NCBI GenBank assembly: GCA_041485465.1
Contig: JBGPJO010000005.1
Span: 1-53,348 of the forward strand
Length of the DNA: 53,348 bases
Source: Minisyncoccia bacterium
Lineage (GTDB): Bacteria > Patescibacteriota > Minisyncoccia > Phycocordibacterales > JAKFXT01
Reading direction: 5' to 3'
Positions 1 through 53,348 of this stretch are shown here, piece after piece. Under the pieces are notes generated by a model that saw nothing but the letters and a program-made list of their open reading frames with translations, was not told where the DNA came from and ran no database searches. Made by a program: the position numbers and the translations under genes. Position 1 is the stretch's first letter. The number at the start of each line of letters is the position of its first letter.

Positions 1-1295
<1,295 letters not shown>

Positions 1296-1383
1296 TACAC
1301 CACTTATTAAACGAGTTGCTCGTTTTTGCCTGCCTGACACTCTCTGAGGCATTGCTACCCTAAAGAGTGCGGCATACTACAAT

Positions 1384-1418
1384 CCACACGTTTCGTTTTT
1401 GAAAAACGAAACGTGTGG
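1384..1418. repeat. 35-nt near-perfect palindrome (17-bp arms) in the 23S upstream leader
   Basis: CCACACGTTTCGTTTTT g AAAAACGAAACGTGTGG. The arms at 1384-1400 and 1402-1418 are exact reverse complements. Confidence 0.9.
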
Positions 1419-1532
1419 CTTACCCACCTGTCTCCGCGCACATAAAGACCCCTCTGCCTTGGTCGACAGAAAAGTGGCGCGTGACAGAATGCTATTATCA
1501 ATGAATCAATCGTACGGACAAATTTCGAAAAC

Positions 1533-1558
1533 AAAAAACCGCTTTCCAAAGCGGCTTT
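1533..1558 (-). terminator. Intrinsic-terminator-like hairpin followed by a U-run
   Basis: The minus strand reads AAAGCCGCTTTGGAAAGCGGTTTTTTGTTTT: a GC-containing stem followed by a T-run. Confidence 0.5.
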
Positions 1559-1636
1559 AGGACATGCAAAAAATTTGCGCTATCCTTCCCGCTTTGTTTT
1601 TTGATTTTTTGTTTTTCCCTGCATCAGAATAAAACA

Positions 1637-1664
1637 AGTATACTCGGCTGGAAACCTTTGTCAA
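1637..1664 (-). promoter_or_regulatory. Sigma70-like promoter (TTGACA-16-TATACT)
   Basis: The minus strand reads TTGACA (1664-1659), a 16-nt spacer, then TATACT (1642-1637). It lies between two terminators and upstream of the 23S gene. Confidence 0.45.
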
Positions 1665-1684
1665 ATATACCCTACCAGCAAAGG

Positions 1685-1713
1685 AAAAAACCCCTTCAAA
1701 TAAGGGGTTTTTT
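1685..1713 (-). terminator. Bidirectional-type hairpin terminator after the membrane-protein gene
   Basis: AAAAAACCCCTT caaat AAGGGGTTTTTT. It starts 25 nt downstream of the stop of CDS 1738-2427. Confidence 0.65.
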
Positions 1714-1737
1714 CGAAGAAAAGAATTGCTTGCGGAA

Positions 1738-2427
1738 TTATTGTCTCTCCGAGGTTTCTTTCCTAACGCTTTCAATAAAGCGTGAAGCGGCATCTTGTCC
1801 GCCTAAGCCAAAGGCAAGCCCCGCGGCAACCGAAACTGCGACAACAACACCGGTGAAAAGCGTTTGAACAAAGGGCGCGGCAATGCCGAGCTGGTAGAGC
1901 GCGGTCAAAAGCGCGAAGATCCAAATCGCCCATTTGGTGAAGCTTCCCAGGAAATTAGCGGAAGAAACGCCCCCGGCAGCGGCGGCGCTTGAGACTATTC
2001 TCTGCATTACCTGAGCAACGACGCCGGCAACGAGAAGAATAAGAACCGCGACAATTACCTGCGGCAAGTACAGTAGGACAACCTGCTGGAGAAAGATATT
2101 GACCTGAGTAAGGCCCAGAACATCAAATGATGCGATCAAAAAGACGACGATGATGAACCATTCGATGAGCATGCCGACGAAACGTCCCGAATGGAGATGA
2201 AGTCCTGCCTTATGGAGAACCGTTTCGACGCCCGCGCTCCGTAAAGCGTTGTCGACCTTAATGGTATCAATGACTTTTTCCACCACTCTTCCAAGAAGTG
2301 ATCCGACAACCCAGCCCGCAAGGAAGATAATGATGGCAATGAGGAGGTTTGGAAGAAAGCTCACCACCCCGAAGCCAAGATCCCGGAATGACTGTGCAAG
2401 CACGCCACCCCATGTCTGAAGTATCAT
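1738..2427 (-). CDS. Multi-pass membrane protein with two conserved-TM-helix-like repeats of the type seen at the N-termini of MscS-like proteins
   Basis: 229-aa ORF with four or more hydrophobic spans. It contains repeated LPNLLIAIIIFLAGWVVGSLLGRVV and LPQVIVAVLILLVAGVVAQVMQRIV motifs and is followed by a terminator. Confidence 0.75.
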   Translation of the reverse strand: MILQTWGGVLAQSFRDLGFGVVSFLPNLLIAIIIFLAGWVVGSLLGRVVEKVIDTIKVDNALRSAGVETVLHKAGLHLHSGRFVGMLIEWFIIVVFLIASFDVLGLTQVNIFLQQVVLLYLPQVIVAVLILLVAGVVAQVMQRIVSSAAAAGGVSSANFLGSFTKWAIWIFALLTALYQLGIAAPFVQTLFTGVVVAVSVAAGLAFGLGGQDAASRFIESVRKETSERQ

Positions 2428-2574
2428 ATGATTTTCCGCGAATTTCGCAGTTTAACTTCTAAATTAATAAATCCTCAGCCAGAAAAATCCGACTTTGGAA
2501 GACCTTTCTAACTACCATAATTTTATCATGAAGAAAGGGCTATTTTCTAACCTGTGTGGATAATAGATTTTGCC

Positions 2575-3192
2575 TTACAGGCCTATTTTATTGAGAATTT
2601 TCTTATGTGGATAGTCTAAAACATCCCTTACCAGACGGTCAAAGACACTCAAACGATAGTTAAAATCGGGGGTTTCAAGAAGAGTATACCGGAGTTCTCT
2701 CCCTAATGTTGCCTCAAAGGAGCGCATCGCTCGGTCAATCGACTGTTTATCAAGCTTGTCGCCGACAACCAGAAGATCAAGCCTGTTGTCGGGGTTTTCG
2801 AGAAAAATACCGGAAGCAACGATAAGTTTTACTCTGCCGTTTTGATTCAAGCGTTTTAAAATCATATCGCTGGAAAGCGGATTGGTGGCAACAAACAGAT
2901 TTTTAAAAGCCAGCGCATGGGGAAAAAGCGGGTTGAGGGTAATTCCGAATGTCGCGCTTTTCTTTTTTGACTTTTTTGACTGCCGTTTCAAAGATGTCCC
3001 TCCGAATATCTTTTTTATCCTGATGAGACCCACTTTCCTTAAAAATTCTCCTTCTTTCTTAAGTATTCGCGCTCGGAGCCTTGTGCGATTTTGAAGTTCG
3101 GAGACAGTATAAAATTTTTTGTCGTTCAAAAACAGAAACCGCATCAATTTTATCCGAGACTCGTTTCCAAAAAGTTTCGAGACAATGTCCAT
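2575..3192 (-). CDS. Hypothetical protein with an N-terminal winged-helix-like region (putative regulator)
   Basis: 205-aa ORF. The N-terminus RIKLMRFLFLNDKKFYTVSELQNRTRL resembles an ArsR/MarR-type wHTH. I do not recognise the C-terminal domain. Confidence 0.65.
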   Translation of the reverse strand: MDIVSKLFGNESRIKLMRFLFLNDKKFYTVSELQNRTRLRARILKKEGEFLRKVGLIRIKKIFGGTSLKRQSKKSKKKSATFGITLNPLFPHALAFKNLFVATNPLSSDMILKRLNQNGRVKLIVASGIFLENPDNRLDLLVVGDKLDKQSIDRAMRSFEATLGRELRYTLLETPDFNYRLSVFDRLVRDVLDYPHKKILNKIGL

Positions 3193-3291
3193 TGTTATAT
3201 ATTCTACATGGAGAAAAACGATTGGCTACAAAATGAAACTACCGCTTGACAGTCTGTCAAGCGGTAGTTTCCTGTATATCAATCGGTAGTT

Positions 3292-3687
3292 TTATTTAAG
3301 CGTCACTTTTCCTCCGGCCTCCTCGATTCTCTTTTTGAGAGCACCCGCTTCCTCTTTCTTCATGCCACTTTTAAGCATGCCGGGGGCCGCATCAACGAGA
3401 TCTTTAGCTTCTTTAAGACCAAGCGCGAGAACCTCCTTCACAATCTTGATAAGAGCGATTTTATTCGCGCCAGCGTCCGTAAGCTCGACATCAAACATCG
3501 TTTTCTCTTCGGTCGCGGCAACGCTCAAAGCGGCCGCGGGAGCGGCGGCCGCCACCGCTGAAACCCCGAATTTCTTCTCGAGAAGTTTCACCAGTTCGTT
3601 CAAATCAAGCACGCTCATGTTCTCAATTGAGTCAACGAGTGTCTTGAATTTTGAGGGAACCTCTACTGCATTTTGTTCATCTGCCAT
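3292..3687 (-). CDS. rplL: 50S ribosomal protein bL12 (L7/L12)
   Basis: 131 aa with an Ala-rich hinge ([10 protein letters not shown]) and the C-terminal domain [24 protein letters not shown]...GGKVTLK. Confidence 0.95.
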
Positions 3688-3705
3688 AGTATTGTATATA
3701 CGCTA

Positions 3706-4194
3706 TTAATTTTTCTTCTTGGCTATTTGATCAAGCGAAATAACCAAACGCTCGATGGGAGAATTAATAAGATTGACGAGTTGCCCGTAGAGAACTTCAA
3801 GAGGCGGAATAGTCGCAATTGAGAGCATTTTTTCACGATTGAGATATTTGCCTTCAAATATACCGCCGACGATTTTGATGGCGTCTTTGAATTTCTTTTC
3901 GAAAGAAAATACCTCGCGCGATGGCGCAATAAGGTCATCCCCATAGGCAAGCGCGACCTCGCCCGGAAAATCCGGAAGATCACCCTCAACATTCGTACTA
4001 GAAAGTGCACGTTTCAAAAGTGTTTTCTTTGAAACAAAATATCCGACACCTTTTTCCCGCAATTCCTTGCGCATACGGGAAGAATCGTTCACCTTAAGTC
4101 CCGTGAAGTTTACAAACACGAATGATTTTCCCTTTTTGAGAATATCGCTCGCTTTCTCAACAATTTCCTTTTTTTTATTTCTTGTAATTGCCAT
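3706..4194 (-). CDS. rplJ: 50S ribosomal protein uL10
   Basis: MAITRNKKKEIVEK...FVNFTGLKVNDSSRMRKELREKGVGYFVSKKTLLKRAL is typical L10. The ATG at 4194 is preferred over the track's GTG at 4212, which directly abuts a U-run. Confidence 0.9.
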   Translation of the reverse strand: MAITRNKKKEIVEKASDILKKGKSFVFVNFTGLKVNDSSRMRKELREKGVGYFVSKKTLLKRALSSTNVEGDLPDFPGEVALAYGDDLIAPSREVFSFEKKFKDAIKIVGGIFEGKYLNREKMLSIATIPPLEVLYGQLVNLINSPIERLVISLDQIAKKKN

Positions 4195-4212
4195 GCTGTC
4201 TTTGTGGCTCAC

Positions 4213-4307
4213 ATAAAAATAAAAAGAGCCTTTGATCTTAGGCTCTCCGTGAGGAGTATTTTCGACCTCGGCAGGACTTATAGATGCCTGCTTTCTTCGG
4301 CCTAAGT
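4213..4307 (-). promoter_or_regulatory. Candidate rplJ (L10) leader with alternative pairings
   Basis: In the minus-strand RNA, CUUAGGC (4306-4300) can pair with GCCUAAG (4243-4237), enclosing the hairpins GCAGG...CCUGC and CCGAGG...CCUCaCGG. A competing hairpin AGAGCC(4246-4241)/GGCUCU(4230-4225) is followed by UUUUAUUUUUAU. Confidence 0.35.
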
Positions 4308-4313
4308 AAAAAA

Positions 4314-4342
4314 AGATTACCTCCTCCTAGCCCCAAAGTCAA
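4314..4342 (-). promoter_or_regulatory. Sigma70-like promoter for rplJL (TTGACT-17-TAATCT)
   Basis: The minus strand reads TTGACT (4342-4337), a 17-nt spacer, then TAATCT (4319-4314), just after the stop of the upstream gene. Confidence 0.4.
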
Positions 4343-4344
4343 CC

Positions 4345-4839
4345 TCAAACTTTTGGCCCGACCTCTTTCACCTCAGGCGGCCGCTTCGCTTGAGTTTCCA
4401 TCTTGGAGTGTTCGGCACGCCAGCCGATCATATTAATGAGAACCTGAATGAATGTGGCGAGGCCGGAAATTGCAAGAATAAGAATGACAAACCAGGCCAT
4501 CGGCATCACAAAATAAAAGAAGGCGACAAAGGTTCCCGCCCACATGCCGAAACACCACGGACAGTTTAGCAGATCTCCCGCCGTCTTAAGCGCCCCACCT
4601 GAGGCACTCGCGAAATAATCACGGACGAAAAGCATCACTCTGTCATAGACGAAAAGACGAACAAGCCTGAATGTTGCAAGCACAAGAAGCATAAAATCAA
4701 ACCAGGAGACGTCTTTGGGAAATTGATTATCAACAAGCCAGACGAGCCCAGAGAACACAAAAACCAAAACAATATATATAAGAGTATAAATAGAATTCCA
4801 GCGATTCTCCTCGTTCTCGAATAGTTGCTTGATCGTCAT
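4345..4839 (-). CDS. DUF1360-like membrane protein
   Basis: Hydrophobic protein with the LLNCPWCFGMWAG motif, which I recall as characteristic of DUF1360. The ATG at 4839 is preferred because the track start at 4884 is a TTG. Confidence 0.7.
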   Translation of the reverse strand: MTIKQLFENEENRWNSIYTLIYIVLVFVFSGLVWLVDNQFPKDVSWFDFMLLVLATFRLVRLFVYDRVMLFVRDYFASASGGALKTAGDLLNCPWCFGMWAGTFVAFFYFVMPMAWFVILILAISGLATFIQVLINMIGWRAEHSKMETQAKRPPEVKEVGPKV

Positions 4840-4877
4840 AAGAAGAAGTTTAACAAAGAATTCTGATTTTTCAGTGG

Positions 4878-4906
4878 TTGACAATTAACAATATGTGTGA
4901 TATCAT
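4878..4906 (+). promoter_or_regulatory. Sigma70-like promoter (TTGACA-17-TATCAT)
   Basis: TTGACA at 4878-4883, a 17-nt spacer, then TATCAT at 4901-4906. The track's TTG start codon at 4878 is the -35 box itself. Confidence 0.5.
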
Positions 4907-4946
4907 TTCAAAAGAACCCGTCCCCAGAAAGGAAAGGATAGGGTAC

Positions 4947-5318
4947 ATGACACGCCGACTCCTTCTGATAACAGGCGAGGAAGTGACCGAGAGCGGCCTC
5001 GCTTTATATGTCTTGGGCATCTCTCGTATTTGGCGCGATAACGCCAAGATAACAGTTGAACTGATAAGGGCTCTTTTCCGAAAGAACGGCTCCGACTTCT
5101 CGCCAGAAGCAAAGGAGTTGTTGAAAAAGGCGGGGATGCTTGAATCGGACCAAAACCTTAAGGTCGAGGCTGAAAAGGTTTTACGAGCGATGACCTGGAA
5201 TTTTTCCCAAATGAGCCCATCGTCAGGTGATCTTAGGAATCCCATTCCGTGGGGAGATCTTCTCTTCAAGGAAATGGGGGAGACAATGAGAATAATACTT
5301 CAAACTCCTGGGGCTTAG
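4947..5318 (+). CDS. Hypothetical protein
   Basis: The ATG at 4947 is preceded by AGGAAAGGA. The composition is more protein-like than the overlapping antisense ORF 4871-5269, and a plus-strand terminator follows. Confidence 0.55.
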   Translation: MTRRLLLITGEEVTESGLALYVLGISRIWRDNAKITVELIRALFRKNGSDFSPEAKELLKKAGMLESDQNLKVEAEKVLRAMTWNFSQMSPSSGDLRNPIPWGDLLFKEMGETMRIILQTPGA

Positions 5319-5327
5319 AGCTCATCA

Positions 5328-5360
5328 CCGCGGCAGTCTTCAAAGACTGCCGCGGTTTTA
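5328..5360 (+). terminator. Intrinsic terminator
   Basis: CCGCGGCAGTCTT..AAGACTGCCGCGG followed by TTTTACTTTTT. Confidence 0.65.
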
Positions 5361-5519
5361 CTTTTTAGGTGAGAAGAAATTAATGACCGCGCCGGTAAGA
5401 CTAAAGCTATTGGCGTCAGCATACGCCGAGATCCCGATCAAGACGCTAAGGCTCACGAGAATAAAGAGGAGAAAGCTTGCAATGAAGGAAGCTGAGTTTT
5501 TATTGAAGAAACGAAACAT
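5358..5519 (-). CDS. Small (53 aa) hydrophobic peptide not on the ORF track, translationally coupled to the TPR gene
   Basis: Hand translation gives MFRFFNKNSASFIASFLLFILVSLSVLIGISAYADANSFSLTGAVINFFSPKK*. Its ATG (5519-5517) directly abuts the TAG stop (5522-5520) of the upstream gene. Confidence 0.4.
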   Translation of the reverse strand: MFRFFNKNSASFIASFLLFILVSLSVLIGISAYADANSFSLTGAVINFFSPKK

Positions 5520-6335
5520 CTATTTAAGAGCATCGAGCTCGGCTTGAATCGAATCAATAAGTTTCTGATTTTTTGCCGTTTGAGCTTTTACCAGAACTTG
5601 CTCATAGTAGATCCTGGCATTCGCGTTATCACCTTTTTCTTTGTAGTACGTCGCAAGCTGAATGACAAGGTCAATATCTTCGGGATTAGCCGCAATCCCC
5701 TGCTTTAAAATGTCGGCCGCTTTAGTGGTATTGGTCTGATACGAGAGCTTGTAGAGGTTGGCAAGATTTATGTATGAGAGGACATATTTTTTATCGTTTT
5801 TAATCGCCTGAAGAAAATTACTCTCCGCTTTCGGATAATCCTTAAGATAATAGTGGTAAAGATCCCCTAAATTGTTGAATGTCACAACGTTTCCGGGCGA
5901 GAGTAGTGAAGCATATTCCCAAGCATCTCTTGCCGCCTGATAATCCCCCGCCTCTTTGTAGGCAATACCAAGCCCGATCCAGTCTTGAAGCGAATACGGA
6001 TTTTTCTTGAGGTCGGTGGCAGTTGCGCTTACAGACCGATCGATAATTGCCCGTACATCGGAAGTGATGGAGGAAGAGTAATTTATTTTCCTATCAAGTG
6101 AGGGCGCTTTCGGAAGAGTTTTGACATTAACCGGTGTTACGTTTCCTGCAGGCACGCTCGCATCAATACTCACACCATTCACCGAAACACCATTTTGAGT
6201 TGAAGTTCCTGTTGTATTGTTTTGAGATCCGCTAGGAGATATGCTTCCTTTCCTATCGAATACATACCAAAGAGCACCCGCCATAATAATTAGAATTGTA
6301 ATCACACTAGCTATTATTTTTTGAATTTTGGTCAT
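5520..6335 (-). CDS. Membrane-anchored TPR-repeat protein
   Basis: 271 aa with an N-terminal TM span (IIASVITILIIMAGALWYVF), a Ser/Thr/Asn linker and several TPR-like units (AYKEAGDYQAARDAWEYA, LANLYKLSYQ, ATYYKEKGDNANARIYYEQVL). Confidence 0.85.
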   Translation of the reverse strand: MTKIQKIIASVITILIIMAGALWYVFDRKGSISPSGSQNNTTGTSTQNGVSVNGVSIDASVPAGNVTPVNVKTLPKAPSLDRKINYSSSITSDVRAIIDRSVSATATDLKKNPYSLQDWIGLGIAYKEAGDYQAARDAWEYASLLSPGNVVTFNNLGDLYHYYLKDYPKAESNFLQAIKNDKKYVLSYINLANLYKLSYQTNTTKAADILKQGIAANPEDIDLVIQLATYYKEKGDNANARIYYEQVLVKAQTAKNQKLIDSIQAELDALK

Positions 6336-6560
6336 AAAAGATATACTACCTTATCAAAGAATTCTAATCAAAAAATTAAAGCGCCATACGTTCGCGCTTT
6401 ATCCCTCGCTTAGGCTCGGGATGCTCAAAAAATATACTCGCCCCACTCGTTATTTTTTGGCAAATACAAAAACCCCTCAACAAATGTTGAGGGGTTTTTG
6501 CTAGCTACCCTAGGAGATCGTGATGGCTGTCAGAATCTTAAAGGGTTCACAAGTCGCTAA

Positions 6561-9500
6561 TTATTTCGCGAGAACGCGTTGCGTACAGTCTTGACCAAGA
6601 CCAGAACTTGAGAAGCAGCCTGGCAAGCCGTAGCCGTTCGTCCAGTCATTGTTGAAGTTTGTGACTGTAGTCGTTGAGTTCGGTGACCAGATCATCTTGC
6701 TACTTGCAATACCAGAGGTCGCAACCGTACCCAAGAGAGGATCGCCCGAACCCGAGATCACTTGAAGTGACGGGTAGGCGGTATCGGCTTTGAGAGCGAT
6801 ACCGATAGATCCGTTCTGGCCCGAGTTACCGGTTAAGGTAAGTGTGCCACGAAGGGTATAACTCTTCGTCTGACCGGCGGCGACCGTGTTGTCTTGCGTG
6901 TTGCTAACGCTATCGAAGTAGACGGTGATCGTCCCTGGGTTATTTACCACGTCGAAGTTCACGTTCGTCGTCGAAGCAACGTTGCCGTTTGGACCAGAGA
7001 AGGTCGGTGAGGCGAGAGTCGCTGTCGTTGTCGAGTAGCTGAAGACGATCTTGTTGAGCTTAACATCGCCAGTGCTGTTTGCCTGGACGTTTAAGACCAA
7101 GAGATCATTCACGCCGGACTGTGCTGTTGCGCCAGTCGTCGAGTAGGTGAAGATCGGGTAACTCTTGAAGACGCGGACGCCCGCAACTGCTGTGTCTGAG
7201 GCCGCGGCGGGCGGGTTAAGAGTTATGCCTGAATCATTACCAGTACCTTGTGTACCAGTTGTATCCTGGCCGTCGTAGTCAACCTTAATGAGCGCGCCCG
7301 GCTTGGCGTTGGCGCCAATACCAGCAAAAGCGTTTAGGGTCGCAAGATCAGCTTTGAGTGTAATCAACTTGTAGCTGTCTTTCGGAACGGTCACCGTTGA
7401 GGTCAAGGTCGAGGTTGCGTTGCGGCTTGAACCAGTGAAGGTAGCCGTACCAACCTGCGTTGCACCATCCCACAAAGTAACCTGAACAAGATCAGCCGGA
7501 GTCGATGAGGCAGAAGAGCTTATGGGCGATAACTGAAGCGAGATCTTCTGCATGTTGATTGCTTCGTTCGTCGAGGTAAGGCGGAGAACTCCAACCGTTA
7601 CGCCCGTTGAACCGTTCGTCGCGACTCCGTATGACGGAGATGACGAGTCAAGGGTCACTGCGAGCGTGCCGTTCGCAACCGCCATCGTACCTGCGCTACC
7701 AGTTGTAATGACAAGGCCAGTTGAAGCGCCACTAAGAGTGTTGCCGGAAGTAAATCCGGTTGCTGTCCATGTGTCGCCAGAGTTCACGCTCCATGCGTAA
7801 GTACTTACACCCGATGCCACAAGGTTACACTTAAGAGCCAATGAGACGATCGTGCCCTTTGGAACGGTGAGCGAACTATCCAAGTGAAATACTATCGTTG
7901 CGGGAGTGGTGCTCGCTGCGCCTGACGGAGGTAGAGGAACATTCGAGCCCGTGTTTACAGGATTCGAGGCATTGTAGAGCTGACAAGCTGAAATGTCTAT
8001 AACACTCGCGCTCGTCAAACGAAGCGGGATTGTGGAGATACGGATATCTTCACCTGATTGCGAAGCATCAAGTTGAACATTCGCGTACGTAACTCCAGTA
8101 CCACCAGCCACAATATTCATTGAAGCCGGGGTTGCGGACATAGAGACGGCAAGAGTCGCGCTCTTAACTGTCATGGTGTTCATGGCGACCTGAGTAGTCG
8201 GAAGATTCGTAATAGAATTTCCAGACACTTGACCCGTCACATTTGACCATTGAGTTGAAGGCGTTGTTTTGACTACAATAGTCGCGTTATTCGCCGTACC
8301 GGACGGAATCTTACCCTTCAAGGTATACGTATGTGAACCTGTCGGGAAGGTTACCGTATCGGTAAAGGTCAACGTAGCTGTAGTCCAGTCAACCGGACCG
8401 GCGACAACTGCGCCATTCTCATTGTAGAGGGAGACGTTGGTGATGCCGCCGCTAAATGCTCCGACGGTAGTCGATGAGAAACTCATAGACTGGACTGAGA
8501 CGGGTTCACCAACAAAGTTGGTAGTAAATCCGCCGAGAATCTGATTCGGAACGTTAACCGCAATGTTCTGGGAAATAACTGAAGTTGCCTTAGAGATTGA
8601 CGTTGCCTGACCCGGGTTCACTGTTATAAGTGACGCACTGAAGAGCGGGGTACCGGGTGTATTGGTTGAAGACGAGGTAATTGCATTACCGTCACTGGTG
8701 ATGAATTCAGAACCAGTGGTTGCGGCCGATGCAGTGTTACCACTCGGCAATGGTGTAACGCCGTAGTGGTATATCTCACCGCTAAGGTAGACATCGGTGT
8801 TCTTGTAGATATCGAACTGAACGGTGCGACCTGAAACGCTTGAACCGACAATGTCGCCCTGGATGTAGACATCTTTCGAGAGACCTTTGTCAATTAGGAT
8901 ACCAGAGGTGAACGATGCAGTGTAGTACTTACCATCTGTTGAGACGGTTGTCGGGTACGCTGTGCCGTCAATATAGACCATGACGTTCGCAAGGTCGTTC
9001 GCACCCGCAGAACCGGATTGGTTGAAGCGGATAGACCAGAGCCTGAGCGCTTCTGCGGAACCAGCAGTAATGCGGATACCGGAGAAGATAACATTGGTAT
9101 TACCAATGTTTTTTGTCTGGGCACCGAGCGGATCAAATGACGAAACGACCATTTGAGCGGCGCCGAGCGCCAGAGTGGCGTTGATTGTCTGAGCGGCTCC
9201 CGTAATCGGGAACGAGCCATTGACTGTTGCTGAAGTGTTTACACCGACGATACTAAGAGCCGCAACCTGACCCGCGTATGCGGCGAGGTTTGTATTCATG
9301 TTGCCGGCGATTGTAAACGACTGTGAGGTACCACGCGGGATCGTGAATGGATCCCCGACGGTGGCTTGGTGATTTGAATTGAGAGTCTTTGCGATGCCAA
9401 TCTGGATACCATTGCTGTTGAGAAGCACAATACCAGAGAAGACCGCATCTTGGGCAAGACCGCCACGCTGAACCGCAATGCTATTGACCGTTATATCACC

Positions 9501-10106
9501 ATCGTTTGACGCGGTGAGAGTAAAGGTTGTGAACGGAACGCGTGATGCTCCTTGAGGAGCAAGGGATGCCATCGGCTGGACACCCGGGTTGATGGTGAGG
9601 CCAGAGCCCATAGGAGTAGTTCCTGTGCCAGTGCCAGTGCCAGTGCTTGTTCCTCCCATAGCCGCAAAGGCTGCGCGAGACTTAGCACCGAAGTAGCCGG
9701 CCGTAGGGCTGATGCCCGCAGACTTTTGCCAAGCAGATACCGCTGCCTGAGTCTTGGCACCGAAGTAAGTTGACTCATTTCCCGGAGAGCCCGCACCAGT
9801 CGTTGCAACGGTGAAGCCCTTAGAGTTGAGTACTTTTTGCAAACACATTACGTCGCTACCAGTGACCCCAATCGTGAGATCGCGAGTGAATGTGCATGCA
9901 GCGCTCGTTGAACCACCAGTTGTGGCCGCGAGCTGTGCCTGAAGTGATTGAATCGTTGCAAGCAGGCTATTGATCTGAGCCTGAAGGTCGGAGGCGGTGT
10001 CAGCGGAGGCGCTCAAAGCGGAGCCCCCTGCCATCGTGACAGCCGTAAGAAATCCAACCAATCCTGCAACCATTTTCACGGTTTTAGATTTGTGTAATGA
10101 ATTCAT
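6561..10106 (-). CDS. Very large secreted or cell-wall-anchored surface protein (signal/anchor, coiled coil, PG-binding domain, repeated beta modules)
   Basis: 1181 aa. It has an N-terminal hydrophobic anchor and a heptad-like DLQAQINSLLATIQSLQAQL. A PG_binding_1-like block follows (GSDVMCLQKVLNSKGF...YFGAKTQAAVSAWQKSAGISPTAGYFG), then a (TG)n linker and about 1000 aa rich in Ser/Thr/Gly/Val/Asn with a recurring module motif. Confidence 0.9.
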   Translation of the reverse strand: MNSLHKSKTVKMVAGLVGFLTAVTMAGGSALSASADTASDLQAQINSLLATIQSLQAQLAATTGGSTSAACTFTRDLTIGVTGSDVMCLQKVLNSKGFTVATTGAGSPGNESTYFGAKTQAAVSAWQKSAGISPTAGYFGAKSRAAFAAMGGTSTGTGTGTGTTPMGSGLTINPGVQPMASLAPQGASRVPFTTFTLTASNDGDITVNSIAVQRGGLAQDAVFSGIVLLNSNGIQIGIAKTLNSNHQATVGDPFTIPRGTSQSFTIAGNMNTNLAAYAGQVAALSIVGVNTSATVNGSFPITGAAQTINATLALGAAQMVVSSFDPLGAQTKNIGNTNVIFSGIRITAGSAEALRLWSIRFNQSGSAGANDLANVMVYIDGTAYPTTVSTDGKYYTASFTSGILIDKGLSKDVYIQGDIVGSSVSGRTVQFDIYKNTDVYLSGEIYHYGVTPLPSGNTASAATTGSEFITSDGNAITSSSTNTPGTPLFSASLITVNPGQATSISKATSVISQNIAVNVPNQILGGFTTNFVGEPVSVQSMSFSSTTVGAFSGGITNVSLYNENGAVVAGPVDWTTATLTFTDTVTFPTGSHTYTLKGKIPSGTANNATIVVKTTPSTQWSNVTGQVSGNSITNLPTTQVAMNTMTVKSATLAVSMSATPASMNIVAGGTGVTYANVQLDASQSGEDIRISTIPLRLTSASVIDISACQLYNASNPVNTGSNVPLPPSGAASTTPATIVFHLDSSLTVPKGTIVSLALKCNLVASGVSTYAWSVNSGDTWTATGFTSGNTLSGASTGLVITTGSAGTMAVANGTLAVTLDSSSPSYGVATNGSTGVTVGVLRLTSTNEAINMQKISLQLSPISSSASSTPADLVQVTLWDGATQVGTATFTGSSRNATSTLTSTVTVPKDSYKLITLKADLATLNAFAGIGANAKPGALIKVDYDGQDTTGTQGTGNDSGITLNPPAAASDTAVAGVRVFKSYPIFTYSTTGATAQSGVNDLLVLNVQANSTGDVKLNKIVFSYSTTTATLASPTFSGPNGNVASTTNVNFDVVNNPGTITVYFDSVSNTQDNTVAAGQTKSYTLRGTLTLTGNSGQNGSIGIALKADTAYPSLQVISGSGDPLLGTVATSGIASSKMIWSPNSTTTVTNFNNDWTNGYGLPGCFSSSGLGQDCTQRVLAK
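9625..9646. repeat. Hexanucleotide tandem repeat (GTGCCA x3.5) encoding the (Thr-Gly)n linker
   Basis: gtgcca gtgcca gtgcca gtgc, read directly. It encodes GTGTGTGTG in the surface protein. Confidence 0.9.
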
Positions 10107-10841
10107 AAATAATGATTACTAAGTGTAAGTAATAGTGTGTGAAGCGAATGCCGCACAACTAACTATGACTATGAAGCGAATAATGTGCGGTTCGACGCCG
10201 CATAAAAATTCACCTTGCGTGTTTTTAGAAAAATTACATCGCTGAAATTTTTCAGAAAGACGCGCTCAACTAATTTTTTGCTTTTTGTTTTATCGACACG
10301 AAGCAAAAAAATAGCTTACGAAATTTATAGTGGATGTTCAGAATTTCAGAAAGGGCAAGAGTGGCCCAAACCGGACAAAGAGTTCGGTAAATTTTATCTT
10401 GAGTAAGAGTTGTAAAACTTCTTACTCTATTTATTTGTCAATGATCTTGAAAGCAGGGTGCGGTAACTTTCCGTAAAAAACAAGAGTTCTGAAAGCAAGG
10501 CAAAAGAGGCAAAACACCCGAATCACCTTGTAGCGCCAATTATAGTATTTGCGCCACTCCCCTGCAAAACACGTTTTGTGGATAACTAACGTAAAAAAGG
10601 CTTTCCTGAAGCCACTTTTAAGTAGTAGTCCAACATTTCGATGCTCTCATGTGGAAAGATAGAAGTCAATGGAGCCATAAAAACAGAAAACGGATAAAAA
10701 GTGCTGTCAAAATCCAAAGAATATGACGTCTAAACGGCGAAGAAATTACAAAATCGTAGGTTTTAGCCATTTTCTAGAAAACCCTTGATTTATGGAAATC
10801 TCTATGATTTTTGGGAAAGGGGAAATGGGACTTTAATGAGA

Positions 10842-11612
10842 CTAGCGAAGAGAATATTTGCTCCACCTTCTTTCACCAGATTTTTTAAGGACACCCTTTG
10901 AGACAAGATATAAGAGGTCACGTTGAATAGTCTTTCCGCTCACGCCCCGAATAAACGCGGTAATGTCCTTTATGCTGACTTCGCCTTTATTCTTGACAAT
11001 ATCGACAATCATTTTCTCACGAGTTGAGTCATTTTGTCTTATAGGCTTAGTATGCAGATTAATTTTAGCTTTTTGATTTTTACCTGCCGATTTATAAAAG
11101 ACATCAGAAACACCGCTTTGTCCTTTAAGAGAAACCCGCCCACCCCCCACTCCCTCTTCCGGAAGAGGGAGTGGTATGATAAGGCCGTTTTTGGCAAAAG
11201 AAATTTGGTCGCGCTCTCCCCTGTAAAGACCTTGCATAATGGGTAAAAGAGCAAGAAATTCATCCCGCAAGATCTCCGCGTTCATTTCTGAAATAAGAAG
11301 CGATGAACGGCCTATGTTTAAAAGTGAAATACAGTGTGCAATGCCTGTTTCAAGTGGGGTTCCTCCGTTTTTATTCATCTCTCGGAGGAGGCTATTTTTA
11401 ATTAATAAAAGACATTCTTCTCTGATCGATTTCCTTAATGGCTCTTCCTGAGGAAGAGTATTGGTTATGATATGAATCGCTCCTCCGATACGTTCAAGTT
11501 TTTTGATAAGATAAACGAGATAAGGTTTATCGGTTATAAAATCAAACTCGGAAAGCTTCGGGTTTTCCTCATTCTTAGAGATTATTTGAGTTTTATTTAC
11601 CTCTTTGTCCAT
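10842..11612 (-). CDS. Hypothetical protein with a C-terminal winged-helix (DeoR-like) DNA-binding domain
   Basis: 256 aa. The C-terminus is IVDIVKNKGEVSIKDITAFIRGVSGKTIQRDLLYLVSKGVLKKSGERRWSKYSL. Confidence 0.7.
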   Translation of the reverse strand: MDKEVNKTQIISKNEENPKLSEFDFITDKPYLVYLIKKLERIGGAIHIITNTLPQEEPLRKSIREECLLLIKNSLLREMNKNGGTPLETGIAHCISLLNIGRSSLLISEMNAEILRDEFLALLPIMQGLYRGERDQISFAKNGLIIPLPLPEEGVGGGRVSLKGQSGVSDVFYKSAGKNQKAKINLHTKPIRQNDSTREKMIVDIVKNKGEVSIKDITAFIRGVSGKTIQRDLLYLVSKGVLKKSGERRWSKYSLR

Positions 11613-11837
11613 TAGATGTCCTTTTAAGAAAAGTATTTACTGTCTTTTATAAAATCAATAGGACAGTAATCGACATTATATGCTTGTCCTTGAAGACGGC
11701 AAGCAAGGAAAGGGCGGAGGGATACATCTTTTCGATTTCCGCAAGATGTCCCCCATAAGATACCGGGAGCTACCAGCAATTTTTGAAAATAAGCCTTCGT
11801 CACGGGTTTTGAGCGTGGTATTATTAGCCCGTAAAAT

Positions 11838-14039
11838 ATGGTAAAAAAAAGCAAGGACACGGGGGAGAGGAAAAATAAAAGGTGGGGATTCACAAATCTT
11901 GGCTCAGAAACGAAAAATAGCATTTATGGCCTTATCTTTTTCGGACTGGGAATCGTGTTCCTGCTTGCCGGCTTTAAAAAAGCTGGTCCGGTTGGAGAAG
12001 ATCTTTTTGCCATCCTCTCGTACCTTATCGGGTTTGGATATTTTCTCATTCCGACCTTGTTTTTTCTTCTCGGTATTTCATTCTTACGATCCCTCAAACA
12101 TGCGCTCGGCGGAATAAAGACGCTCGGCGGTGTTTTATTTTTTCTCTCAGGTCTTGCACTTCTTAATTTTCTCTCAGAGGGATCCGCGGGAATCATCGGA
12201 AGCGGTATTGAAACTCCTCTGCAATCGCTTTTTGATGTTTACGCCACCTTTGCCATTCTCATCATTATTCTCGCGGCTTCAATTCTCATCCTCTTTGATC
12301 TTCGCCTCGAACTTCGGATACTGGCTTTTCTAAAAAAACCGTTTGATTTCATCTGGAGATTATTCGGAAGAAAAGAAAGGACCGAGGAACCGATAATCAT
12401 CGGGGAAACAACCGGTATGGAAGAAGCAACGGAAGAAGCGATAGAGGAAGAGCCTCGACATGATACTGAGGAAGAAATCGGGCCAAGCATTGTTCATCCC
12501 CCAAAAGAGACAAAAGGTTACGAATTCGTATCTCACTGGAAGCCGCTCGGCAAAGCCTATACTCCACCGCCGCTATCGCTTCTTGAAAAAGACAAGGGTA
12601 GGCCCGGTGTCGGCGACATAAAAGCAAACGCCAATATCATTAAACGTACTCTTCAGAATTTCGGCATTATTGTTGAGATGGATGAAATTTCTATCGGCCC
12701 CTCGGTTACCCGCTATGCGCTGAAGCCCGCGGAGGGCGTGAAACTCTCTCGGATCGTCGCCCTTCAAAACGATCTCTCACTCGCCTTGGCCGCACATCCT
12801 ATCCGTATCGAAGCGCCGATTCCGGGAAAATCTCTCGTCGGCATTGAAATACCGAACACTATTAAATCAACGGTCGGCCTTGCAACCCTTCTTTCAGCCG
12901 AAGAATTCCAAACCTCGGATAAACCCCTCTATGTAGCGCTCGGACGCGGCATTTCCGGCAAAGCTCATTTCGGCAATCTCGGGAAAATGCCGCATCTCCT
13001 TGTTGCCGGCGCAACCGGTTCAGGAAAATCCGTCACCATTCACACCATTATCACTTCGCTTCTCTACCGCAATTCTCCTGAGAATTTGCGCCTTATCATG
13101 ATTGATCCGAAGCGGGTGGAGCTAACTCTCTACAATAAAATCCCTCACCTCCTCACGCCGGTTATCACTGACGCAAAGAAAACCATCCTTGCTTTGAAGT
13201 GGGCGGCCAAAGAAATGGACCGCCGGTACGACATTCTTGAGAGCGAATCGGTGCGCGATGTCGATTCATATCACAAAACCATTCTCCGCCCCGCACTAGA
13301 AAAACTGGAGCGAACCCAAAACCGAGAAGAAGCTGAAAAGAAAATGCCGGAAATGATGCCCTATATTGTCATTATTATCGATGAACTTGCAGACATCATG
13401 GGAGCCTACCCGAGGGAGCTTGAAGCCTCAATCGTGCGGCTTGCCCAGATGAGTAGAGCGGTCGGCATTCACCTTATCCTCTCGACCCAGCGTCCCTCCG
13501 TAAACATCATCACCGGTCTCATTAAAGCCAATATCCCAGCGAGAATTGCGCTTCAGGTTTCTTCCCAAATCGATTCACGCACGATTCTTGATGGCTCCGG
13601 CGCTGAAAAACTTCTCGGCGCTGGCGACATGCTGTATCTTTCGGGTGAAATGTCCCAGCCCTCGCGTCTGCAGTCGGCTTTCATTTCGGAAACCGAAGTG
13701 AAGAGGGTAGTAAAGTATCTTTCCGATTCATGGGGCGATGAAGTGCCGCACGAAATTAATTTTGAAAGTGTGGGAACAACCGGCTCAAACGGTTTAGGAG
13801 TGTCGCTTGAGGAGGATGAGGACGATGAACTCTACGAGGAAGCTCGTGGGGCGATCATTCAAGCCGGCAAAGCATCAACTTCTTATTTACAGAGAAAACT
13901 CGGCATTGGCTATGCAAGAGCCGCCCGTCTCATCGATATCCTCGAAGAGCGCGGTGTGGTCGGCCCTGGAGAGGGCGCGAAGCCGCGAGAAGTATTCGGA
14001 GCAAGCGCAACGCAAGAACAAGAAGAGGAGCTCTTCTGA
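11838..14039 (+). CDS. ftsK: DNA translocase FtsK/SpoIIIE
   Basis: N-terminal TM segments, a linker, then the motor domain with Walker A (VAGATGSGKS) and IIIDELADIM, plus the C-terminal gamma wHTH (ASTSYLQRKLGIGYARAARLIDILEERGVVG). Confidence 0.95.
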   Translation: MVKKSKDTGERKNKRWGFTNLGSETKNSIYGLIFFGLGIVFLLAGFKKAGPVGEDLFAILSYLIGFGYFLIPTLFFLLGISFLRSLKHALGGIKTLGGVLFFLSGLALLNFLSEGSAGIIGSGIETPLQSLFDVYATFAILIIILAASILILFDLRLELRILAFLKKPFDFIWRLFGRKERTEEPIIIGETTGMEEATEEAIEEEPRHDTEEEIGPSIVHPPKETKGYEFVSHWKPLGKAYTPPPLSLLEKDKGRPGVGDIKANANIIKRTLQNFGIIVEMDEISIGPSVTRYALKPAEGVKLSRIVALQNDLSLALAAHPIRIEAPIPGKSLVGIEIPNTIKSTVGLATLLSAEEFQTSDKPLYVALGRGISGKAHFGNLGKMPHLLVAGATGSGKSVTIHTIITSLLYRNSPENLRLIMIDPKRVELTLYNKIPHLLTPVITDAKKTILALKWAAKEMDRRYDILESESVRDVDSYHKTILRPALEKLERTQNREEAEKKMPEMMPYIVIIIDELADIMGAYPRELEASIVRLAQMSRAVGIHLILSTQRPSVNIITGLIKANIPARIALQVSSQIDSRTILDGSGAEKLLGAGDMLYLSGEMSQPSRLQSAFISETEVKRVVKYLSDSWGDEVPHEINFESVGTTGSNGLGVSLEEDEDDELYEEARGAIIQAGKASTSYLQRKLGIGYARAARLIDILEERGVVGPGEGAKPREVFGASATQEQEEELF

Positions 14040-14040
14040 T

Positions 14041-14388
14041 ATGCTTCAAAGCGGACGCTATATACGGATCATCGGGGTAGTGTTTCTCTTCCTTATTATC
14101 GTTGGTTACGCAGGTATAAAATCGATTAACCTGGTGCAAGGACCAGAGCTTACCGTCACTTCACCCAAAAATGGCGAGGTGGTCCATGATCCCCTCCTCA
14201 CTATTGAGGGAGAAGCTCAGAACGTCACCTTCCTAACGCTGAACGACCGGCAGATTTTCGTCGACGATCAGGGAAGGCTCGCCGATCAATTGTTGCTCTA
14301 CGAAGGCTATAATATAATCACCGTGAAAGCGAAAGACAGGTTTGGGAGAGAAAAGACTATTCCCCTTGAAGTTATTTATAAACCGTAA
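14041..14388 (+). CDS. Hypothetical membrane-anchored protein
   Basis: The ATG sits 2 nt after the ftsK stop. It has an N-terminal TM span (IIGVVFLFLIIVGYAGI) and a beta-rich ectodomain. The upstream part of track ORF 13807-14388 overlaps ftsK out of frame and is discarded. Confidence 0.7.
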   Translation: MLQSGRYIRIIGVVFLFLIIVGYAGIKSINLVQGPELTVTSPKNGEVVHDPLLTIEGEAQNVTFLTLNDRQIFVDDQGRLADQLLLYEGYNIITVKAKDRFGREKTIPLEVIYKP

Positions 14389-14394
14389 AAAAGC

Positions 14395-15444
14395 ATGGCA
14401 AAAGAAAAAAAAGAAAAGAGCGCGGTCGGTACAACAGCAATTGAAGATACGATACGGGCAATCAAGACCAAATTCGGGGATGAAGCAATCATGAAGCTCG
14501 GCGATAAGCCGCGGGTTGATGTTAAAGCGATCCCCACCGGCTCAATCGGCCTTGATGCGGCGCTCGGTATCGGCGGGCTTCCCCGCGGACGGATTATCGA
14601 AATATTCGGCCCGGAATCATCCGGCAAGACAACGCTTGCTCTTCATGTCGTTGCCGAAGCCCAGAAACAAGGAGGCATTTGCGCGTACATTGATGCCGAA
14701 CATGCCATGGATCCGGAGTATTCCAAAAAACTCGGCGTTAACATTCAAAATCTTTTAATCTCGCAACCGGATACCGGGGAACAGGCGCTTGAAATCACCG
14801 AGAGCTTGGTGCGTTCCGGAAAAGTAGATGTCATTGTCATCGATTCGGTTGCCGTACTCACGCCAAAAGACGAAATCGAAGGAGACATGGGGGCCCAGCA
14901 CATGGGTAAGCAAGCGCGCTTGATGTCGCAAGCACTTCGAAAATTGACCGCGATCGTCGCCAAATCAAAAACACTTATTATTTTTATCAATCAGATTAGA
15001 ATGCAAATTGGCGTGATGTTCGGGAACCCGGAAACAACACCGGGCGGTAAGGCCTTGAAGTTTTATACTTCGGTCCGTCTCGACATTCGTCGCATTGCCT
15101 CGATTAAAAAAGGAGACGAAGTAATGGGTTCCCGGGTGCGGGTCAAGGTCGTCAAAAATAAAGTTGCGGCCCCGTTCCGTTCGACGGAATTCGACCTCAT
15201 GTACGGCGAGGGCATTTCTCGCGAAGGAGAATTGCTCGCGCTCGGCGAGAGGTTCGGTATTATCCAGAAATCAGGAGCATCCTATGCCTTCGGAGAAGAA
15301 AAACTCGGGCGCGGATATGATGCGACGCGCACCTATCTCAAAGAAAATAAAAAGATATCAAACGACATCTTAAAGCAAATTAAAACAAAACTCGCCGAAG
15401 GCGGCGGACTGGTGCCTTCGGGATCGGGAAGCTCTGAAGAGTAA
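14395..15444 (+). CDS. recA: Recombinase RecA
   Basis: [20 protein letters not shown] (Walker A), [20 protein letters not shown] and [22 protein letters not shown] are canonical RecA blocks. Confidence 0.97.
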
Positions 15445-15445
15445 C

Positions 15446-15781
15446 TTAGGCGAGACGCGACTGGGAAGGCGTGTAGGCGCGGAAAAAATCGCGCGCGTAC
15501 CAAAGAATAAGCACGAAGAGAAGCGCGAGCGACAACTGAACGGTGATTTCGGTCTTGGTGAGCGCCGTCACGGAAAAATTGTAGAGTGCGCTCGTATTGG
15601 TAATGCTCGGCATGTTTTTAAGAACATGCAAAATCGAGACGGCTGAGAACATCCACGCAAGTGAGCCGACCGAAAGGAAGGCGCGCAGGGTGCTTGAGCG
15701 GAACACCCGGCGGAGAAAGTATGCCGCATAGATTCGCCCCATAATACTCATTTTAATTTGCTCCTGTGTCTTCATGATCAT
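15446..15781 (-). CDS. Small membrane protein downstream of the ECF sigma factor (possible anti-sigma factor)
   Basis: 111 aa with two to three TM spans, 11 nt downstream of the sigma gene. The anti-sigma assignment rests on context only. Confidence 0.55.
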   Translation of the reverse strand: MIMKTQEQIKMSIMGRIYAAYFLRRVFRSSTLRAFLSVGSLAWMFSAVSILHVLKNMPSITNTSALYNFSVTALTKTEITVQLSLALLFVLILWYARDFFRAYTPSQSRLA

Positions 15782-15792
15782 TACAACCAGGC

Positions 15793-16377
15793 TTATAAGG
15801 GAAAGGTTGCTAAAATATTTCGAAAGGCTTCTTTTGCCCTGTAGACCCTCGTTTTTACCGCGCCGACCGTAATTCCCTCTTCTTTGGCGATTTCCTCCTG
15901 GCTTTTGCCTTCAAGGAAAAACTTGCCCAAAATACTCGCGAGGTGATCCGGCATGCGATTTAGGATTGAGGCGACATAATCAATCAATTCTTTGTTCTCA
16001 GCCAGAGACATCTCCTTCATATCAGGCAGGATTTCCTCAAGCTCATCCGTGAGCTGAATGCCCCGAGACTTTTTCATCTTTTGGTACTGGGTAAAAGCGC
16101 TGTTGACGAGAATTCGATAGCCCCATGATTTAAATGATCCTTCCCCTTGCGAGGTAAACCGCCCCGAATTGAGATAAATTTTAGTAAAAGTTATCTGGAC
16201 GACATCCTCTGCGTCCTCATCGGTTTTGAGGATCTGCTTTGCCTTGCGGAAAAACGCCTCTTGGTAGCGATCAAGAAGAATGCTGAAAAGATACGGCGTA
16301 CTTCTTGAAGCAAGGAGTATTTCTTCGTCGGTTTTCCCTTTTGGATCGGCTGGTTTTGAAACTTCTTCTAAAAACAT
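15793..16377 (-). CDS. ECF-type RNA polymerase sigma-70 family factor
   Basis: 194 aa with region 2-like DAEDVVQITFTKIY...SFKSWGYRILVN and a region 4 HTH (KSQEEIAKEEGITVGAVKTRVYRAKEAF). Confidence 0.85.
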   Translation of the reverse strand: MFLEEVSKPADPKGKTDEEILLASRSTPYLFSILLDRYQEAFFRKAKQILKTDEDAEDVVQITFTKIYLNSGRFTSQGEGSFKSWGYRILVNSAFTQYQKMKKSRGIQLTDELEEILPDMKEMSLAENKELIDYVASILNRMPDHLASILGKFFLEGKSQEEIAKEEGITVGAVKTRVYRAKEAFRNILATFPL

Positions 16378-16531
16378 GGGCTTAGCGTAAATCCCATCTC
16401 TATGGGACCCCGCGTTGCCTTAACTATATACTCGACCTCTCTTATATTGCAACAGAAAGTCTTTTCTAAAGGTTACGCGCTGTATATGAAGAGGGTGGAC
16501 TTTTTTTATTCTGTAAGTAAAATGCGAGACT

Positions 16532-17107
16532 ATGGCCTTACTAAAATACAATGAAATCACTAAAAAGAGATTCATCGTTTTTGAAAACGAGCCGTATGAA
16601 ATTCTCGATTCCCACGTTTTCCGTAAACAACAGCGAAAACCGGTCAATCAGGTCAAGATGCGGCACCTCTTGGGCGGCCGGGTAGTTGAACACTCTTTCC
16701 ATCAAGCTGAAAAAGTTGAGGAGGCGGAAATCAATTCAAAATCAATCAAATACCTTTACAATAATCGCGGCGAATTCTGGTTTTGCGAGGAAAAGGAGCC
16801 TTCGAAGCGAATAAATTTTAAGGAAGAAGTCATCGGTGAACAGGCAAAATTCATGAAACCGAACATGGTCGTCGATCTCCTCACCTTTGAAGATAAAATC
16901 GTCGGCTTCAAGATGCCGGTTAAAATTGATCTGAAAGTCGTCGAGGCGCCGCCCGCGGTTAAGGGCGATACGGCACAAGGCGCGGTCAAACAGGCAAAGC
17001 TTGAAACCGGCGTCACGATAAACGTTCCCCTTTTCATCAACGAGGGCGATGTCATCCGCGTAAACAGCGAAACGGGAGAATACGTCGAGAGAGCCGATAA
17101 AAGTTAG
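16532..17107 (+). CDS. efp: Translation elongation factor P
   Basis: 191 aa. Domains II and III are typical (VVEAPPAVKGDTAQGAVKQAKLETGVTINVPLFINEGDVIRVNSETGEYVER). The domain I loop is atypical (see findings). Confidence 0.92.
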   Translation: MALLKYNEITKKRFIVFENEPYEILDSHVFRKQQRKPVNQVKMRHLLGGRVVEHSFHQAEKVEEAEINSKSIKYLYNNRGEFWFCEEKEPSKRINFKEEVIGEQAKFMKPNMVVDLLTFEDKIVGFKMPVKIDLKVVEAPPAVKGDTAQGAVKQAKLETGVTINVPLFINEGDVIRVNSETGEYVERADKS

Positions 17108-17243
17108 GGGGCTCTTACAAATTCGAATCCTATCCGCGGAGCATACTTGACAAGTATATAATTATTTGTTATTATATTATTTGATAGTTTTTCGCAATTC
17201 ATGGCAGATTCGTACTGCTTTGACAAAGAAAGGGAGGTGGTTA

Positions 17244-17783
17244 ATGCGCATCATCGGAATTGTCGGGATCTGGGATTTTCCGCCCAGACCCCACATCGAC
17301 ATGTGGAATTACCTTAGGCTGGCGTTTAAGGAGAAATTTCCTGACGCGACCTTTGAGGTTGAGCACCTGTGGTATCAACCATGGGAAGGCAAGAAAATAA
17401 GAGGGTTTGCCGATCACCTTGTCGATAAACACGATACAGGTGAGGAGTTGATTCTCCTTGGGCACAGCATGGGCGGAGTTATTGCGACCTCTATTGCCCC
17501 ACGATTCAAGAGGAGCCGGGTTCGGGTCGTGGTTACGGTTTTTGCGCCACACAAGTTCCTCTTCGGGCTTTTCTCCTCAATACTCTCAAATACTGAAAGA
17601 GTGGGATCCATACCCGTTCTGTCATTTGGAGCCCGATTTGATTACCTTGTGTGGTGGGGTGCGAAGTACCCAGCGGCGGAGAAGTACATAAAGATGTCCT
17701 CCGACCACCTCTTTTGCCTCCTCTTCAGCAAAAAACCGGCGAGAGAAATCGCCGAGGAAACATCATTACTATTCACTCCATAA
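17244..17783 (+). CDS. Alpha/beta-hydrolase fold protein (esterase/lipase-like)
   Basis: The ATG at 17244 is preceded by GGGAGGTG. It has a GHSMGG nucleophile elbow. Confidence 0.75.
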   Translation: MRIIGIVGIWDFPPRPHIDMWNYLRLAFKEKFPDATFEVEHLWYQPWEGKKIRGFADHLVDKHDTGEELILLGHSMGGVIATSIAPRFKRSRVRVVVTVFAPHKFLFGLFSSILSNTERVGSIPVLSFGARFDYLVWWGAKYPAAEKYIKMSSDHLFCLLFSKKPAREIAEETSLLFTP

Positions 17784-17829
17784 AAGCCTGATTTGCGGTT
17801 CGATTCCGCACTTCAGGCTTTTATTTTTT
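17783..17829 (+). terminator. Intrinsic terminator whose hairpin mimics a tRNA acceptor/T-arm minihelix
   Basis: AAGCCTGA tt TGCGG TTCGATT CCGCA ct TCAGGCTT followed by TTATTTTTT. The apical stem-loop is a perfect tRNA T-arm consensus (GGTTCGATTCC). Confidence 0.6.
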
Positions 17830-17864
17830 GAAGCACTGTATCAAAATCCTGATATACTTTCGGT

Positions 17865-18644
17865 GTGTCTTTTCATAAAAAAATAAAGAGCTGGCTTGTC
17901 GATTATGGATATATGCTTCGGGGAGTGGTCAGCTCAATTGTCTATCGCAAGCCTCCTCACCACTACCTCGGCTTTAGAGTAGAAGGAAAAGTCTCTGTCA
18001 TTTTGATTCCGGGCATTTTGGGAAAATGGGGATTTATGCGAAAGCTGGGAAACAAAATATCGCTCCAAGGCCATCCTGTATATATCGTCCCTCAACTTGG
18101 ATACAACATTTACAGCATCCCCTCTTCCGCAAAAACCCTGCGCTCATTTATAGTACATATCTTCCCCAGACGGGGACATATAGTACCTAGAATTTCAAAG
18201 GGAGCCCGCGCGGTTAGAGAAATTATCGAAAAAGAGAATCTGCGAGGGGTTGCATTGGTAGCCCATAGCAAGGGCGGCCTCATAGGAAAATATTTACTGA
18301 CCCACCACAACACCGACAATAGAGTGCTTGGCATGGTCGCCATTGCCTCACCCTTCTCCGGTTCGGCCATGGCAAAGCTCGTACCGCTCGAACCCTTTAA
18401 AGAACTCAACACCGACAGTAAAATTATCCGTGACCTGGAGACGCACAAGACTGTTAACAAAAAAATTATTTCAATAATTCCAGAATACGATAACCACGTA
18501 TGGGCTGAACGGGGCAGTTTTCTTGAAGGGGCGGAGAATATCGAAGTTCCCGTTCATGGGCACCATAAGGTGATATTTGACATGAAAGTGCAAAAAATTG
18601 TCTTGCAATCGATAGACAAAATTACCTCTTGGCTTAGGACCTAA
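17865..18644 (+). CDS. Alpha/beta-hydrolase fold protein (lipase/PGAP1-like)
   Basis: 259 aa with VILIPGILG and an AHSKGG nucleophile elbow. It has a GTG start, which is uncertain. Confidence 0.75.
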   Translation: MSFHKKIKSWLVDYGYMLRGVVSSIVYRKPPHHYLGFRVEGKVSVILIPGILGKWGFMRKLGNKISLQGHPVYIVPQLGYNIYSIPSSAKTLRSFIVHIFPRRGHIVPRISKGARAVREIIEKENLRGVALVAHSKGGLIGKYLLTHHNTDNRVLGMVAIASPFSGSAMAKLVPLEPFKELNTDSKIIRDLETHKTVNKKIISIIPEYDNHVWAERGSFLEGAENIEVPVHGHHKVIFDMKVQKIVLQSIDKITSWLRT

Positions 18645-18821
18645 GCGCCAGCGTTTGTAATCAAAATCACTACCTCGCCACAAATGGCAGAAGCCCCATG
18701 AAGCGGCACACTTCAACACCGGAAATTCTTTTTTGACAAAAAAAATAAAAAACGGTAGGCTTCCGAAAGAATCAGAGAACGAACATTTTGTTCATCTTCC
18801 CCACCAAGTGAGGAGAGTGTC

Positions 18822-19433
18822 ATGAGCGGTACCGGTGAAAAATCGGTTGTTAACCTACCGACAGAGCGGGAAATAATAACCCCCAAAAGGAAAGTCCCCG
18901 GCGGCTACAGTATTTGGGTTGAACGTGATAAAGATGGGGTAACCCTTTATCTCATGAGCGAGCATAACGAGTGTGGCCGCATAGAAGAACTGCGGACAAA
19001 GGTGCTTTTCGTGGACAACTACGTAATGGGAAAGTGGGAGCGCATCCGGGATGAGTTATTTTTGGCCCGTGCCGGAGCAGGTATAGGAATGGTGCTACTC
19101 TGTATCCTTGCCTTATTCGGGATACGAGATCTCGAATCCTACTCGACCTCTCAGATATTTTCGATGCATCTGGTGCCGTGGCTTCGGCTTGACTGGGCGA
19201 TCGCGGCGTTTGGCGCATGGTTGGTTTTCATCTTCCTGCTGAAGCACGCTAGGCACTTCGTAAGCCTCCTCGAAAGGTCGAGAAAAGAGCATTTCGTTTC
19301 GTACAACTTTTCTGAAACATCTAAGACACAAGAAAAGCTGTCTCCCTACGAATTGGCCGACAGAATATGCAGCCTTTCGGATGGCTGGAAAGGAATCAAA
19401 AGAAGTTCACATGTTCTCATAAAAGAAACCTGA
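18822..19433 (+). CDS. Hypothetical membrane protein
   Basis: 203 aa. The ATG is preceded by GAGGAGAG. It has two central TM spans and is followed by a terminator. Confidence 0.65.
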   Translation: MSGTGEKSVVNLPTEREIITPKRKVPGGYSIWVERDKDGVTLYLMSEHNECGRIEELRTKVLFVDNYVMGKWERIRDELFLARAGAGIGMVLLCILALFGIRDLESYSTSQIFSMHLVPWLRLDWAIAAFGAWLVFIFLLKHARHFVSLLERSRKEHFVSYNFSETSKTQEKLSPYELADRICSLSDGWKGIKRSSHVLIKET

Positions 19434-19449
19434 TCATCTTCCATCAATT

Positions 19450-19479
19450 CGCCCCGCTTCGTGCGGGGCGTTCTTTTTT
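19450..19479 (+). terminator. Intrinsic terminator
   Basis: CGCCCCGC ttcgt GCGGGGCG followed by TTCTTTTTT. Confidence 0.65.
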
Positions 19480-19681
19480 ACCTCGCCGAAAATGGGAGAA
19501 GTCCCATGAAACGTGCGCGCTTGACGGCAAGTTGGAGTTTGCGCTGGTTTTTCGCGGCAACTCCCGTTTTTCTTCCAGACATAACGCGGCCATGAGGCGT
19601 CAGAAACTTTTTCAAAAGCTCGATGTCTTTGTAATCGATGTGCTTTATATTATTTTGTGAAAAGTAACACTGTTTTTTCAT
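19478..19681 (-). CDS. rpsR: 30S ribosomal protein bS18
   Basis: 67 aa containing [50 protein letters not shown]. Confidence 0.93.
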
Positions 19682-19689
19682 GGAATTTT

Positions 19690-20127
19690 TTAAAACGGAA
19701 TGTCTTCAGGATTAATTTCTTCTTCCGGATACTCTATCGCGCTTCCTTCTTGCTTTAGCTCTTTCGGCTCGCTGGGGACAGCGCTTCCGGCGACACCACT
19801 TCCTTTTGGCCCAAACTGGACGCGGTCGGCGACAATTTCCGTGCGATATTTCTTTACTCCATCCTGACCATCCCAGCTTCTTGTTTGCATCCTGCCTTCA
19901 ACCAAAACCGAATTGCCTTTGTGAAGATACTGAGCGACATTTTCAGCCTGCCGTCCGAAGACAACGATATTATGAAAATCAGCCGCCTCTTGCTTTTTCC
20001 CCTCCTTGTCCTTCCATACCCTGTTGGTAGCAACTGAAAATGAAGCGACTTGAATCCCCGAGGGGAGCGCCCGAAGCTCCGGATCGCGGGTCAAATTACC
20101 TATGACAAATGCTTTGTTGAGATACAT
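19690..20127 (-). CDS. ssb: Single-stranded DNA-binding protein
   Basis: OB-fold N-terminus ([21 protein letters not shown]...[14 protein letters not shown]) and an acidic tail ending in DIPF. Confidence 0.93.
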
Positions 20128-20135
20128 GGAACTTT

Positions 20136-20621
20136 TTATTCGGCGATAAGCGCTTCAATCGTCTTATCAAGCTCGGCCTCTGAAATAGGGGTGACCGGGG
20201 TCGCTCCTTTTTCCGGTCTGAATTTTTCGGGCTCGATCTTGCCCATGACCTTACGCTCGCGTGGCATTAAAGCTTCCGGCACCGTTTCAATAAGCAAAAA
20301 ACGAAGAATGGTCGGGATTTTTTCTATCTCATTTTTAATTTCAATGATTGCTTGCGCGGTCGCTTCAAAGGTAACTGAGCCGAAATAGGCCGTGCTGAAA
20401 TGAGTATTTTTTCCGCTTGCGTGTTTCGACATTGTATATAAGAGGGTACGAAGCGTTGGCCGCTCGGAGGCTTTCACTGCCCCTGCGTGCTTGCTCAGAA
20501 TCTCATTGATGTGAGAAACTTCCGCTTCAACCGCATCTTCGGCAACAGTCGGTAAAATAAGAAAGCCGACCTCATAGAGGCCGTACTCTCCGTCTTTCAC
20601 GTCCCTGTCCTCGCTTTCCAT
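20136..20621 (-). CDS. rpsF: 30S ribosomal protein bS6 with a C-terminal extension
   Basis: It occupies the rpsF-ssb-rpsR position, with an S6-like core (YEVGFLILP...LAYTM-type block). The ATG at 20621 is preferred because the longer track ORF would overlap tatD. Confidence 0.78.
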   Translation of the reverse strand: MESEDRDVKDGEYGLYEVGFLILPTVAEDAVEAEVSHINEILSKHAGAVKASERPTLRTLLYTMSKHASGKNTHFSTAYFGSVTFEATAQAIIEIKNEIEKIPTILRFLLIETVPEALMPRERKVMGKIEPEKFRPEKGATPVTPISEAELDKTIEALIAE

Positions 20622-20667
20622 TGGGCTAGACAATATCACAGCGCTTAAGTGAATGCAATCGAGAACC

Positions 20668-21468
20668 TTACAGCGGGAGATTAAATATCCTTTTTGCGTT
20701 CTGAACGACACGCGAGCCGACCCTCTCTTCGCTTTCCCCCTTAAGTTTCGCAATCTTTCTTACTGTTTCAATCACAAAAACAGGTTCATTGCGCTTCCCC
20801 CTGAAGGGTACAGGGGAGGCGTAGGGCGCGTCGGTTTCGGAAAGAATCATATCGAACGGGCATCCCCTCACCAGAGAATCATATTCCGAAGCGAACGTTA
20901 TCACTCCGGAAAATGATACTGAAAAACCGATTGCGAAATATTGATTCGCGATCTCCGGCGTTCCGGTGAAGAAATGAATGTTGCCCCATAGTTTTTCGCC
21001 GTACTTTTTCTTCTTTTCAGAGAGAATCGAGAGCATTTCTTCATGAGCATCCATTGTTCCCATTTTTGGACGGCAATGGATCATCAGGGGCTTCCCTAAA
21101 AAGACGGCAAATTCAATTTGCTTTAAAAAATTTTCTCTCTGCCGTTCTTTTTCATCAGCCGCCCCACCTTTCAAACGAAAATAATCGAGCCCGCACTCTC
21201 CTATTGCAACAACTTTTTCGTGTTTGCCGAGCTTCTCGTAATCGGAAGGATTGAAAGATGCTTTCGTATCGGTGGGATGAAGCCCGATGGTCGCCCAAAG
21301 AAAATCATGCTCTTCCGCAAGCGCGACCGCTTTTCGCGAGCTTTCAAGATGGGTGCCGACAGTGAACGCCCCGACCCCTTTTTCTTTCATTCGCGCAAGC
21401 ACCTCTTTGCGATCTACATCATAGTCCTTGTCGTGGATATGAGAATGTACGTCAAAATAGCGAATCAT
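20668..21468 (-). CDS. tatD: TatD-family metal-dependent hydrolase
   Basis: FDVHSHIHD at the N-terminus, AIGECGLDY, IHCR and LSETDAPY blocks. Confidence 0.9.
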   Translation of the reverse strand: MIRYFDVHSHIHDKDYDVDRKEVLARMKEKGVGAFTVGTHLESSRKAVALAEEHDFLWATIGLHPTDTKASFNPSDYEKLGKHEKVVAIGECGLDYFRLKGGAADEKERQRENFLKQIEFAVFLGKPLMIHCRPKMGTMDAHEEMLSILSEKKKKYGEKLWGNIHFFTGTPEIANQYFAIGFSVSFSGVITFASEYDSLVRGCPFDMILSETDAPYASPVPFRGKRNEPVFVIETVRKIAKLKGESEERVGSRVVQNAKRIFNLPL

Positions 21469-22913
21469 CAGTCTTTGCGGGGGAAAAGATTTTCCGGTTT
21501 TTTGTTTGCAATAATTGCATCCGTAATTTTCTTACTTGTTTCTGGCATAAACGGCACCAACAAATAGGAAATATGGTATAGGTTCTTGACGAGATCAGAA
21601 ATGATTCTTTTTCCCTCTTCTGGATCATCTTTCACAACACTAAATGGTTTCTTGTGGTCTATTTCTGAATCAACTTTGCGAATCTCACGAAAAACATGGT
21701 CTGATACCTGATCAATTCGATAGCTTTTAAATCCTTCTGTATATTCTTTCTGTAGTTCAGGCGCTGTTAAATCTTGAACTTTCGTCGACAGATGTGTTTG
21801 TGCTAATTGCATAATGCGAGCGACAAGATTACCGAGCCCGTCTACAAGATCCCCACCATATACAGCCCTGAATCGCCCAATGGTTAGGTCTGTGTCATTA
21901 AATGGATGAGTGTGCTGAGCTAAAAAATGACGCACAGTCTCTGGCCCATACTCTTTAATTAAATCGTTTGGGTCAACAACGTTCCCGATTGATTTTGACA
22001 TTTTTTCTCCCCCAATCGTGACATAGCCGTGAATGAATACCTTTGATGGCAATCGAATGCCTGCTGAAAGAAGAATCGCCGGCCAGTAAATCGTATGAAA
22101 ACGATTTACGCCCTTGCCTATGACGTGGACGCGTTCATCACCTTCTTGCCAATAGTTGGTAAATTTTTCAGAATTTTCAGCGTAACCGAGTGCGGTAATA
22201 TAGTTTGAAAGTGCGTCAAACCACACATAGATCATCTGGCTCTCATCTCCCGGCACCGGAATTCCCCAGCCATGCGCCCTTTCTTTTGATCGTGAGATGC
22301 TAAAATCTTCAAGCCCTCCTTTAATGAAAGCGAGTGTTTCGTTTTTTCTGATTTCGGGAATTATCTGAAGCTCGCCTGATACGATCACCTTTTCAATCTG
22401 GTCTTTATAATTCGAAAGTTTGAAAAAATAATTCTCTTCCTCAATTTCTTCAAGCTTCACGCCGAGATGCTCCGGGCATTCTCCACTGACAAGAATTTTT
22501 TCGGTTTTGAATTCTTCGCAACCGACACAGTAAAAACCTTTATACTTTTTTTTGTATATATCTTCTTTTTTGCATGAGTTCCAAAGTTTTTCTACCCCTG
22601 CTATATGCCGCCGATCAGTACTTGTCCGTATGAAATCGTCGTTTGAAATAGTAAGATCCCGAAGAAGTGACCTGAAATTTTCAGCGTTTTTATTGACGTA
22701 GTCGGCTACCGGCTCTCCGGCCGCTTCCGCCGCCCTGACATTTTTAAGAGCATTGTCATCGGTACCGCTCAAGAAAAAAACATCTTCATTAAGAAGTCTC
22801 TTGTATCGGGCGATGATATCAGCCTGTACAAATTCAAGTGCGTGACCTAGGTGAGGACGCGCATTTACATATGGAATAGAGGTACTAATGAAAAAAGTTT
22901 TCTTTTCTCTCAT
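21468..22913 (-). CDS. metG: Methionyl-tRNA synthetase (short form, no C-terminal tRNA-binding domain)
   Basis: Class I HLGH motif (PHLGHALE), a CxxC knuckle (YCVGCEEF) and KMSKS (GEKMSKSIGN). Confidence 0.93.
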   Translation of the reverse strand: MREKKTFFISTSIPYVNARPHLGHALEFVQADIIARYKRLLNEDVFFLSGTDDNALKNVRAAEAAGEPVADYVNKNAENFRSLLRDLTISNDDFIRTSTDRRHIAGVEKLWNSCKKEDIYKKKYKGFYCVGCEEFKTEKILVSGECPEHLGVKLEEIEEENYFFKLSNYKDQIEKVIVSGELQIIPEIRKNETLAFIKGGLEDFSISRSKERAHGWGIPVPGDESQMIYVWFDALSNYITALGYAENSEKFTNYWQEGDERVHVIGKGVNRFHTIYWPAILLSAGIRLPSKVFIHGYVTIGGEKMSKSIGNVVDPNDLIKEYGPETVRHFLAQHTHPFNDTDLTIGRFRAVYGGDLVDGLGNLVARIMQLAQTHLSTKVQDLTAPELQKEYTEGFKSYRIDQVSDHVFREIRKVDSEIDHKKPFSVVKDDPEEGKRIISDLVKNLYHISYLLVPFMPETSKKITDAIIANKKPENLFPRKD

Positions 22914-22926
22914 AGGGTGCGGGATT

Positions 22927-24012
22927 TTAGAGGAACTCCGGTTCTTTTCCTTGGAGTTTCGCCTTGTTTACATCGTCGATGTATTCTTTAAGGGCGCCGG
23001 CAATCGGAACCGAGAGAATGATGCCCAAGAAACCGGCGACTTTCGCGCCGACGATCAATCCGATAATGACGAGAAGCGGAGGAACCCCAACCACCTTCCG
23101 AACAACGAGCGGATAAATCAGATGACTTTCAAATTGCTGAACAATGAGATAAAGACCAACCGTTAAAAAGCCGAGTGATACGCCGCCCGTGCCGAAAGCA
23201 ACGATGACCGCGGGAATCGCGGCGAGAATCGGCCCAAAAACCGGAATGAGCTCGAAAAGCGCAATAAGGGGAGCAAGAAAAAGCGCGTAGGGCACTCCTA
23301 AAATCACAAGACCAAGATAGGTCAAAACGCCAACAATCAGTCCGAGAAGAAGCTGTCCTTGCATCCAGAGGCCAATTTTAATCTGGGAGCGCTTCCAGAG
23401 TGATAAAACATACTTTTGATGCCGCAAAGGGGTGACGACCTGCAAAAAATCATCAACACCGGTTTCTTGGACGGCAAAATAAAATGAAAGAACGACAATC
23501 AAAATAAAGCCAAAAACACCGCCGAAAAGAGTGCTTGTTGTTTTGAAAATGCCACCCGAAGCATCGGTTGCGAACGAACGGAAATTCTCAAAAACATCCT
23601 TGAGCGGAATAAAATCGCTGAATTGAGAAAAATTTCCCGGAGCAAAACTTTCAATGCTTGTCTTTTCAATAACCGCAAGCCTGTCGGGAAGATTATTTAA
23701 AAAGTTAATTGTCTCATCAAGAAGGGGCGGCACGAGAAAATAGAACGTTCCAAAAAAGACGGTCGCAATGATGAGATACATGATCAGAACCGCGGCAGGA
23801 CGCGCTATTCGCCATTTTTTGAGGCGTATAATACCGGGTTCGATTGCCGAGGCAATGACGATCGCCGTGAGAATGATCAGAACAAGATCGCGAACATAAA
23901 AAATGAGTGCGGTAAGAAGAACAAGGAGAATCACCCTAAGGATTGTGCCGGTTGTAATTTGAATTGTCGCCCCTTCGCCTTTCATGCTTCGCATGATAGC
24001 AGAGCGTCCCAA
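22927..24012 (-). CDS. AI-2E family transporter (UPF0118/PerM-like permease)
   Basis: 361 aa with about 8 TM spans and a conserved C-terminal region (LIPVFGPILAAIPAVIVA...SHLIYPLVV). Confidence 0.85.
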   Translation of the reverse strand: MGRSAIMRSMKGEGATIQITTGTILRVILLVLLTALIFYVRDLVLIILTAIVIASAIEPGIIRLKKWRIARPAAVLIMYLIIATVFFGTFYFLVPPLLDETINFLNNLPDRLAVIEKTSIESFAPGNFSQFSDFIPLKDVFENFRSFATDASGGIFKTTSTLFGGVFGFILIVVLSFYFAVQETGVDDFLQVVTPLRHQKYVLSLWKRSQIKIGLWMQGQLLLGLIVGVLTYLGLVILGVPYALFLAPLIALFELIPVFGPILAAIPAVIVAFGTGGVSLGFLTVGLYLIVQQFESHLIYPLVVRKVVGVPPLLVIIGLIVGAKVAGFLGIILSVPIAGALKEYIDDVNKAKLQGKEPEFL

Positions 24013-24035
24013 AAAAAAGAAGCTCTGCCTCGCTT

Positions 24036-25349
24036 TTAGAGAATCGCCGCTGCTATCCGCTTTGCGATTTGATCAACGGCCACCCGGTCCTGTTTTCCCG
24101 TGTCACGGTCACGAAGAGTCACGGTATCTTCTTCAAGAGTTCGAAAATCAACTGTCACGCAATACGGCGTACCGATTTCATCCTGTCTTCGGTAGCGTTT
24201 GCCGATATTGCCATTGTCATCAAACATCACTGTCGGAACTTTTTCGGCAATAAGCGTATAGATGGCGCGAGCTTTCGAGACAAGCTCCGGTTTATTTTTA
24301 AGAAGCGGAAACACGGCCGCTTTTACCGGCGCCACCTTCGGTGAGAGTTTGAGAAACACCCGCTTCTCCCCTTCACCTCCCATTTCATCTTCGCTATAAG
24401 CAGACAGGAGAACGGCAAGTATCGTTCTCTCAAGGCCGAATGACGGCTCTATAACATGTGGTATAAAACGCTCTTTGGCCTCCTCATCATAGTACGAAAG
24501 ATCAACACCGGAGGCCGAGGCGTGATTCTTCAAATCATAGTCGGTGCGATAGGCAAGCCCATAGAGCTCTTTTTTGCCAAAGGGAAAATCAAATTCAAAA
24601 TCGACAGTGCGTTTTGAGTAATGGGCGCGGTCCTTTGGTAGAACTTCAAGCTCGTGTACTTTGTCTCGATTAATCCCAACAAGATCAACCCATCGCCACA
24701 TATCTTTTCTCCAGTACTCAAACCATTTCTCCCATTCCGCTTCTTTCACAAAATATTCGAATTCCATCAAATCAAATTCACGCAACCGAAACAAAAAATC
24801 ACGTGGCGCGATCTCATTCCGGAACGCCTTGCCGATCTGGGCAATGCCGAACGGAATCCTCGGGTGGAAAGAGTCGAGGATATTTTTAAAATTAACAAAA
24901 ATACCTTGGGCGGTTTCTCCGCGCAAATACGAAGTTGATTTGTCTTCTTCAATAGCACCGAGAGAAACCGGGAAAAGCAGGTTGAATCGCTTTGTTTCGG
25001 AAAGTTTTCCGCCGCATTCGGGGCATTTTGAACTATCAGAGAGAAGGTCGGCGCGAAAACGTTTCTTGCACTTCGCGCACTCAACGAGTGGGTCGGAAAA
25101 GGTCGAAGTATGGCCGGATGCTTCCCAGACTTTACCGCTCATGATGATCGCGGCATCGAGTCCGTACATATCTTCCCGCTCTTCGACGAACATCCGCCAC
25201 CATAGATTCTTAATATTGTTCTTGAGCGCCACCCCTAACGGCCCATAATCCCACGTACCGGCAAGCCCACCGTAAATTTCCGATCCTTGAAATATAAAAC
25301 CGCGACGTTTGGCAAGTGCGGTTATTTTTTCAAGAAGAGACTCCTCCAT
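24036..25349 (-). CDS. glyQS: Glycyl-tRNA synthetase (alpha2 dimeric type)
   Basis: RGFIFQGSEIYGGLAGTWDYGPLG N-terminus, class II motifs (FRNEIAPRDFLFRLREFDLMEFEYF) and an anticodon-binding C-terminus. Confidence 0.93.
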   Translation of the reverse strand: MEESLLEKITALAKRRGFIFQGSEIYGGLAGTWDYGPLGVALKNNIKNLWWRMFVEEREDMYGLDAAIIMSGKVWEASGHTSTFSDPLVECAKCKKRFRADLLSDSSKCPECGGKLSETKRFNLLFPVSLGAIEEDKSTSYLRGETAQGIFVNFKNILDSFHPRIPFGIAQIGKAFRNEIAPRDFLFRLREFDLMEFEYFVKEAEWEKWFEYWRKDMWRWVDLVGINRDKVHELEVLPKDRAHYSKRTVDFEFDFPFGKKELYGLAYRTDYDLKNHASASGVDLSYYDEEAKERFIPHVIEPSFGLERTILAVLLSAYSEDEMGGEGEKRVFLKLSPKVAPVKAAVFPLLKNKPELVSKARAIYTLIAEKVPTVMFDDNGNIGKRYRRQDEIGTPYCVTVDFRTLEEDTVTLRDRDTGKQDRVAVDQIAKRIAAAIL

Positions 25350-25355
25350 AAACGC

Positions 25356-27260
25356 CTACTTTACCACAATATCGTCTCCAAGCTTAGCCGAAGAATCAGA
25401 AGTAAGACGAGTGCTAAGAGCTTCCTTAGCAAAAGAAATATTTGTATTCGTAAAATGATCGGTGGCGGAAAGTGAGGTACCACTTACGACTGAAGGAGCC
25501 ACCCCAACCTGGCTAATAGAGGGGGTAAGACCAATTTGAAATGCGGCCTGTCGCGGAGCACTCTCAAAACCGGTACCGGCTTTGACTGCGCCCGCGTTCC
25601 AGATCACTTGCCCGCCAATCTGACTGAATGATATTAATTCTCCGGGTGCAGTAGCAATGAAACGAACGTAGGAGGGCAAGGGTGCCGTGACGACAACATC
25701 ACTTAGATCGTTTGAACCGTTGGTAAGTGTCATAATCACCGTGTATGTCGTCTCGTGTTCCGCCTTCGGCGGCACGCTACCGGTATTCACAAATGGTCCG
25801 GAGTAATAAAGAAGTCTCGTGTTAAGCGCGACATCACTTTCAATTTGAAGGGTTCTCTTTTGCGATGCCACGATCTCTTCCGGCACTTGATTGCTCTCAC
25901 TCCTCTGTCCTTTGACGCTTGCCGAAAGAAGAATCTGTGGATTCCGTAGTGAGGCAATGCCCGATGAGAGAGATTTTGAAGCAAGCGAAAAACTCACCGT
26001 ACCGTTTCCCCCGGGGAGAATGGTCGCAAGCTGATCCGTCGTACTCTTATCCCAAATAACGGTATTATCAATTGAACGATAGAACCCTTTTTCCGCGGCA
26101 ACGGAGGTTTTTTCAAGCGCATCGCCTTGAAGCGAGACGGCAATCTCGACGTTCGATACCGGTACCAAAAGATTATTGGTGTACGTGACATCAACCCGAA
26201 CCGGTTTTCCGCTCTTTGTCGAAATCGTTTCGTCGCTTAAGCCATTTAAAGCAATGGAGAGCCCTATGAATGATTTTTTGATTGAAAGTTCCTGCATCAC
26301 GTCCGCAAAGGGGGTGGCGATCACCTTGTTGTTCTTATCGCTGCCGATCCCCGTCTCAAAATGGAACACTTTGGTATCAAGATCTTCTCCGGTAAGTGTC
26401 CCCCGAATAGTAAACGTCCGCGAGCTTCCGGGCTTTACGTCGCCAAGCCGCCAGATACTATTTTCGGCAAAAGGTGACGGGTCTGATGACTTGAAACTGA
26501 AGCCAGACGGATAACTCGCTTTAAGCAAAACATTCTGCACGACATCGGCGGAATTCGAATTGATCGTCACCTGAAGAGAGAGGTCCTGGCCGCTGTTTGC
26601 TTCTTTTGGAGCATCAATGACAACGGAGAGCGGCGCGGAATTAATGACCACTTGATAATCGGATTCCTTGTAGAAGATGGCATTTGAACCGGGGACGCGA
26701 TACTCGACGGTAATTTTAATGTCTTTGACCGAGTGCTCCTCTCCGAAAAGCACGGCGGAAACTGTTTTTTTAACGGTTTGTCCCGAAGCGATGTCTCCAA
26801 GACCCTGGCGAATCCGCGGAAGTTGCTGTGAAATGTCGCTTGCATCTCTCGTCCCATCCGGATACTCAACGAGTAAATCGGCAACTTCAAGAGGCGTCGC
26901 ATTCCTGTTCGCAACTCCGATTTCAAGCGAAAGCGTATCGCCTCCGTTTATCGATACCGGGCCGTTTATCGCAATATCTATATTTTGCGAGGAGACAACA
27001 TTGGCGCCACCGAAATAAAGATACCCCGCATAGGAGAGCGCAACGACAAAAAAAACTGTCGAGGAAATAAAAAAGATTTTAAGTGTAGAGCGTCTTTTCG
27101 GCGCTTCACTTTTCTTTTGCGGGGCATGTCCCCAATCGGTTTTAACCAACCCCTGAGAAGAACGGAGCCGATGCTCGCGGATACCTTTTAGGGTTTCACT
27201 TCCCCGCGAATACATTTTTCGCTTTAAATTTTCAATTCGTGTCGAATCATTCTCTGCCAT
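25356..27260 (-). CDS. Hypothetical membrane-anchored protein with repeated beta-sandwich-like modules
   Basis: 634 aa: a basic cytoplasmic N-terminus, one TM span (LKIFFISSTVFFVVALSYAGYLYF), then a beta-rich ectodomain. Confidence 0.8.
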   Translation of the reverse strand: MAENDSTRIENLKRKMYSRGSETLKGIREHRLRSSQGLVKTDWGHAPQKKSEAPKRRSTLKIFFISSTVFFVVALSYAGYLYFGGANVVSSQNIDIAINGPVSINGGDTLSLEIGVANRNATPLEVADLLVEYPDGTRDASDISQQLPRIRQGLGDIASGQTVKKTVSAVLFGEEHSVKDIKITVEYRVPGSNAIFYKESDYQVVINSAPLSVVIDAPKEANSGQDLSLQVTINSNSADVVQNVLLKASYPSGFSFKSSDPSPFAENSIWRLGDVKPGSSRTFTIRGTLTGEDLDTKVFHFETGIGSDKNNKVIATPFADVMQELSIKKSFIGLSIALNGLSDETISTKSGKPVRVDVTYTNNLLVPVSNVEIAVSLQGDALEKTSVAAEKGFYRSIDNTVIWDKSTTDQLATILPGGNGTVSFSLASKSLSSGIASLRNPQILLSASVKGQRSESNQVPEEIVASQKRTLQIESDVALNTRLLYYSGPFVNTGSVPPKAEHETTYTVIMTLTNGSNDLSDVVVTAPLPSYVRFIATAPGELISFSQIGGQVIWNAGAVKAGTGFESAPRQAAFQIGLTPSISQVGVAPSVVSGTSLSATDHFTNTNISFAKEALSTRLTSDSSAKLGDDIVVK

Positions 27261-27284
27261 AGAGGTCTTTCCATTTTAGCACGA

Positions 27285-27878
27285 TCAGAGGTGGCTCTCC
27301 GAAAGCGCCGCGTTTATATCGGTGAGCAATTTTTTTTCAAGTGGCGCAATACCCTCAAGAATTTCTTTACTTATTTCCGAATCCCTAAAGAATACCCGGT
27401 ACTCGGGAGCTGGAGAAAAATAACCAAGCGCAAAGAGCATCCGGGCGACAGTGACAAGCTCAAGGTGCTTCAAGAAAGATTCCCCCGGCTTTTCTTCCGC
27501 GAGGAAACGGAGCGTATTTTCAAGGATCAAAAAAAGAAGCCTGTTCGCTCCCTCGCCCTGAACGAGACGTGAAACAAGATCAAGCAGATGTTTGATAAGT
27601 GACATCTTCTCCACGTCACCTTTGAAATCAACAAAAAAATGGTTGGCATTTTTCGCCCCGATAACTCTCCAGTATTCCTTTCCCCGAACAAGCGCTACTT
27701 CGCTTCGAGAAAAAACCTGGAGACTGTAACGAAGTTTTGATTTCTCTCCGCGGATATTCTGGGCAAGAGCCCTGACCAGCCCGAAATCGCGCGTAAACAA
27801 ATTAAACAAGCGGTTTCCTTCACTTAGATTACGGGCAGAAAGGCTAAACGCGTCCGTTTCGTATGTTTCGTAAACCAT
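27285..27878 (-). CDS. recO: DNA repair protein RecO (short form)
   Basis: 197 aa. The N-terminal OB-like region (TDAFSLSARNLSEGNRLFNLFTRDFGLVRALAQNIRGEKSKLR) matches my recollection of RecO. I see no zinc finger. Confidence 0.6.
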   Translation of the reverse strand: MVYETYETDAFSLSARNLSEGNRLFNLFTRDFGLVRALAQNIRGEKSKLRYSLQVFSRSEVALVRGKEYWRVIGAKNANHFFVDFKGDVEKMSLIKHLLDLVSRLVQGEGANRLLFLILENTLRFLAEEKPGESFLKHLELVTVARMLFALGYFSPAPEYRVFFRDSEISKEILEGIAPLEKKLLTDINAALSESHL

Positions 27879-30800
27879 TTAAATTTTCTCTATCAAAACC
27901 GATGGTTTAGGCGTCTCCCCCTCCTTAAAAATCACTTTCTCGGCATTTACCGTATGAGCGATTTCTTCTCTGAATTGCTCAATTTTCGCTGATTCGAAAA
28001 CATGGATGGTTACCGTGATTCGATCACCCGGCTTAAGAGAAAGATTTTTTCTTTTCTCCTGAATGTCCCGAATAACATCGCGGGCAAGCCCCTCACGGCG
28101 GAGCTCATCGGTCATCGACGTATCGAGCGCAACTTCTTCCTTCCCCTTTGCGGCAATTACTTCTTTAACGTTCAACTCTTCGGCGATGAGAAACGTCAGT
28201 TCCTTATGCTTTAAGATATTTTTATTTGAAAGGGAAATTGACTTCAAGGGTTGCCGGACTTTGATCCCCGCTTTTGCCCTGGCTTCAAGCCCGAGCGAGA
28301 CGACGCGACGAGTTTCCGCCATAAGAGAGAGTAACGGAGCGTCAATGGTGCCCCCTCTAGGCCAGTCCTCAAGATGAACGCTTTCCTGATCCCCCTCTTT
28401 TTTAAGTTTTAGGAAAAGATGCTCAGCGGTGAAGGGCATAAAGGGTGCGATCAGTTTGGAAAATTCACGGAGAACAAAGGAGGTCGTCATCCGAGCAAAA
28501 TTTTTATCAGCCTCATTATCTCCCTTGAAACGGTCCCGTGATCGGCGCAGGTACCACGTCGAAAGATCATCGACAAAAGAAAGAATCGGCCGTGTCGCCT
28601 TGTCAATCTCATAGCGCTCCATCGCTTCCGTCATTTCACTTAAAAGCTCATTGAAGCGCGAGAGAATCCACCGATCAAGCACATTAGGGCTTTTTTCGGG
28701 CTTCGCCACACTTTCTTTTTTATAGAGCTCATAAAAGGAAAAAATATTTTCAAGGCGGGCGATGATTTTCTTTCCCGCCTCATCAACGCCGCGCTCGGAA
28801 AAATTAAGATCTTCGCTTCGGACAACCGGAGACGAGAGGAGATAATACCGAAGCGCGTCCGCGCCGTAACGATTAACAACATCGATCGGATCGGGATAAT
28901 TTTTAAGCCGCTTCGACATTTTTTGTCCGTCTTCCCCAAGAATAAGGCCGTTTACTATTACGCGCTTGTAGGGGCTTTTTCCAAAGAGCGCAACACCAAG
29001 AACAAGCATCGAATAAAACCAGCCTCGCGTCTGGTCGAGTCCTTCGGCAATAAAATCAGCGGGGTATCCTAGCCCGTGAGGTGGATCAAATTGTTTTTTA
29101 TCGAACGGATAGTGAAATTGTCCGTAGGGCATTGAGCCCGATTCAAACCAGCAATCAAAGACTTCCCGAACACGCTTAAAAGCACCGCCACAATCGCAGG
29201 GAAAAACTACCGAGTCTATATAGGGGCGGTGAACGTCAAACTCGTATTCTTGATTATGAGGTAAAGGTTTAAAATGAAGCTCTTTGACTTCAGCGGTTCT
29301 TGGAAAATCATCTGCCTTCCCCCGTAAGATGAGTGCTTCTTTAGGGGTGAGACCTTTTGCGACAGCGAGAAGCATCCACCCCGGATATTCGTGGGTGATA
29401 ATCAGTATCTTTTTGTCAGAATATTTTTTTTCAATGTCATAGAGAAATTCTCCTACTCTTTGCTTCAAATCAGAGAGTGTCTCACCCCCTTCCGGGCGCT
29501 TAGTGAAATACTCGTCCCAAGACGAAAAAAAGGCGTGGTACTGAGCAACTGGTTTTCCGTCAAATACACCGGCATGGATTTCAAAAAGTCGATTGTCGAT
29601 AAAGATACGATCATCCGGGATGTTGAGCTCAGCGGCAACGCGCTTTGCGGTCTCTCGAGTGCGTTTAAAAGGCGAGACGAAGATATAATCTATTTTTTCT
29701 TTTTTAAGTTCGCCCGCGGCTCTGTCGACATCTTTTTCCCCTTTCGGCGTAAGCGAAATCGCATCATTTTCACTCGAACTTACCGTGTTTTTGATATTAT
29801 GTTCAGCTTCACCGTGCCGCATCAGAAAATAGGTATTGCCGGATGTTTTTGTTTGTTTTAAAAGCTCTTCAAAAGATCCGATGACCATTCGCGATTCACA
29901 TTGGTCGCACTGCCACACGGGCAAGGGTGCCCCCCAGAAACGAGAGCGGGAAATCGCCCAATCGGGCGCGGTTTCGAGGATGTTTTCAAACCGTCCCCTT
30001 CCCAAATGCTCCGGAGTCCATTTTATTTTTTTATTTTCCCTGATCAGTTTGTCTTTTATTTTTGGGACATTTAAAAACCATGAAATAGCGGCGTAATTCA
30101 AAAGCGGCGTATCGCACCTCCAACAAGAGGGATACGGGTGAGTGATTTTTTCTTTGGCAAAAAGAAGGTCGCGGGAAGCGAGATTTTTTATGATCAGAAC
30201 ATCGCTTGATTGATGATCTTCTTTCGGTTTGGCCTGAAGGCCGGAAAAATCGGAGATTTCTTTTTTGAAAGCGCCATCAATACCGACATGGTGAACAATC
30301 GGGATTTTTTCTTTGATCGCAAGTTCCAGATCGTCAGCGCCGAATGCTGGAGCGATGTGGACAACCCCCGTCCCCGCTTCAAGGTTTACAAAACTCGCTC
30401 CGTATATTTTCCAGGCATTCCCTTTGTTCTGAATTTCTTTTTCTTCGTAGTAATCAAAGGGCGGAGTGTAAGATTTGCTCACCAAATCCTCACCGTGTAT
30501 CTCTTCAATAATTTTAAATCCTTCTTCAAGAAGAGAAAATTTTTCTTTGGCAATAATAAACTGTGTTCCGTCTTTTTCCGCTTTGACATAGACAATATCG
30601 GGGTTCACCGCTACCGCCATATTTCCAGGGAGCGTCCATGGCGTTGTCGTCCAGACAAGAAGATATGTACCCGGTTCGTCGATAAGCCCGAATTTCACCG
30701 TGACTGCTAAATCAGAAATATCTTTATAGCCCTGAGCAACTTCAAAATTCGAAAGAGTCGTTTCGCACCGTGGACACAGATGCATGCTCTTAAAGCCCTG

Positions 30801-31340
30801 ATAGATAAGGTCTTTTTCATAGAGCGACTTAAAAGCAAACCAGACGCTTTCAGTGTACGAGGGGTCCATCGTTGAGTAGGCGTTTTCCATGTCGACAAAA
30901 CGCCCCATGCGCGGGATGATCTTTTTCCAGTCATCGGTATAACGAAGAACTTCTTTCCTCGCCGCCTGGTTGAATTTTTCAATGCCGAGCGCTTCTATAT
31001 CTTTTTTTATCTTGAGGCCGAGTTCTTTTTCTACGACATTTTCAACGGGAAGACCGTGGCAGTCCCACCCCCATCGCCGAAAAACCTTTTTGCCACGCAT
31101 CGTCTGATAACGCGGAATTGCATCTTTAATCGTCCCCGCAAGAATATGTCCATAGTGAGGCAATCCCGTCGCAAATGGCGGACCATCATAAAAAACGAAT
31201 TCTTCTTTGCCTTTTGCTTCGGCTTTCTCAAAGATCTTATTTTCCCCCCAAAAGGCTAAAATCTCTTCTTCACGAAGCGCGATCTGGCTTTTTTTTGTTG
31301 TTTGTTTCTCTTTCTCGATTCCACTCACGATGTTTTTCAT
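27879..31340 (-). CDS. ileS: Isoleucyl-tRNA synthetase (type 2) carrying a nested histidine-phosphatase domain
   Basis: 1153 aa with HYGH (PHYGHILAG), CP1 editing (TTTPWTLPGN), WAISRSRFWGAPLPVW, VFDCWFESGSMPY and KMSKR (GQKMSKRLKNYPDP). Confidence 0.95.
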   Translation of the reverse strand: MKNIVSGIEKEKQTTKKSQIALREEEILAFWGENKIFEKAEAKGKEEFVFYDGPPFATGLPHYGHILAGTIKDAIPRYQTMRGKKVFRRWGWDCHGLPVENVVEKELGLKIKKDIEALGIEKFNQAARKEVLRYTDDWKKIIPRMGRFVDMENAYSTMDPSYTESVWFAFKSLYEKDLIYQGFKSMHLCPRCETTLSNFEVAQGYKDISDLAVTVKFGLIDEPGTYLLVWTTTPWTLPGNMAVAVNPDIVYVKAEKDGTQFIIAKEKFSLLEEGFKIIEEIHGEDLVSKSYTPPFDYYEEKEIQNKGNAWKIYGASFVNLEAGTGVVHIAPAFGADDLELAIKEKIPIVHHVGIDGAFKKEISDFSGLQAKPKEDHQSSDVLIIKNLASRDLLFAKEKITHPYPSCWRCDTPLLNYAAISWFLNVPKIKDKLIRENKKIKWTPEHLGRGRFENILETAPDWAISRSRFWGAPLPVWQCDQCESRMVIGSFEELLKQTKTSGNTYFLMRHGEAEHNIKNTVSSSENDAISLTPKGEKDVDRAAGELKKEKIDYIFVSPFKRTRETAKRVAAELNIPDDRIFIDNRLFEIHAGVFDGKPVAQYHAFFSSWDEYFTKRPEGGETLSDLKQRVGEFLYDIEKKYSDKKILIITHEYPGWMLLAVAKGLTPKEALILRGKADDFPRTAEVKELHFKPLPHNQEYEFDVHRPYIDSVVFPCDCGGAFKRVREVFDCWFESGSMPYGQFHYPFDKKQFDPPHGLGYPADFIAEGLDQTRGWFYSMLVLGVALFGKSPYKRVIVNGLILGEDGQKMSKRLKNYPDPIDVVNRYGADALRYYLLSSPVVRSEDLNFSERGVDEAGKKIIARLENIFSFYELYKKESVAKPEKSPNVLDRWILSRFNELLSEMTEAMERYEIDKATRPILSFVDDLSTWYLRRSRDRFKGDNEADKNFARMTTSFVLREFSKLIAPFMPFTAEHLFLKLKKEGDQESVHLEDWPRGGTIDAPLLSLMAETRRVVSLGLEARAKAGIKVRQPLKSISLSNKNILKHKELTFLIAEELNVKEVIAAKGKEEVALDTSMTDELRREGLARDVIRDIQEKRKNLSLKPGDRITVTIHVFESAKIEQFREEIAHTVNAEKVIFKEGETPKPSVLIEKI
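29256..29837 (-). other. Histidine-phosphatase (PGAM/His_Phos_1-like) domain inserted in IleRS (about aa 502-695)
   Basis: The ordered motifs are FLMRHGEAEHN, FVSPFKRTRETA, LFEIHAGVFDG and ILIITHEYPG. They are flanked by the Zn knuckles WQCDQCES and FPCDCGG. Confidence 0.7.
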
Positions 31341-31355
31341 ACTAGCACTTTAGGT

Positions 31356-31389
31356 AAAGAAAAAAAGAAGCCGCCTCTAGGGCGGCTTC
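31356..31389 (-). terminator. Intrinsic terminator about 15 nt upstream of the ileS start codon
   Basis: The minus strand reads GAAGCCGCC ctaga GGCGGCTTC TTTTTTTCTTT. Confidence 0.7.
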
Positions 31390-31393
31390 AATG

Positions 31394-31633
31394 CTACCAG
31401 TGAAGACTGATCTCCATTCTTTCGGGCTCGCAGCTCCGTGCCTGTTGCAAGCATAGGGTAATTTCTCCATCCGATCGGACCAAGAAACTTGCCCCGGGGA
31501 CATTCCCGTACGCCGCCTTGATAGTACAAGGAAAGGTCGGAAGATTTTGAGCCGCGCGATCTTCCATGAGACGGCGGATCTGATCGGTTGCCAGAGGAAC
31601 ATCGTCAATCTTAACGTGGGTTGATTCAGTCAT
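31394..31633 (-). CDS. Small hypothetical protein (79 aa)
   Basis: The ATG at 31633 is preceded by GGGGG. A TATAAT box lies at 31676-31671 (minus strand) and a terminator follows directly. I recognise no family. Confidence 0.55.
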   Translation of the reverse strand: MTESTHVKIDDVPLATDQIRRLMEDRAAQNLPTFPCTIKAAYGNVPGASFLVRSDGEITLCLQQARSCEPERMEISLHW

Positions 31634-31683
31634 AGGGACCCCCACTGTACATGAGAATATCTAAAGGATAATTATACACCAAA

Positions 31684-33366
31684 TTACATCTTCTCGGGAA
31701 CCTTTATACCCAGGGCGGAAAGCCCATTTTCAATCACGGTAGCAGTCGCCTGAGTGAGCGCGAGGCGATAGGGTGACTCTGTAGAATCATCAATAATTCT
31801 ATTGTAGGCATAATAGGCGTTAAACGCTCCGGCAAGTTCAAGAAGGTAACTGACGAGAAGCTGGGGCGCGTAATTTTTACCCGATCGCTCCATGATTTCC
31901 GGCAACCGGCAAAGAAGTCTCTCAAGCGTCGACACCAGAGATGGAGCGTTATTCGCTTTAGAAATTTTCCCGACTTCTTTTCCCTTTTCAAGAACAGAAC
32001 GCGCCCGAACGGCAGTGTACTGAAGGTAGGGGCCTGAATCCCCTTCAAAAGAAAGTGACTTGTCGAAATCAAAAACAATATCTTTCCCGATCGATTGCCT
32101 AAGGATTGAGAATTTTATGGCGCCAATCGCGATTTCCTCTATTATTTTTTCCCGCTCATTTTTACCCATAGATTCATTCTTCATTTTTGAACGGATAACA
32201 CCGCTGACATCGGCAATGAGCGTCTCCGCGGTGATAACATCCCCGGTGCGCGAAGACATTTTCCCTGAGGGCAGGCGAAGTATACCGTGCGAAATGTGTA
32301 CAGTTTTCTCGGCAAGAGAAGAATTAATAATGGAGAGGGCTTTTAGTAATACTCTGAAATAATCTTTAATCTCGTTTGCGGTAACGACAACAGAAATATC
32401 GGATGGGTATGTTTTCTCCTTTAGAAACGCCAGGCCGAGCTCTTTTGCCTCGTACGTCGGTAACCCTTCTTTAGTAATAAAAACCCGGGTATGAAGGGAA
32501 TGCTTCTCGCCCTTAAAGATTATAGCTCCTTCACTTGCTTCAAAAACATTCGGTATGTTTTTTCTGACCAGTTCCTCGCCAATTTTTCCCGTTTCACTTT
32601 CGAAAAAAGAATAATCAAATTTTGTGCCAAGTTTTCGGTATATGGTCTCAAAATAATCAAGACTGGTTTTTTTACCGGAGTCGTAGAGCTTATTTATTAC
32701 CGCATCGGAGCGGTCATAGATCTTTTTATTTATCTCCTGTATTTCTCTTTTTGCGGTTTCATCTTCCTCGTAACTTTTCGCCCCCCCAACGTATCCTAGC
32801 GCTGAAGCTTGAACATTTTCTATTGTTTTTAGCCCGTCATTTTTTACCTTCCACAAGACTTTGGCAACATGAAGCCCCACATCGCCCTGGTAGTTTACCC
32901 GCTGTACCCGAGCGCCGTTCCATTCATAGAGACGCGCTATCGATTCACCAATGGCATTCGGCATAAGATGCCCGATATGAAATTCTTTGAACGGGTTCGG
33001 GTCTGTGTATTCAACCATCACTTTTTTGCCTTTGTAAATTTCAGTCTTCCCGAATTCCGGGTCTTTAATGATTTGACTGATGCTTTTTGTGAAAAAATCC
33101 CGAGAGAGAAAAATATTCACAAAACCGGGACCGGCAACTTCAATCCGATCTATTTCTATTACTTTTTGAGATCGTAATGTATCAGCAATCTTCTCCGCCA
33201 TATCGCGCGGATCCTTGCCGAGCTCTTTTGAGACAACAAGCGCTACGTTCGCCGAAAAATCTCCGTGATCGGGATCATCCGGATGTTCTATGGAAAAACT
33301 CACCTTCAATATACCAAGGTCTTTGAGAGTTTTATGTATTGCACTTTCTATGATTTTTCGAATCAC
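31684..33366 (-). CDS. argS: Arginyl-tRNA synthetase
   Basis: HIGH (EFHIGHLMPNAIG), a DALR-type anticodon-binding C-terminus and a protein ending in ...PEKM. The start is uncertain. The GTG at 33366 (VIRKIIESAI...) is chosen because the track's TTG at 33477 would overlap thyA. Confidence 0.88.
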   Translation of the reverse strand: MIRKIIESAIHKTLKDLGILKVSFSIEHPDDPDHGDFSANVALVVSKELGKDPRDMAEKIADTLRSQKVIEIDRIEVAGPGFVNIFLSRDFFTKSISQIIKDPEFGKTEIYKGKKVMVEYTDPNPFKEFHIGHLMPNAIGESIARLYEWNGARVQRVNYQGDVGLHVAKVLWKVKNDGLKTIENVQASALGYVGGAKSYEEDETAKREIQEINKKIYDRSDAVINKLYDSGKKTSLDYFETIYRKLGTKFDYSFFESETGKIGEELVRKNIPNVFEASEGAIIFKGEKHSLHTRVFITKEGLPTYEAKELGLAFLKEKTYPSDISVVVTANEIKDYFRVLLKALSIINSSLAEKTVHISHGILRLPSGKMSSRTGDVITAETLIADVSGVIRSKMKNESMGKNEREKIIEEIAIGAIKFSILRQSIGKDIVFDFDKSLSFEGDSGPYLQYTAVRARSVLEKGKEVGKISKANNAPSLVSTLERLLCRLPEIMERSGKNYAPQLLVSYLLELAGAFNAYYAYNRIIDDSTESPYRLALTQATATVIENGLSALGIKVPEKM

Positions 33367-33409
33367 GATAAAAGTATTGTAGCAAAAAGAGCCTCCCTCG
33401 CGCTCTTCC

Positions 33410-33437
33410 TTGACCACGTTTTCAGCCGTGCTAATCT
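33410..33437 (+). promoter_or_regulatory. Sigma70-like promoter for thyA-folA (TTGACC-16-TAATCT)
   Basis: TTGACC at 33410-33415, a 16-nt spacer, then TAATCT at 33432-33437, about 30 nt upstream of the thyA ATG. Confidence 0.4.
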
Positions 33438-33469
33438 CCAAAAAGACACGTTCACTGAAAGGTAAAGCG

Positions 33470-34351
33470 ATGTACAAACCTTATGAAGATCGAGTGCCGG
33501 ATTCTCAATATGAGGATCGCCTGCGCACTATTTTAAAGTTCGGCATGCGCGCTGCGGAAACTCCGCAAGGGGTGGCCGCACTCACCTGTTTTGGCACCCT
33601 CTCACCGATGGTGTTTGATGTCTCAAACGGAGCTCCGGTCATCACGAGCCGGAAGATCGGCTTTTGGCGGAAACCCATAGCCGAGATAACCGCCTTCATC
33701 AACGGAGCGCGTACCAACAAAGAACTCAAAGAGTTCGGCTGTGATTTTTGGGAGGAATACGAAACTTCTGGGAAATGTGAGCGAAAGGGGTTGGCGCGAG
33801 GCGATCTAGGGCCGGGTTCCTATGGAGCCGTGTTCCATGATTTCCCAATGCCTGACGGGGGCGGATTCAATCAATTTGCTCATGTTATCGACCAACTCAG
33901 AAAGTATCCGTGGGCACGGACGCACCTCATTACTCCTTGGGCTCCTTTCTATATCGGCCGCGGCGGTTTCCAGAAAGCCGTCGTGTCCCCCTGTCATGGG
34001 TGGCTCCACTTTCGTGTTATCGATGGCGAGCTCATGCTGAGGATGGATCAGCGCTCGGCAGATATGCCGATTGGCGTACCTTCAAACATGATCCAATACT
34101 TTGCTCTCCTCCTCATGGTGGCGCAAGTTGTCGGCATCAAACCCTACCGCTACATCCATAGCTTTGCCGATGCCCATATCTACGAAAACCAAGTCAAGAG
34201 TGTGGAGGAGCTACTCAACAGAGAGCCTCGGGTGTTCCCGACAATAAAACTGGACCCGGGAGTAAAAAATCTTTTTGACTTCCGCCCACAGCATTTCGAG
34301 CTTTCCGATTACAATCCACACCCGGCAATGAAAATTTCATACGTGCCGTGA
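33470..34351 (+). CDS. thyA: Thymidylate synthase (ThyA type, divergent)
   Basis: GDLGPGSYG, the SPCHGW catalytic Cys, DQRSADMPIGVPSNMIQY and ADAHIY blocks. The ATG at 33470 follows AAAGG. Confidence 0.9.
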   Translation: MYKPYEDRVPDSQYEDRLRTILKFGMRAAETPQGVAALTCFGTLSPMVFDVSNGAPVITSRKIGFWRKPIAEITAFINGARTNKELKEFGCDFWEEYETSGKCERKGLARGDLGPGSYGAVFHDFPMPDGGGFNQFAHVIDQLRKYPWARTHLITPWAPFYIGRGGFQKAVVSPCHGWLHFRVIDGELMLRMDQRSADMPIGVPSNMIQYFALLLMVAQVVGIKPYRYIHSFADAHIYENQVKSVEELLNREPRVFPTIKLDPGVKNLFDFRPQHFELSDYNPHPAMKISYVP

Positions 34352-34363
34352 CGGGAGGACACG

Positions 34364-34897
34364 ATGCAAATTGGAATCGTCGTAGCAATGTCTAGGAATC
34401 GTGTCATCGGCAAAGAAGGAACTCTGCCGTGGCGACTTAAAGCCGATCTTGCCCGTTTTACCCTAATCACTACTGGTCATCCGGTCATCATGGGCAGAAA
34501 AACTTTCGAGTCGATCCTTACTCGGAACAAAAGGCCCCTGCCGAAACGGCCAAACATTATCATCACGAGAATGAGAGACTTCCGAGCAGGGGGTGACAGT
34601 CACGTGACTCACTCTCTTGACGAAGCCCTCTCAAAAGCAAGGCTGTACAGAGATCCGATGGCTTTTGTCATAGGCGGAGCTGAAATATTCAGTCTCGCCC
34701 TGCCAAGAGCGGATCGAATCTTCCTCACAATCGTTGAAACCGAATGCGAGGGAGACGTGTTCTTTCCTAAATACGACCTGAGCTCCTGGTCGGTTGAGCG
34801 GAGCGAAACCCTAAACCCGGACCACGAAAACGAGTTTGCTCAAACATTCACGGTCTATCGACGACCCAAAGAACTTGACCTTCTGGCCGCATCCTAA
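34364..34897 (+). CDS. folA: Dihydrofolate reductase
   Basis: IVVAMSRNRVIGKEGTLPWRLKADLARF...VIMGRKTFESI...FVIGGAEIF. Confidence 0.93.
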   Translation: MQIGIVVAMSRNRVIGKEGTLPWRLKADLARFTLITTGHPVIMGRKTFESILTRNKRPLPKRPNIIITRMRDFRAGGDSHVTHSLDEALSKARLYRDPMAFVIGGAEIFSLALPRADRIFLTIVETECEGDVFFPKYDLSSWSVERSETLNPDHENEFAQTFTVYRRPKELDLLAAS

Positions 34898-34917
34898 CGG
34901 ATGCGGCTTTTCTTTTT
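34886..34917 (+). terminator. Intrinsic terminator (the folA stop codon lies in the loop)
   Basis: GCCGCATCC taac GGATGCGGC TTTTCTTTTT. Confidence 0.7.
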
Positions 34918-34950
34918 GCTTAAAAGTGTATCCGCCTATACTATTGCTTT

Positions 34951-35400
34951 ATGAAAAAAGAAGAGGGTGACCATGTTAATATTTTCCACGCCCGAAACGA
35001 TAAACAAAAACGGGTTATGGAGCGCATCATAAAAGACAGGATCTGCCCGTTTTGTGAAAAACATCTTGATCATTACCATACGCCGCCAATAATAAAAAAA
35101 ACAAAATACTGGATACTGACAAAAAATATGTTTCCGTATGAAGGAGCTGAACTCCATCTCCTTTTCATTAATCGCGCCCACCTTACATCTATTGCGAAAC
35201 TTTCAGCCTCTTCCCGAAGCGACCTCTTGGCACTTTGCCAATGGGCTCTGAAAAAGTACCGCCGAAAAGCGGGCTCTTTCCTTATGCGTTTCGGTGAATC
35301 GCAATATACTGGAGCAAGTGTTGAACACCTTCACGCTCATCTCGTTTTTAGCAACCCCCGTTCAAAAAAATACAAGCCTATAAAAATAAAGATAGCTTAA
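34951..35400 (+). CDS. HIT-family nucleotide hydrolase/transferase
   Basis: 149 aa with a CPFC knuckle and the histidine triad VEHLHAHLV. Confidence 0.8.
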   Translation: MKKEEGDHVNIFHARNDKQKRVMERIIKDRICPFCEKHLDHYHTPPIIKKTKYWILTKNMFPYEGAELHLLFINRAHLTSIAKLSASSRSDLLALCQWALKKYRRKAGSFLMRFGESQYTGASVEHLHAHLVFSNPRSKKYKPIKIKIA

Positions 35401-35421
35401 AGAAAAAGAGGCCTCCCATCG

Positions 35422-36282
35422 TTACGGGGAAGCCTCTTCAGTTTCAACAAAGATCAGTTCAACATTCTTTTCGCGAAGGATGCTCTCGCCGTCGAGCATT
35501 GCATAGCCACTCCCGAAATAGCAGCGAGCAATACCCGAATATGCGATAAGCTTGGCACAGGGTGGACAGGGAAAGGTGCTCACGTAGAGAGAACCGCCAG
35601 CAAGGGCAAACCCTTTTCGGGCGGCCTCGGCAATGATCCCCGCTTCAGCATGAAGTGCGGTAGAGAGCTCAATGTGAACGCCCTTCTTAAAACAATTTCG
35701 CGGGTCGCCATCGATGTATGGGCTGTATTCGCTTGGCACGTGACGATTCCAGGCAAAAAGAGTCGGGGTTTCTTTCTGTACCAAGATTCCACCAACCTGC
35801 CGCCACCAATCAGAACTACGTCCTGCGGCCAAAAAAGCCCGCTGCATCATTTCCCGATCGAATTTTTCTCTTGAAATAGTTCGATCGGCCGCTACCACCC
35901 TGGTCTCATGAGCATTATCCCTGTTCCAGCGCAAAAACACAGGAGCAAAAATAACATCCGTAAGACCGAAGTAGTTTTCAGCAACAGTAGGCGAGAGATC
36001 ATCCTCCGGCATGACAATTGTCGTTGTAGAATCGAGAACGGAACCGAGGCGCTTTGCTTCGAGACGATCGAGAATCTCAATCTTGGGAAGTAACTGTAAT
36101 CCTGTAAGAGCCCGTAGCGCTTCGTGTGGGTTCAGTGCCCGGATCTCCTTGCGGAGGTAATCGAAATCGGCAAGAATGTCCTCGCCGAAGACATAAAATA
36201 CCTCCGCGTCCTTATGGGCTTCGATGAGGTTAATAATGCCGCGTTGGATAACCGGAACATAAGCAACAATGATCTTCTTCAT
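35422..36282 (-). CDS. dCMP (deoxycytidylate) deaminase with an unassigned N-terminal domain of about 140 aa
   Basis: The C-terminal half has the zinc motifs HAEAGII and PCPPCAKLI of the cytidine/dCMP deaminase fold. The start overlaps the upstream gene by 4 nt (ATGA). Confidence 0.85.
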   Translation of the reverse strand: MKKIIVAYVPVIQRGIINLIEAHKDAEVFYVFGEDILADFDYLRKEIRALNPHEALRALTGLQLLPKIEILDRLEAKRLGSVLDSTTTIVMPEDDLSPTVAENYFGLTDVIFAPVFLRWNRDNAHETRVVAADRTISREKFDREMMQRAFLAAGRSSDWWRQVGGILVQKETPTLFAWNRHVPSEYSPYIDGDPRNCFKKGVHIELSTALHAEAGIIAEAARKGFALAGGSLYVSTFPCPPCAKLIAYSGIARCYFGSGYAMLDGESILREKNVELIFVETEEASP

Positions 36283-36899
36283 TTTCCGCCCTTCTCTTCT
36301 TGAAGAGACTGCATTGCCTCCTCAAGAATTTGCGGCAACTGTCGTTCGAAAATTGGGATGGCCGCCTCAGCAAGTTTTTTCGCTCCGCCGATTTGGAGGC
36401 GACGAATGTTTGCACTCGTCGAAGTCGTCGCTTGTGGCGGCAAAACTTGAACGCGGCCGCAAAATTCTCTGAGCGCCTCAAGTTCTTTGGGGGTGTATGC
36501 TTTGGTACTTGAAGATTTGATCAGAACGTCGGGATGGACTTTCTTGATGAGCGACCATTTTGGGTGATCATTCTCCTTTATGGTAACCACATCAACACAT
36601 CTGAAACCACGCAGAAGAGCGATTCGCTCATCCTGTGGAATAACCGGACGATCTGGTCCTTTTCGCCGGCGAGTCTTTTCATCAGAATCCATGCCGACAA
36701 TAAGAAGATCCCCTTCGTTGCTTGCCGCTTCGAGATAGAAAAGGTGCCCGACGTGAATCATGTCGTAAGTACCGTCGGTCATTACGATCTTCAAACCGAG
36801 TTTTCGGTTGACTTCAACGTAATTCTCAAGCTGGCTGAAATCAGGAATGAAATGAGCAATTTTTTTTGAGTTCTCCCGAAGTATTGGCCTTTCCATCAT
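36279..36899 (-). CDS. Cytidylyl/adenylyltransferase-family protein (RfaE domain II / TagD-like)
   Basis: MTDGTYDMIHVGHLFYLEAASNEGDLLIVGMDSDEKTRRRKGPDRPVIPQDERIALLRGFRCVDVV, which includes the (T/H)xGH nucleotidyltransferase motif. Confidence 0.8.
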   Translation of the reverse strand: MMERPILRENSKKIAHFIPDFSQLENYVEVNRKLGLKIVMTDGTYDMIHVGHLFYLEAASNEGDLLIVGMDSDEKTRRRKGPDRPVIPQDERIALLRGFRCVDVVTIKENDHPKWSLIKKVHPDVLIKSSSTKAYTPKELEALREFCGRVQVLPPQATTSTSANIRRLQIGGAKKLAEAAIPIFERQLPQILEEAMQSLQEEKGGK

Positions 36900-36945
36900 T
36901 TCTCACCATGTGTTAGAGGACGGTCTTCGGGAAAACTAGCACGGA

Positions 36946-36986
36946 TAACAAAAATAATCGCCTTCACGGGCGATTATTTTTGTTAT
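36946..36986 (-). terminator. 18-bp perfect hairpin immediately downstream of rplK
   Basis: ATAACAAAAATAATCGCC ttcacg GGCGATTATTTTTGTTAT, 19 nt after the rplK stop. Confidence 0.6.
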
Positions 36987-37004
36987 CTTATAAAACCTCG
37001 ATTT

Positions 37005-37430
37005 TTAGCCTTTAACGTCAATGCCCATTGAGCGGGCGGTGCCGGCGATGATTTTGATAGCTTGTTCGATATCGGAAGCGTTCAAATCCGCCATTTTCTT
37101 CTCGGCGATTTCCTTAAGCTGTGCTTTAGTGACCGATCCAATTTTTTTGGTATTTGGTTTTCCCGATCCGCTTTCCTGCTTTACCGCCTTAAGAAGGAGG
37201 TCGGATGCAGGCGGCGTCTTCAAAATAAAACTATAGGTGCGGTCTTCATAGACCGATATTTCAACCGGAACGATATTGCCAAGCATTGATTGGGTCGCGG
37301 CATTGAATTTACTGACAAAGTCTCCGATATTGATGCCTGCGGGACCAAGCGCGGTGCCAACCGGTGGCGCAGGCGTTGCTTTGCCTGCGGGAATCTGGAG
37401 TTTTAATTTTTTAGTGATTTTTTTCGCCAT
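37005..37430 (-). CDS. rplK: 50S ribosomal protein uL11
   Basis: [34 protein letters not shown]... is canonical L11. Confidence 0.95.
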
Positions 37431-37449
37431 AAAGAAATTTCAGACTACC

Positions 37450-37995
37450 TTAGATTTTGTGGACCTGCAAGAAATCGAGTTCAACCGGGGTCTCACGGCC
37501 AAACATTGAAACGAGCACTTTAATTTTACCGCGCTCCTCGTCAACTTCGGATACTTTGCCTTCAAGCTCCTTAAACGGTCCGTCGGTAATCGTTACCGCG
37601 TCGTTCACTTCAAGGTTGGTGGTGTGCTTCACGGTATCGGCGTTCATTCGCTTAAAGAGATCGGTAACCTCGGCTTCTGAAAGCGGTACCGGCTGGACTC
37701 CTGAACCTACGAAACCGGTCACCCGGGGAGTGTTTCTCACCATAAACCATGAGTCGTCGGTCACAACCATATCGACAAGCACGTAGCCCGGGTAAATTTT
37801 TTCCTCTTCTTCAACACGCTTTCCCGCTTTCACTTTTATTTTCTTCTCCGTCGGCACCACCACGTTAAAAATCTTTTCACTCATCCCGAGCGACTCAATG
37901 CGCTGCTTCAAATTGCGCACTACGGCGTTTTCGTACCCCGCGTATGTATGAATAGCGTACCAGTGGCGCCCTTCGCCCTGCAGTTGCTTTGCCAT
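37450..37995 (-). CDS. nusG: Transcription termination/antitermination factor NusG
   Basis: [17 protein letters not shown] domain and a C-terminal KOW ([35 protein letters not shown]). Confidence 0.95.
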
Positions 37996-37999
37996 ATGC

Positions 38000-38182
38000 T
38001 TACTTGACGATAAATTTACTTAAAATAAATCCAAAAATAAAATCGAAGACGCCCAAATATGCCGCGGTCATGAGCGAGGCGACAATAACGACAATCGTGT
38101 AGGAGAGAATCTGCCTTCTCGTCGGCCAACTGACATGTTTCATCTCCGCTCTCGTTTCTTTCAGATATTCTTGAAGGCCCAT
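38000..38182 (-). CDS. secE: Preprotein translocase subunit SecE
   Basis: 60 aa with a single TM span, [12 protein letters not shown], and a position upstream of nusG. Confidence 0.85.
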
Positions 38183-38262
38183 AAATCTTAATTTGGTTTT
38201 CCTTTATTAAAAATCGCCCCGAGGGGCTTAATAAACATAATACGCTTATTGAGAAATCTGTC

Positions 38263-38300
38263 AAATAAGAAAGGCCCGCGAATCTTTCGATTCGCGGGCC
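38263..38300 (-). terminator. Intrinsic terminator
   Basis: The minus strand reads GGCCCGCGAATC gaaa GATTCGCGGGCC TTTCTTATTT. Confidence 0.7.
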
Positions 38301-38317
38301 CTGAGTGTGTGCCGTTT

Positions 38318-39055
38318 TCACTGTGCCGCTTTGACCAGGGCGCAGGCTATAGCCCCTCGCTGAGCATCCGGATTTCTCTTTCTCACTTTGGCGAGCTTCG
38401 CCTGAGTCCTTAGGCGAGTCGCGTCGATGAAAGCGGGATTCTTGCCGCCGAAGCCTTTGGGCTGGGGCAACTTCTTTTCGACCCAGGCGGGAAGATTGGA
38501 AATGGCATGGAGCCTTTTTGCAACCTTCTTCATGTCCTGCGGGTCGCCAGTTTTGCCGGCAACATCGAGAAGTTGATTTACCAGCCAAAAGTCGGCTTTC
38601 CCGAAGCCAACTTTCGCCGACTTCTCGATTTGCCTTAGGCCGGCCTCAATCAAGTTTTCGACGAGGAACGGCACAATTGTGCGGTGAGGACACTTCGCAA
38701 GGAAAGTGCCGATCAGCTCACTGTCGAAGCTTCGCGGATCATTGCCGATTTCCTCGGCAACCGTGACCCAAGCAACTACCGTGCCGCCACCCGGGGCAGT
38801 TTCGAATGCCCATTGGATGCGTCCGAGTTCATGATCTCGGTAAGAACGAGTCCCGCTGTTCCATGAGGACTGCTTTGGATCGGCGTGCTGAGGAACAATC
38901 CGGGTCTCCACTTCTTGATTCTGAGTCCGCACATCATCAGAGGTTTCTTTCGGCGCAGGCTCCTGAGTACTGATTTGGTGGAGCGAGCGAGACGGTTTAT
39001 TCATCAGCCTTTGAAGACGCGCCAGCCGATCAGGCTTGAGTTTCAAGTACGACAT
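38318..39055 (-). CDS. Hypothetical protein (orphan, GC-richer than its neighbours)
   Basis: 245-aa ORF with balanced composition and its own terminator. The overlapping track ORF 38016-38588 is Arg/Ser-rich and is judged spurious. Confidence 0.6.
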   Translation of the reverse strand: MSYLKLKPDRLARLQRLMNKPSRSLHQISTQEPAPKETSDDVRTQNQEVETRIVPQHADPKQSSWNSGTRSYRDHELGRIQWAFETAPGGGTVVAWVTVAEEIGNDPRSFDSELIGTFLAKCPHRTIVPFLVENLIEAGLRQIEKSAKVGFGKADFWLVNQLLDVAGKTGDPQDMKKVAKRLHAISNLPAWVEKKLPQPKGFGGKNPAFIDATRLRTQAKLAKVRKRNPDAQRGAIACALVKAAQ

Positions 39056-39219
39056 TTTATGCCCCTCTCATTTCAAAAAAAACGGAATTGCCGAATGGCA
39101 ATCCAAACCAAAGAAATGATAGCATATAATATATTAAAAGTCAAGTTCATTCGGGCTTCTGACGATAAAAGCAAAAACCCCCTTGCATGGCGGTTTTTGC
39201 TTGATTCGGCTTGAATTCT

Positions 39220-40035
39220 TTAGCGAATCTCGTAGGTGATCGAGACATTCGAGACAATCCGAGTTTCGCCCGGGGGAACGGCGGCCGATGGGGTTGCGCC
39301 ACCGACACCACTGTCAGCACTCTTTAAACCGATCTGATTGTAGTAGATCGGCGGATAACTCCCGGATTCAGAGAAATTCGTGACACGGACGATAGAGACG
39401 CCGAGTTCTTTCGCAAGTTCGAGAGCCTTGGCTTTTGCCTTATCAATTGCTTGCGAACGCGCCTGTGCCTGAAGTTGATCCTCCTTATCAATCGTGAAAT
39501 TAAGACCGCTCAAGTTCATTACGCCAACCGCGCCGATTCCGGAGAGGAGATCACCCGCCTTAGCGAGATCTCTCACTTTAACTTCAATCGTTTCAGAAAC
39601 TTTATAGCCGTCGATCGTCGGCTCCCCTTGTGGCGGACACCCGTACTGCGGACAGATAGTCGGATAATTGTACTTATAGTTCGGGTAGATCTGATAGGAG
39701 GTGGTTTTTATATCCTTTTCATCGATTCCGTTCTTTTTCAAAAAGTCGAGCGCCGCGTTTACTTTTTTGTCGGTAGCCTTCTCAGCATCCGCAACCACTT
39801 TTGCCTGCTCTTCAATCGTAAACGAGAATGTCGCCGTGTCGGGTTTCGCAAAAGCTTCGCCTTCGCCTGAGACAGTAATTGTATTTTGCGCCGAGATGTC
39901 CCGCCCGATGTAGGAGGATTGTTTAAGCTCGTTTAAACTTTTCGCGCCTATAAAAATAATACCGACAACCGCAAGCCAAAACAGGGCTTTGGTGAGTTTT
40001 TTCGACTGCCACATGCTTTCTGCTGAATCGTTCAT
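39220..40035 (-). CDS. SIMPL-domain (DUF541) secreted or membrane-anchored protein
   Basis: N-terminal TM span, then ITVSGEGEAFAKPDTATFSFTIEE...ALDFLKKNGIDEKDIKTTSYQIYP, typical of SIMPL/DUF541. Confidence 0.82.
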   Translation of the reverse strand: MNDSAESMWQSKKLTKALFWLAVVGIIFIGAKSLNELKQSSYIGRDISAQNTITVSGEGEAFAKPDTATFSFTIEEQAKVVADAEKATDKKVNAALDFLKKNGIDEKDIKTTSYQIYPNYKYNYPTICPQYGCPPQGEPTIDGYKVSETIEVKVRDLAKAGDLLSGIGAVGVMNLSGLNFTIDKEDQLQAQARSQAIDKAKAKALELAKELGVSIVRVTNFSESGSYPPIYYNQIGLKSADSGVGGATPSAAVPPGETRIVSNVSITYEIR

Positions 40036-40157
40036 AAAAATATATCTATTAATTTCACTATTTTAATACTTCATAATCATAACAAAGTAAAAGAGTTTGT
40101 CTTTCTTTGCGTTATCGAGGCTGATTTTTTAGCTTTCATCGCGGCTACTTTCTTACG

Positions 40158-40796
40158 TCATACGGTTTTAGTGAGGAGAAGCTTCATGACTTCAGCATCC
40201 TCAACTTGGGGAAAATCCTCGTAATAAGCCCCGACCGCGCCACGATAGTTCCGATCAATGATAAGAGCGACAAGTTCGTCGACTTCTCTTTGAAGAAGAC
40301 GGGCGATATCTGAAGATATTACCGGCACGGCGATGATGATTCTTTTGGGCTTCTTTTTCCTGATGAGCCTCAGTGCAAGTAAAATAGAAAAGCCGGTCGC
40401 AACTCCGTCATCAACAATAATCGCCGTTTTCCCTGCGGCTGATAGGAGAGAGCGCCCTTGGAGATATTTTTCTCTTCTTCTTTTTGCCTCTCCCTGTTCT
40501 TTTTCCTTTTCACGGGCAAGCCATGATTGATCAACGGCGAGAAACTCTTTTTCATTCCCCCAAAAATCACCTTCCTCAGAAATGACGCCGATTGCGTATT
40601 CAGGTGAAGCGGGATGGCCAATTTTTCTCGTGATGATGAGATCAAGGGGAGCGTGGAGCGCTTTTGCTATTTCAAAACCAAGCACCACTCCCCCGCGCGG
40701 TAAAGCGTATACCACTGCTTCTCCTTCAAAATTTCTTTCTTTAAGTTTTTCGGCGAGCAATCTACCCGCTTCTTCTCGGTTTTTAAAAAAATCCAT
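40158..40796 (-). CDS. Phosphoribosyltransferase-family protein
   Basis: VVYALPRGGVVLG and the PRPP loop TAIIVDDGVATGFS. Confidence 0.85.
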   Translation of the reverse strand: MDFFKNREEAGRLLAEKLKERNFEGEAVVYALPRGGVVLGFEIAKALHAPLDLIITRKIGHPASPEYAIGVISEEGDFWGNEKEFLAVDQSWLAREKEKEQGEAKRRREKYLQGRSLLSAAGKTAIIVDDGVATGFSILLALRLIRKKKPKRIIIAVPVISSDIARLLQREVDELVALIIDRNYRGAVGAYYEDFPQVEDAEVMKLLLTKTV

Positions 40797-40813
40797 TATA
40801 TTTTTATGTGTAC

Positions 40814-41218
40814 TTATAGTGACCCCTTTTTAAATAACCGCTCCTGAAGTTCCTGTGAAAAATACCAAAGAAATCCGAGCTGAATTGTGGGAGTAAGACC
40901 AACAGAAAGGAGCGGGATGATAGGCATATACGCATTGTAGGCCCACCTGCCGGTTGAGAGCGCGTACCATTCAATCAAAACAGCAATGATAATACCGATG
41001 AGTATCATTAGCCCCTTCCTTTTTCTAAAAAAAGAAATGTAGAAAAATAAAAACGACATTAGTATGATAATCGCCGCATCCCAAAGCGATGCCCTGAAAA
41101 GAATAAATTCCGTAATCGGCGCTCCTTTGTAATTGCTATACAGATACGAATGGAGATTTTCCCAAATAAAATTGAGAGCCAGAGCAAGCAGAAATATAAA
41201 AGTTAATCGTCTTGTCAT
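40814..41218 (-). CDS. Hypothetical integral membrane protein
   Basis: 134 aa with about 4 TM spans. It overlaps the purD stop by 4 nt. Confidence 0.7.
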   Translation of the reverse strand: MTRRLTFIFLLALALNFIWENLHSYLYSNYKGAPITEFILFRASLWDAAIIILMSFLFFYISFFRKRKGLMILIGIIIAVLIEWYALSTGRWAYNAYMPIIPLLSVGLTPTIQLGFLWYFSQELQERLFKKGSL

Positions 41219-42471
41219 ACTTTCCCTATATCTTTCCTATAATACACGTTCTTAAAATTTATTTTCTTGACTTCTTTGTATGCTTTTTTAAGCGCTCCCT
41301 TTAAATTTTTATCGCGGGAAGTAATCCCCAATACCCGTCCGCCGTTCGTAATGATCTTTCTGCCCTTCTTCTCTGTGCTTGCGTGAAATACAATCGCCCC
41401 CTTTTGGACGGAAGATGAGTTTTTTATCTCAAGGCCACTTTTATAAAATCCGGGGTAACCTTTTGATGCCAAGACAACGCAGCATGCGGAATCCTTTGAC
41501 CAGCGAATCGGAATCTTTGAAAGCTTGCCGTTTACGCAGCTTAAAAAAATGTCGGTTAGATCGGATTCAAGAAGGAGCATATAGACTTGCGTTTCAGGAT
41601 CACCGAATCGCGCGTTGAATTCGATAACTTTAGGACCTTCTTTCGTCAATATAATGCCAGGATACATGACTCCAGTGAATGGCGAGCCGCGTTTCCTTAA
41701 TCCGCGCATGGCAGGAAGGATTATTTTTTCCATAATTAAAGAAAGTTCTTTCTTCGAAACAGAGGGGACAGGAGAAATTGCTCCCATGCCTCCCGTGTTT
41801 GGTCCTTTGTTTTTATCGAAAACTCGTTTGTAATCTTTTGATGGAGGAAAAAGGACGGCAGTTTTGCCATCGCAAAATGCGTGAATCGAGATCTCTTTAC
41901 CCTTCAAATATTCTTCAATCACAACCCTCCTTCCCGCTTTTCCAAATATTTTCTTCAAAAAAATATTTCTAAGAACTTTTGCGGCTTCTTTCCTCTGTCC
42001 GACAATAGCCACCCCTTTCCCTAAGGCAAGGCCGTCAGCCTTTATGACAAGAGGAAATTTTTGCCTGTTTGTATACGCAAGAGCTTTTTTAAAATCAGAA
42101 AAAGCAGTATACGAAGCTGTCGGCATTCTTTCCTCTAGCATAAAACGTTTGGCAAAAATTTTTGACCACTCGATTTTTGCCGCCGCTTTCGTGGGTCCAA
42201 AGACCTTTATTTTGCGAGCCTTAAGATAATCGACCAATCCATGAGCCAAAAGATCATCCGGACCGATAACCACTAAATTAATTTTCTTCTTTTTTATAAA
42301 AGAAAGAAGCCTTGGTCTATTCGCCCTAAAAGCAGCGGAAATATTTTCTCCGATCTCGGCCGTACCCGCATTCCCCGGTGCAAAAAAGAGTTTTTTAACT
42401 TTAGACGACTGTCTTAATTTCCAACCGATAGCATGCTCGCGCCCGCCGCCTCCCATAACGAGAACATTCAT
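41215..42471 (-). CDS. purD: Phosphoribosylamine-glycine ligase
   Basis: MNVLVMGGGGREHAIGWKL N-terminus and ATP-grasp blocks (VIKADGLALGKGV, FNARFGDPETQ). Confidence 0.93.
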   Translation of the reverse strand: MNVLVMGGGGREHAIGWKLRQSSKVKKLFFAPGNAGTAEIGENISAAFRANRPRLLSFIKKKKINLVVIGPDDLLAHGLVDYLKARKIKVFGPTKAAAKIEWSKIFAKRFMLEERMPTASYTAFSDFKKALAYTNRQKFPLVIKADGLALGKGVAIVGQRKEAAKVLRNIFLKKIFGKAGRRVVIEEYLKGKEISIHAFCDGKTAVLFPPSKDYKRVFDKNKGPNTGGMGAISPVPSVSKKELSLIMEKIILPAMRGLRKRGSPFTGVMYPGIILTKEGPKVIEFNARFGDPETQVYMLLLESDLTDIFLSCVNGKLSKIPIRWSKDSACCVVLASKGYPGFYKSGLEIKNSSSVQKGAIVFHASTEKKGRKIITNGGRVLGITSRDKNLKGALKKAYKEVKKINFKNVYYRKDIGKV

Positions 42472-42508
42472 AAATCAATTGTATCTCGATTAAGAGTGGC
42501 TGGAAATT

Positions 42509-42832
42509 TTATTGGCTCGGTTGAGGAGCATCGGCTTGGGGTGTGGAAGTTGAAGGATCGGAGAGTGTGACGGGAGTGCTATCGACGCTTGGGGTTTGAG
42601 TGTTTTGCTGTGGGTCTGTCGATGTCGATGTGTCGGCAGGGGCAGATTGATCGGGAGAAGATGTGGCATCGAGAGCACCCGAAGATTGAGTTCCCTGATC
42701 ACTTTGGGGAGGTGTTGAAGAAGCGTCAATGGTGGCAGGAGAGGAACGTAGAGAAACCTGTTCATTTCCTGTTGATTTCCTGTGAATTTCCTGTAGATAG
42801 AGCACCCGTCCTACGACTTTCTTTTTTGTCAA
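42509..42832 (-). CDS. Doubtful ORF: Ser/Thr/Pro/Gln/Asp-rich low-complexity protein
   Basis: There is only a TTG start, which is part of a TTGACA hexamer, and no SD. Two frames stay open because the strand is G-poor. This may be non-coding. Confidence 0.25.
   Translation of the reverse strand: MTKKKVVGRVLYLQEIHRKSTGNEQVSLRSSPATIDASSTPPQSDQGTQSSGALDATSSPDQSAPADTSTSTDPQQNTQTPSVDSTPVTLSDPSTSTPQADAPQPSQ
42754..42797. repeat. Four tandem 11-bp direct repeats
   Basis: The plus strand reads AAACCTGTTCA TTTCCTGTTGA TTTCCTGTGAA TTTCCTGTAGA. On the minus strand the unit is TnnACAGGAAA. Confidence 0.9.
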
Positions 42833-42862
42833 AAGTCTTGTGAAAATTTTTCGCGATTTTCC

Positions 42863-42897
42863 AAAAGAAAAAGTCGGTCGCCTTAGGCGGCCGACTC
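42863..42897 (-). terminator. Intrinsic terminator after purM
   Basis: The minus strand reads AGTCGGCCGCC taa GGCGACCGACT TTTTCTTTT. Confidence 0.7.
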
Positions 42898-42915
42898 GTG
42901 ATTTTTCAGAACTTT

Positions 42916-44040
42916 TTATCGAACCTGGAGTGTCTCCTCCGAGTATTCGAGATTTTTCGGTGTAATGACAACTTTCTTTTTGCCCTTCTCGATGTGGCCG
43001 GCCAAGAGGGCGTTGAGATGGAGAGACTTCGCCACCTTAAGAACCATTTCGACGTCGCATTCAGGAACAAAAAGTGCAAATCCTGCTCCCATGTTGAAGT
43101 TGCCATATGCTTCCCTATCGTCAACCGGTCCGTGCTTTTGGATAAAGTCGAAGATGGGAAGCTGTGTCGGAAGGCGATCGATGATGTAGGTGAAGGGTTC
43201 TCGCGCCCGCATCAATTTGCGCCAGCCGTGCCCGGTGATGTTCACGCCGTAGTGAATGTCAACGCCAGAGTCGAGACAGTCCTCGATCAACCCGACATAA
43301 ATATGCGTCGGGTCGAGAAGCGTCTCGCCGTAGGTTCGCCCATCAGAGAGCTTCGTGAGATAGCCGTCCGGCAATCTGCTTGCAATTTTCCGCGCAAGCG
43401 TAAGCCCGTTCGCATGGGGACCGGAACTCTCGGCGAGAATGATTGCGTCGCCGTCGGCGATGTTGATCGGATTGATGAGTTGCTCCTTCGGCGTAATCCA
43501 GCCCCAGGCTGAACCTGATAGGTCCGAGGTTTTTGGAATAATGATGTCTTTGAGAGCGGGTGTTTCTCCGGGCCCCCAGCAACACCGGGCAAGCTCGCAT
43601 GCTTTTCGTGTTCCCTCGACGAGATCGCGAGAACGCTTCTCATCGGCGAACCACTCCGAACTCCCCACAGCAACGTATTGACCAGAAGCAACCGGCAGTG
43701 CGCCGAGCGTGATCATGTCATTGACCACCATGGCGACATTGCACTGCGCCACGTGGTCGTAATACGACTTGCCAGTGAGGGATTCCATGTCGTGTGAGAG
43801 TTCATACATCGCATCGGCAATCAGATTTTTGGTGCCGAGGCCCTCGACAACGAAACCGATATATCCCCACGGTGTTTCAATGAGAAAGACGCTTTCGCCG
43901 CGAGTCCACTCGACGACCGAAAACCCGAAGCGTTCGACGAAATGGTCTGTCGTAGCTGCCGCTCTTTGCGCCGCGCGCTTGAATGGATCAAGAGCGTCGT
44001 AATTAACGCCAGCGTCAGCGTATGTCATTGACTGGGACAT
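42916..44040 (-). CDS. purM: Phosphoribosylformylglycinamidine cyclo-ligase (AIR synthase, PurM-like, divergent)
   Basis: YADAGVNYD, VEGLGTKNL, VNDMITLGA, ESSGPHANGLTLARK, LLDPTHIY and FNMGAGF line up with PurM blocks. The ATG at 44040 follows GAAGAGGTG. Confidence 0.78.
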   Translation of the reverse strand: MSQSMTYADAGVNYDALDPFKRAAQRAAATTDHFVERFGFSVVEWTRGESVFLIETPWGYIGFVVEGLGTKNLIADAMYELSHDMESLTGKSYYDHVAQCNVAMVVNDMITLGALPVASGQYVAVGSSEWFADEKRSRDLVEGTRKACELARCCWGPGETPALKDIIIPKTSDLSGSAWGWITPKEQLINPINIADGDAIILAESSGPHANGLTLARKIASRLPDGYLTKLSDGRTYGETLLDPTHIYVGLIEDCLDSGVDIHYGVNITGHGWRKLMRAREPFTYIIDRLPTQLPIFDFIQKHGPVDDREAYGNFNMGAGFALFVPECDVEMVLKVAKSLHLNALLAGHIEKGKKKVVITPKNLEYSEETLQVR

Positions 44041-44205
44041 GTGCACCTCTTCTTCCTTGAGTTTGTCAAAGACTGTTCTGCCCCGATACTTACACAAAAC
44101 AAAAAATAATCAAAACTCCGGGAATGAATTTGCCATATCTCTCTTTTTATAGCAATCTATTGACCAGATTTGTTATCGCATTGATTTAATCGACTAGGAG
44201 GACTC

Positions 44206-44793
44206 ATGCCCACCATGGTTCGCAAACTCGACCGAGATGAAGAGCACGAAACTCTGCGCGATTTGTTCAAAGGCCCATACCTTGAGGGTGAGTGTTATGC
44301 CTTCGCTATAGCGCTCCACCAAGGACTCGGCTGGCCGATGCTCGGCCTTATGAATAAAGAAGTGGTCCGGCATGTCGCCGTGCGAAGCCCGGATGGAAAA
44401 CTTTTTGACGCTCGCGGCTTCGTTTTAGAGGAGCAATTCGGGCGGCCGTTTAGCTTCGCTCCGCCATACGATCTTAGCGAAGTTACCTTGGAAGATCTTG
44501 TCCGCAAGGGCGAATCCAACGAAACACGGGCGCACTCAGTTCGGAGCGCACGAAGAGTGGCCGAGCTCCTCTGGCCAGAGCTTCCATGGAAAGACAGTCT
44601 TGCGTTAAGAGCATACGCTTTCGCCAATGAACTCGAAGCGCTCAGCCGCAAGCACAAGTTCTGGATCAGAGCACCGGTGCCGGCAGATCCTCCCGTGCTT
44701 GCCGTAGGCGAGGATGACGAGGGCGGGTACGAACTATGCCCCACCATGGACGGCTTTGCCTTCACCATCAATCGCTATTTCCCTTCTCACTGA
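44206..44793 (+). CDS. Hypothetical protein (orphan)
   Basis: 195 aa. The ATG is preceded by AGGAGGA and a strong terminator follows. I recognise no motif. Confidence 0.7.
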   Translation: MPTMVRKLDRDEEHETLRDLFKGPYLEGECYAFAIALHQGLGWPMLGLMNKEVVRHVAVRSPDGKLFDARGFVLEEQFGRPFSFAPPYDLSEVTLEDLVRKGESNETRAHSVRSARRVAELLWPELPWKDSLALRAYAFANELEALSRKHKFWIRAPVPADPPVLAVGEDDEGGYELCPTMDGFAFTINRYFPSH

Positions 44794-44815
44794 GTCCGAA
44801 AAAACGTTTAGGCGT

Positions 44816-44852
44816 GAGGGTCGATCCAACAGGATCGACCCTCTTTTATTTT
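44816..44852 (+). terminator. Intrinsic terminator
   Basis: GAGGGTCGATCC aaca GGATCGACCCTC TTTTATTTT. Confidence 0.75.
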
Positions 44853-44880
44853 AAAAAAATATTATTGAGTAAAATCTCTG

Positions 44881-44953
44881 GGTGCCTACAGGGAATTGAA
44901 CCCTGATCGAGAGCTCCACAAGCTCCAGTGTTAACCGTTACACCATAGGCACC
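44881..44953 (-). tRNA. tRNA-His (GTG) with an encoded G-1
   Basis: Hand fold: G-1, acceptor GTGCCTA/TAGGCAC, anticodon arm GGAGC-TTGTGGA-GCTCT, T-arm CAGGG-TTCAATT-CCCTG, discriminator C. CCA is not fully encoded. Confidence 0.9.
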
Positions 44954-44970
44954 ATCAATCGCTTTATATT

Positions 44971-45528
44971 TTATTTATAATTCGGCGACTCCTCTTTTAT
45001 ACCAGACTTATGATTTGAAAGTCGAGCAAGCGCGTAGAGAATACTCGAGAGACGATTCATATAGGTAAGACTCCACTCTCCTACAGGCCGTGTTTTCTCA
45101 TCGGCAACGGCAACAACTCGCCTCTCCGCCCGACGGGCAAGCGTGCGGGAGAAATCAAATAGTGTGGCGAGCTCCGTTCCACCTGAAATAAAAAAGGTTT
45201 TGATGGGGGGAAGTTCTTTTTCGATCTTAAGAATTATCCCTTCGATTTCGCGAACTTTTGATTCTTCGACTGTTTTCGGGGCGCCGGCAAGTTCCGCCTG
45301 AATGATAAAAAGCGTCTGTTGAATTTTATGGACAAGCTCATGAAAAAGAACGCCGTCTTCCCCCACCCGAAGATTTTTTTTCTCTGACATCACTTTCCCA
45401 ATGCCTAAAAAAGAATTGCACTCATCAAGCGTGCCGAGCGCCTCAGCAATGGCTGAGCTTTTTGAAATTCTCTGATTACAGCCGAAGAGTGTCGTTGTTC
45501 CTTTATCCCCCTTGCCCGTAAAAAGCAT
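44971..45528 (-). CDS. ATP:cob(I)alamin adenosyltransferase, PduO type
   Basis: MLFTGKGDKGTTTLFG...ALGTLDECNSFLG is typical of PduO/MMAB-type ATR. The ATG at 45528 is preferred. Confidence 0.82.
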   Translation of the reverse strand: MLFTGKGDKGTTTLFGCNQRISKSSAIAEALGTLDECNSFLGIGKVMSEKKNLRVGEDGVLFHELVHKIQQTLFIIQAELAGAPKTVEESKVREIEGIILKIEKELPPIKTFFISGGTELATLFDFSRTLARRAERRVVAVADEKTRPVGEWSLTYMNRLSSILYALARLSNHKSGIKEESPNYK

Positions 45529-45582
45529 GAAATAATTATAGCAAAAGAAAAGGAGAGGCTTGATGAAAATCACAGCTTCTCC

Positions 45583-46155
45583 TTAATCAGCGGTTTCTTC
45601 GAGTATGACCCTAAGAATACTCGATTTTTCAAAAAGATTTTTCACTTCCCGGGATATTGCGCCTCGGTATTGCGGTGCCTCGCCGCTTTCCCGAAGTCTA
45701 AAGAGAGACTTATTCACGTCAGGAAATTTTTCTTTGAACACCCAAGAAACAGCCGCGGGAAGTTCAGGCCTTTCTCCTATTCCGAGCGCCGTATAAAGTC
45801 TGCTGGAAGATTCCGAGACTCTTTCTCCAATTTCGGGAGGTGTAAGGCCGGTGTAGACATAGAGGATATTGACGCTCGATGATTTCAGCGCCACCAAGTG
45901 TAGGCCCCACGCCCACACAACATTTTCCCCAGAGTCTTTCCTTTGAGGCTCCGGTCCTTTAAGAAGCTCCATGGGAACCTCCCTCCTGTTACCAAAACAT
46001 CTTTTGAAATTAAGCGCTAGATGGGGATCAAAGTCAAGAACACCCGGAAATAAAAATTCTTGAGCAAAAGCCCAAGAATTTTTACTAGTGCCGGAGAGTA
46101 CCTCTTTTCGGAACTGGAGGTTATCTATCCTCTCGTACAAATGAGTATAGACCAT
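45583..46155 (-). CDS. Hypothetical protein (orphan)
   Basis: 190-aa ORF. I recognise no motif. Confidence 0.55.
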   Translation of the reverse strand: MVYTHLYERIDNLQFRKEVLSGTSKNSWAFAQEFLFPGVLDFDPHLALNFKRCFGNRREVPMELLKGPEPQRKDSGENVVWAWGLHLVALKSSSVNILYVYTGLTPPEIGERVSESSSRLYTALGIGERPELPAAVSWVFKEKFPDVNKSLFRLRESGEAPQYRGAISREVKNLFEKSSILRVILEETAD

Positions 46156-46266
46156 TTGAGCCAGCTAGGCTTCTTACCATCAGCACTTGTAAAACCATAA
46201 AATAATTTTGCAGTGTTTTTATCCACAGAGGTTTTTGCTGAGACTATTAGTAAAACGCAGGCATAG

Positions 46267-47368
46267 TGTATATATCGCTCAAGAGTGAGTGATCGCCGAG
46301 ACGCCACCGTAGATAGGAGCCTGATACGGTGGCGGGTGTAGCGGAGCAATCCGTTACCGCCCCGGCGTGAGGCTCTTATTGCTTAATATGCTCGACATCC
46401 GGAGGCATTGCCACGAATTGTCCGCTTCTTTGCTCAAAAAACATTATGAAAACCAAATTAAATAAGTCTTTTGACAACGGAATTAGAACCATGCTTCCAG
46501 GTCAACGCATGCAAAACCGACCTGTAGGGGGTCTATGCGTCATAACATCTGCGCATAGCGAAACCGACAAACGTCTTACGACGAGCGTGCGGTTGATGCG
46601 TTCTTTTGCGGGACGGGTAAATAGCGAGCTTCCACCGGACTTGCCCAAGCTACCGCCCCCCATGTAGAGCGCACCATCTTCACGATGACGAAAATACCAT
46701 AAAGTGCCTGTGCTTGCACACAGGAGTTGAAACGAGTTGCCCAGTGACCATTCACCCGCAAGGGACTTTCGTAACTGGGATTTGGTTTCTAGCCGAAGGG
46801 GTGAAATAACGATTGGTATTGTTCGTCCGTTTGAGGTCAGACGTCTCAAATGTGTAATTCCTGCATAGGAGCCACACAACCCTCCCCGTTTGCCTGAATG
46901 AGAGGACACACAGACAGGGAGCAGGCTCAAAGACGAAGACCTTTCGCATACATACGCCGAAGGGGAAGTCCGGGTATTGCCCAAATATTCTCTAGAAGCA
47001 AAGGTCAACGAAGGACAAGAGTAATCCAAGCCCTCCTACGCACAGGAGCCATGGATGGAACTAGTATCAAGGACGAGCAGGAGCGGCTGAGCGCCCAGCT
47101 CGACGCTGTACAGGCAGAAATGCGAGTTTATGGGGAGTCTGCAAAGGAAATGCTCAAATATGTTCTGACCTTTTCCGAACTCGCAAAGAACGCCAGTTTG
47201 TACTACAAATTCGCCCTCGACAACGAAAGACGAGAAATAGTCATGCAAGTGTTTTCCGAACTCGTGTTTGTGGACGGACACCTAAAAACCTATGTAGGGA
47301 AGGACGGTTTCGACGTCCTGTTAAAAAGACATCAAAACGGGAACTCTGGTGCGCAGGAGAGGACTTGA
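46267..47368 (+). pseudogene. Decayed large serine recombinase (integrase) gene
   Basis: The frame at 46267 reads CIYRSRVSDRRDATVDRSL (compare the resolvase N-terminus IYxRVSxxxQx5SL) and then hits a stop. The last ~105 codons (47051-47365) are intact and resemble the recombinase C-terminal tail (MDGTSIKDEQERL...NASLYYKFALDNERREIVMQVFSELVFVDGHL). Between them are multiple stops and frameshifts, and the total length is too short. Confidence 0.5.
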
Positions 47369-47433
47369 ACCTCCATGCCCTTGCGGGCGCTACCACCTCA
47401 AGGTAGTGCGTCTACCAATTTCGCCACCTGCGC
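47347..47433 (-). tRNA. tRNA-Leu (GAG), long variable arm, CCA encoded
   Basis: GCGCAGG acceptor, anticodon arm CTACC-TTGAGGT-GGTAG, variable arm CGCCCGCAAGGGCA, T-arm GGAGG-TTCAAGT-CCTCT, ending in ACCA. Confidence 0.92.
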
Positions 47434-47470
47434 GTCAAAAGATTATGCAGAAAAAAAGAAAAAACTTCAA

Positions 47471-47500
47471 GAAAACGAAAATCCCCGCCTATCCGCGGGA
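47471..47500 (-). terminator. Intrinsic terminator after rplS
   Basis: The minus strand reads CCCGC ggatag GCGGG GATTTTCGTTTTC. Confidence 0.55.
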
Positions 47501-47503
47501 ATT

Positions 47504-47920
47504 TTATTTCACTACCTCTTCCGCCTTAATTTCTTCGGGTTTCTCCTCTAAAATTTCTGGCACCACCGTTACCTTTCTCAAATTTCGCATCTGACGCTTG
47601 ATTTCACGTGCCGCTTTATCGCGAACATAGTAGAGCTTTGCCCGGCGGACTTTCGCTCGACGCATTAGTTCAATCTTCTCAATCACCGGTGAATATATCG
47701 GAAAAATTTTCTCAACACCAACGCCGCTTGCCACCTTTCTCACGGTAAACGTGCCGCCCGCTTCCTTGCCGTGCTTGACCGCAAGCACCAATCCCTCAAA
47801 AGCCTGGAGGCGCGTCTTTTCACCTTCAACAATTTTCAGGGAAACACGCACCGTATCCCCCGGTCGGATGTCGAGTTTTTTCCGCTCTTCCGTATTAACT
47901 GGAGAGTGAACTTCCTTCAT
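47504..47920 (-). CDS. rplS: 50S ribosomal protein bL19
   Basis: [46 protein letters not shown]...[16 protein letters not shown]. The ATG at 47920 is preferred; the alternative is a TTG at 47962. Confidence 0.9.
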
Positions 47921-47963
47921 AAAAGTGTTCGCTACTTTAACACATTGAATGTAGCGCCGCAAC

Positions 47964-48719
47964 TTACTCGGGAAGGCGATCGAAGATTTTTTTTGCTTCT
48001 ATGAAATCTGGAGGAAGCGGCGCTTCAACCGTTACCTCTTTTCCCTCTCTGTCTTTGAAAGTAATTGAACGAGCATGAAGCGCAAGCCGATTAAAATTGA
48101 GCCCGCAGGGTTTAGTCTTGGCGTATACCCGGTCGCAGACAACCGGATGCTGTATAGCCTTTAGGTGAGCCCTAATTTGATGGGTACGGCCGGTTTTTGG
48201 AATAAGCTCAAGAAATGAAAAATCTTTTTTTGCCTCAAGCCTCGTAAAATAGGTAAGCGCTTCGCGCATTTCTCCGCGAGCGCGTGCGGGTGCGGCGTAT
48301 TGTCGAAAGTCGCCCTTGCTTCTCCCCAACGGAAGATTGATGCTCCCCGCCTCTTTCCCGACCCTGCCATAGACAAAAGCATTGTAGATCTTGCGAGTGG
48401 TCCTCCCTTGAAATTGCTTCTTGAGTTTAAGAAATGCCGATTGATTTTTAGCAATAAGAATTACGCCCGACGTTTCCCGGTCAAGCCGGTGGACGATACC
48501 GGGACGCGCAACTACCCTGCCATCTGAGAGCGTGAGCGACTCACCAACGTCTTTCGCTTCGGGAAAACGGGAAACTACAAAATCACACAGGGTCTTCTCC
48601 GTACTTTTGCCGTCGGGATGAACCATGAGACCTGGTGGTTTGAAAAGTGCCGCGCTATCGCGATCTTCCCAAAGCACCCGGACTTCTTTAAGCGCCGAAG
48701 CGTCTTTCCCGCTCTCCAT
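47964..48719 (-). CDS. RluA-family pseudouridine synthase (no S4 domain)
   Basis: [21 protein letters not shown] and the catalytic [15 protein letters not shown]. The ATG at 48719 overlaps the uppS 3' end by 32 nt. Confidence 0.88.
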
Positions 48720-49368
48720 ATTCTTTAAGAATCGCTTCAAATTGGCTTTTTTCAAAAGCCGGCCAGTATGTATCGACAAAAAAGAGTTCGCTGTATACGC
48801 TTTGCCACGGCAAAAAATTGGAGAGCCGCTTCACTCCGCCGGTGCGGATAATGAGATCCGGATCCGGCATACCGGCGGTCCATAGTTCCTGTGAAAATAA
48901 TTCATCAGTTACGCTCTCGGGAGCAACACCTTTTTTCATTAAACCCTTAACTGCTTGAAGAATTTCCGCCCGACCGCCATAAGAGAGCGCAAGCCATAAA
49001 GTAATTGAACCTTCTTTTGTCTCCCTTTCAACATTTACCATTGCTTCCTGAATATCTTTTTCAAATCTCTCACGCTGACCAACGAAGCGAATACGTCCTC
49101 CCCGCTTTTTAATTTCTTCGATTTCCGTCGTCATCACTTCACGCAAAAGCTTCATCAGGTATGAAACTTCTTCCGGCGAGCGATTCCAGTTTTCCGTTGA
49201 AAACCCGTATATGACGGCATGCTGTACCCCGGCATCTTTTGCCCAATCTAAAAACTCCTTCAGTTTTTCATAGCCGCGGCGATGGCCGTCAAACGCCGTT
49301 AATCCCTGTTCGCGGGCAAAGCGACGATTACCGTCCATGATGATACCGATGGTTTTTGGAATTTTCAC
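48688..49368 (-). CDS. uppS: Undecaprenyl-diphosphate synthase
   Basis: IGIIMDGNRRFA, ENWNRSPEEV, PDLIIRTGG and a C-terminal RERRFG. Confidence 0.93.
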   Translation of the reverse strand: MKIPKTIGIIMDGNRRFAREQGLTAFDGHRRGYEKLKEFLDWAKDAGVQHAVIYGFSTENWNRSPEEVSYLMKLLREVMTTEIEEIKKRGGRIRFVGQRERFEKDIQEAMVNVERETKEGSITLWLALSYGGRAEILQAVKGLMKKGVAPESVTDELFSQELWTAGMPDPDLIIRTGGVKRLSNFLPWQSVYSELFFVDTYWPAFEKSQFEAILKEYGERERRFGA

Positions 49369-49369
49369 G

Positions 49370-49642
49370 TTAATAGGAAATTGTAAAATCTATGTAAGGC
49401 TTTTTCGGGAAGCGGGAGACGACTGAAACTGAATCAACCCGTGACAAGAGAGATCCTTTTCTCAAGTGCTCCGTAAATTCGCCAAGCTTACTTCTCTCTC
49501 CTTGTGCGACAACAATTACTGTACCATCAGGATTATTCCGCACAAAGCCGATAAGCCCGAGTTTAAGAGCCTTCCGTCTTGCAAAATCCCTAAACAGTAC
49601 TAGCTGGACCCTCCCTGTTATTATCGCTTCAATTTCTTCCAT
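49370..49642 (-). CDS. acyP: Acylphosphatase
   Basis: 90 aa containing ITGRVQLVLFRDFARRKALKLGLIGFVRNNPDGTVIVVAQG. Confidence 0.88.
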   Translation of the reverse strand: MEEIEAIITGRVQLVLFRDFARRKALKLGLIGFVRNNPDGTVIVVAQGERSKLGEFTEHLRKGSLLSRVDSVSVVSRFPKKPYIDFTISY

Positions 49643-49686
49643 TCCTTAAAAAACTCTTTGTGATCGAGAAAAGTTCGCATCATGAG

Positions 49687-49758
49687 TGGGCGATAAGGGA
49701 TTTGAACCCCTGACCTTCGCTGTGTAAAAGCGCTGCTCTACCACTGAGCTAATCGCCC
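49687..49758 (-). tRNA. tRNA-Val (TAC)
   Basis: GGGCGAT acceptor, D-arm GCTC-AGTGGTA-GAGC, anticodon loop TTTACAC, T-arm AGGGG-TTCAAAT-CCCTT, discriminator A. No CCA is encoded. Confidence 0.9.
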
Positions 49759-49801
49759 GATACCCTACCACATACCAAAAAGATATCATAATTACTGCGA
49801 G

Positions 49802-49873
49802 TGCCCCCGGGAGGAATTGAACCTCCATTAAGAGCTTAGAAGTCTCCCGTTCTATCCATTGAACTACAGGGGC
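49802..49873 (-). tRNA. tRNA-Arg (TCT), probable
   Basis: GCCCCTG acceptor, D-arm GTTC/GAAC, anticodon loop CTTCTAA with an A31/G39 mismatch, T-arm GGAGG-TTCAATT-CCTCC. No CCA is encoded. Confidence 0.85.
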
Positions 49874-49923
49874 AAAAATCGATGGACGCACCAAGCCTAG
49901 CAAAAATAAAACGAAAGAAAAAG

Positions 49924-50253
49924 CTACAACGAGGGCGCCACCGGTCTCTTTTCTTTAAGGACATTGAACTCGGTAGCTTTTTCTCCAAACTGCTGAAGCA
50001 CCACGTTCAGCTTCTCGCGGCTCAAAGTTTCAACATTACCTGCGCCACTTCCCATATCGCTTAAAGACCCGCCGTATGAAATCTGATAAAAAACATAGAA
50101 ACCGAATCCGAGGATAAAGAGGGTGAGGAGCGAAAGTGCCAGGACAACCACTCCCCAGTGCCTGAAGACCAAAATGTCATCTTCTTTACCCGATAGCGTA
50201 GGCCGGAGACCGCCCCTTAGTCGAAGAAAAATTTTTTTAAGGTCGCTATACAT
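49924..50253 (-). CDS. Small single-pass membrane protein at the end of the pilM/N/O-like block
   Basis: 109 aa with one TM span (VVVLALSLLTLFILGFGFYVFY). Its start lies 2 nt from the upstream stop. Confidence 0.6.
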   Translation of the reverse strand: MYSDLKKIFLRLRGGLRPTLSGKEDDILVFRHWGVVVLALSLLTLFILGFGFYVFYQISYGGSLSDMGSGAGNVETLSREKLNVVLQQFGEKATEFNVLKEKRPVAPSL

Positions 50254-50254
50254 A

Positions 50255-50794
50255 CTATTTGAGCTTAAGCGCTTCTAAAACAAAAGTTAAGCGCCATTGT
50301 TTATCTTTCTTTTGAAAGCCCGGGGAAATATCATCGAGAGAAACCTTGCTGACCTCAAGTTTAAGTGGCATGTGTTCAACAAGAGAAAGAAACCAGAAAA
50401 GATTGCTAAAATTCCCTTCGGCGGTCGCGTTCATCGTCACGTATTCAAACATATTGCCTCCGTTCCCTTGATCAACACCGATACTATTAACTGAGACTTT
50501 AGCGTTCACAAGTTTACCGAGGCTCTCCACTGATTCGATAAACGAAACGATGCCGTCTTTCCCGATAAAATAAGTTTCAAGCTTTGTCCGCTCTTCTTTG
50601 GTGTCGGAAAGCAAATGTTTCATCGCAACACTGCCATTTTGCTGTTGTTCGGCGGCAGCAAGGTTTTCTTCAAGTAACGTAAGTGAAGCGCTTTTGTCAT
50701 AAATGCTATAGAGAAAAAAGAGCGAGAGCGCTACCGAACAAAAGGCGGAAATGAAAGCGATACTAAGAATGACTGTGCTTCGTTTGGTTGTCAT
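50255..50794 (-). CDS. PilO-like pilus assembly membrane protein
   Basis: 179 aa: an N-terminal TM span, a short coiled segment, then an alpha/beta domain, in the position after pilN. The assignment rests on architecture and context. Confidence 0.55.
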   Translation of the reverse strand: MTTKRSTVILSIAFISAFCSVALSLFFLYSIYDKSASLTLLEENLAAAEQQQNGSVAMKHLLSDTKEERTKLETYFIGKDGIVSFIESVESLGKLVNAKVSVNSIGVDQGNGGNMFEYVTMNATAEGNFSNLFWFLSLVEHMPLKLEVSKVSLDDISPGFQKKDKQWRLTFVLEALKLK

Positions 50795-50796
50795 AG

Positions 50797-51336
50797 TTAA
50801 AATGATCCGGAGATAGCGATTGAGAATGAGACATTGGTATCTTTCGCAAGTATCGCAACCGGTAGATTGACCTTTTCAAAGGGCGCGGTTTTCTGTATCT
50901 GGTCGCGGAAAAGAAGTAGGTCGTCTCTCGTCCCCGCGCTACCCGAAACCGTCAGTTTCCCTTTCCCATTACTAAATTCATAAACGATGTTGTCGATTGA
51001 AACACCGGTGGGTTTTCCCTCGAGAAGTTTTGAAAGTAAGTCGCTCGGTACATGCGAAACAGCATTTGCCTGGAGTAATTTTATTTCTTCTCCGGTAAGG
51101 AAAACGTCTGCGCCGGTCGTTCCCGAATTTTGAGCACCCCCTAATTGGTTGAGAGTCTCTGCCGCCGTTTTAGCCTGGCTTTCTTTTATAGAGACTGCGA
51201 TATATGAGGGAATGAAAGATACGAAAGCAATGAGGGCAACCGCTGTCAGCCCAAAAAAGAGCACTGTGAGGAGCCGGAGCTTATACTCTTTCTTCAGGGT
51301 CTTTTTTACTTCTTGGGGAAGAACGTTGTAATACAT
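50797..51336 (-). CDS. PilN-like (fimbrial assembly) membrane protein
   Basis: 179 aa. The N-terminus YNVLPQEV...KLRLLTVLFFGLTAVALIAFVSFIP resembles the PilN INLLP plus TM architecture. Confidence 0.6.
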   Translation of the reverse strand: MYYNVLPQEVKKTLKKEYKLRLLTVLFFGLTAVALIAFVSFIPSYIAVSIKESQAKTAAETLNQLGGAQNSGTTGADVFLTGEEIKLLQANAVSHVPSDLLSKLLEGKPTGVSIDNIVYEFSNGKGKLTVSGSAGTRDDLLLFRDQIQKTAPFEKVNLPVAILAKDTNVSFSIAISGSF

Positions 51337-51339
51337 TGT

Positions 51340-52443
51340 TTAAAGACCGCGAAGACTAAGCCCAATTGCCGCCGCGTACGAAAGAGAGGTTGAAAAAGGC
51401 ATAGCCGGAAGTTCCTGGTCAAGAGAGAGAATATTAAGCCAGACATTGCCAAGTTCGACTCTCGTTTTAAGAATGAGGGAGAGGTGTTCAACAAGACCGC
51501 TTAAATTCACGTCCCCTCCACAGAGAATAATTTTCCGGATGGGTGTCGGTTTCCTTCCTTTTTTATCGGGGTGGGTATGCCAATAGACATAATGCTTATT
51601 GATTTCATCCGAGAGCGCTGAAATGCTGTTCATCAGGGTTGAAAAAAATTCGCGGTGAACACCGTGCCCGACAAATGTTCCTTCGTGTTTGATCTGCTCC
51701 GCCTCATCAAAAGAAACGTTAAATTGTTTTTGAATCGCACCCGTTAAAATATTGCCGCCAACATCGACCGTTGAGGCGAACTGCACCACTCCCCGCTCGA
51801 CAATCGAAAGGCCGGTACGTTGACGCCCGAAATCAACAATCATGTAGCAACTGGGGTCTTTCTTTGCGACAAGAGCACGAGCGATGGGGCACGCTTCCAT
51901 TTCAAACGAAAGCACTGTCATGCCCGCCTCTTTATAGAGCGACAAGTACGAGTCAACCATTGCTTTCGGAAAAACCGAAACGACCGCTTCGCGACTCTGT
52001 CCTTCCTCCTCGTGGGGTGGCAAAAAAACATAATCGAACACGGCGTCTGCTACCTTAATCGGAACATTTTCCTCAAGTTGGAAAGCGATATTATCGCGTG
52101 TTTCTTCGGCGTTTAGGATGGGGACGTCAGTCTTAAAAAGGTAGGCTTTTTCCTCCGGCAAAGAGCACCGGATGAAAGAGAGATGTTCGGTCTGAACAAG
52201 CTCTTTTAAAATCTCCGCGAGCGTTTTTCTGTCCTTGATGTCGCCGTAGGAGAGGGCGCCGTCGGGAATATTTCTTTGCCCGAATCGTTTCAAAAACTTT
52301 TTACCGCGCTTTTCCCCAAGCCCAATAAACCGAACCGAATGGTCGGAAATGTCGACGCCAAAGGACGGCATCCGAAGATATTCCGGTGGCGGAAACATCC
52401 TAAAAAAAAGATTTTCATCAATCTGTGCCTCGCGCGAATGCAT
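51340..52443 (-). CDS. pilM: Type IV pilus assembly ATPase-fold protein PilM
   Basis: Actin/FtsA-like fold blocks: FGVDISDHSVRFIGL, MIVDFGRQRTGLSIV and ILCGGDVNLSGL. Confidence 0.82.
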   Translation of the reverse strand: MHSREAQIDENLFFRMFPPPEYLRMPSFGVDISDHSVRFIGLGEKRGKKFLKRFGQRNIPDGALSYGDIKDRKTLAEILKELVQTEHLSFIRCSLPEEKAYLFKTDVPILNAEETRDNIAFQLEENVPIKVADAVFDYVFLPPHEEEGQSREAVVSVFPKAMVDSYLSLYKEAGMTVLSFEMEACPIARALVAKKDPSCYMIVDFGRQRTGLSIVERGVVQFASTVDVGGNILTGAIQKQFNVSFDEAEQIKHEGTFVGHGVHREFFSTLMNSISALSDEINKHYVYWHTHPDKKGRKPTPIRKIILCGGDVNLSGLVEHLSLILKTRVELGNVWLNILSLDQELPAMPFSTSLSYAAAIGLSLRGL

Positions 52444-52509
52444 TGTTCTTTATTATACGACTTCTCGTCTGCTTACCTATCCCCACTTACTGTGTTATGG
52501 GAATCATTG

Positions 52510-52893
52510 TTATTGTTTTGGTTGTTTATCAAGATACCGCTGAAGGATAATGGCGGCGGCTGAAGCGTCATGCATCTCCCCCACTCCCTGAAAACGCGAG
52601 GCTTCAATCGATGAGCCGTATTCAGGCTCAAGAAAAATCGTAAGCTTCTCTTTTTCAAGCGCGTCTTTGAAAATACGGATATCTTTCATGAGGGGATTTT
52701 CGCGCCCACCGTAATCTTTCGACTCGCCGATAACCACTCTCCTTACTTTTTCCTCCGCAGCGATCTTTTTTATGGCGCGAGTGGTACCTCTACCATTTTT
52801 AATAACCGCCTTCGGAAAAGCAAAGGTGCCCTCTTCATTTGAAAGAGCGATGCCGATTCTCTTCTTTCCGTAATCTATCCCCATAATGCGCAT
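52510..52893 (-). CDS. ruvX: Putative pre-16S rRNA nuclease / Holliday-junction-resolvase-like YqgF
   Basis: MRIMGIDYGKKRIGIALSNEEGTFAFP...VVIGES...DASAAAIILQ. Confidence 0.9.
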   Translation of the reverse strand: MRIMGIDYGKKRIGIALSNEEGTFAFPKAVIKNGRGTTRAIKKIAAEEKVRRVVIGESKDYGGRENPLMKDIRIFKDALEKEKLTIFLEPEYGSSIEASRFQGVGEMHDASAAAIILQRYLDKQPKQ

Positions 52894-52967
52894 AGGAGTA
52901 TTCTACGTGAGAGCTCTCCGTGCTCAAAGGTTGTCTTCGGAAAGAACTTTTTATATGATACTTACAT

Positions 52968-53240
52968 ATGTATTCGAATAATTTTCTCGGTGTAGGAGGG
53001 TTTTCGGGATTCTCGTTTGCAGGCTTCGGAATTTTTATCCTTCTCCTTCTTGTTTGGAGCGTTGTCTGGAAAGGCTTCGCGCTCTGGCAATCGGCAAAGC
53101 GCTCTGAAAAGTGGTGGTTCATTATTTTCCTCTTCGTTAACACGGCGGGAATTCTTGAAATCATTTATCTATTTTGGATTTCAAAAGCGGGCATCCCGGG
53201 AATATCTTCACCCTCGACAAAGACCGAGGAAAAAAGCTAA
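52968..53240 (+). CDS. Small membrane protein (DUF5652-like)
   Basis: VWSVVWKGFALWQSAKRSEKWWFIIFLFVNTAGILEIIYLF matches my recollection of the DUF5652 signature. Confidence 0.72.
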   Translation: MYSNNFLGVGGFSGFSFAGFGIFILLLLVWSVVWKGFALWQSAKRSEKWWFIIFLFVNTAGILEIIYLFWISKAGIPGISSPSTKTEEKS

Positions 53241-53262
53241 AATAGCCACCGCCTAAAATTCT

Positions 53263-53347
53263 GGAGGAGTGGCAGAGTGGTCTATCGCACCGGTCTTGAA
53301 AACCGGAGACTCGAAAGGGTCCGTGAGTTCGAATCTCACCTCCTCCG
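53263..53347 (+). tRNA. tRNA-Ser (TGA), long variable arm; reaches the window end
   Basis: GGAGGAG acceptor, anticodon arm CCGGT-CTTGAAA-ACCGG, long variable arm, T-arm GTGAG-TTCGAAT-CTCAC, discriminator G at 53347. Confidence 0.9.
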
Positions 53348-53348
53348 C

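Follow-up and report, generated by a model that had tools for sequence, protein, structure and literature searches.

The isoleucyl-tRNA synthetase gene (ileS) in a 53,348-nucleotide stretch of DNA of a Minisyncoccia bacterium (the whole stretch analysed, referred to as the window) encodes a type-2 enzyme in which residues ∼498–700 form an intact branch-1 histidine-phosphatase domain of PhoE/PspA/CobC-like character. The nested phosphatase is apparently active, and its catalytic competence is predicted from conserved residues. The chimera of IleRS and phosphatase is ancient and has been passed on vertically within a large clade of Paceibacteria type. Few enzymes are as conserved as the aminoacyl-tRNA synthetases, and additional catalytic domains are seldom seen in their cores; in this case the Rossmann-fold insertions of an essential enzyme house an apparently active phosphatase throughout a whole major lineage of uncultured, ultra-small bacteria. 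On balance we favour an autonomous phosphomonoesterase (or divergent mutase) that acts on a small phosphorylated metabolite or nucleotide and is co-expressed with IleRS, and not a new step of aminoacylation.

The host synthetase

The ileS gene is a single uninterrupted frame of 1153 aa (Table 1) and encodes a type-2 (eukaryote-like) IleRS that is otherwise normal outside the insert. The NCBIfam equivalog model for ileS, TIGR00392, was matched with 876.9 bits (cutoff 621.4) in two stretches around the insert, and the Pfam model tRNA-synt_1 was likewise split in two (E = 6e-132). Anticodon_1 and DUF5915 were also matched, the latter in its second half only, and the IleRS body is short (948 aa). 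The best sequence matches in the PDB were human, P. megaterium IleRS2, yeast and T. thermophilus IleRS. A full-length AF2 model (pLDDT 92.8) matched IleRS2 (8c8u) with TM scores of 0.74/0.83, and type-1 IleRS with only 0.55–0.60/0.67–0.76.

The signatures HYGH (aa 62–65) and KMSKR (aa 807–811) and the CP1 editing motif TTTPWTLPGN are all present, and every motif quoted in the preliminary description was found in the translation where it had been placed. H62, G64, K807, K810, T231–T233, W235 and L237–N240 are invariant in 120 homologues. Because the HIGH, KMSKS and CP1 editing motifs are intact, the IleRS part would be expected to charge tRNA-Ile as usual. All four cysteines of the two CP3 Zn knuckles occur together in 97 of the 120 homologues, and most of the others have lost all four jointly. 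Subdomains are named following PMC7191050 and PMC7955072. The CP2-3 linker, APDWAISRSRFWG in the window IleRS, belongs to the N-terminal part ahead of CP3; this linker lines the tRNA-CCA pocket and is part of the tRNA-CCA/reveromycin pocket (PMC7955072). The insertion site follows ∼27 residues after it, in CP3.

Table 1. Positions of ileS, its parts and its neighbours in the window.
Feature	Position	Strand	Description	Basis or conservation
recO	27285..27878	-	Downstream neighbour of ileS	Part of conserved block
ileS ORF	27879..31340	-	Type-2 isoleucyl-tRNA synthetase with nested phosphatase	TIGR00392, Pfam, full-length model
IleRS C-terminal part (aa 701–1153)	27879..29240	-	HRPYID, second Rossmann half, anticodon-binding and C-terminal domains	
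KMSKR	28908-28922	-	Within second Rossmann half	
CP3 Zn knuckle 2, C715-D-C717 (CDC)	29190..29198	-		
Nested histidine-phosphatase module with linkers (aa ∼498–700)	29241..29849	-		Pfam, alignment to insert-less relatives, AF2
Pfam His_Phos_1 core (aa 505–669)	29334-29828	-		
H650	29391..29393	-	Distal catalytic His	Invariant 120/120
E587	29580..29582	-	Presumed general acid	Invariant 120/120; Asp in adjacent/nested2 subfamily
R560 (SPxxR motif)	29661..29663	-	Second Arg of phosphate pocket	Invariant 120/120
R508-H509-G510	29811..29819	-	Phospho-acceptor His and first Arg of phosphate pocket	Invariant 120/120
IleRS N-terminal part (aa 1–497)	29850..31340	-	First Rossmann half, CP core, CP1 editing domain, CP2, CP2-3 linker, CP3 start	
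CP3 Zn knuckle 1, C478-D-Q-C481 (CDQC)	29898..29909	-		
HYGH	31146-31157	-	Within first Rossmann half	
argS	31684..33477	-	Upstream neighbour of ileS	Relatives: stand-alone phosphatase gene between argS and ileS

The nested domain and its catalytic residues

Residues 20–494 and 702–1070 align to residues 12–489 and 498–889 of human IleRS, for which structures are solved, and ∼205 insert residues stand in place of a linker of ∼8–10 residues (∼8 in human IleRS) between the CP3 Zn knuckles. The bounds of the insert were set by comparison with insert-less relatives. The Pfam model His_Phos_1 (PF00300) was matched with 109.4 bits in the whole protein (gathering cutoff 21.7, E = 2.3e-31) and with 114.2 bits in the insert alone. 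The Pfam match, the delimitation against ordinary IleRS, the predicted fold and the presence of the insertion in related Patescibacteria all agree with the original proposal of a complete PGAM-like domain placed in frame between two Zn knuckles of a type-2 IleRS; the interval first proposed for it, 29256–29837 (aa 502–695), falls inside the full insert.

An AF2 model of the insert alone (pLDDT 91.2, pTM 0.89) predicts an independently folding domain of PhoE/PspA-like type. Foldseek ranked PhoE (1h2e) best for this model (probability 1.00, TM 0.70/0.76, rmsd 2.3 Å, 27% identity), next to PspA (4ij5/4ij6), with the monomeric S. pombe phosphoglycerate mutase 1fzt third. PhoE (YhfR) of Geobacillus stearothermophilus (1h2e/1ebb) and the PspA-type phosphoserine phosphatase (4ij5) share fold and catalytic constellation with the insert and are also its best sequence matches in the PDB, but both are free-standing.

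R508, H509, G510, S556, R560, E587, E620, R628 and H650 are invariant in the 120 homologues, in which mean identity within the insert is 45%; among ∼150 divergent cluster representatives, RHG and the core residues persist in all that retain the region. The phospho-acceptor His, Arg residues, Glu and distal His, on which catalytic competence had been proposed, are all among the invariant positions. This pattern is unexpected for a purely structural module. It is therefore very improbable that catalysis is irrelevant and that the domain serves, for example, for dimerisation or as a tRNA-binding surface replacing a lost element of IleRS, although many members of the histidine phosphatase family dimerise and the short IleRS body and half-matched DUF5915 would be consistent with such a loss.

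The polypeptide would be a two-enzyme protein, in which the nested module acts as an autonomous hydrolase. A phosphoryl group would pass from a phosphomonoester onto His509, with the phosphate held by Arg508, Arg560 and His650 and with Glu587 as general acid, and the phospho-enzyme would then be hydrolysed.

Relation to curated phosphatase subfamilies

Profile, catalytic core and predicted fold all place the insert in branch 1 of the histidine phosphatases (PF00300). Within this branch it scores below every curated subfamily cutoff, and no substrate can thus be transferred from the named relatives. The best NCBIfam match is NF005567 (82.9 bits, cutoff 326), and CobC (TIGR03162, 79.2 bits vs 162.9), PspA (NF045917, 68.8 vs 350), SixA (TIGR00249, 39.3 vs 74.5), dPGM (TIGR01258, 29 vs 81.7) and archaeal dPGM (NF038349, 72.7 vs 225) also fall short. 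The initial assignment to the dPGM/SixA/CobC/PhoE branch needs narrowing: the domain is nearer to the phosphatases PhoE, PspA and CobC than to the dPGM mutases, whose cutoffs it misses. That the CobC, PspA, dPGM_arch and SixA equivalog models all reject the insert also counts against the autonomous, co-expressed enzyme that we favour.

The superfamily includes protein phosphohistidine and phosphotyrosine phosphatases. A SixA/PGAM5-like protein phosphatase, reversing phosphorylation of IleRS or of a translation factor, or a regulatory sensor that couples charging to a phospho-metabolite, would fit the co-expression with IleRS and the weak SixA match (39 bits). This idea is purely speculative and we hold it to be improbable, as the SixA score lies under the cutoff and no kinase partner was seen.

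It is also unlikely, to a lesser degree, that the module is the missing cofactor-dependent phosphoglycerate mutase of the lineage, a glycolytic enzyme merely riding on or beside ileS. Cofactor-dependent phosphoglycerate mutases share the superfamily of the insert, whose best NCBIfam matches include the archaeal dPGM model (also the top match of the stand-alone protein P0282), and 1fzt was found in the fold search; the missed dPGM cutoffs and the best fold and sequence matches, which are phosphatases, speak against it. Phosphoglycerate mutase has been reported missing in some Parcubacteria, the study of Jaffe et al. is cited in favour of this explanation, and CPR metabolic reconstructions may be affected.

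Distribution and inheritance of the nested form

The nested phosphatase is not peculiar to the window genome but is a clade-wide trait. All 120 best full-length homologues carry PF00300, with inserts of 205–216 aa, and the survey of related Patescibacteria found the insert and junction at the same site in at least 594 GTDB species genomes, all of them Patescibacteria/Paceibacteria-like by name. The flanks match IleRS in all 126 representatives with synthetase flanks (33–68% identity). An insert-only word-indexed search returned three fragments only, from a frameshift-rich assembly, and understated the distribution relative to the full-length and exhaustive searches.

The insert has co-diverged with its host IleRS and is inherited vertically. 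Divergence of the insert correlates with that of the IleRS body (r = 0.73; none of 500 Mantel permutations reached it), and the value between N-half and C-half is r = 0.75. The GC content of the insert (0.43–0.48) is the same as that of the flanks, and no repeats were found at the insert junctions. The possibility that misassembly or an undetected frameshift has joined two genes is effectively refuted: the ORF is continuous, 120 independent full-length proteins and at least 594 species genomes, drawn from many studies, show the same junctions, composition is uniform, and the insert co-diverges with the host.

A sister phosphatase encoded beside ileS

A sister subfamily of the same phosphatase occurs in 173 species, usually as a separate gene of ∼190 aa abutting the start of an insert-less ileS; the stand-alone family comprises at least 639 proteins. 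The closest relative of the insert (34–47% identity) is this stand-alone ‘PhoE-like’ phosphatase of Patescibacteria and DPANN (P0279, P0282; Nealsonbacteria CP179888.1). It is encoded just ahead of ileS, within the argS-ileS-recO block also seen in the window, and one branch (nested2) is inserted at the identical CP3 site, but it is typically a separate gene whose partner IleRS lacks the insert. Its pocket also differs: N515 is replaced by Gln and E587 by Asp, and the distal His is followed by Gly. On all four long contigs the stand-alone gene lies between argS and an insert-less ileS of 949–966 aa, with gaps of 4, −4, 58 and 137 nt. When the 80 GTDB loci of the sister subfamily were sorted by an HMM-based classifier, 51 were adjacent, 14 nested at the identical site and 11 unlinked, and 4 were cut by contig ends. 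A locus scan with a single stand-alone protein, P0263, matched only an unrelated Alistipes locus.

The conserved gene order is argS-(phosphatase)-ileS-recO-DUF11-class II aaRS. No second His_Phos gene was found in the 53-kb window, and in its argS-ileS spacer a terminator-like hairpin was the only feature detected, with no phosphatase relic or RNA family. Both flavours of IleRS beside the phosphatase pass the ileS cutoff, and the phosphatase remains beside ileS even where the clade of the partner IleRS differs. At one locus (L100) the phosphatase is retained between argS and recO and ileS is gone; the same arrangement at a second (L113) is inferred from a matching ORF layout with ArgRS and RecO BLAST matches. 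Retention of the phosphatase in the absence of ileS argues for an independent function, and the free copies upstream of insert-less ileS indicate that the two activities are separable. Some free or unlinked copies adjoin a sugar-phosphate nucleotidylyltransferase-like gene.

Phosphatase and IleRS are thus naturally separable yet persistently linked. The adjacency could be a relic of fission and is not independent proof of anything. Neighbour-joining trees of the phosphatase domain and of the host body, built with regard to the direction of insertion or fission, conflict and have very short internal branches. Sister lineages with a free phosphatase beside ileS constitute a natural control experiment, so that cross-talk between the two activities is directly testable with a few recombinant proteins.

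Geometry of the insert and a possible link to tRNA-Ile

If the autonomous, co-expressed enzyme is the correct explanation, linkage would mainly keep a housekeeping phosphatase, or a divergent mutase, co-expressed and co-localised with IleRS. Several observations count against it. Nesting within an essential enzyme has been retained over deep time. The site closely follows the CP2-3 linker, part of the lining of the tRNA-CCA pocket (PMC7955072). The insert is uniform in length, its linkers carry conserved motifs (G488-S489; P694-H695-N696...E700.D702), and only the full-length context gives confidently modelled junctions; together these features suggest a fixed geometry of the insert relative to IleRS, needless for a mere passenger.

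The phosphatase might instead act on tRNA-Ile or on the aminoacylation cycle itself, as a third catalytic site of the synthetase. Before charging, it could for example clear the CCA end of a 2′/3′-phosphate, of a cyclic-phosphate product or of a (pyro)phosphate added by a toxin; it could also hydrolyse a phosphorylated by-product at the synthetic site. Precedents for action on the tRNA end are the HD-domain phosphatase of the E. coli CCA-adding enzyme and the RelA/SpoT-homologue toxins that pyrophosphorylate the tRNA CCA end. Such a role is consistent with a persistent, ileS-specific link (94 nested and 51 abutting among 160 sampled loci) that holds despite differing partner clades, and with the rigid-looking geometry, with its conserved linkers and high junction pLDDT, at a site in CP3 just past the CP2-3 linker of the tRNA-CCA/reveromycin pocket (PMC7955072). 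We nevertheless consider it unlikely. The insert carries a mean net charge of −3.4 and is thus mildly acidic; nothing in its overall charge points to an RNA-binding module, and charge/pI analysis of the insert revealed no RNA-binding signature or basic surface signal. Free and unlinked copies exist, some beside the nucleotidylyltransferase-like gene, and IleRS works without the insert in sister lineages. In addition, we know of no histidine phosphatase that acts on RNA ends.

In a related reading, to which we give slightly less credence, the nested or adjacent phosphatase would serve IleRS as a dedicated partner, with the tRNA acceptor end, or a phosphorylated species made at or aimed at the synthetic site, as its target; it might for example remove a toxin-placed 3′-(pyro)phosphate or a nuclease-left 2′/3′-phosphate. 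A class I synthetase would then have gained a third catalytic activity, by which its own tRNA substrate is repaired or licensed, and the recurrent nested-to-split transitions would be alternative ways of keeping both proteins together.

Comparison with other composite enzymes

Nesting of an unrelated catalytic domain in IleRS has a curated precedent, the enzyme with a GNAT acetyltransferase (NF040702, ‘ileS_w_GNAT’). The window protein scores 305 bits against a cutoff of 1999 for this model, has no acetyltransferase Pfam match and carries no GNAT domain. Two Patescibacteria proteins, P0019 and P0167, contain both GNAT and His_Phos; the GNAT site differs from the CP3 site of the phosphatase and lies in CP1 in P0019 and in the loop after WFESGSMPY in P0167. 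Another protein, P0199, carries a P-loop domain for which only a generic kinase fold was recognised, and APS kinase, shikimate kinase and Pnkp1 were all matched at E > 0.01.

The bifunctional RNase H/acid phosphatase (NF005567; M. tuberculosis Rv2228c type) also combines a CobC-like histidine phosphatase with a nucleic-acid enzyme, but by end-to-end fusion instead of nesting and with another partner. To our knowledge, the link between its two activities is likewise unexplained. The CP1 editing domain of class Ia synthetases resembles the insert in being hydrolytic and nested in the Rossmann fold via two linker strands. However, CP1 is found in every IleRS, ValRS and LeuRS and its substrate is mischarged tRNA, whereas the phosphatase is clade-restricted and of unrelated fold.

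Previous records and annotation

Full-text literature searches found no published description of an IleRS, or of any aminoacyl-tRNA synthetase, with an embedded histidine phosphatase, in agreement with what the preliminary description had supposed. The main text of a 2026 survey covering ∼96,000 IleRS domain architectures makes no mention of the phosphatase domain. Sequences of the chimera are already public with automatic Pfam annotation; new here is the sister phosphatase as a separate gene abutting an insert-less ileS, sometimes nested and sometimes unlinked. Annotation is inconsistent: full-length proteins go under ‘class I tRNA ligase family protein’, a fragment under ‘histidine phosphatase family protein, partial’, and one free phosphatase under ‘isoleucyl-tRNA synthetase’.

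A histidine phosphatase domain inserted in isoleucyl-tRNA synthetase

The ileS product of the window contains a class I synthetase catalytic domain that Pfam divides into two stretches (E=6e-132), with His_Phos_1 at residues 505-669 (E=2.3e-31) and matches to Anticodon_1 and DUF5915. It exceeds the cutoff of the NCBIfam ileS equivalog (877 bits, cutoff 621). In alignments with solved structures, residues 20-494 correspond to residues 12-489 of human cytoplasmic IleRS and 702-1070 to 498-889, and the IleRS2 of P. megaterium and the yeast and T. thermophilus enzymes align similarly; ∼205 residues therefore replace about eight of ordinary type-2 enzymes. The agreement of Pfam, equivalog and structure alignments bears out the preliminary description, which had claimed a complete histidine phosphatase domain inside IleRS; the motifs it quoted all lie where it had placed them, and translation confirmed its coordinates. 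Judged from sequence, a single chain is shown to hold both an intact IleRS and an intact histidine phosphatase catalytic apparatus.

The insert lies between C478-x-x-C481 and C715-x-C717, in the subdomain called CP3 in published nomenclature, which bears the Zn motif in T. thermophilus IleRS (PMC7191050). Of 120 homologues, 97 have all four knuckle cysteines; in most others all four have been lost together. CP3 is immediately preceded by the CP2-3 linker (yeast 453-ARDWNVSRNRYWG-465, window enzyme 458-APDWAISRSRFWG-470), a part of the tRNA-CCA/reveromycin pocket (PMC7955072). A structural model of the full-length protein was confident throughout (pLDDT 92.8, pTM 0.86; junction blocks 88-96), including the C-terminal linker, which was poor in the model of the isolated insert, and it matched IleRS2 8c8u with TM 0.74/0.83. 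The base composition of the insert equals that of its flanks, and no repeats were found at its junctions.

Properties of the inserted module

Scanned by itself, the insert matched His_Phos_1 at 114 bits. An AlphaFold2 model built on 29 insert sequences was confident (pLDDT 91.2, pTM 0.89), and its top structural matches are phosphatase-type members of the superfamily, namely PhoE (1h2e; TM 0.70/0.76, rmsd 2.3 A) and the phosphoserine phosphatase PspA, with CobC and dPGM mutases close behind. None of the curated NCBIfam subfamily cutoffs was reached: the insert scored 79 bits with CobC (cutoff 163), 73 with archaeal dPGM (225), 69 with PspA (350), 39 with SixA (74.5) and 29 with TIGR01258 (82). 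It is therefore classified, by homology, as a generic branch-1 histidine phosphatase, an assignment that gives no substrate. The preliminary description had proposed that the insert may be the organism's sole phosphoglycerate mutase (PGM); scores below the dPGM cutoffs count against this idea, and the report that PGM is missing in several shallow Parcubacteria clades, possibly via divergence (Jaffe et al. 2020, PMC7304191), speaks for it.

Nine residues (R508, H509, G510, S556, R560, E587, E620, R628 and H650) are invariant in 120 full-length homologues, and N515 is kept in 117. Mean pairwise identity among these proteins is only 45% in the insert; the catalytic body of IleRS reaches 62-70% and the C-terminal domain 42%. 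About 150 more divergent cluster representatives retain the Arg-His, Arg and distal His where the region is present, with scattered single substitutions. This pattern is the signature of a putatively active enzyme under purifying selection.

Distribution of the nested form

The 120 best full-length matches (55-66% identical, 1142-1325 aa) all carry PF00300 together with IleRS domains, and all have an insert of 205-216 aa; among the source names are Yonath-, Kaiser-, Lloyd- and Pacebacteria, Minisyncoccia and Paceibacterota. When 1.84 billion representatives were searched exhaustively, 129 clusters matched at E<=1e-30, and IleRS flanks 33-68% identical to the window's enzyme were found in 126 of the best 149 cluster representatives. 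The insert and its junction occur in at least 594 GTDB species genomes, of which all the informatively named ones are Patescibacteria. The embedded phosphatase is thus present in the IleRS of related Patescibacteria, as a trait of a clade and not a peculiarity of the window. Divergence of the insert follows that of its host (r=0.73, reached in 0 of 500 Mantel permutations) about as closely as one half of IleRS follows the other (r=0.75). Given the 120 homologues, the species genomes, the uniform insert length and this co-divergence, an assembly chimera or hidden frameshift is excluded for practical purposes.

Stand-alone phosphatases beside ileS

The exhaustive search also yielded proteins of ∼190-210 aa that start a few residues before RHG and end past the last strand; a profile of them matched at least 639 proteins. 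These are labelled 'broad specificity phosphatase PhoE' or 'histidine phosphatase family protein' and come from Parcubacteria, Pacebacteria and a few Nanoarchaeota. The gene is flanked by argS and ileS on each of the four long contigs, with 4, -4 (overlap), 58 and 137 nt from its stop to the ileS start. The neighbouring ileS product is just 949-966 aa without a PF00300 match, and its CP3 has both knuckles and a 7-10-residue linker precisely at the insert site of the window's enzyme. The surrounding block (argS, ileS, recO, a DUF11 protein and a class II synthetase) is that of the window.

A GTDB scan found the stand-alone-type subfamily in 173 species. In 51 of its 80 best loci a complete ileS abuts on the downstream side; ileS is missing from the neighbourhood of 11, and 4 are truncated by contig ends. 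In the other 14, a sister-subfamily phosphatase (nested2) is nested at the same CP3 site, with a similar C-terminal linker (P-x-N...LDFHRPYID). At locus L079, a separate His_Phos-like ORF (E=1e-10) precedes the nested IleRS form by ∼900 nt on the same strand.

Both flavours of IleRS found beside the phosphatase exceed the ileS cutoff. The strongly divergent flavour, host clade 'X' (L086, L088, L142 and 11 more loci), replaces the usual SRxRxWG, DCWFESG and FIAEGxDQTRGWF by SKKRYWG, NPWLDAG and FICESFPGQ; it still scores 705 bits, forms a long branch, and may reflect replacement of ileS in situ.

Evolutionary history

Nested domains of the window type group in a clade of their own and have the canonical pocket (N515, E587); Gln, Asp and a Gly following the distal His are common to the nested2 domains and to those that are adjacent or unlinked. 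Nested and adjacent states are interleaved on the host-IleRS tree, and a nested2-like phosphatase subclade pairs with three different IleRS clades. The common site, the common linker and the upstream position would all follow from a single insertion and later fissions, which could have arisen, for example, through tandem duplication or through an ileS replacement that left the phosphatase ORF in place. Repeated insertion is the alternative. Both trees were built by neighbour joining, lack support values and have short internal branches, so we claim no direction. If fission did occur, adjacency is in part left over from that history and gives no independent proof that the functions are coupled.

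Possible functions

At one unlinked locus (L100, 2773-7452), Pfam matches give the order ArgRS, phosphatase, RecO, DUF11: the conserved block minus ileS, in which the phosphatase stayed when ileS left. A second (L113) has the same ORF layout, with ArgRS and RecO agreement coming from BLAST matches, not Pfam. The two enzymes are shown to be separable in nature, and the linkage to ileS to be persistent. In a small unlinked subclade the phosphatase is preceded by an NTP_transferase (sugar-phosphate nucleotidylyltransferase-like) gene, whose stop overlaps the phosphatase start in L103 and L128, hinting at a small-molecule pathway for this subclade.

We infer that the module would act as an autonomous phosphomonoesterase (or divergent mutase) with His509 as phospho-acceptor, co-expressed with IleRS. 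Its autonomy is supported by the free and unlinked copies, the nucleotidylyltransferase neighbour and the mildly acidic net charge of the insert. A function tied to IleRS, with the phosphatase acting on the tRNA-Ile end or the aminoacylation cycle, stays in consideration because the linkers are conserved and look rigid, the association is exclusively with IleRS, and the insert sits next to the CCA-pocket linker.

Genomic surroundings

On one strand (20668-33477), the genes of four aminoacyl-tRNA synthetases (MetRS, a class II enzyme, IleRS and ArgRS) are found within 12 kb. Those for TatD, an AI-2E transporter, a DUF11 surface protein and RecO are interspersed among them, and the order recurs in L002 and L086-L089. 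The argS-ileS spacer holds an 83-aa ORF, then a terminator-like hairpin, then the ileS start; neither a remnant of a phosphatase gene nor an Rfam family scoring above threshold was found in it. The window also encodes PurD/GARS and an AIR-synthase-related protein of de novo purine synthesis, ThyA, DHFR and a dCMP-deaminase-like protein, a larger set for nucleotide biosynthesis than Patescibacteria are usually credited with. L001 and L002 (ENA ERZ1286166) have many split genes (ileS in 3-4 pieces, SHMT in 3, IF3 in 2), typical of uncorrected long-read frameshifts; insert and synteny are confirmed in both.

Features of the window and of selected loci
Feature	Position	Strand	Remark
ileS ORF, 1153 aa	27879..31340	minus	single reading frame without interruption
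argS-ileS spacer, 343 nt	31341-31683		
83-aa ORF in spacer	31394-31645	minus	no Pfam match
Strong terminator-like hairpin, GAAGCCGCCCTAGAGGCGGCTTC + T-run	31367-31399	minus	just upstream of ileS start
MetRS	21468-22913	same as IleRS, ArgRS	
Class II synthetase	24036-25349	same as IleRS, ArgRS	
Nucleotide-biosynthesis genes (purine, ThyA, DHFR, dCMP-deaminase-like)	41215-42471, 42916-44097, 33410-34897		
23S rRNA gene	1-1287	minus	window begins inside; model positions 1-1229 of 2925
Five tRNA genes (His, Leu, Val, Arg, Ser)	44880-53348		
NTP_transferase before phosphatase	L103 3768-4505; L109 3758-4492; L128 2160-2903		
L079 ORFs	818-1489 and 2414-6031	same strand	
nested2 example			complete Nealsonbacteria genome CP179887.1

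Related architectures and annotation

Full-text literature searches found no description of a histidine phosphatase in or beside IleRS, and the main text of a 2026 preprint annotating ∼96,000 IleRS domain architectures mentions neither phosphatase nor Patescibacteria. Among the NCBIfam models, one covers IleRS carrying a GNAT domain and none covers IleRS carrying a phosphatase. The chimera sequences are already public and Pfam-annotated. Synthetases in which an accessory catalytic domain is nested are known as a kind; the phosphatase case gains interest from its breadth and from the natural nested/split pairs.

Other domains are nested in patescibacterial IleRS. P0019 (1325 aa) has GNAT within CP1 in addition to the His_Phos insert, and P0167 (1066 aa) has an IS200-like Y1 transposase domain in frame within CP1 (aa 340-461), the His_Phos insert, and GNAT in the loop past WFESGSMPY, where the protein ends. 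From these two architectures, there are at least three hot spots for nested domains. P0199 (1395 aa, a metagenomic representative) combines the CP3 insert with a P-loop kinase-like domain (∼740-930; AAA_18/AAA_33, Walker A 'GACGAGKTT') that occupies another loop, flanked by WFESGSMPYA and PADFIAEGLDQTRGWF, and has weak matches to APS kinase, shikimate kinase and Pnkp1.

Annotation is inconsistent, as seen in P0311, P0001 and the name fields of search matches: a free 197-aa phosphatase is labelled 'isoleucyl-tRNA synthetase' (JGI), a partial IleRS 'histidine phosphatase family protein, partial' (NCBI), and full-length chimeras 'class I tRNA ligase family protein' or 'hypothetical protein'.
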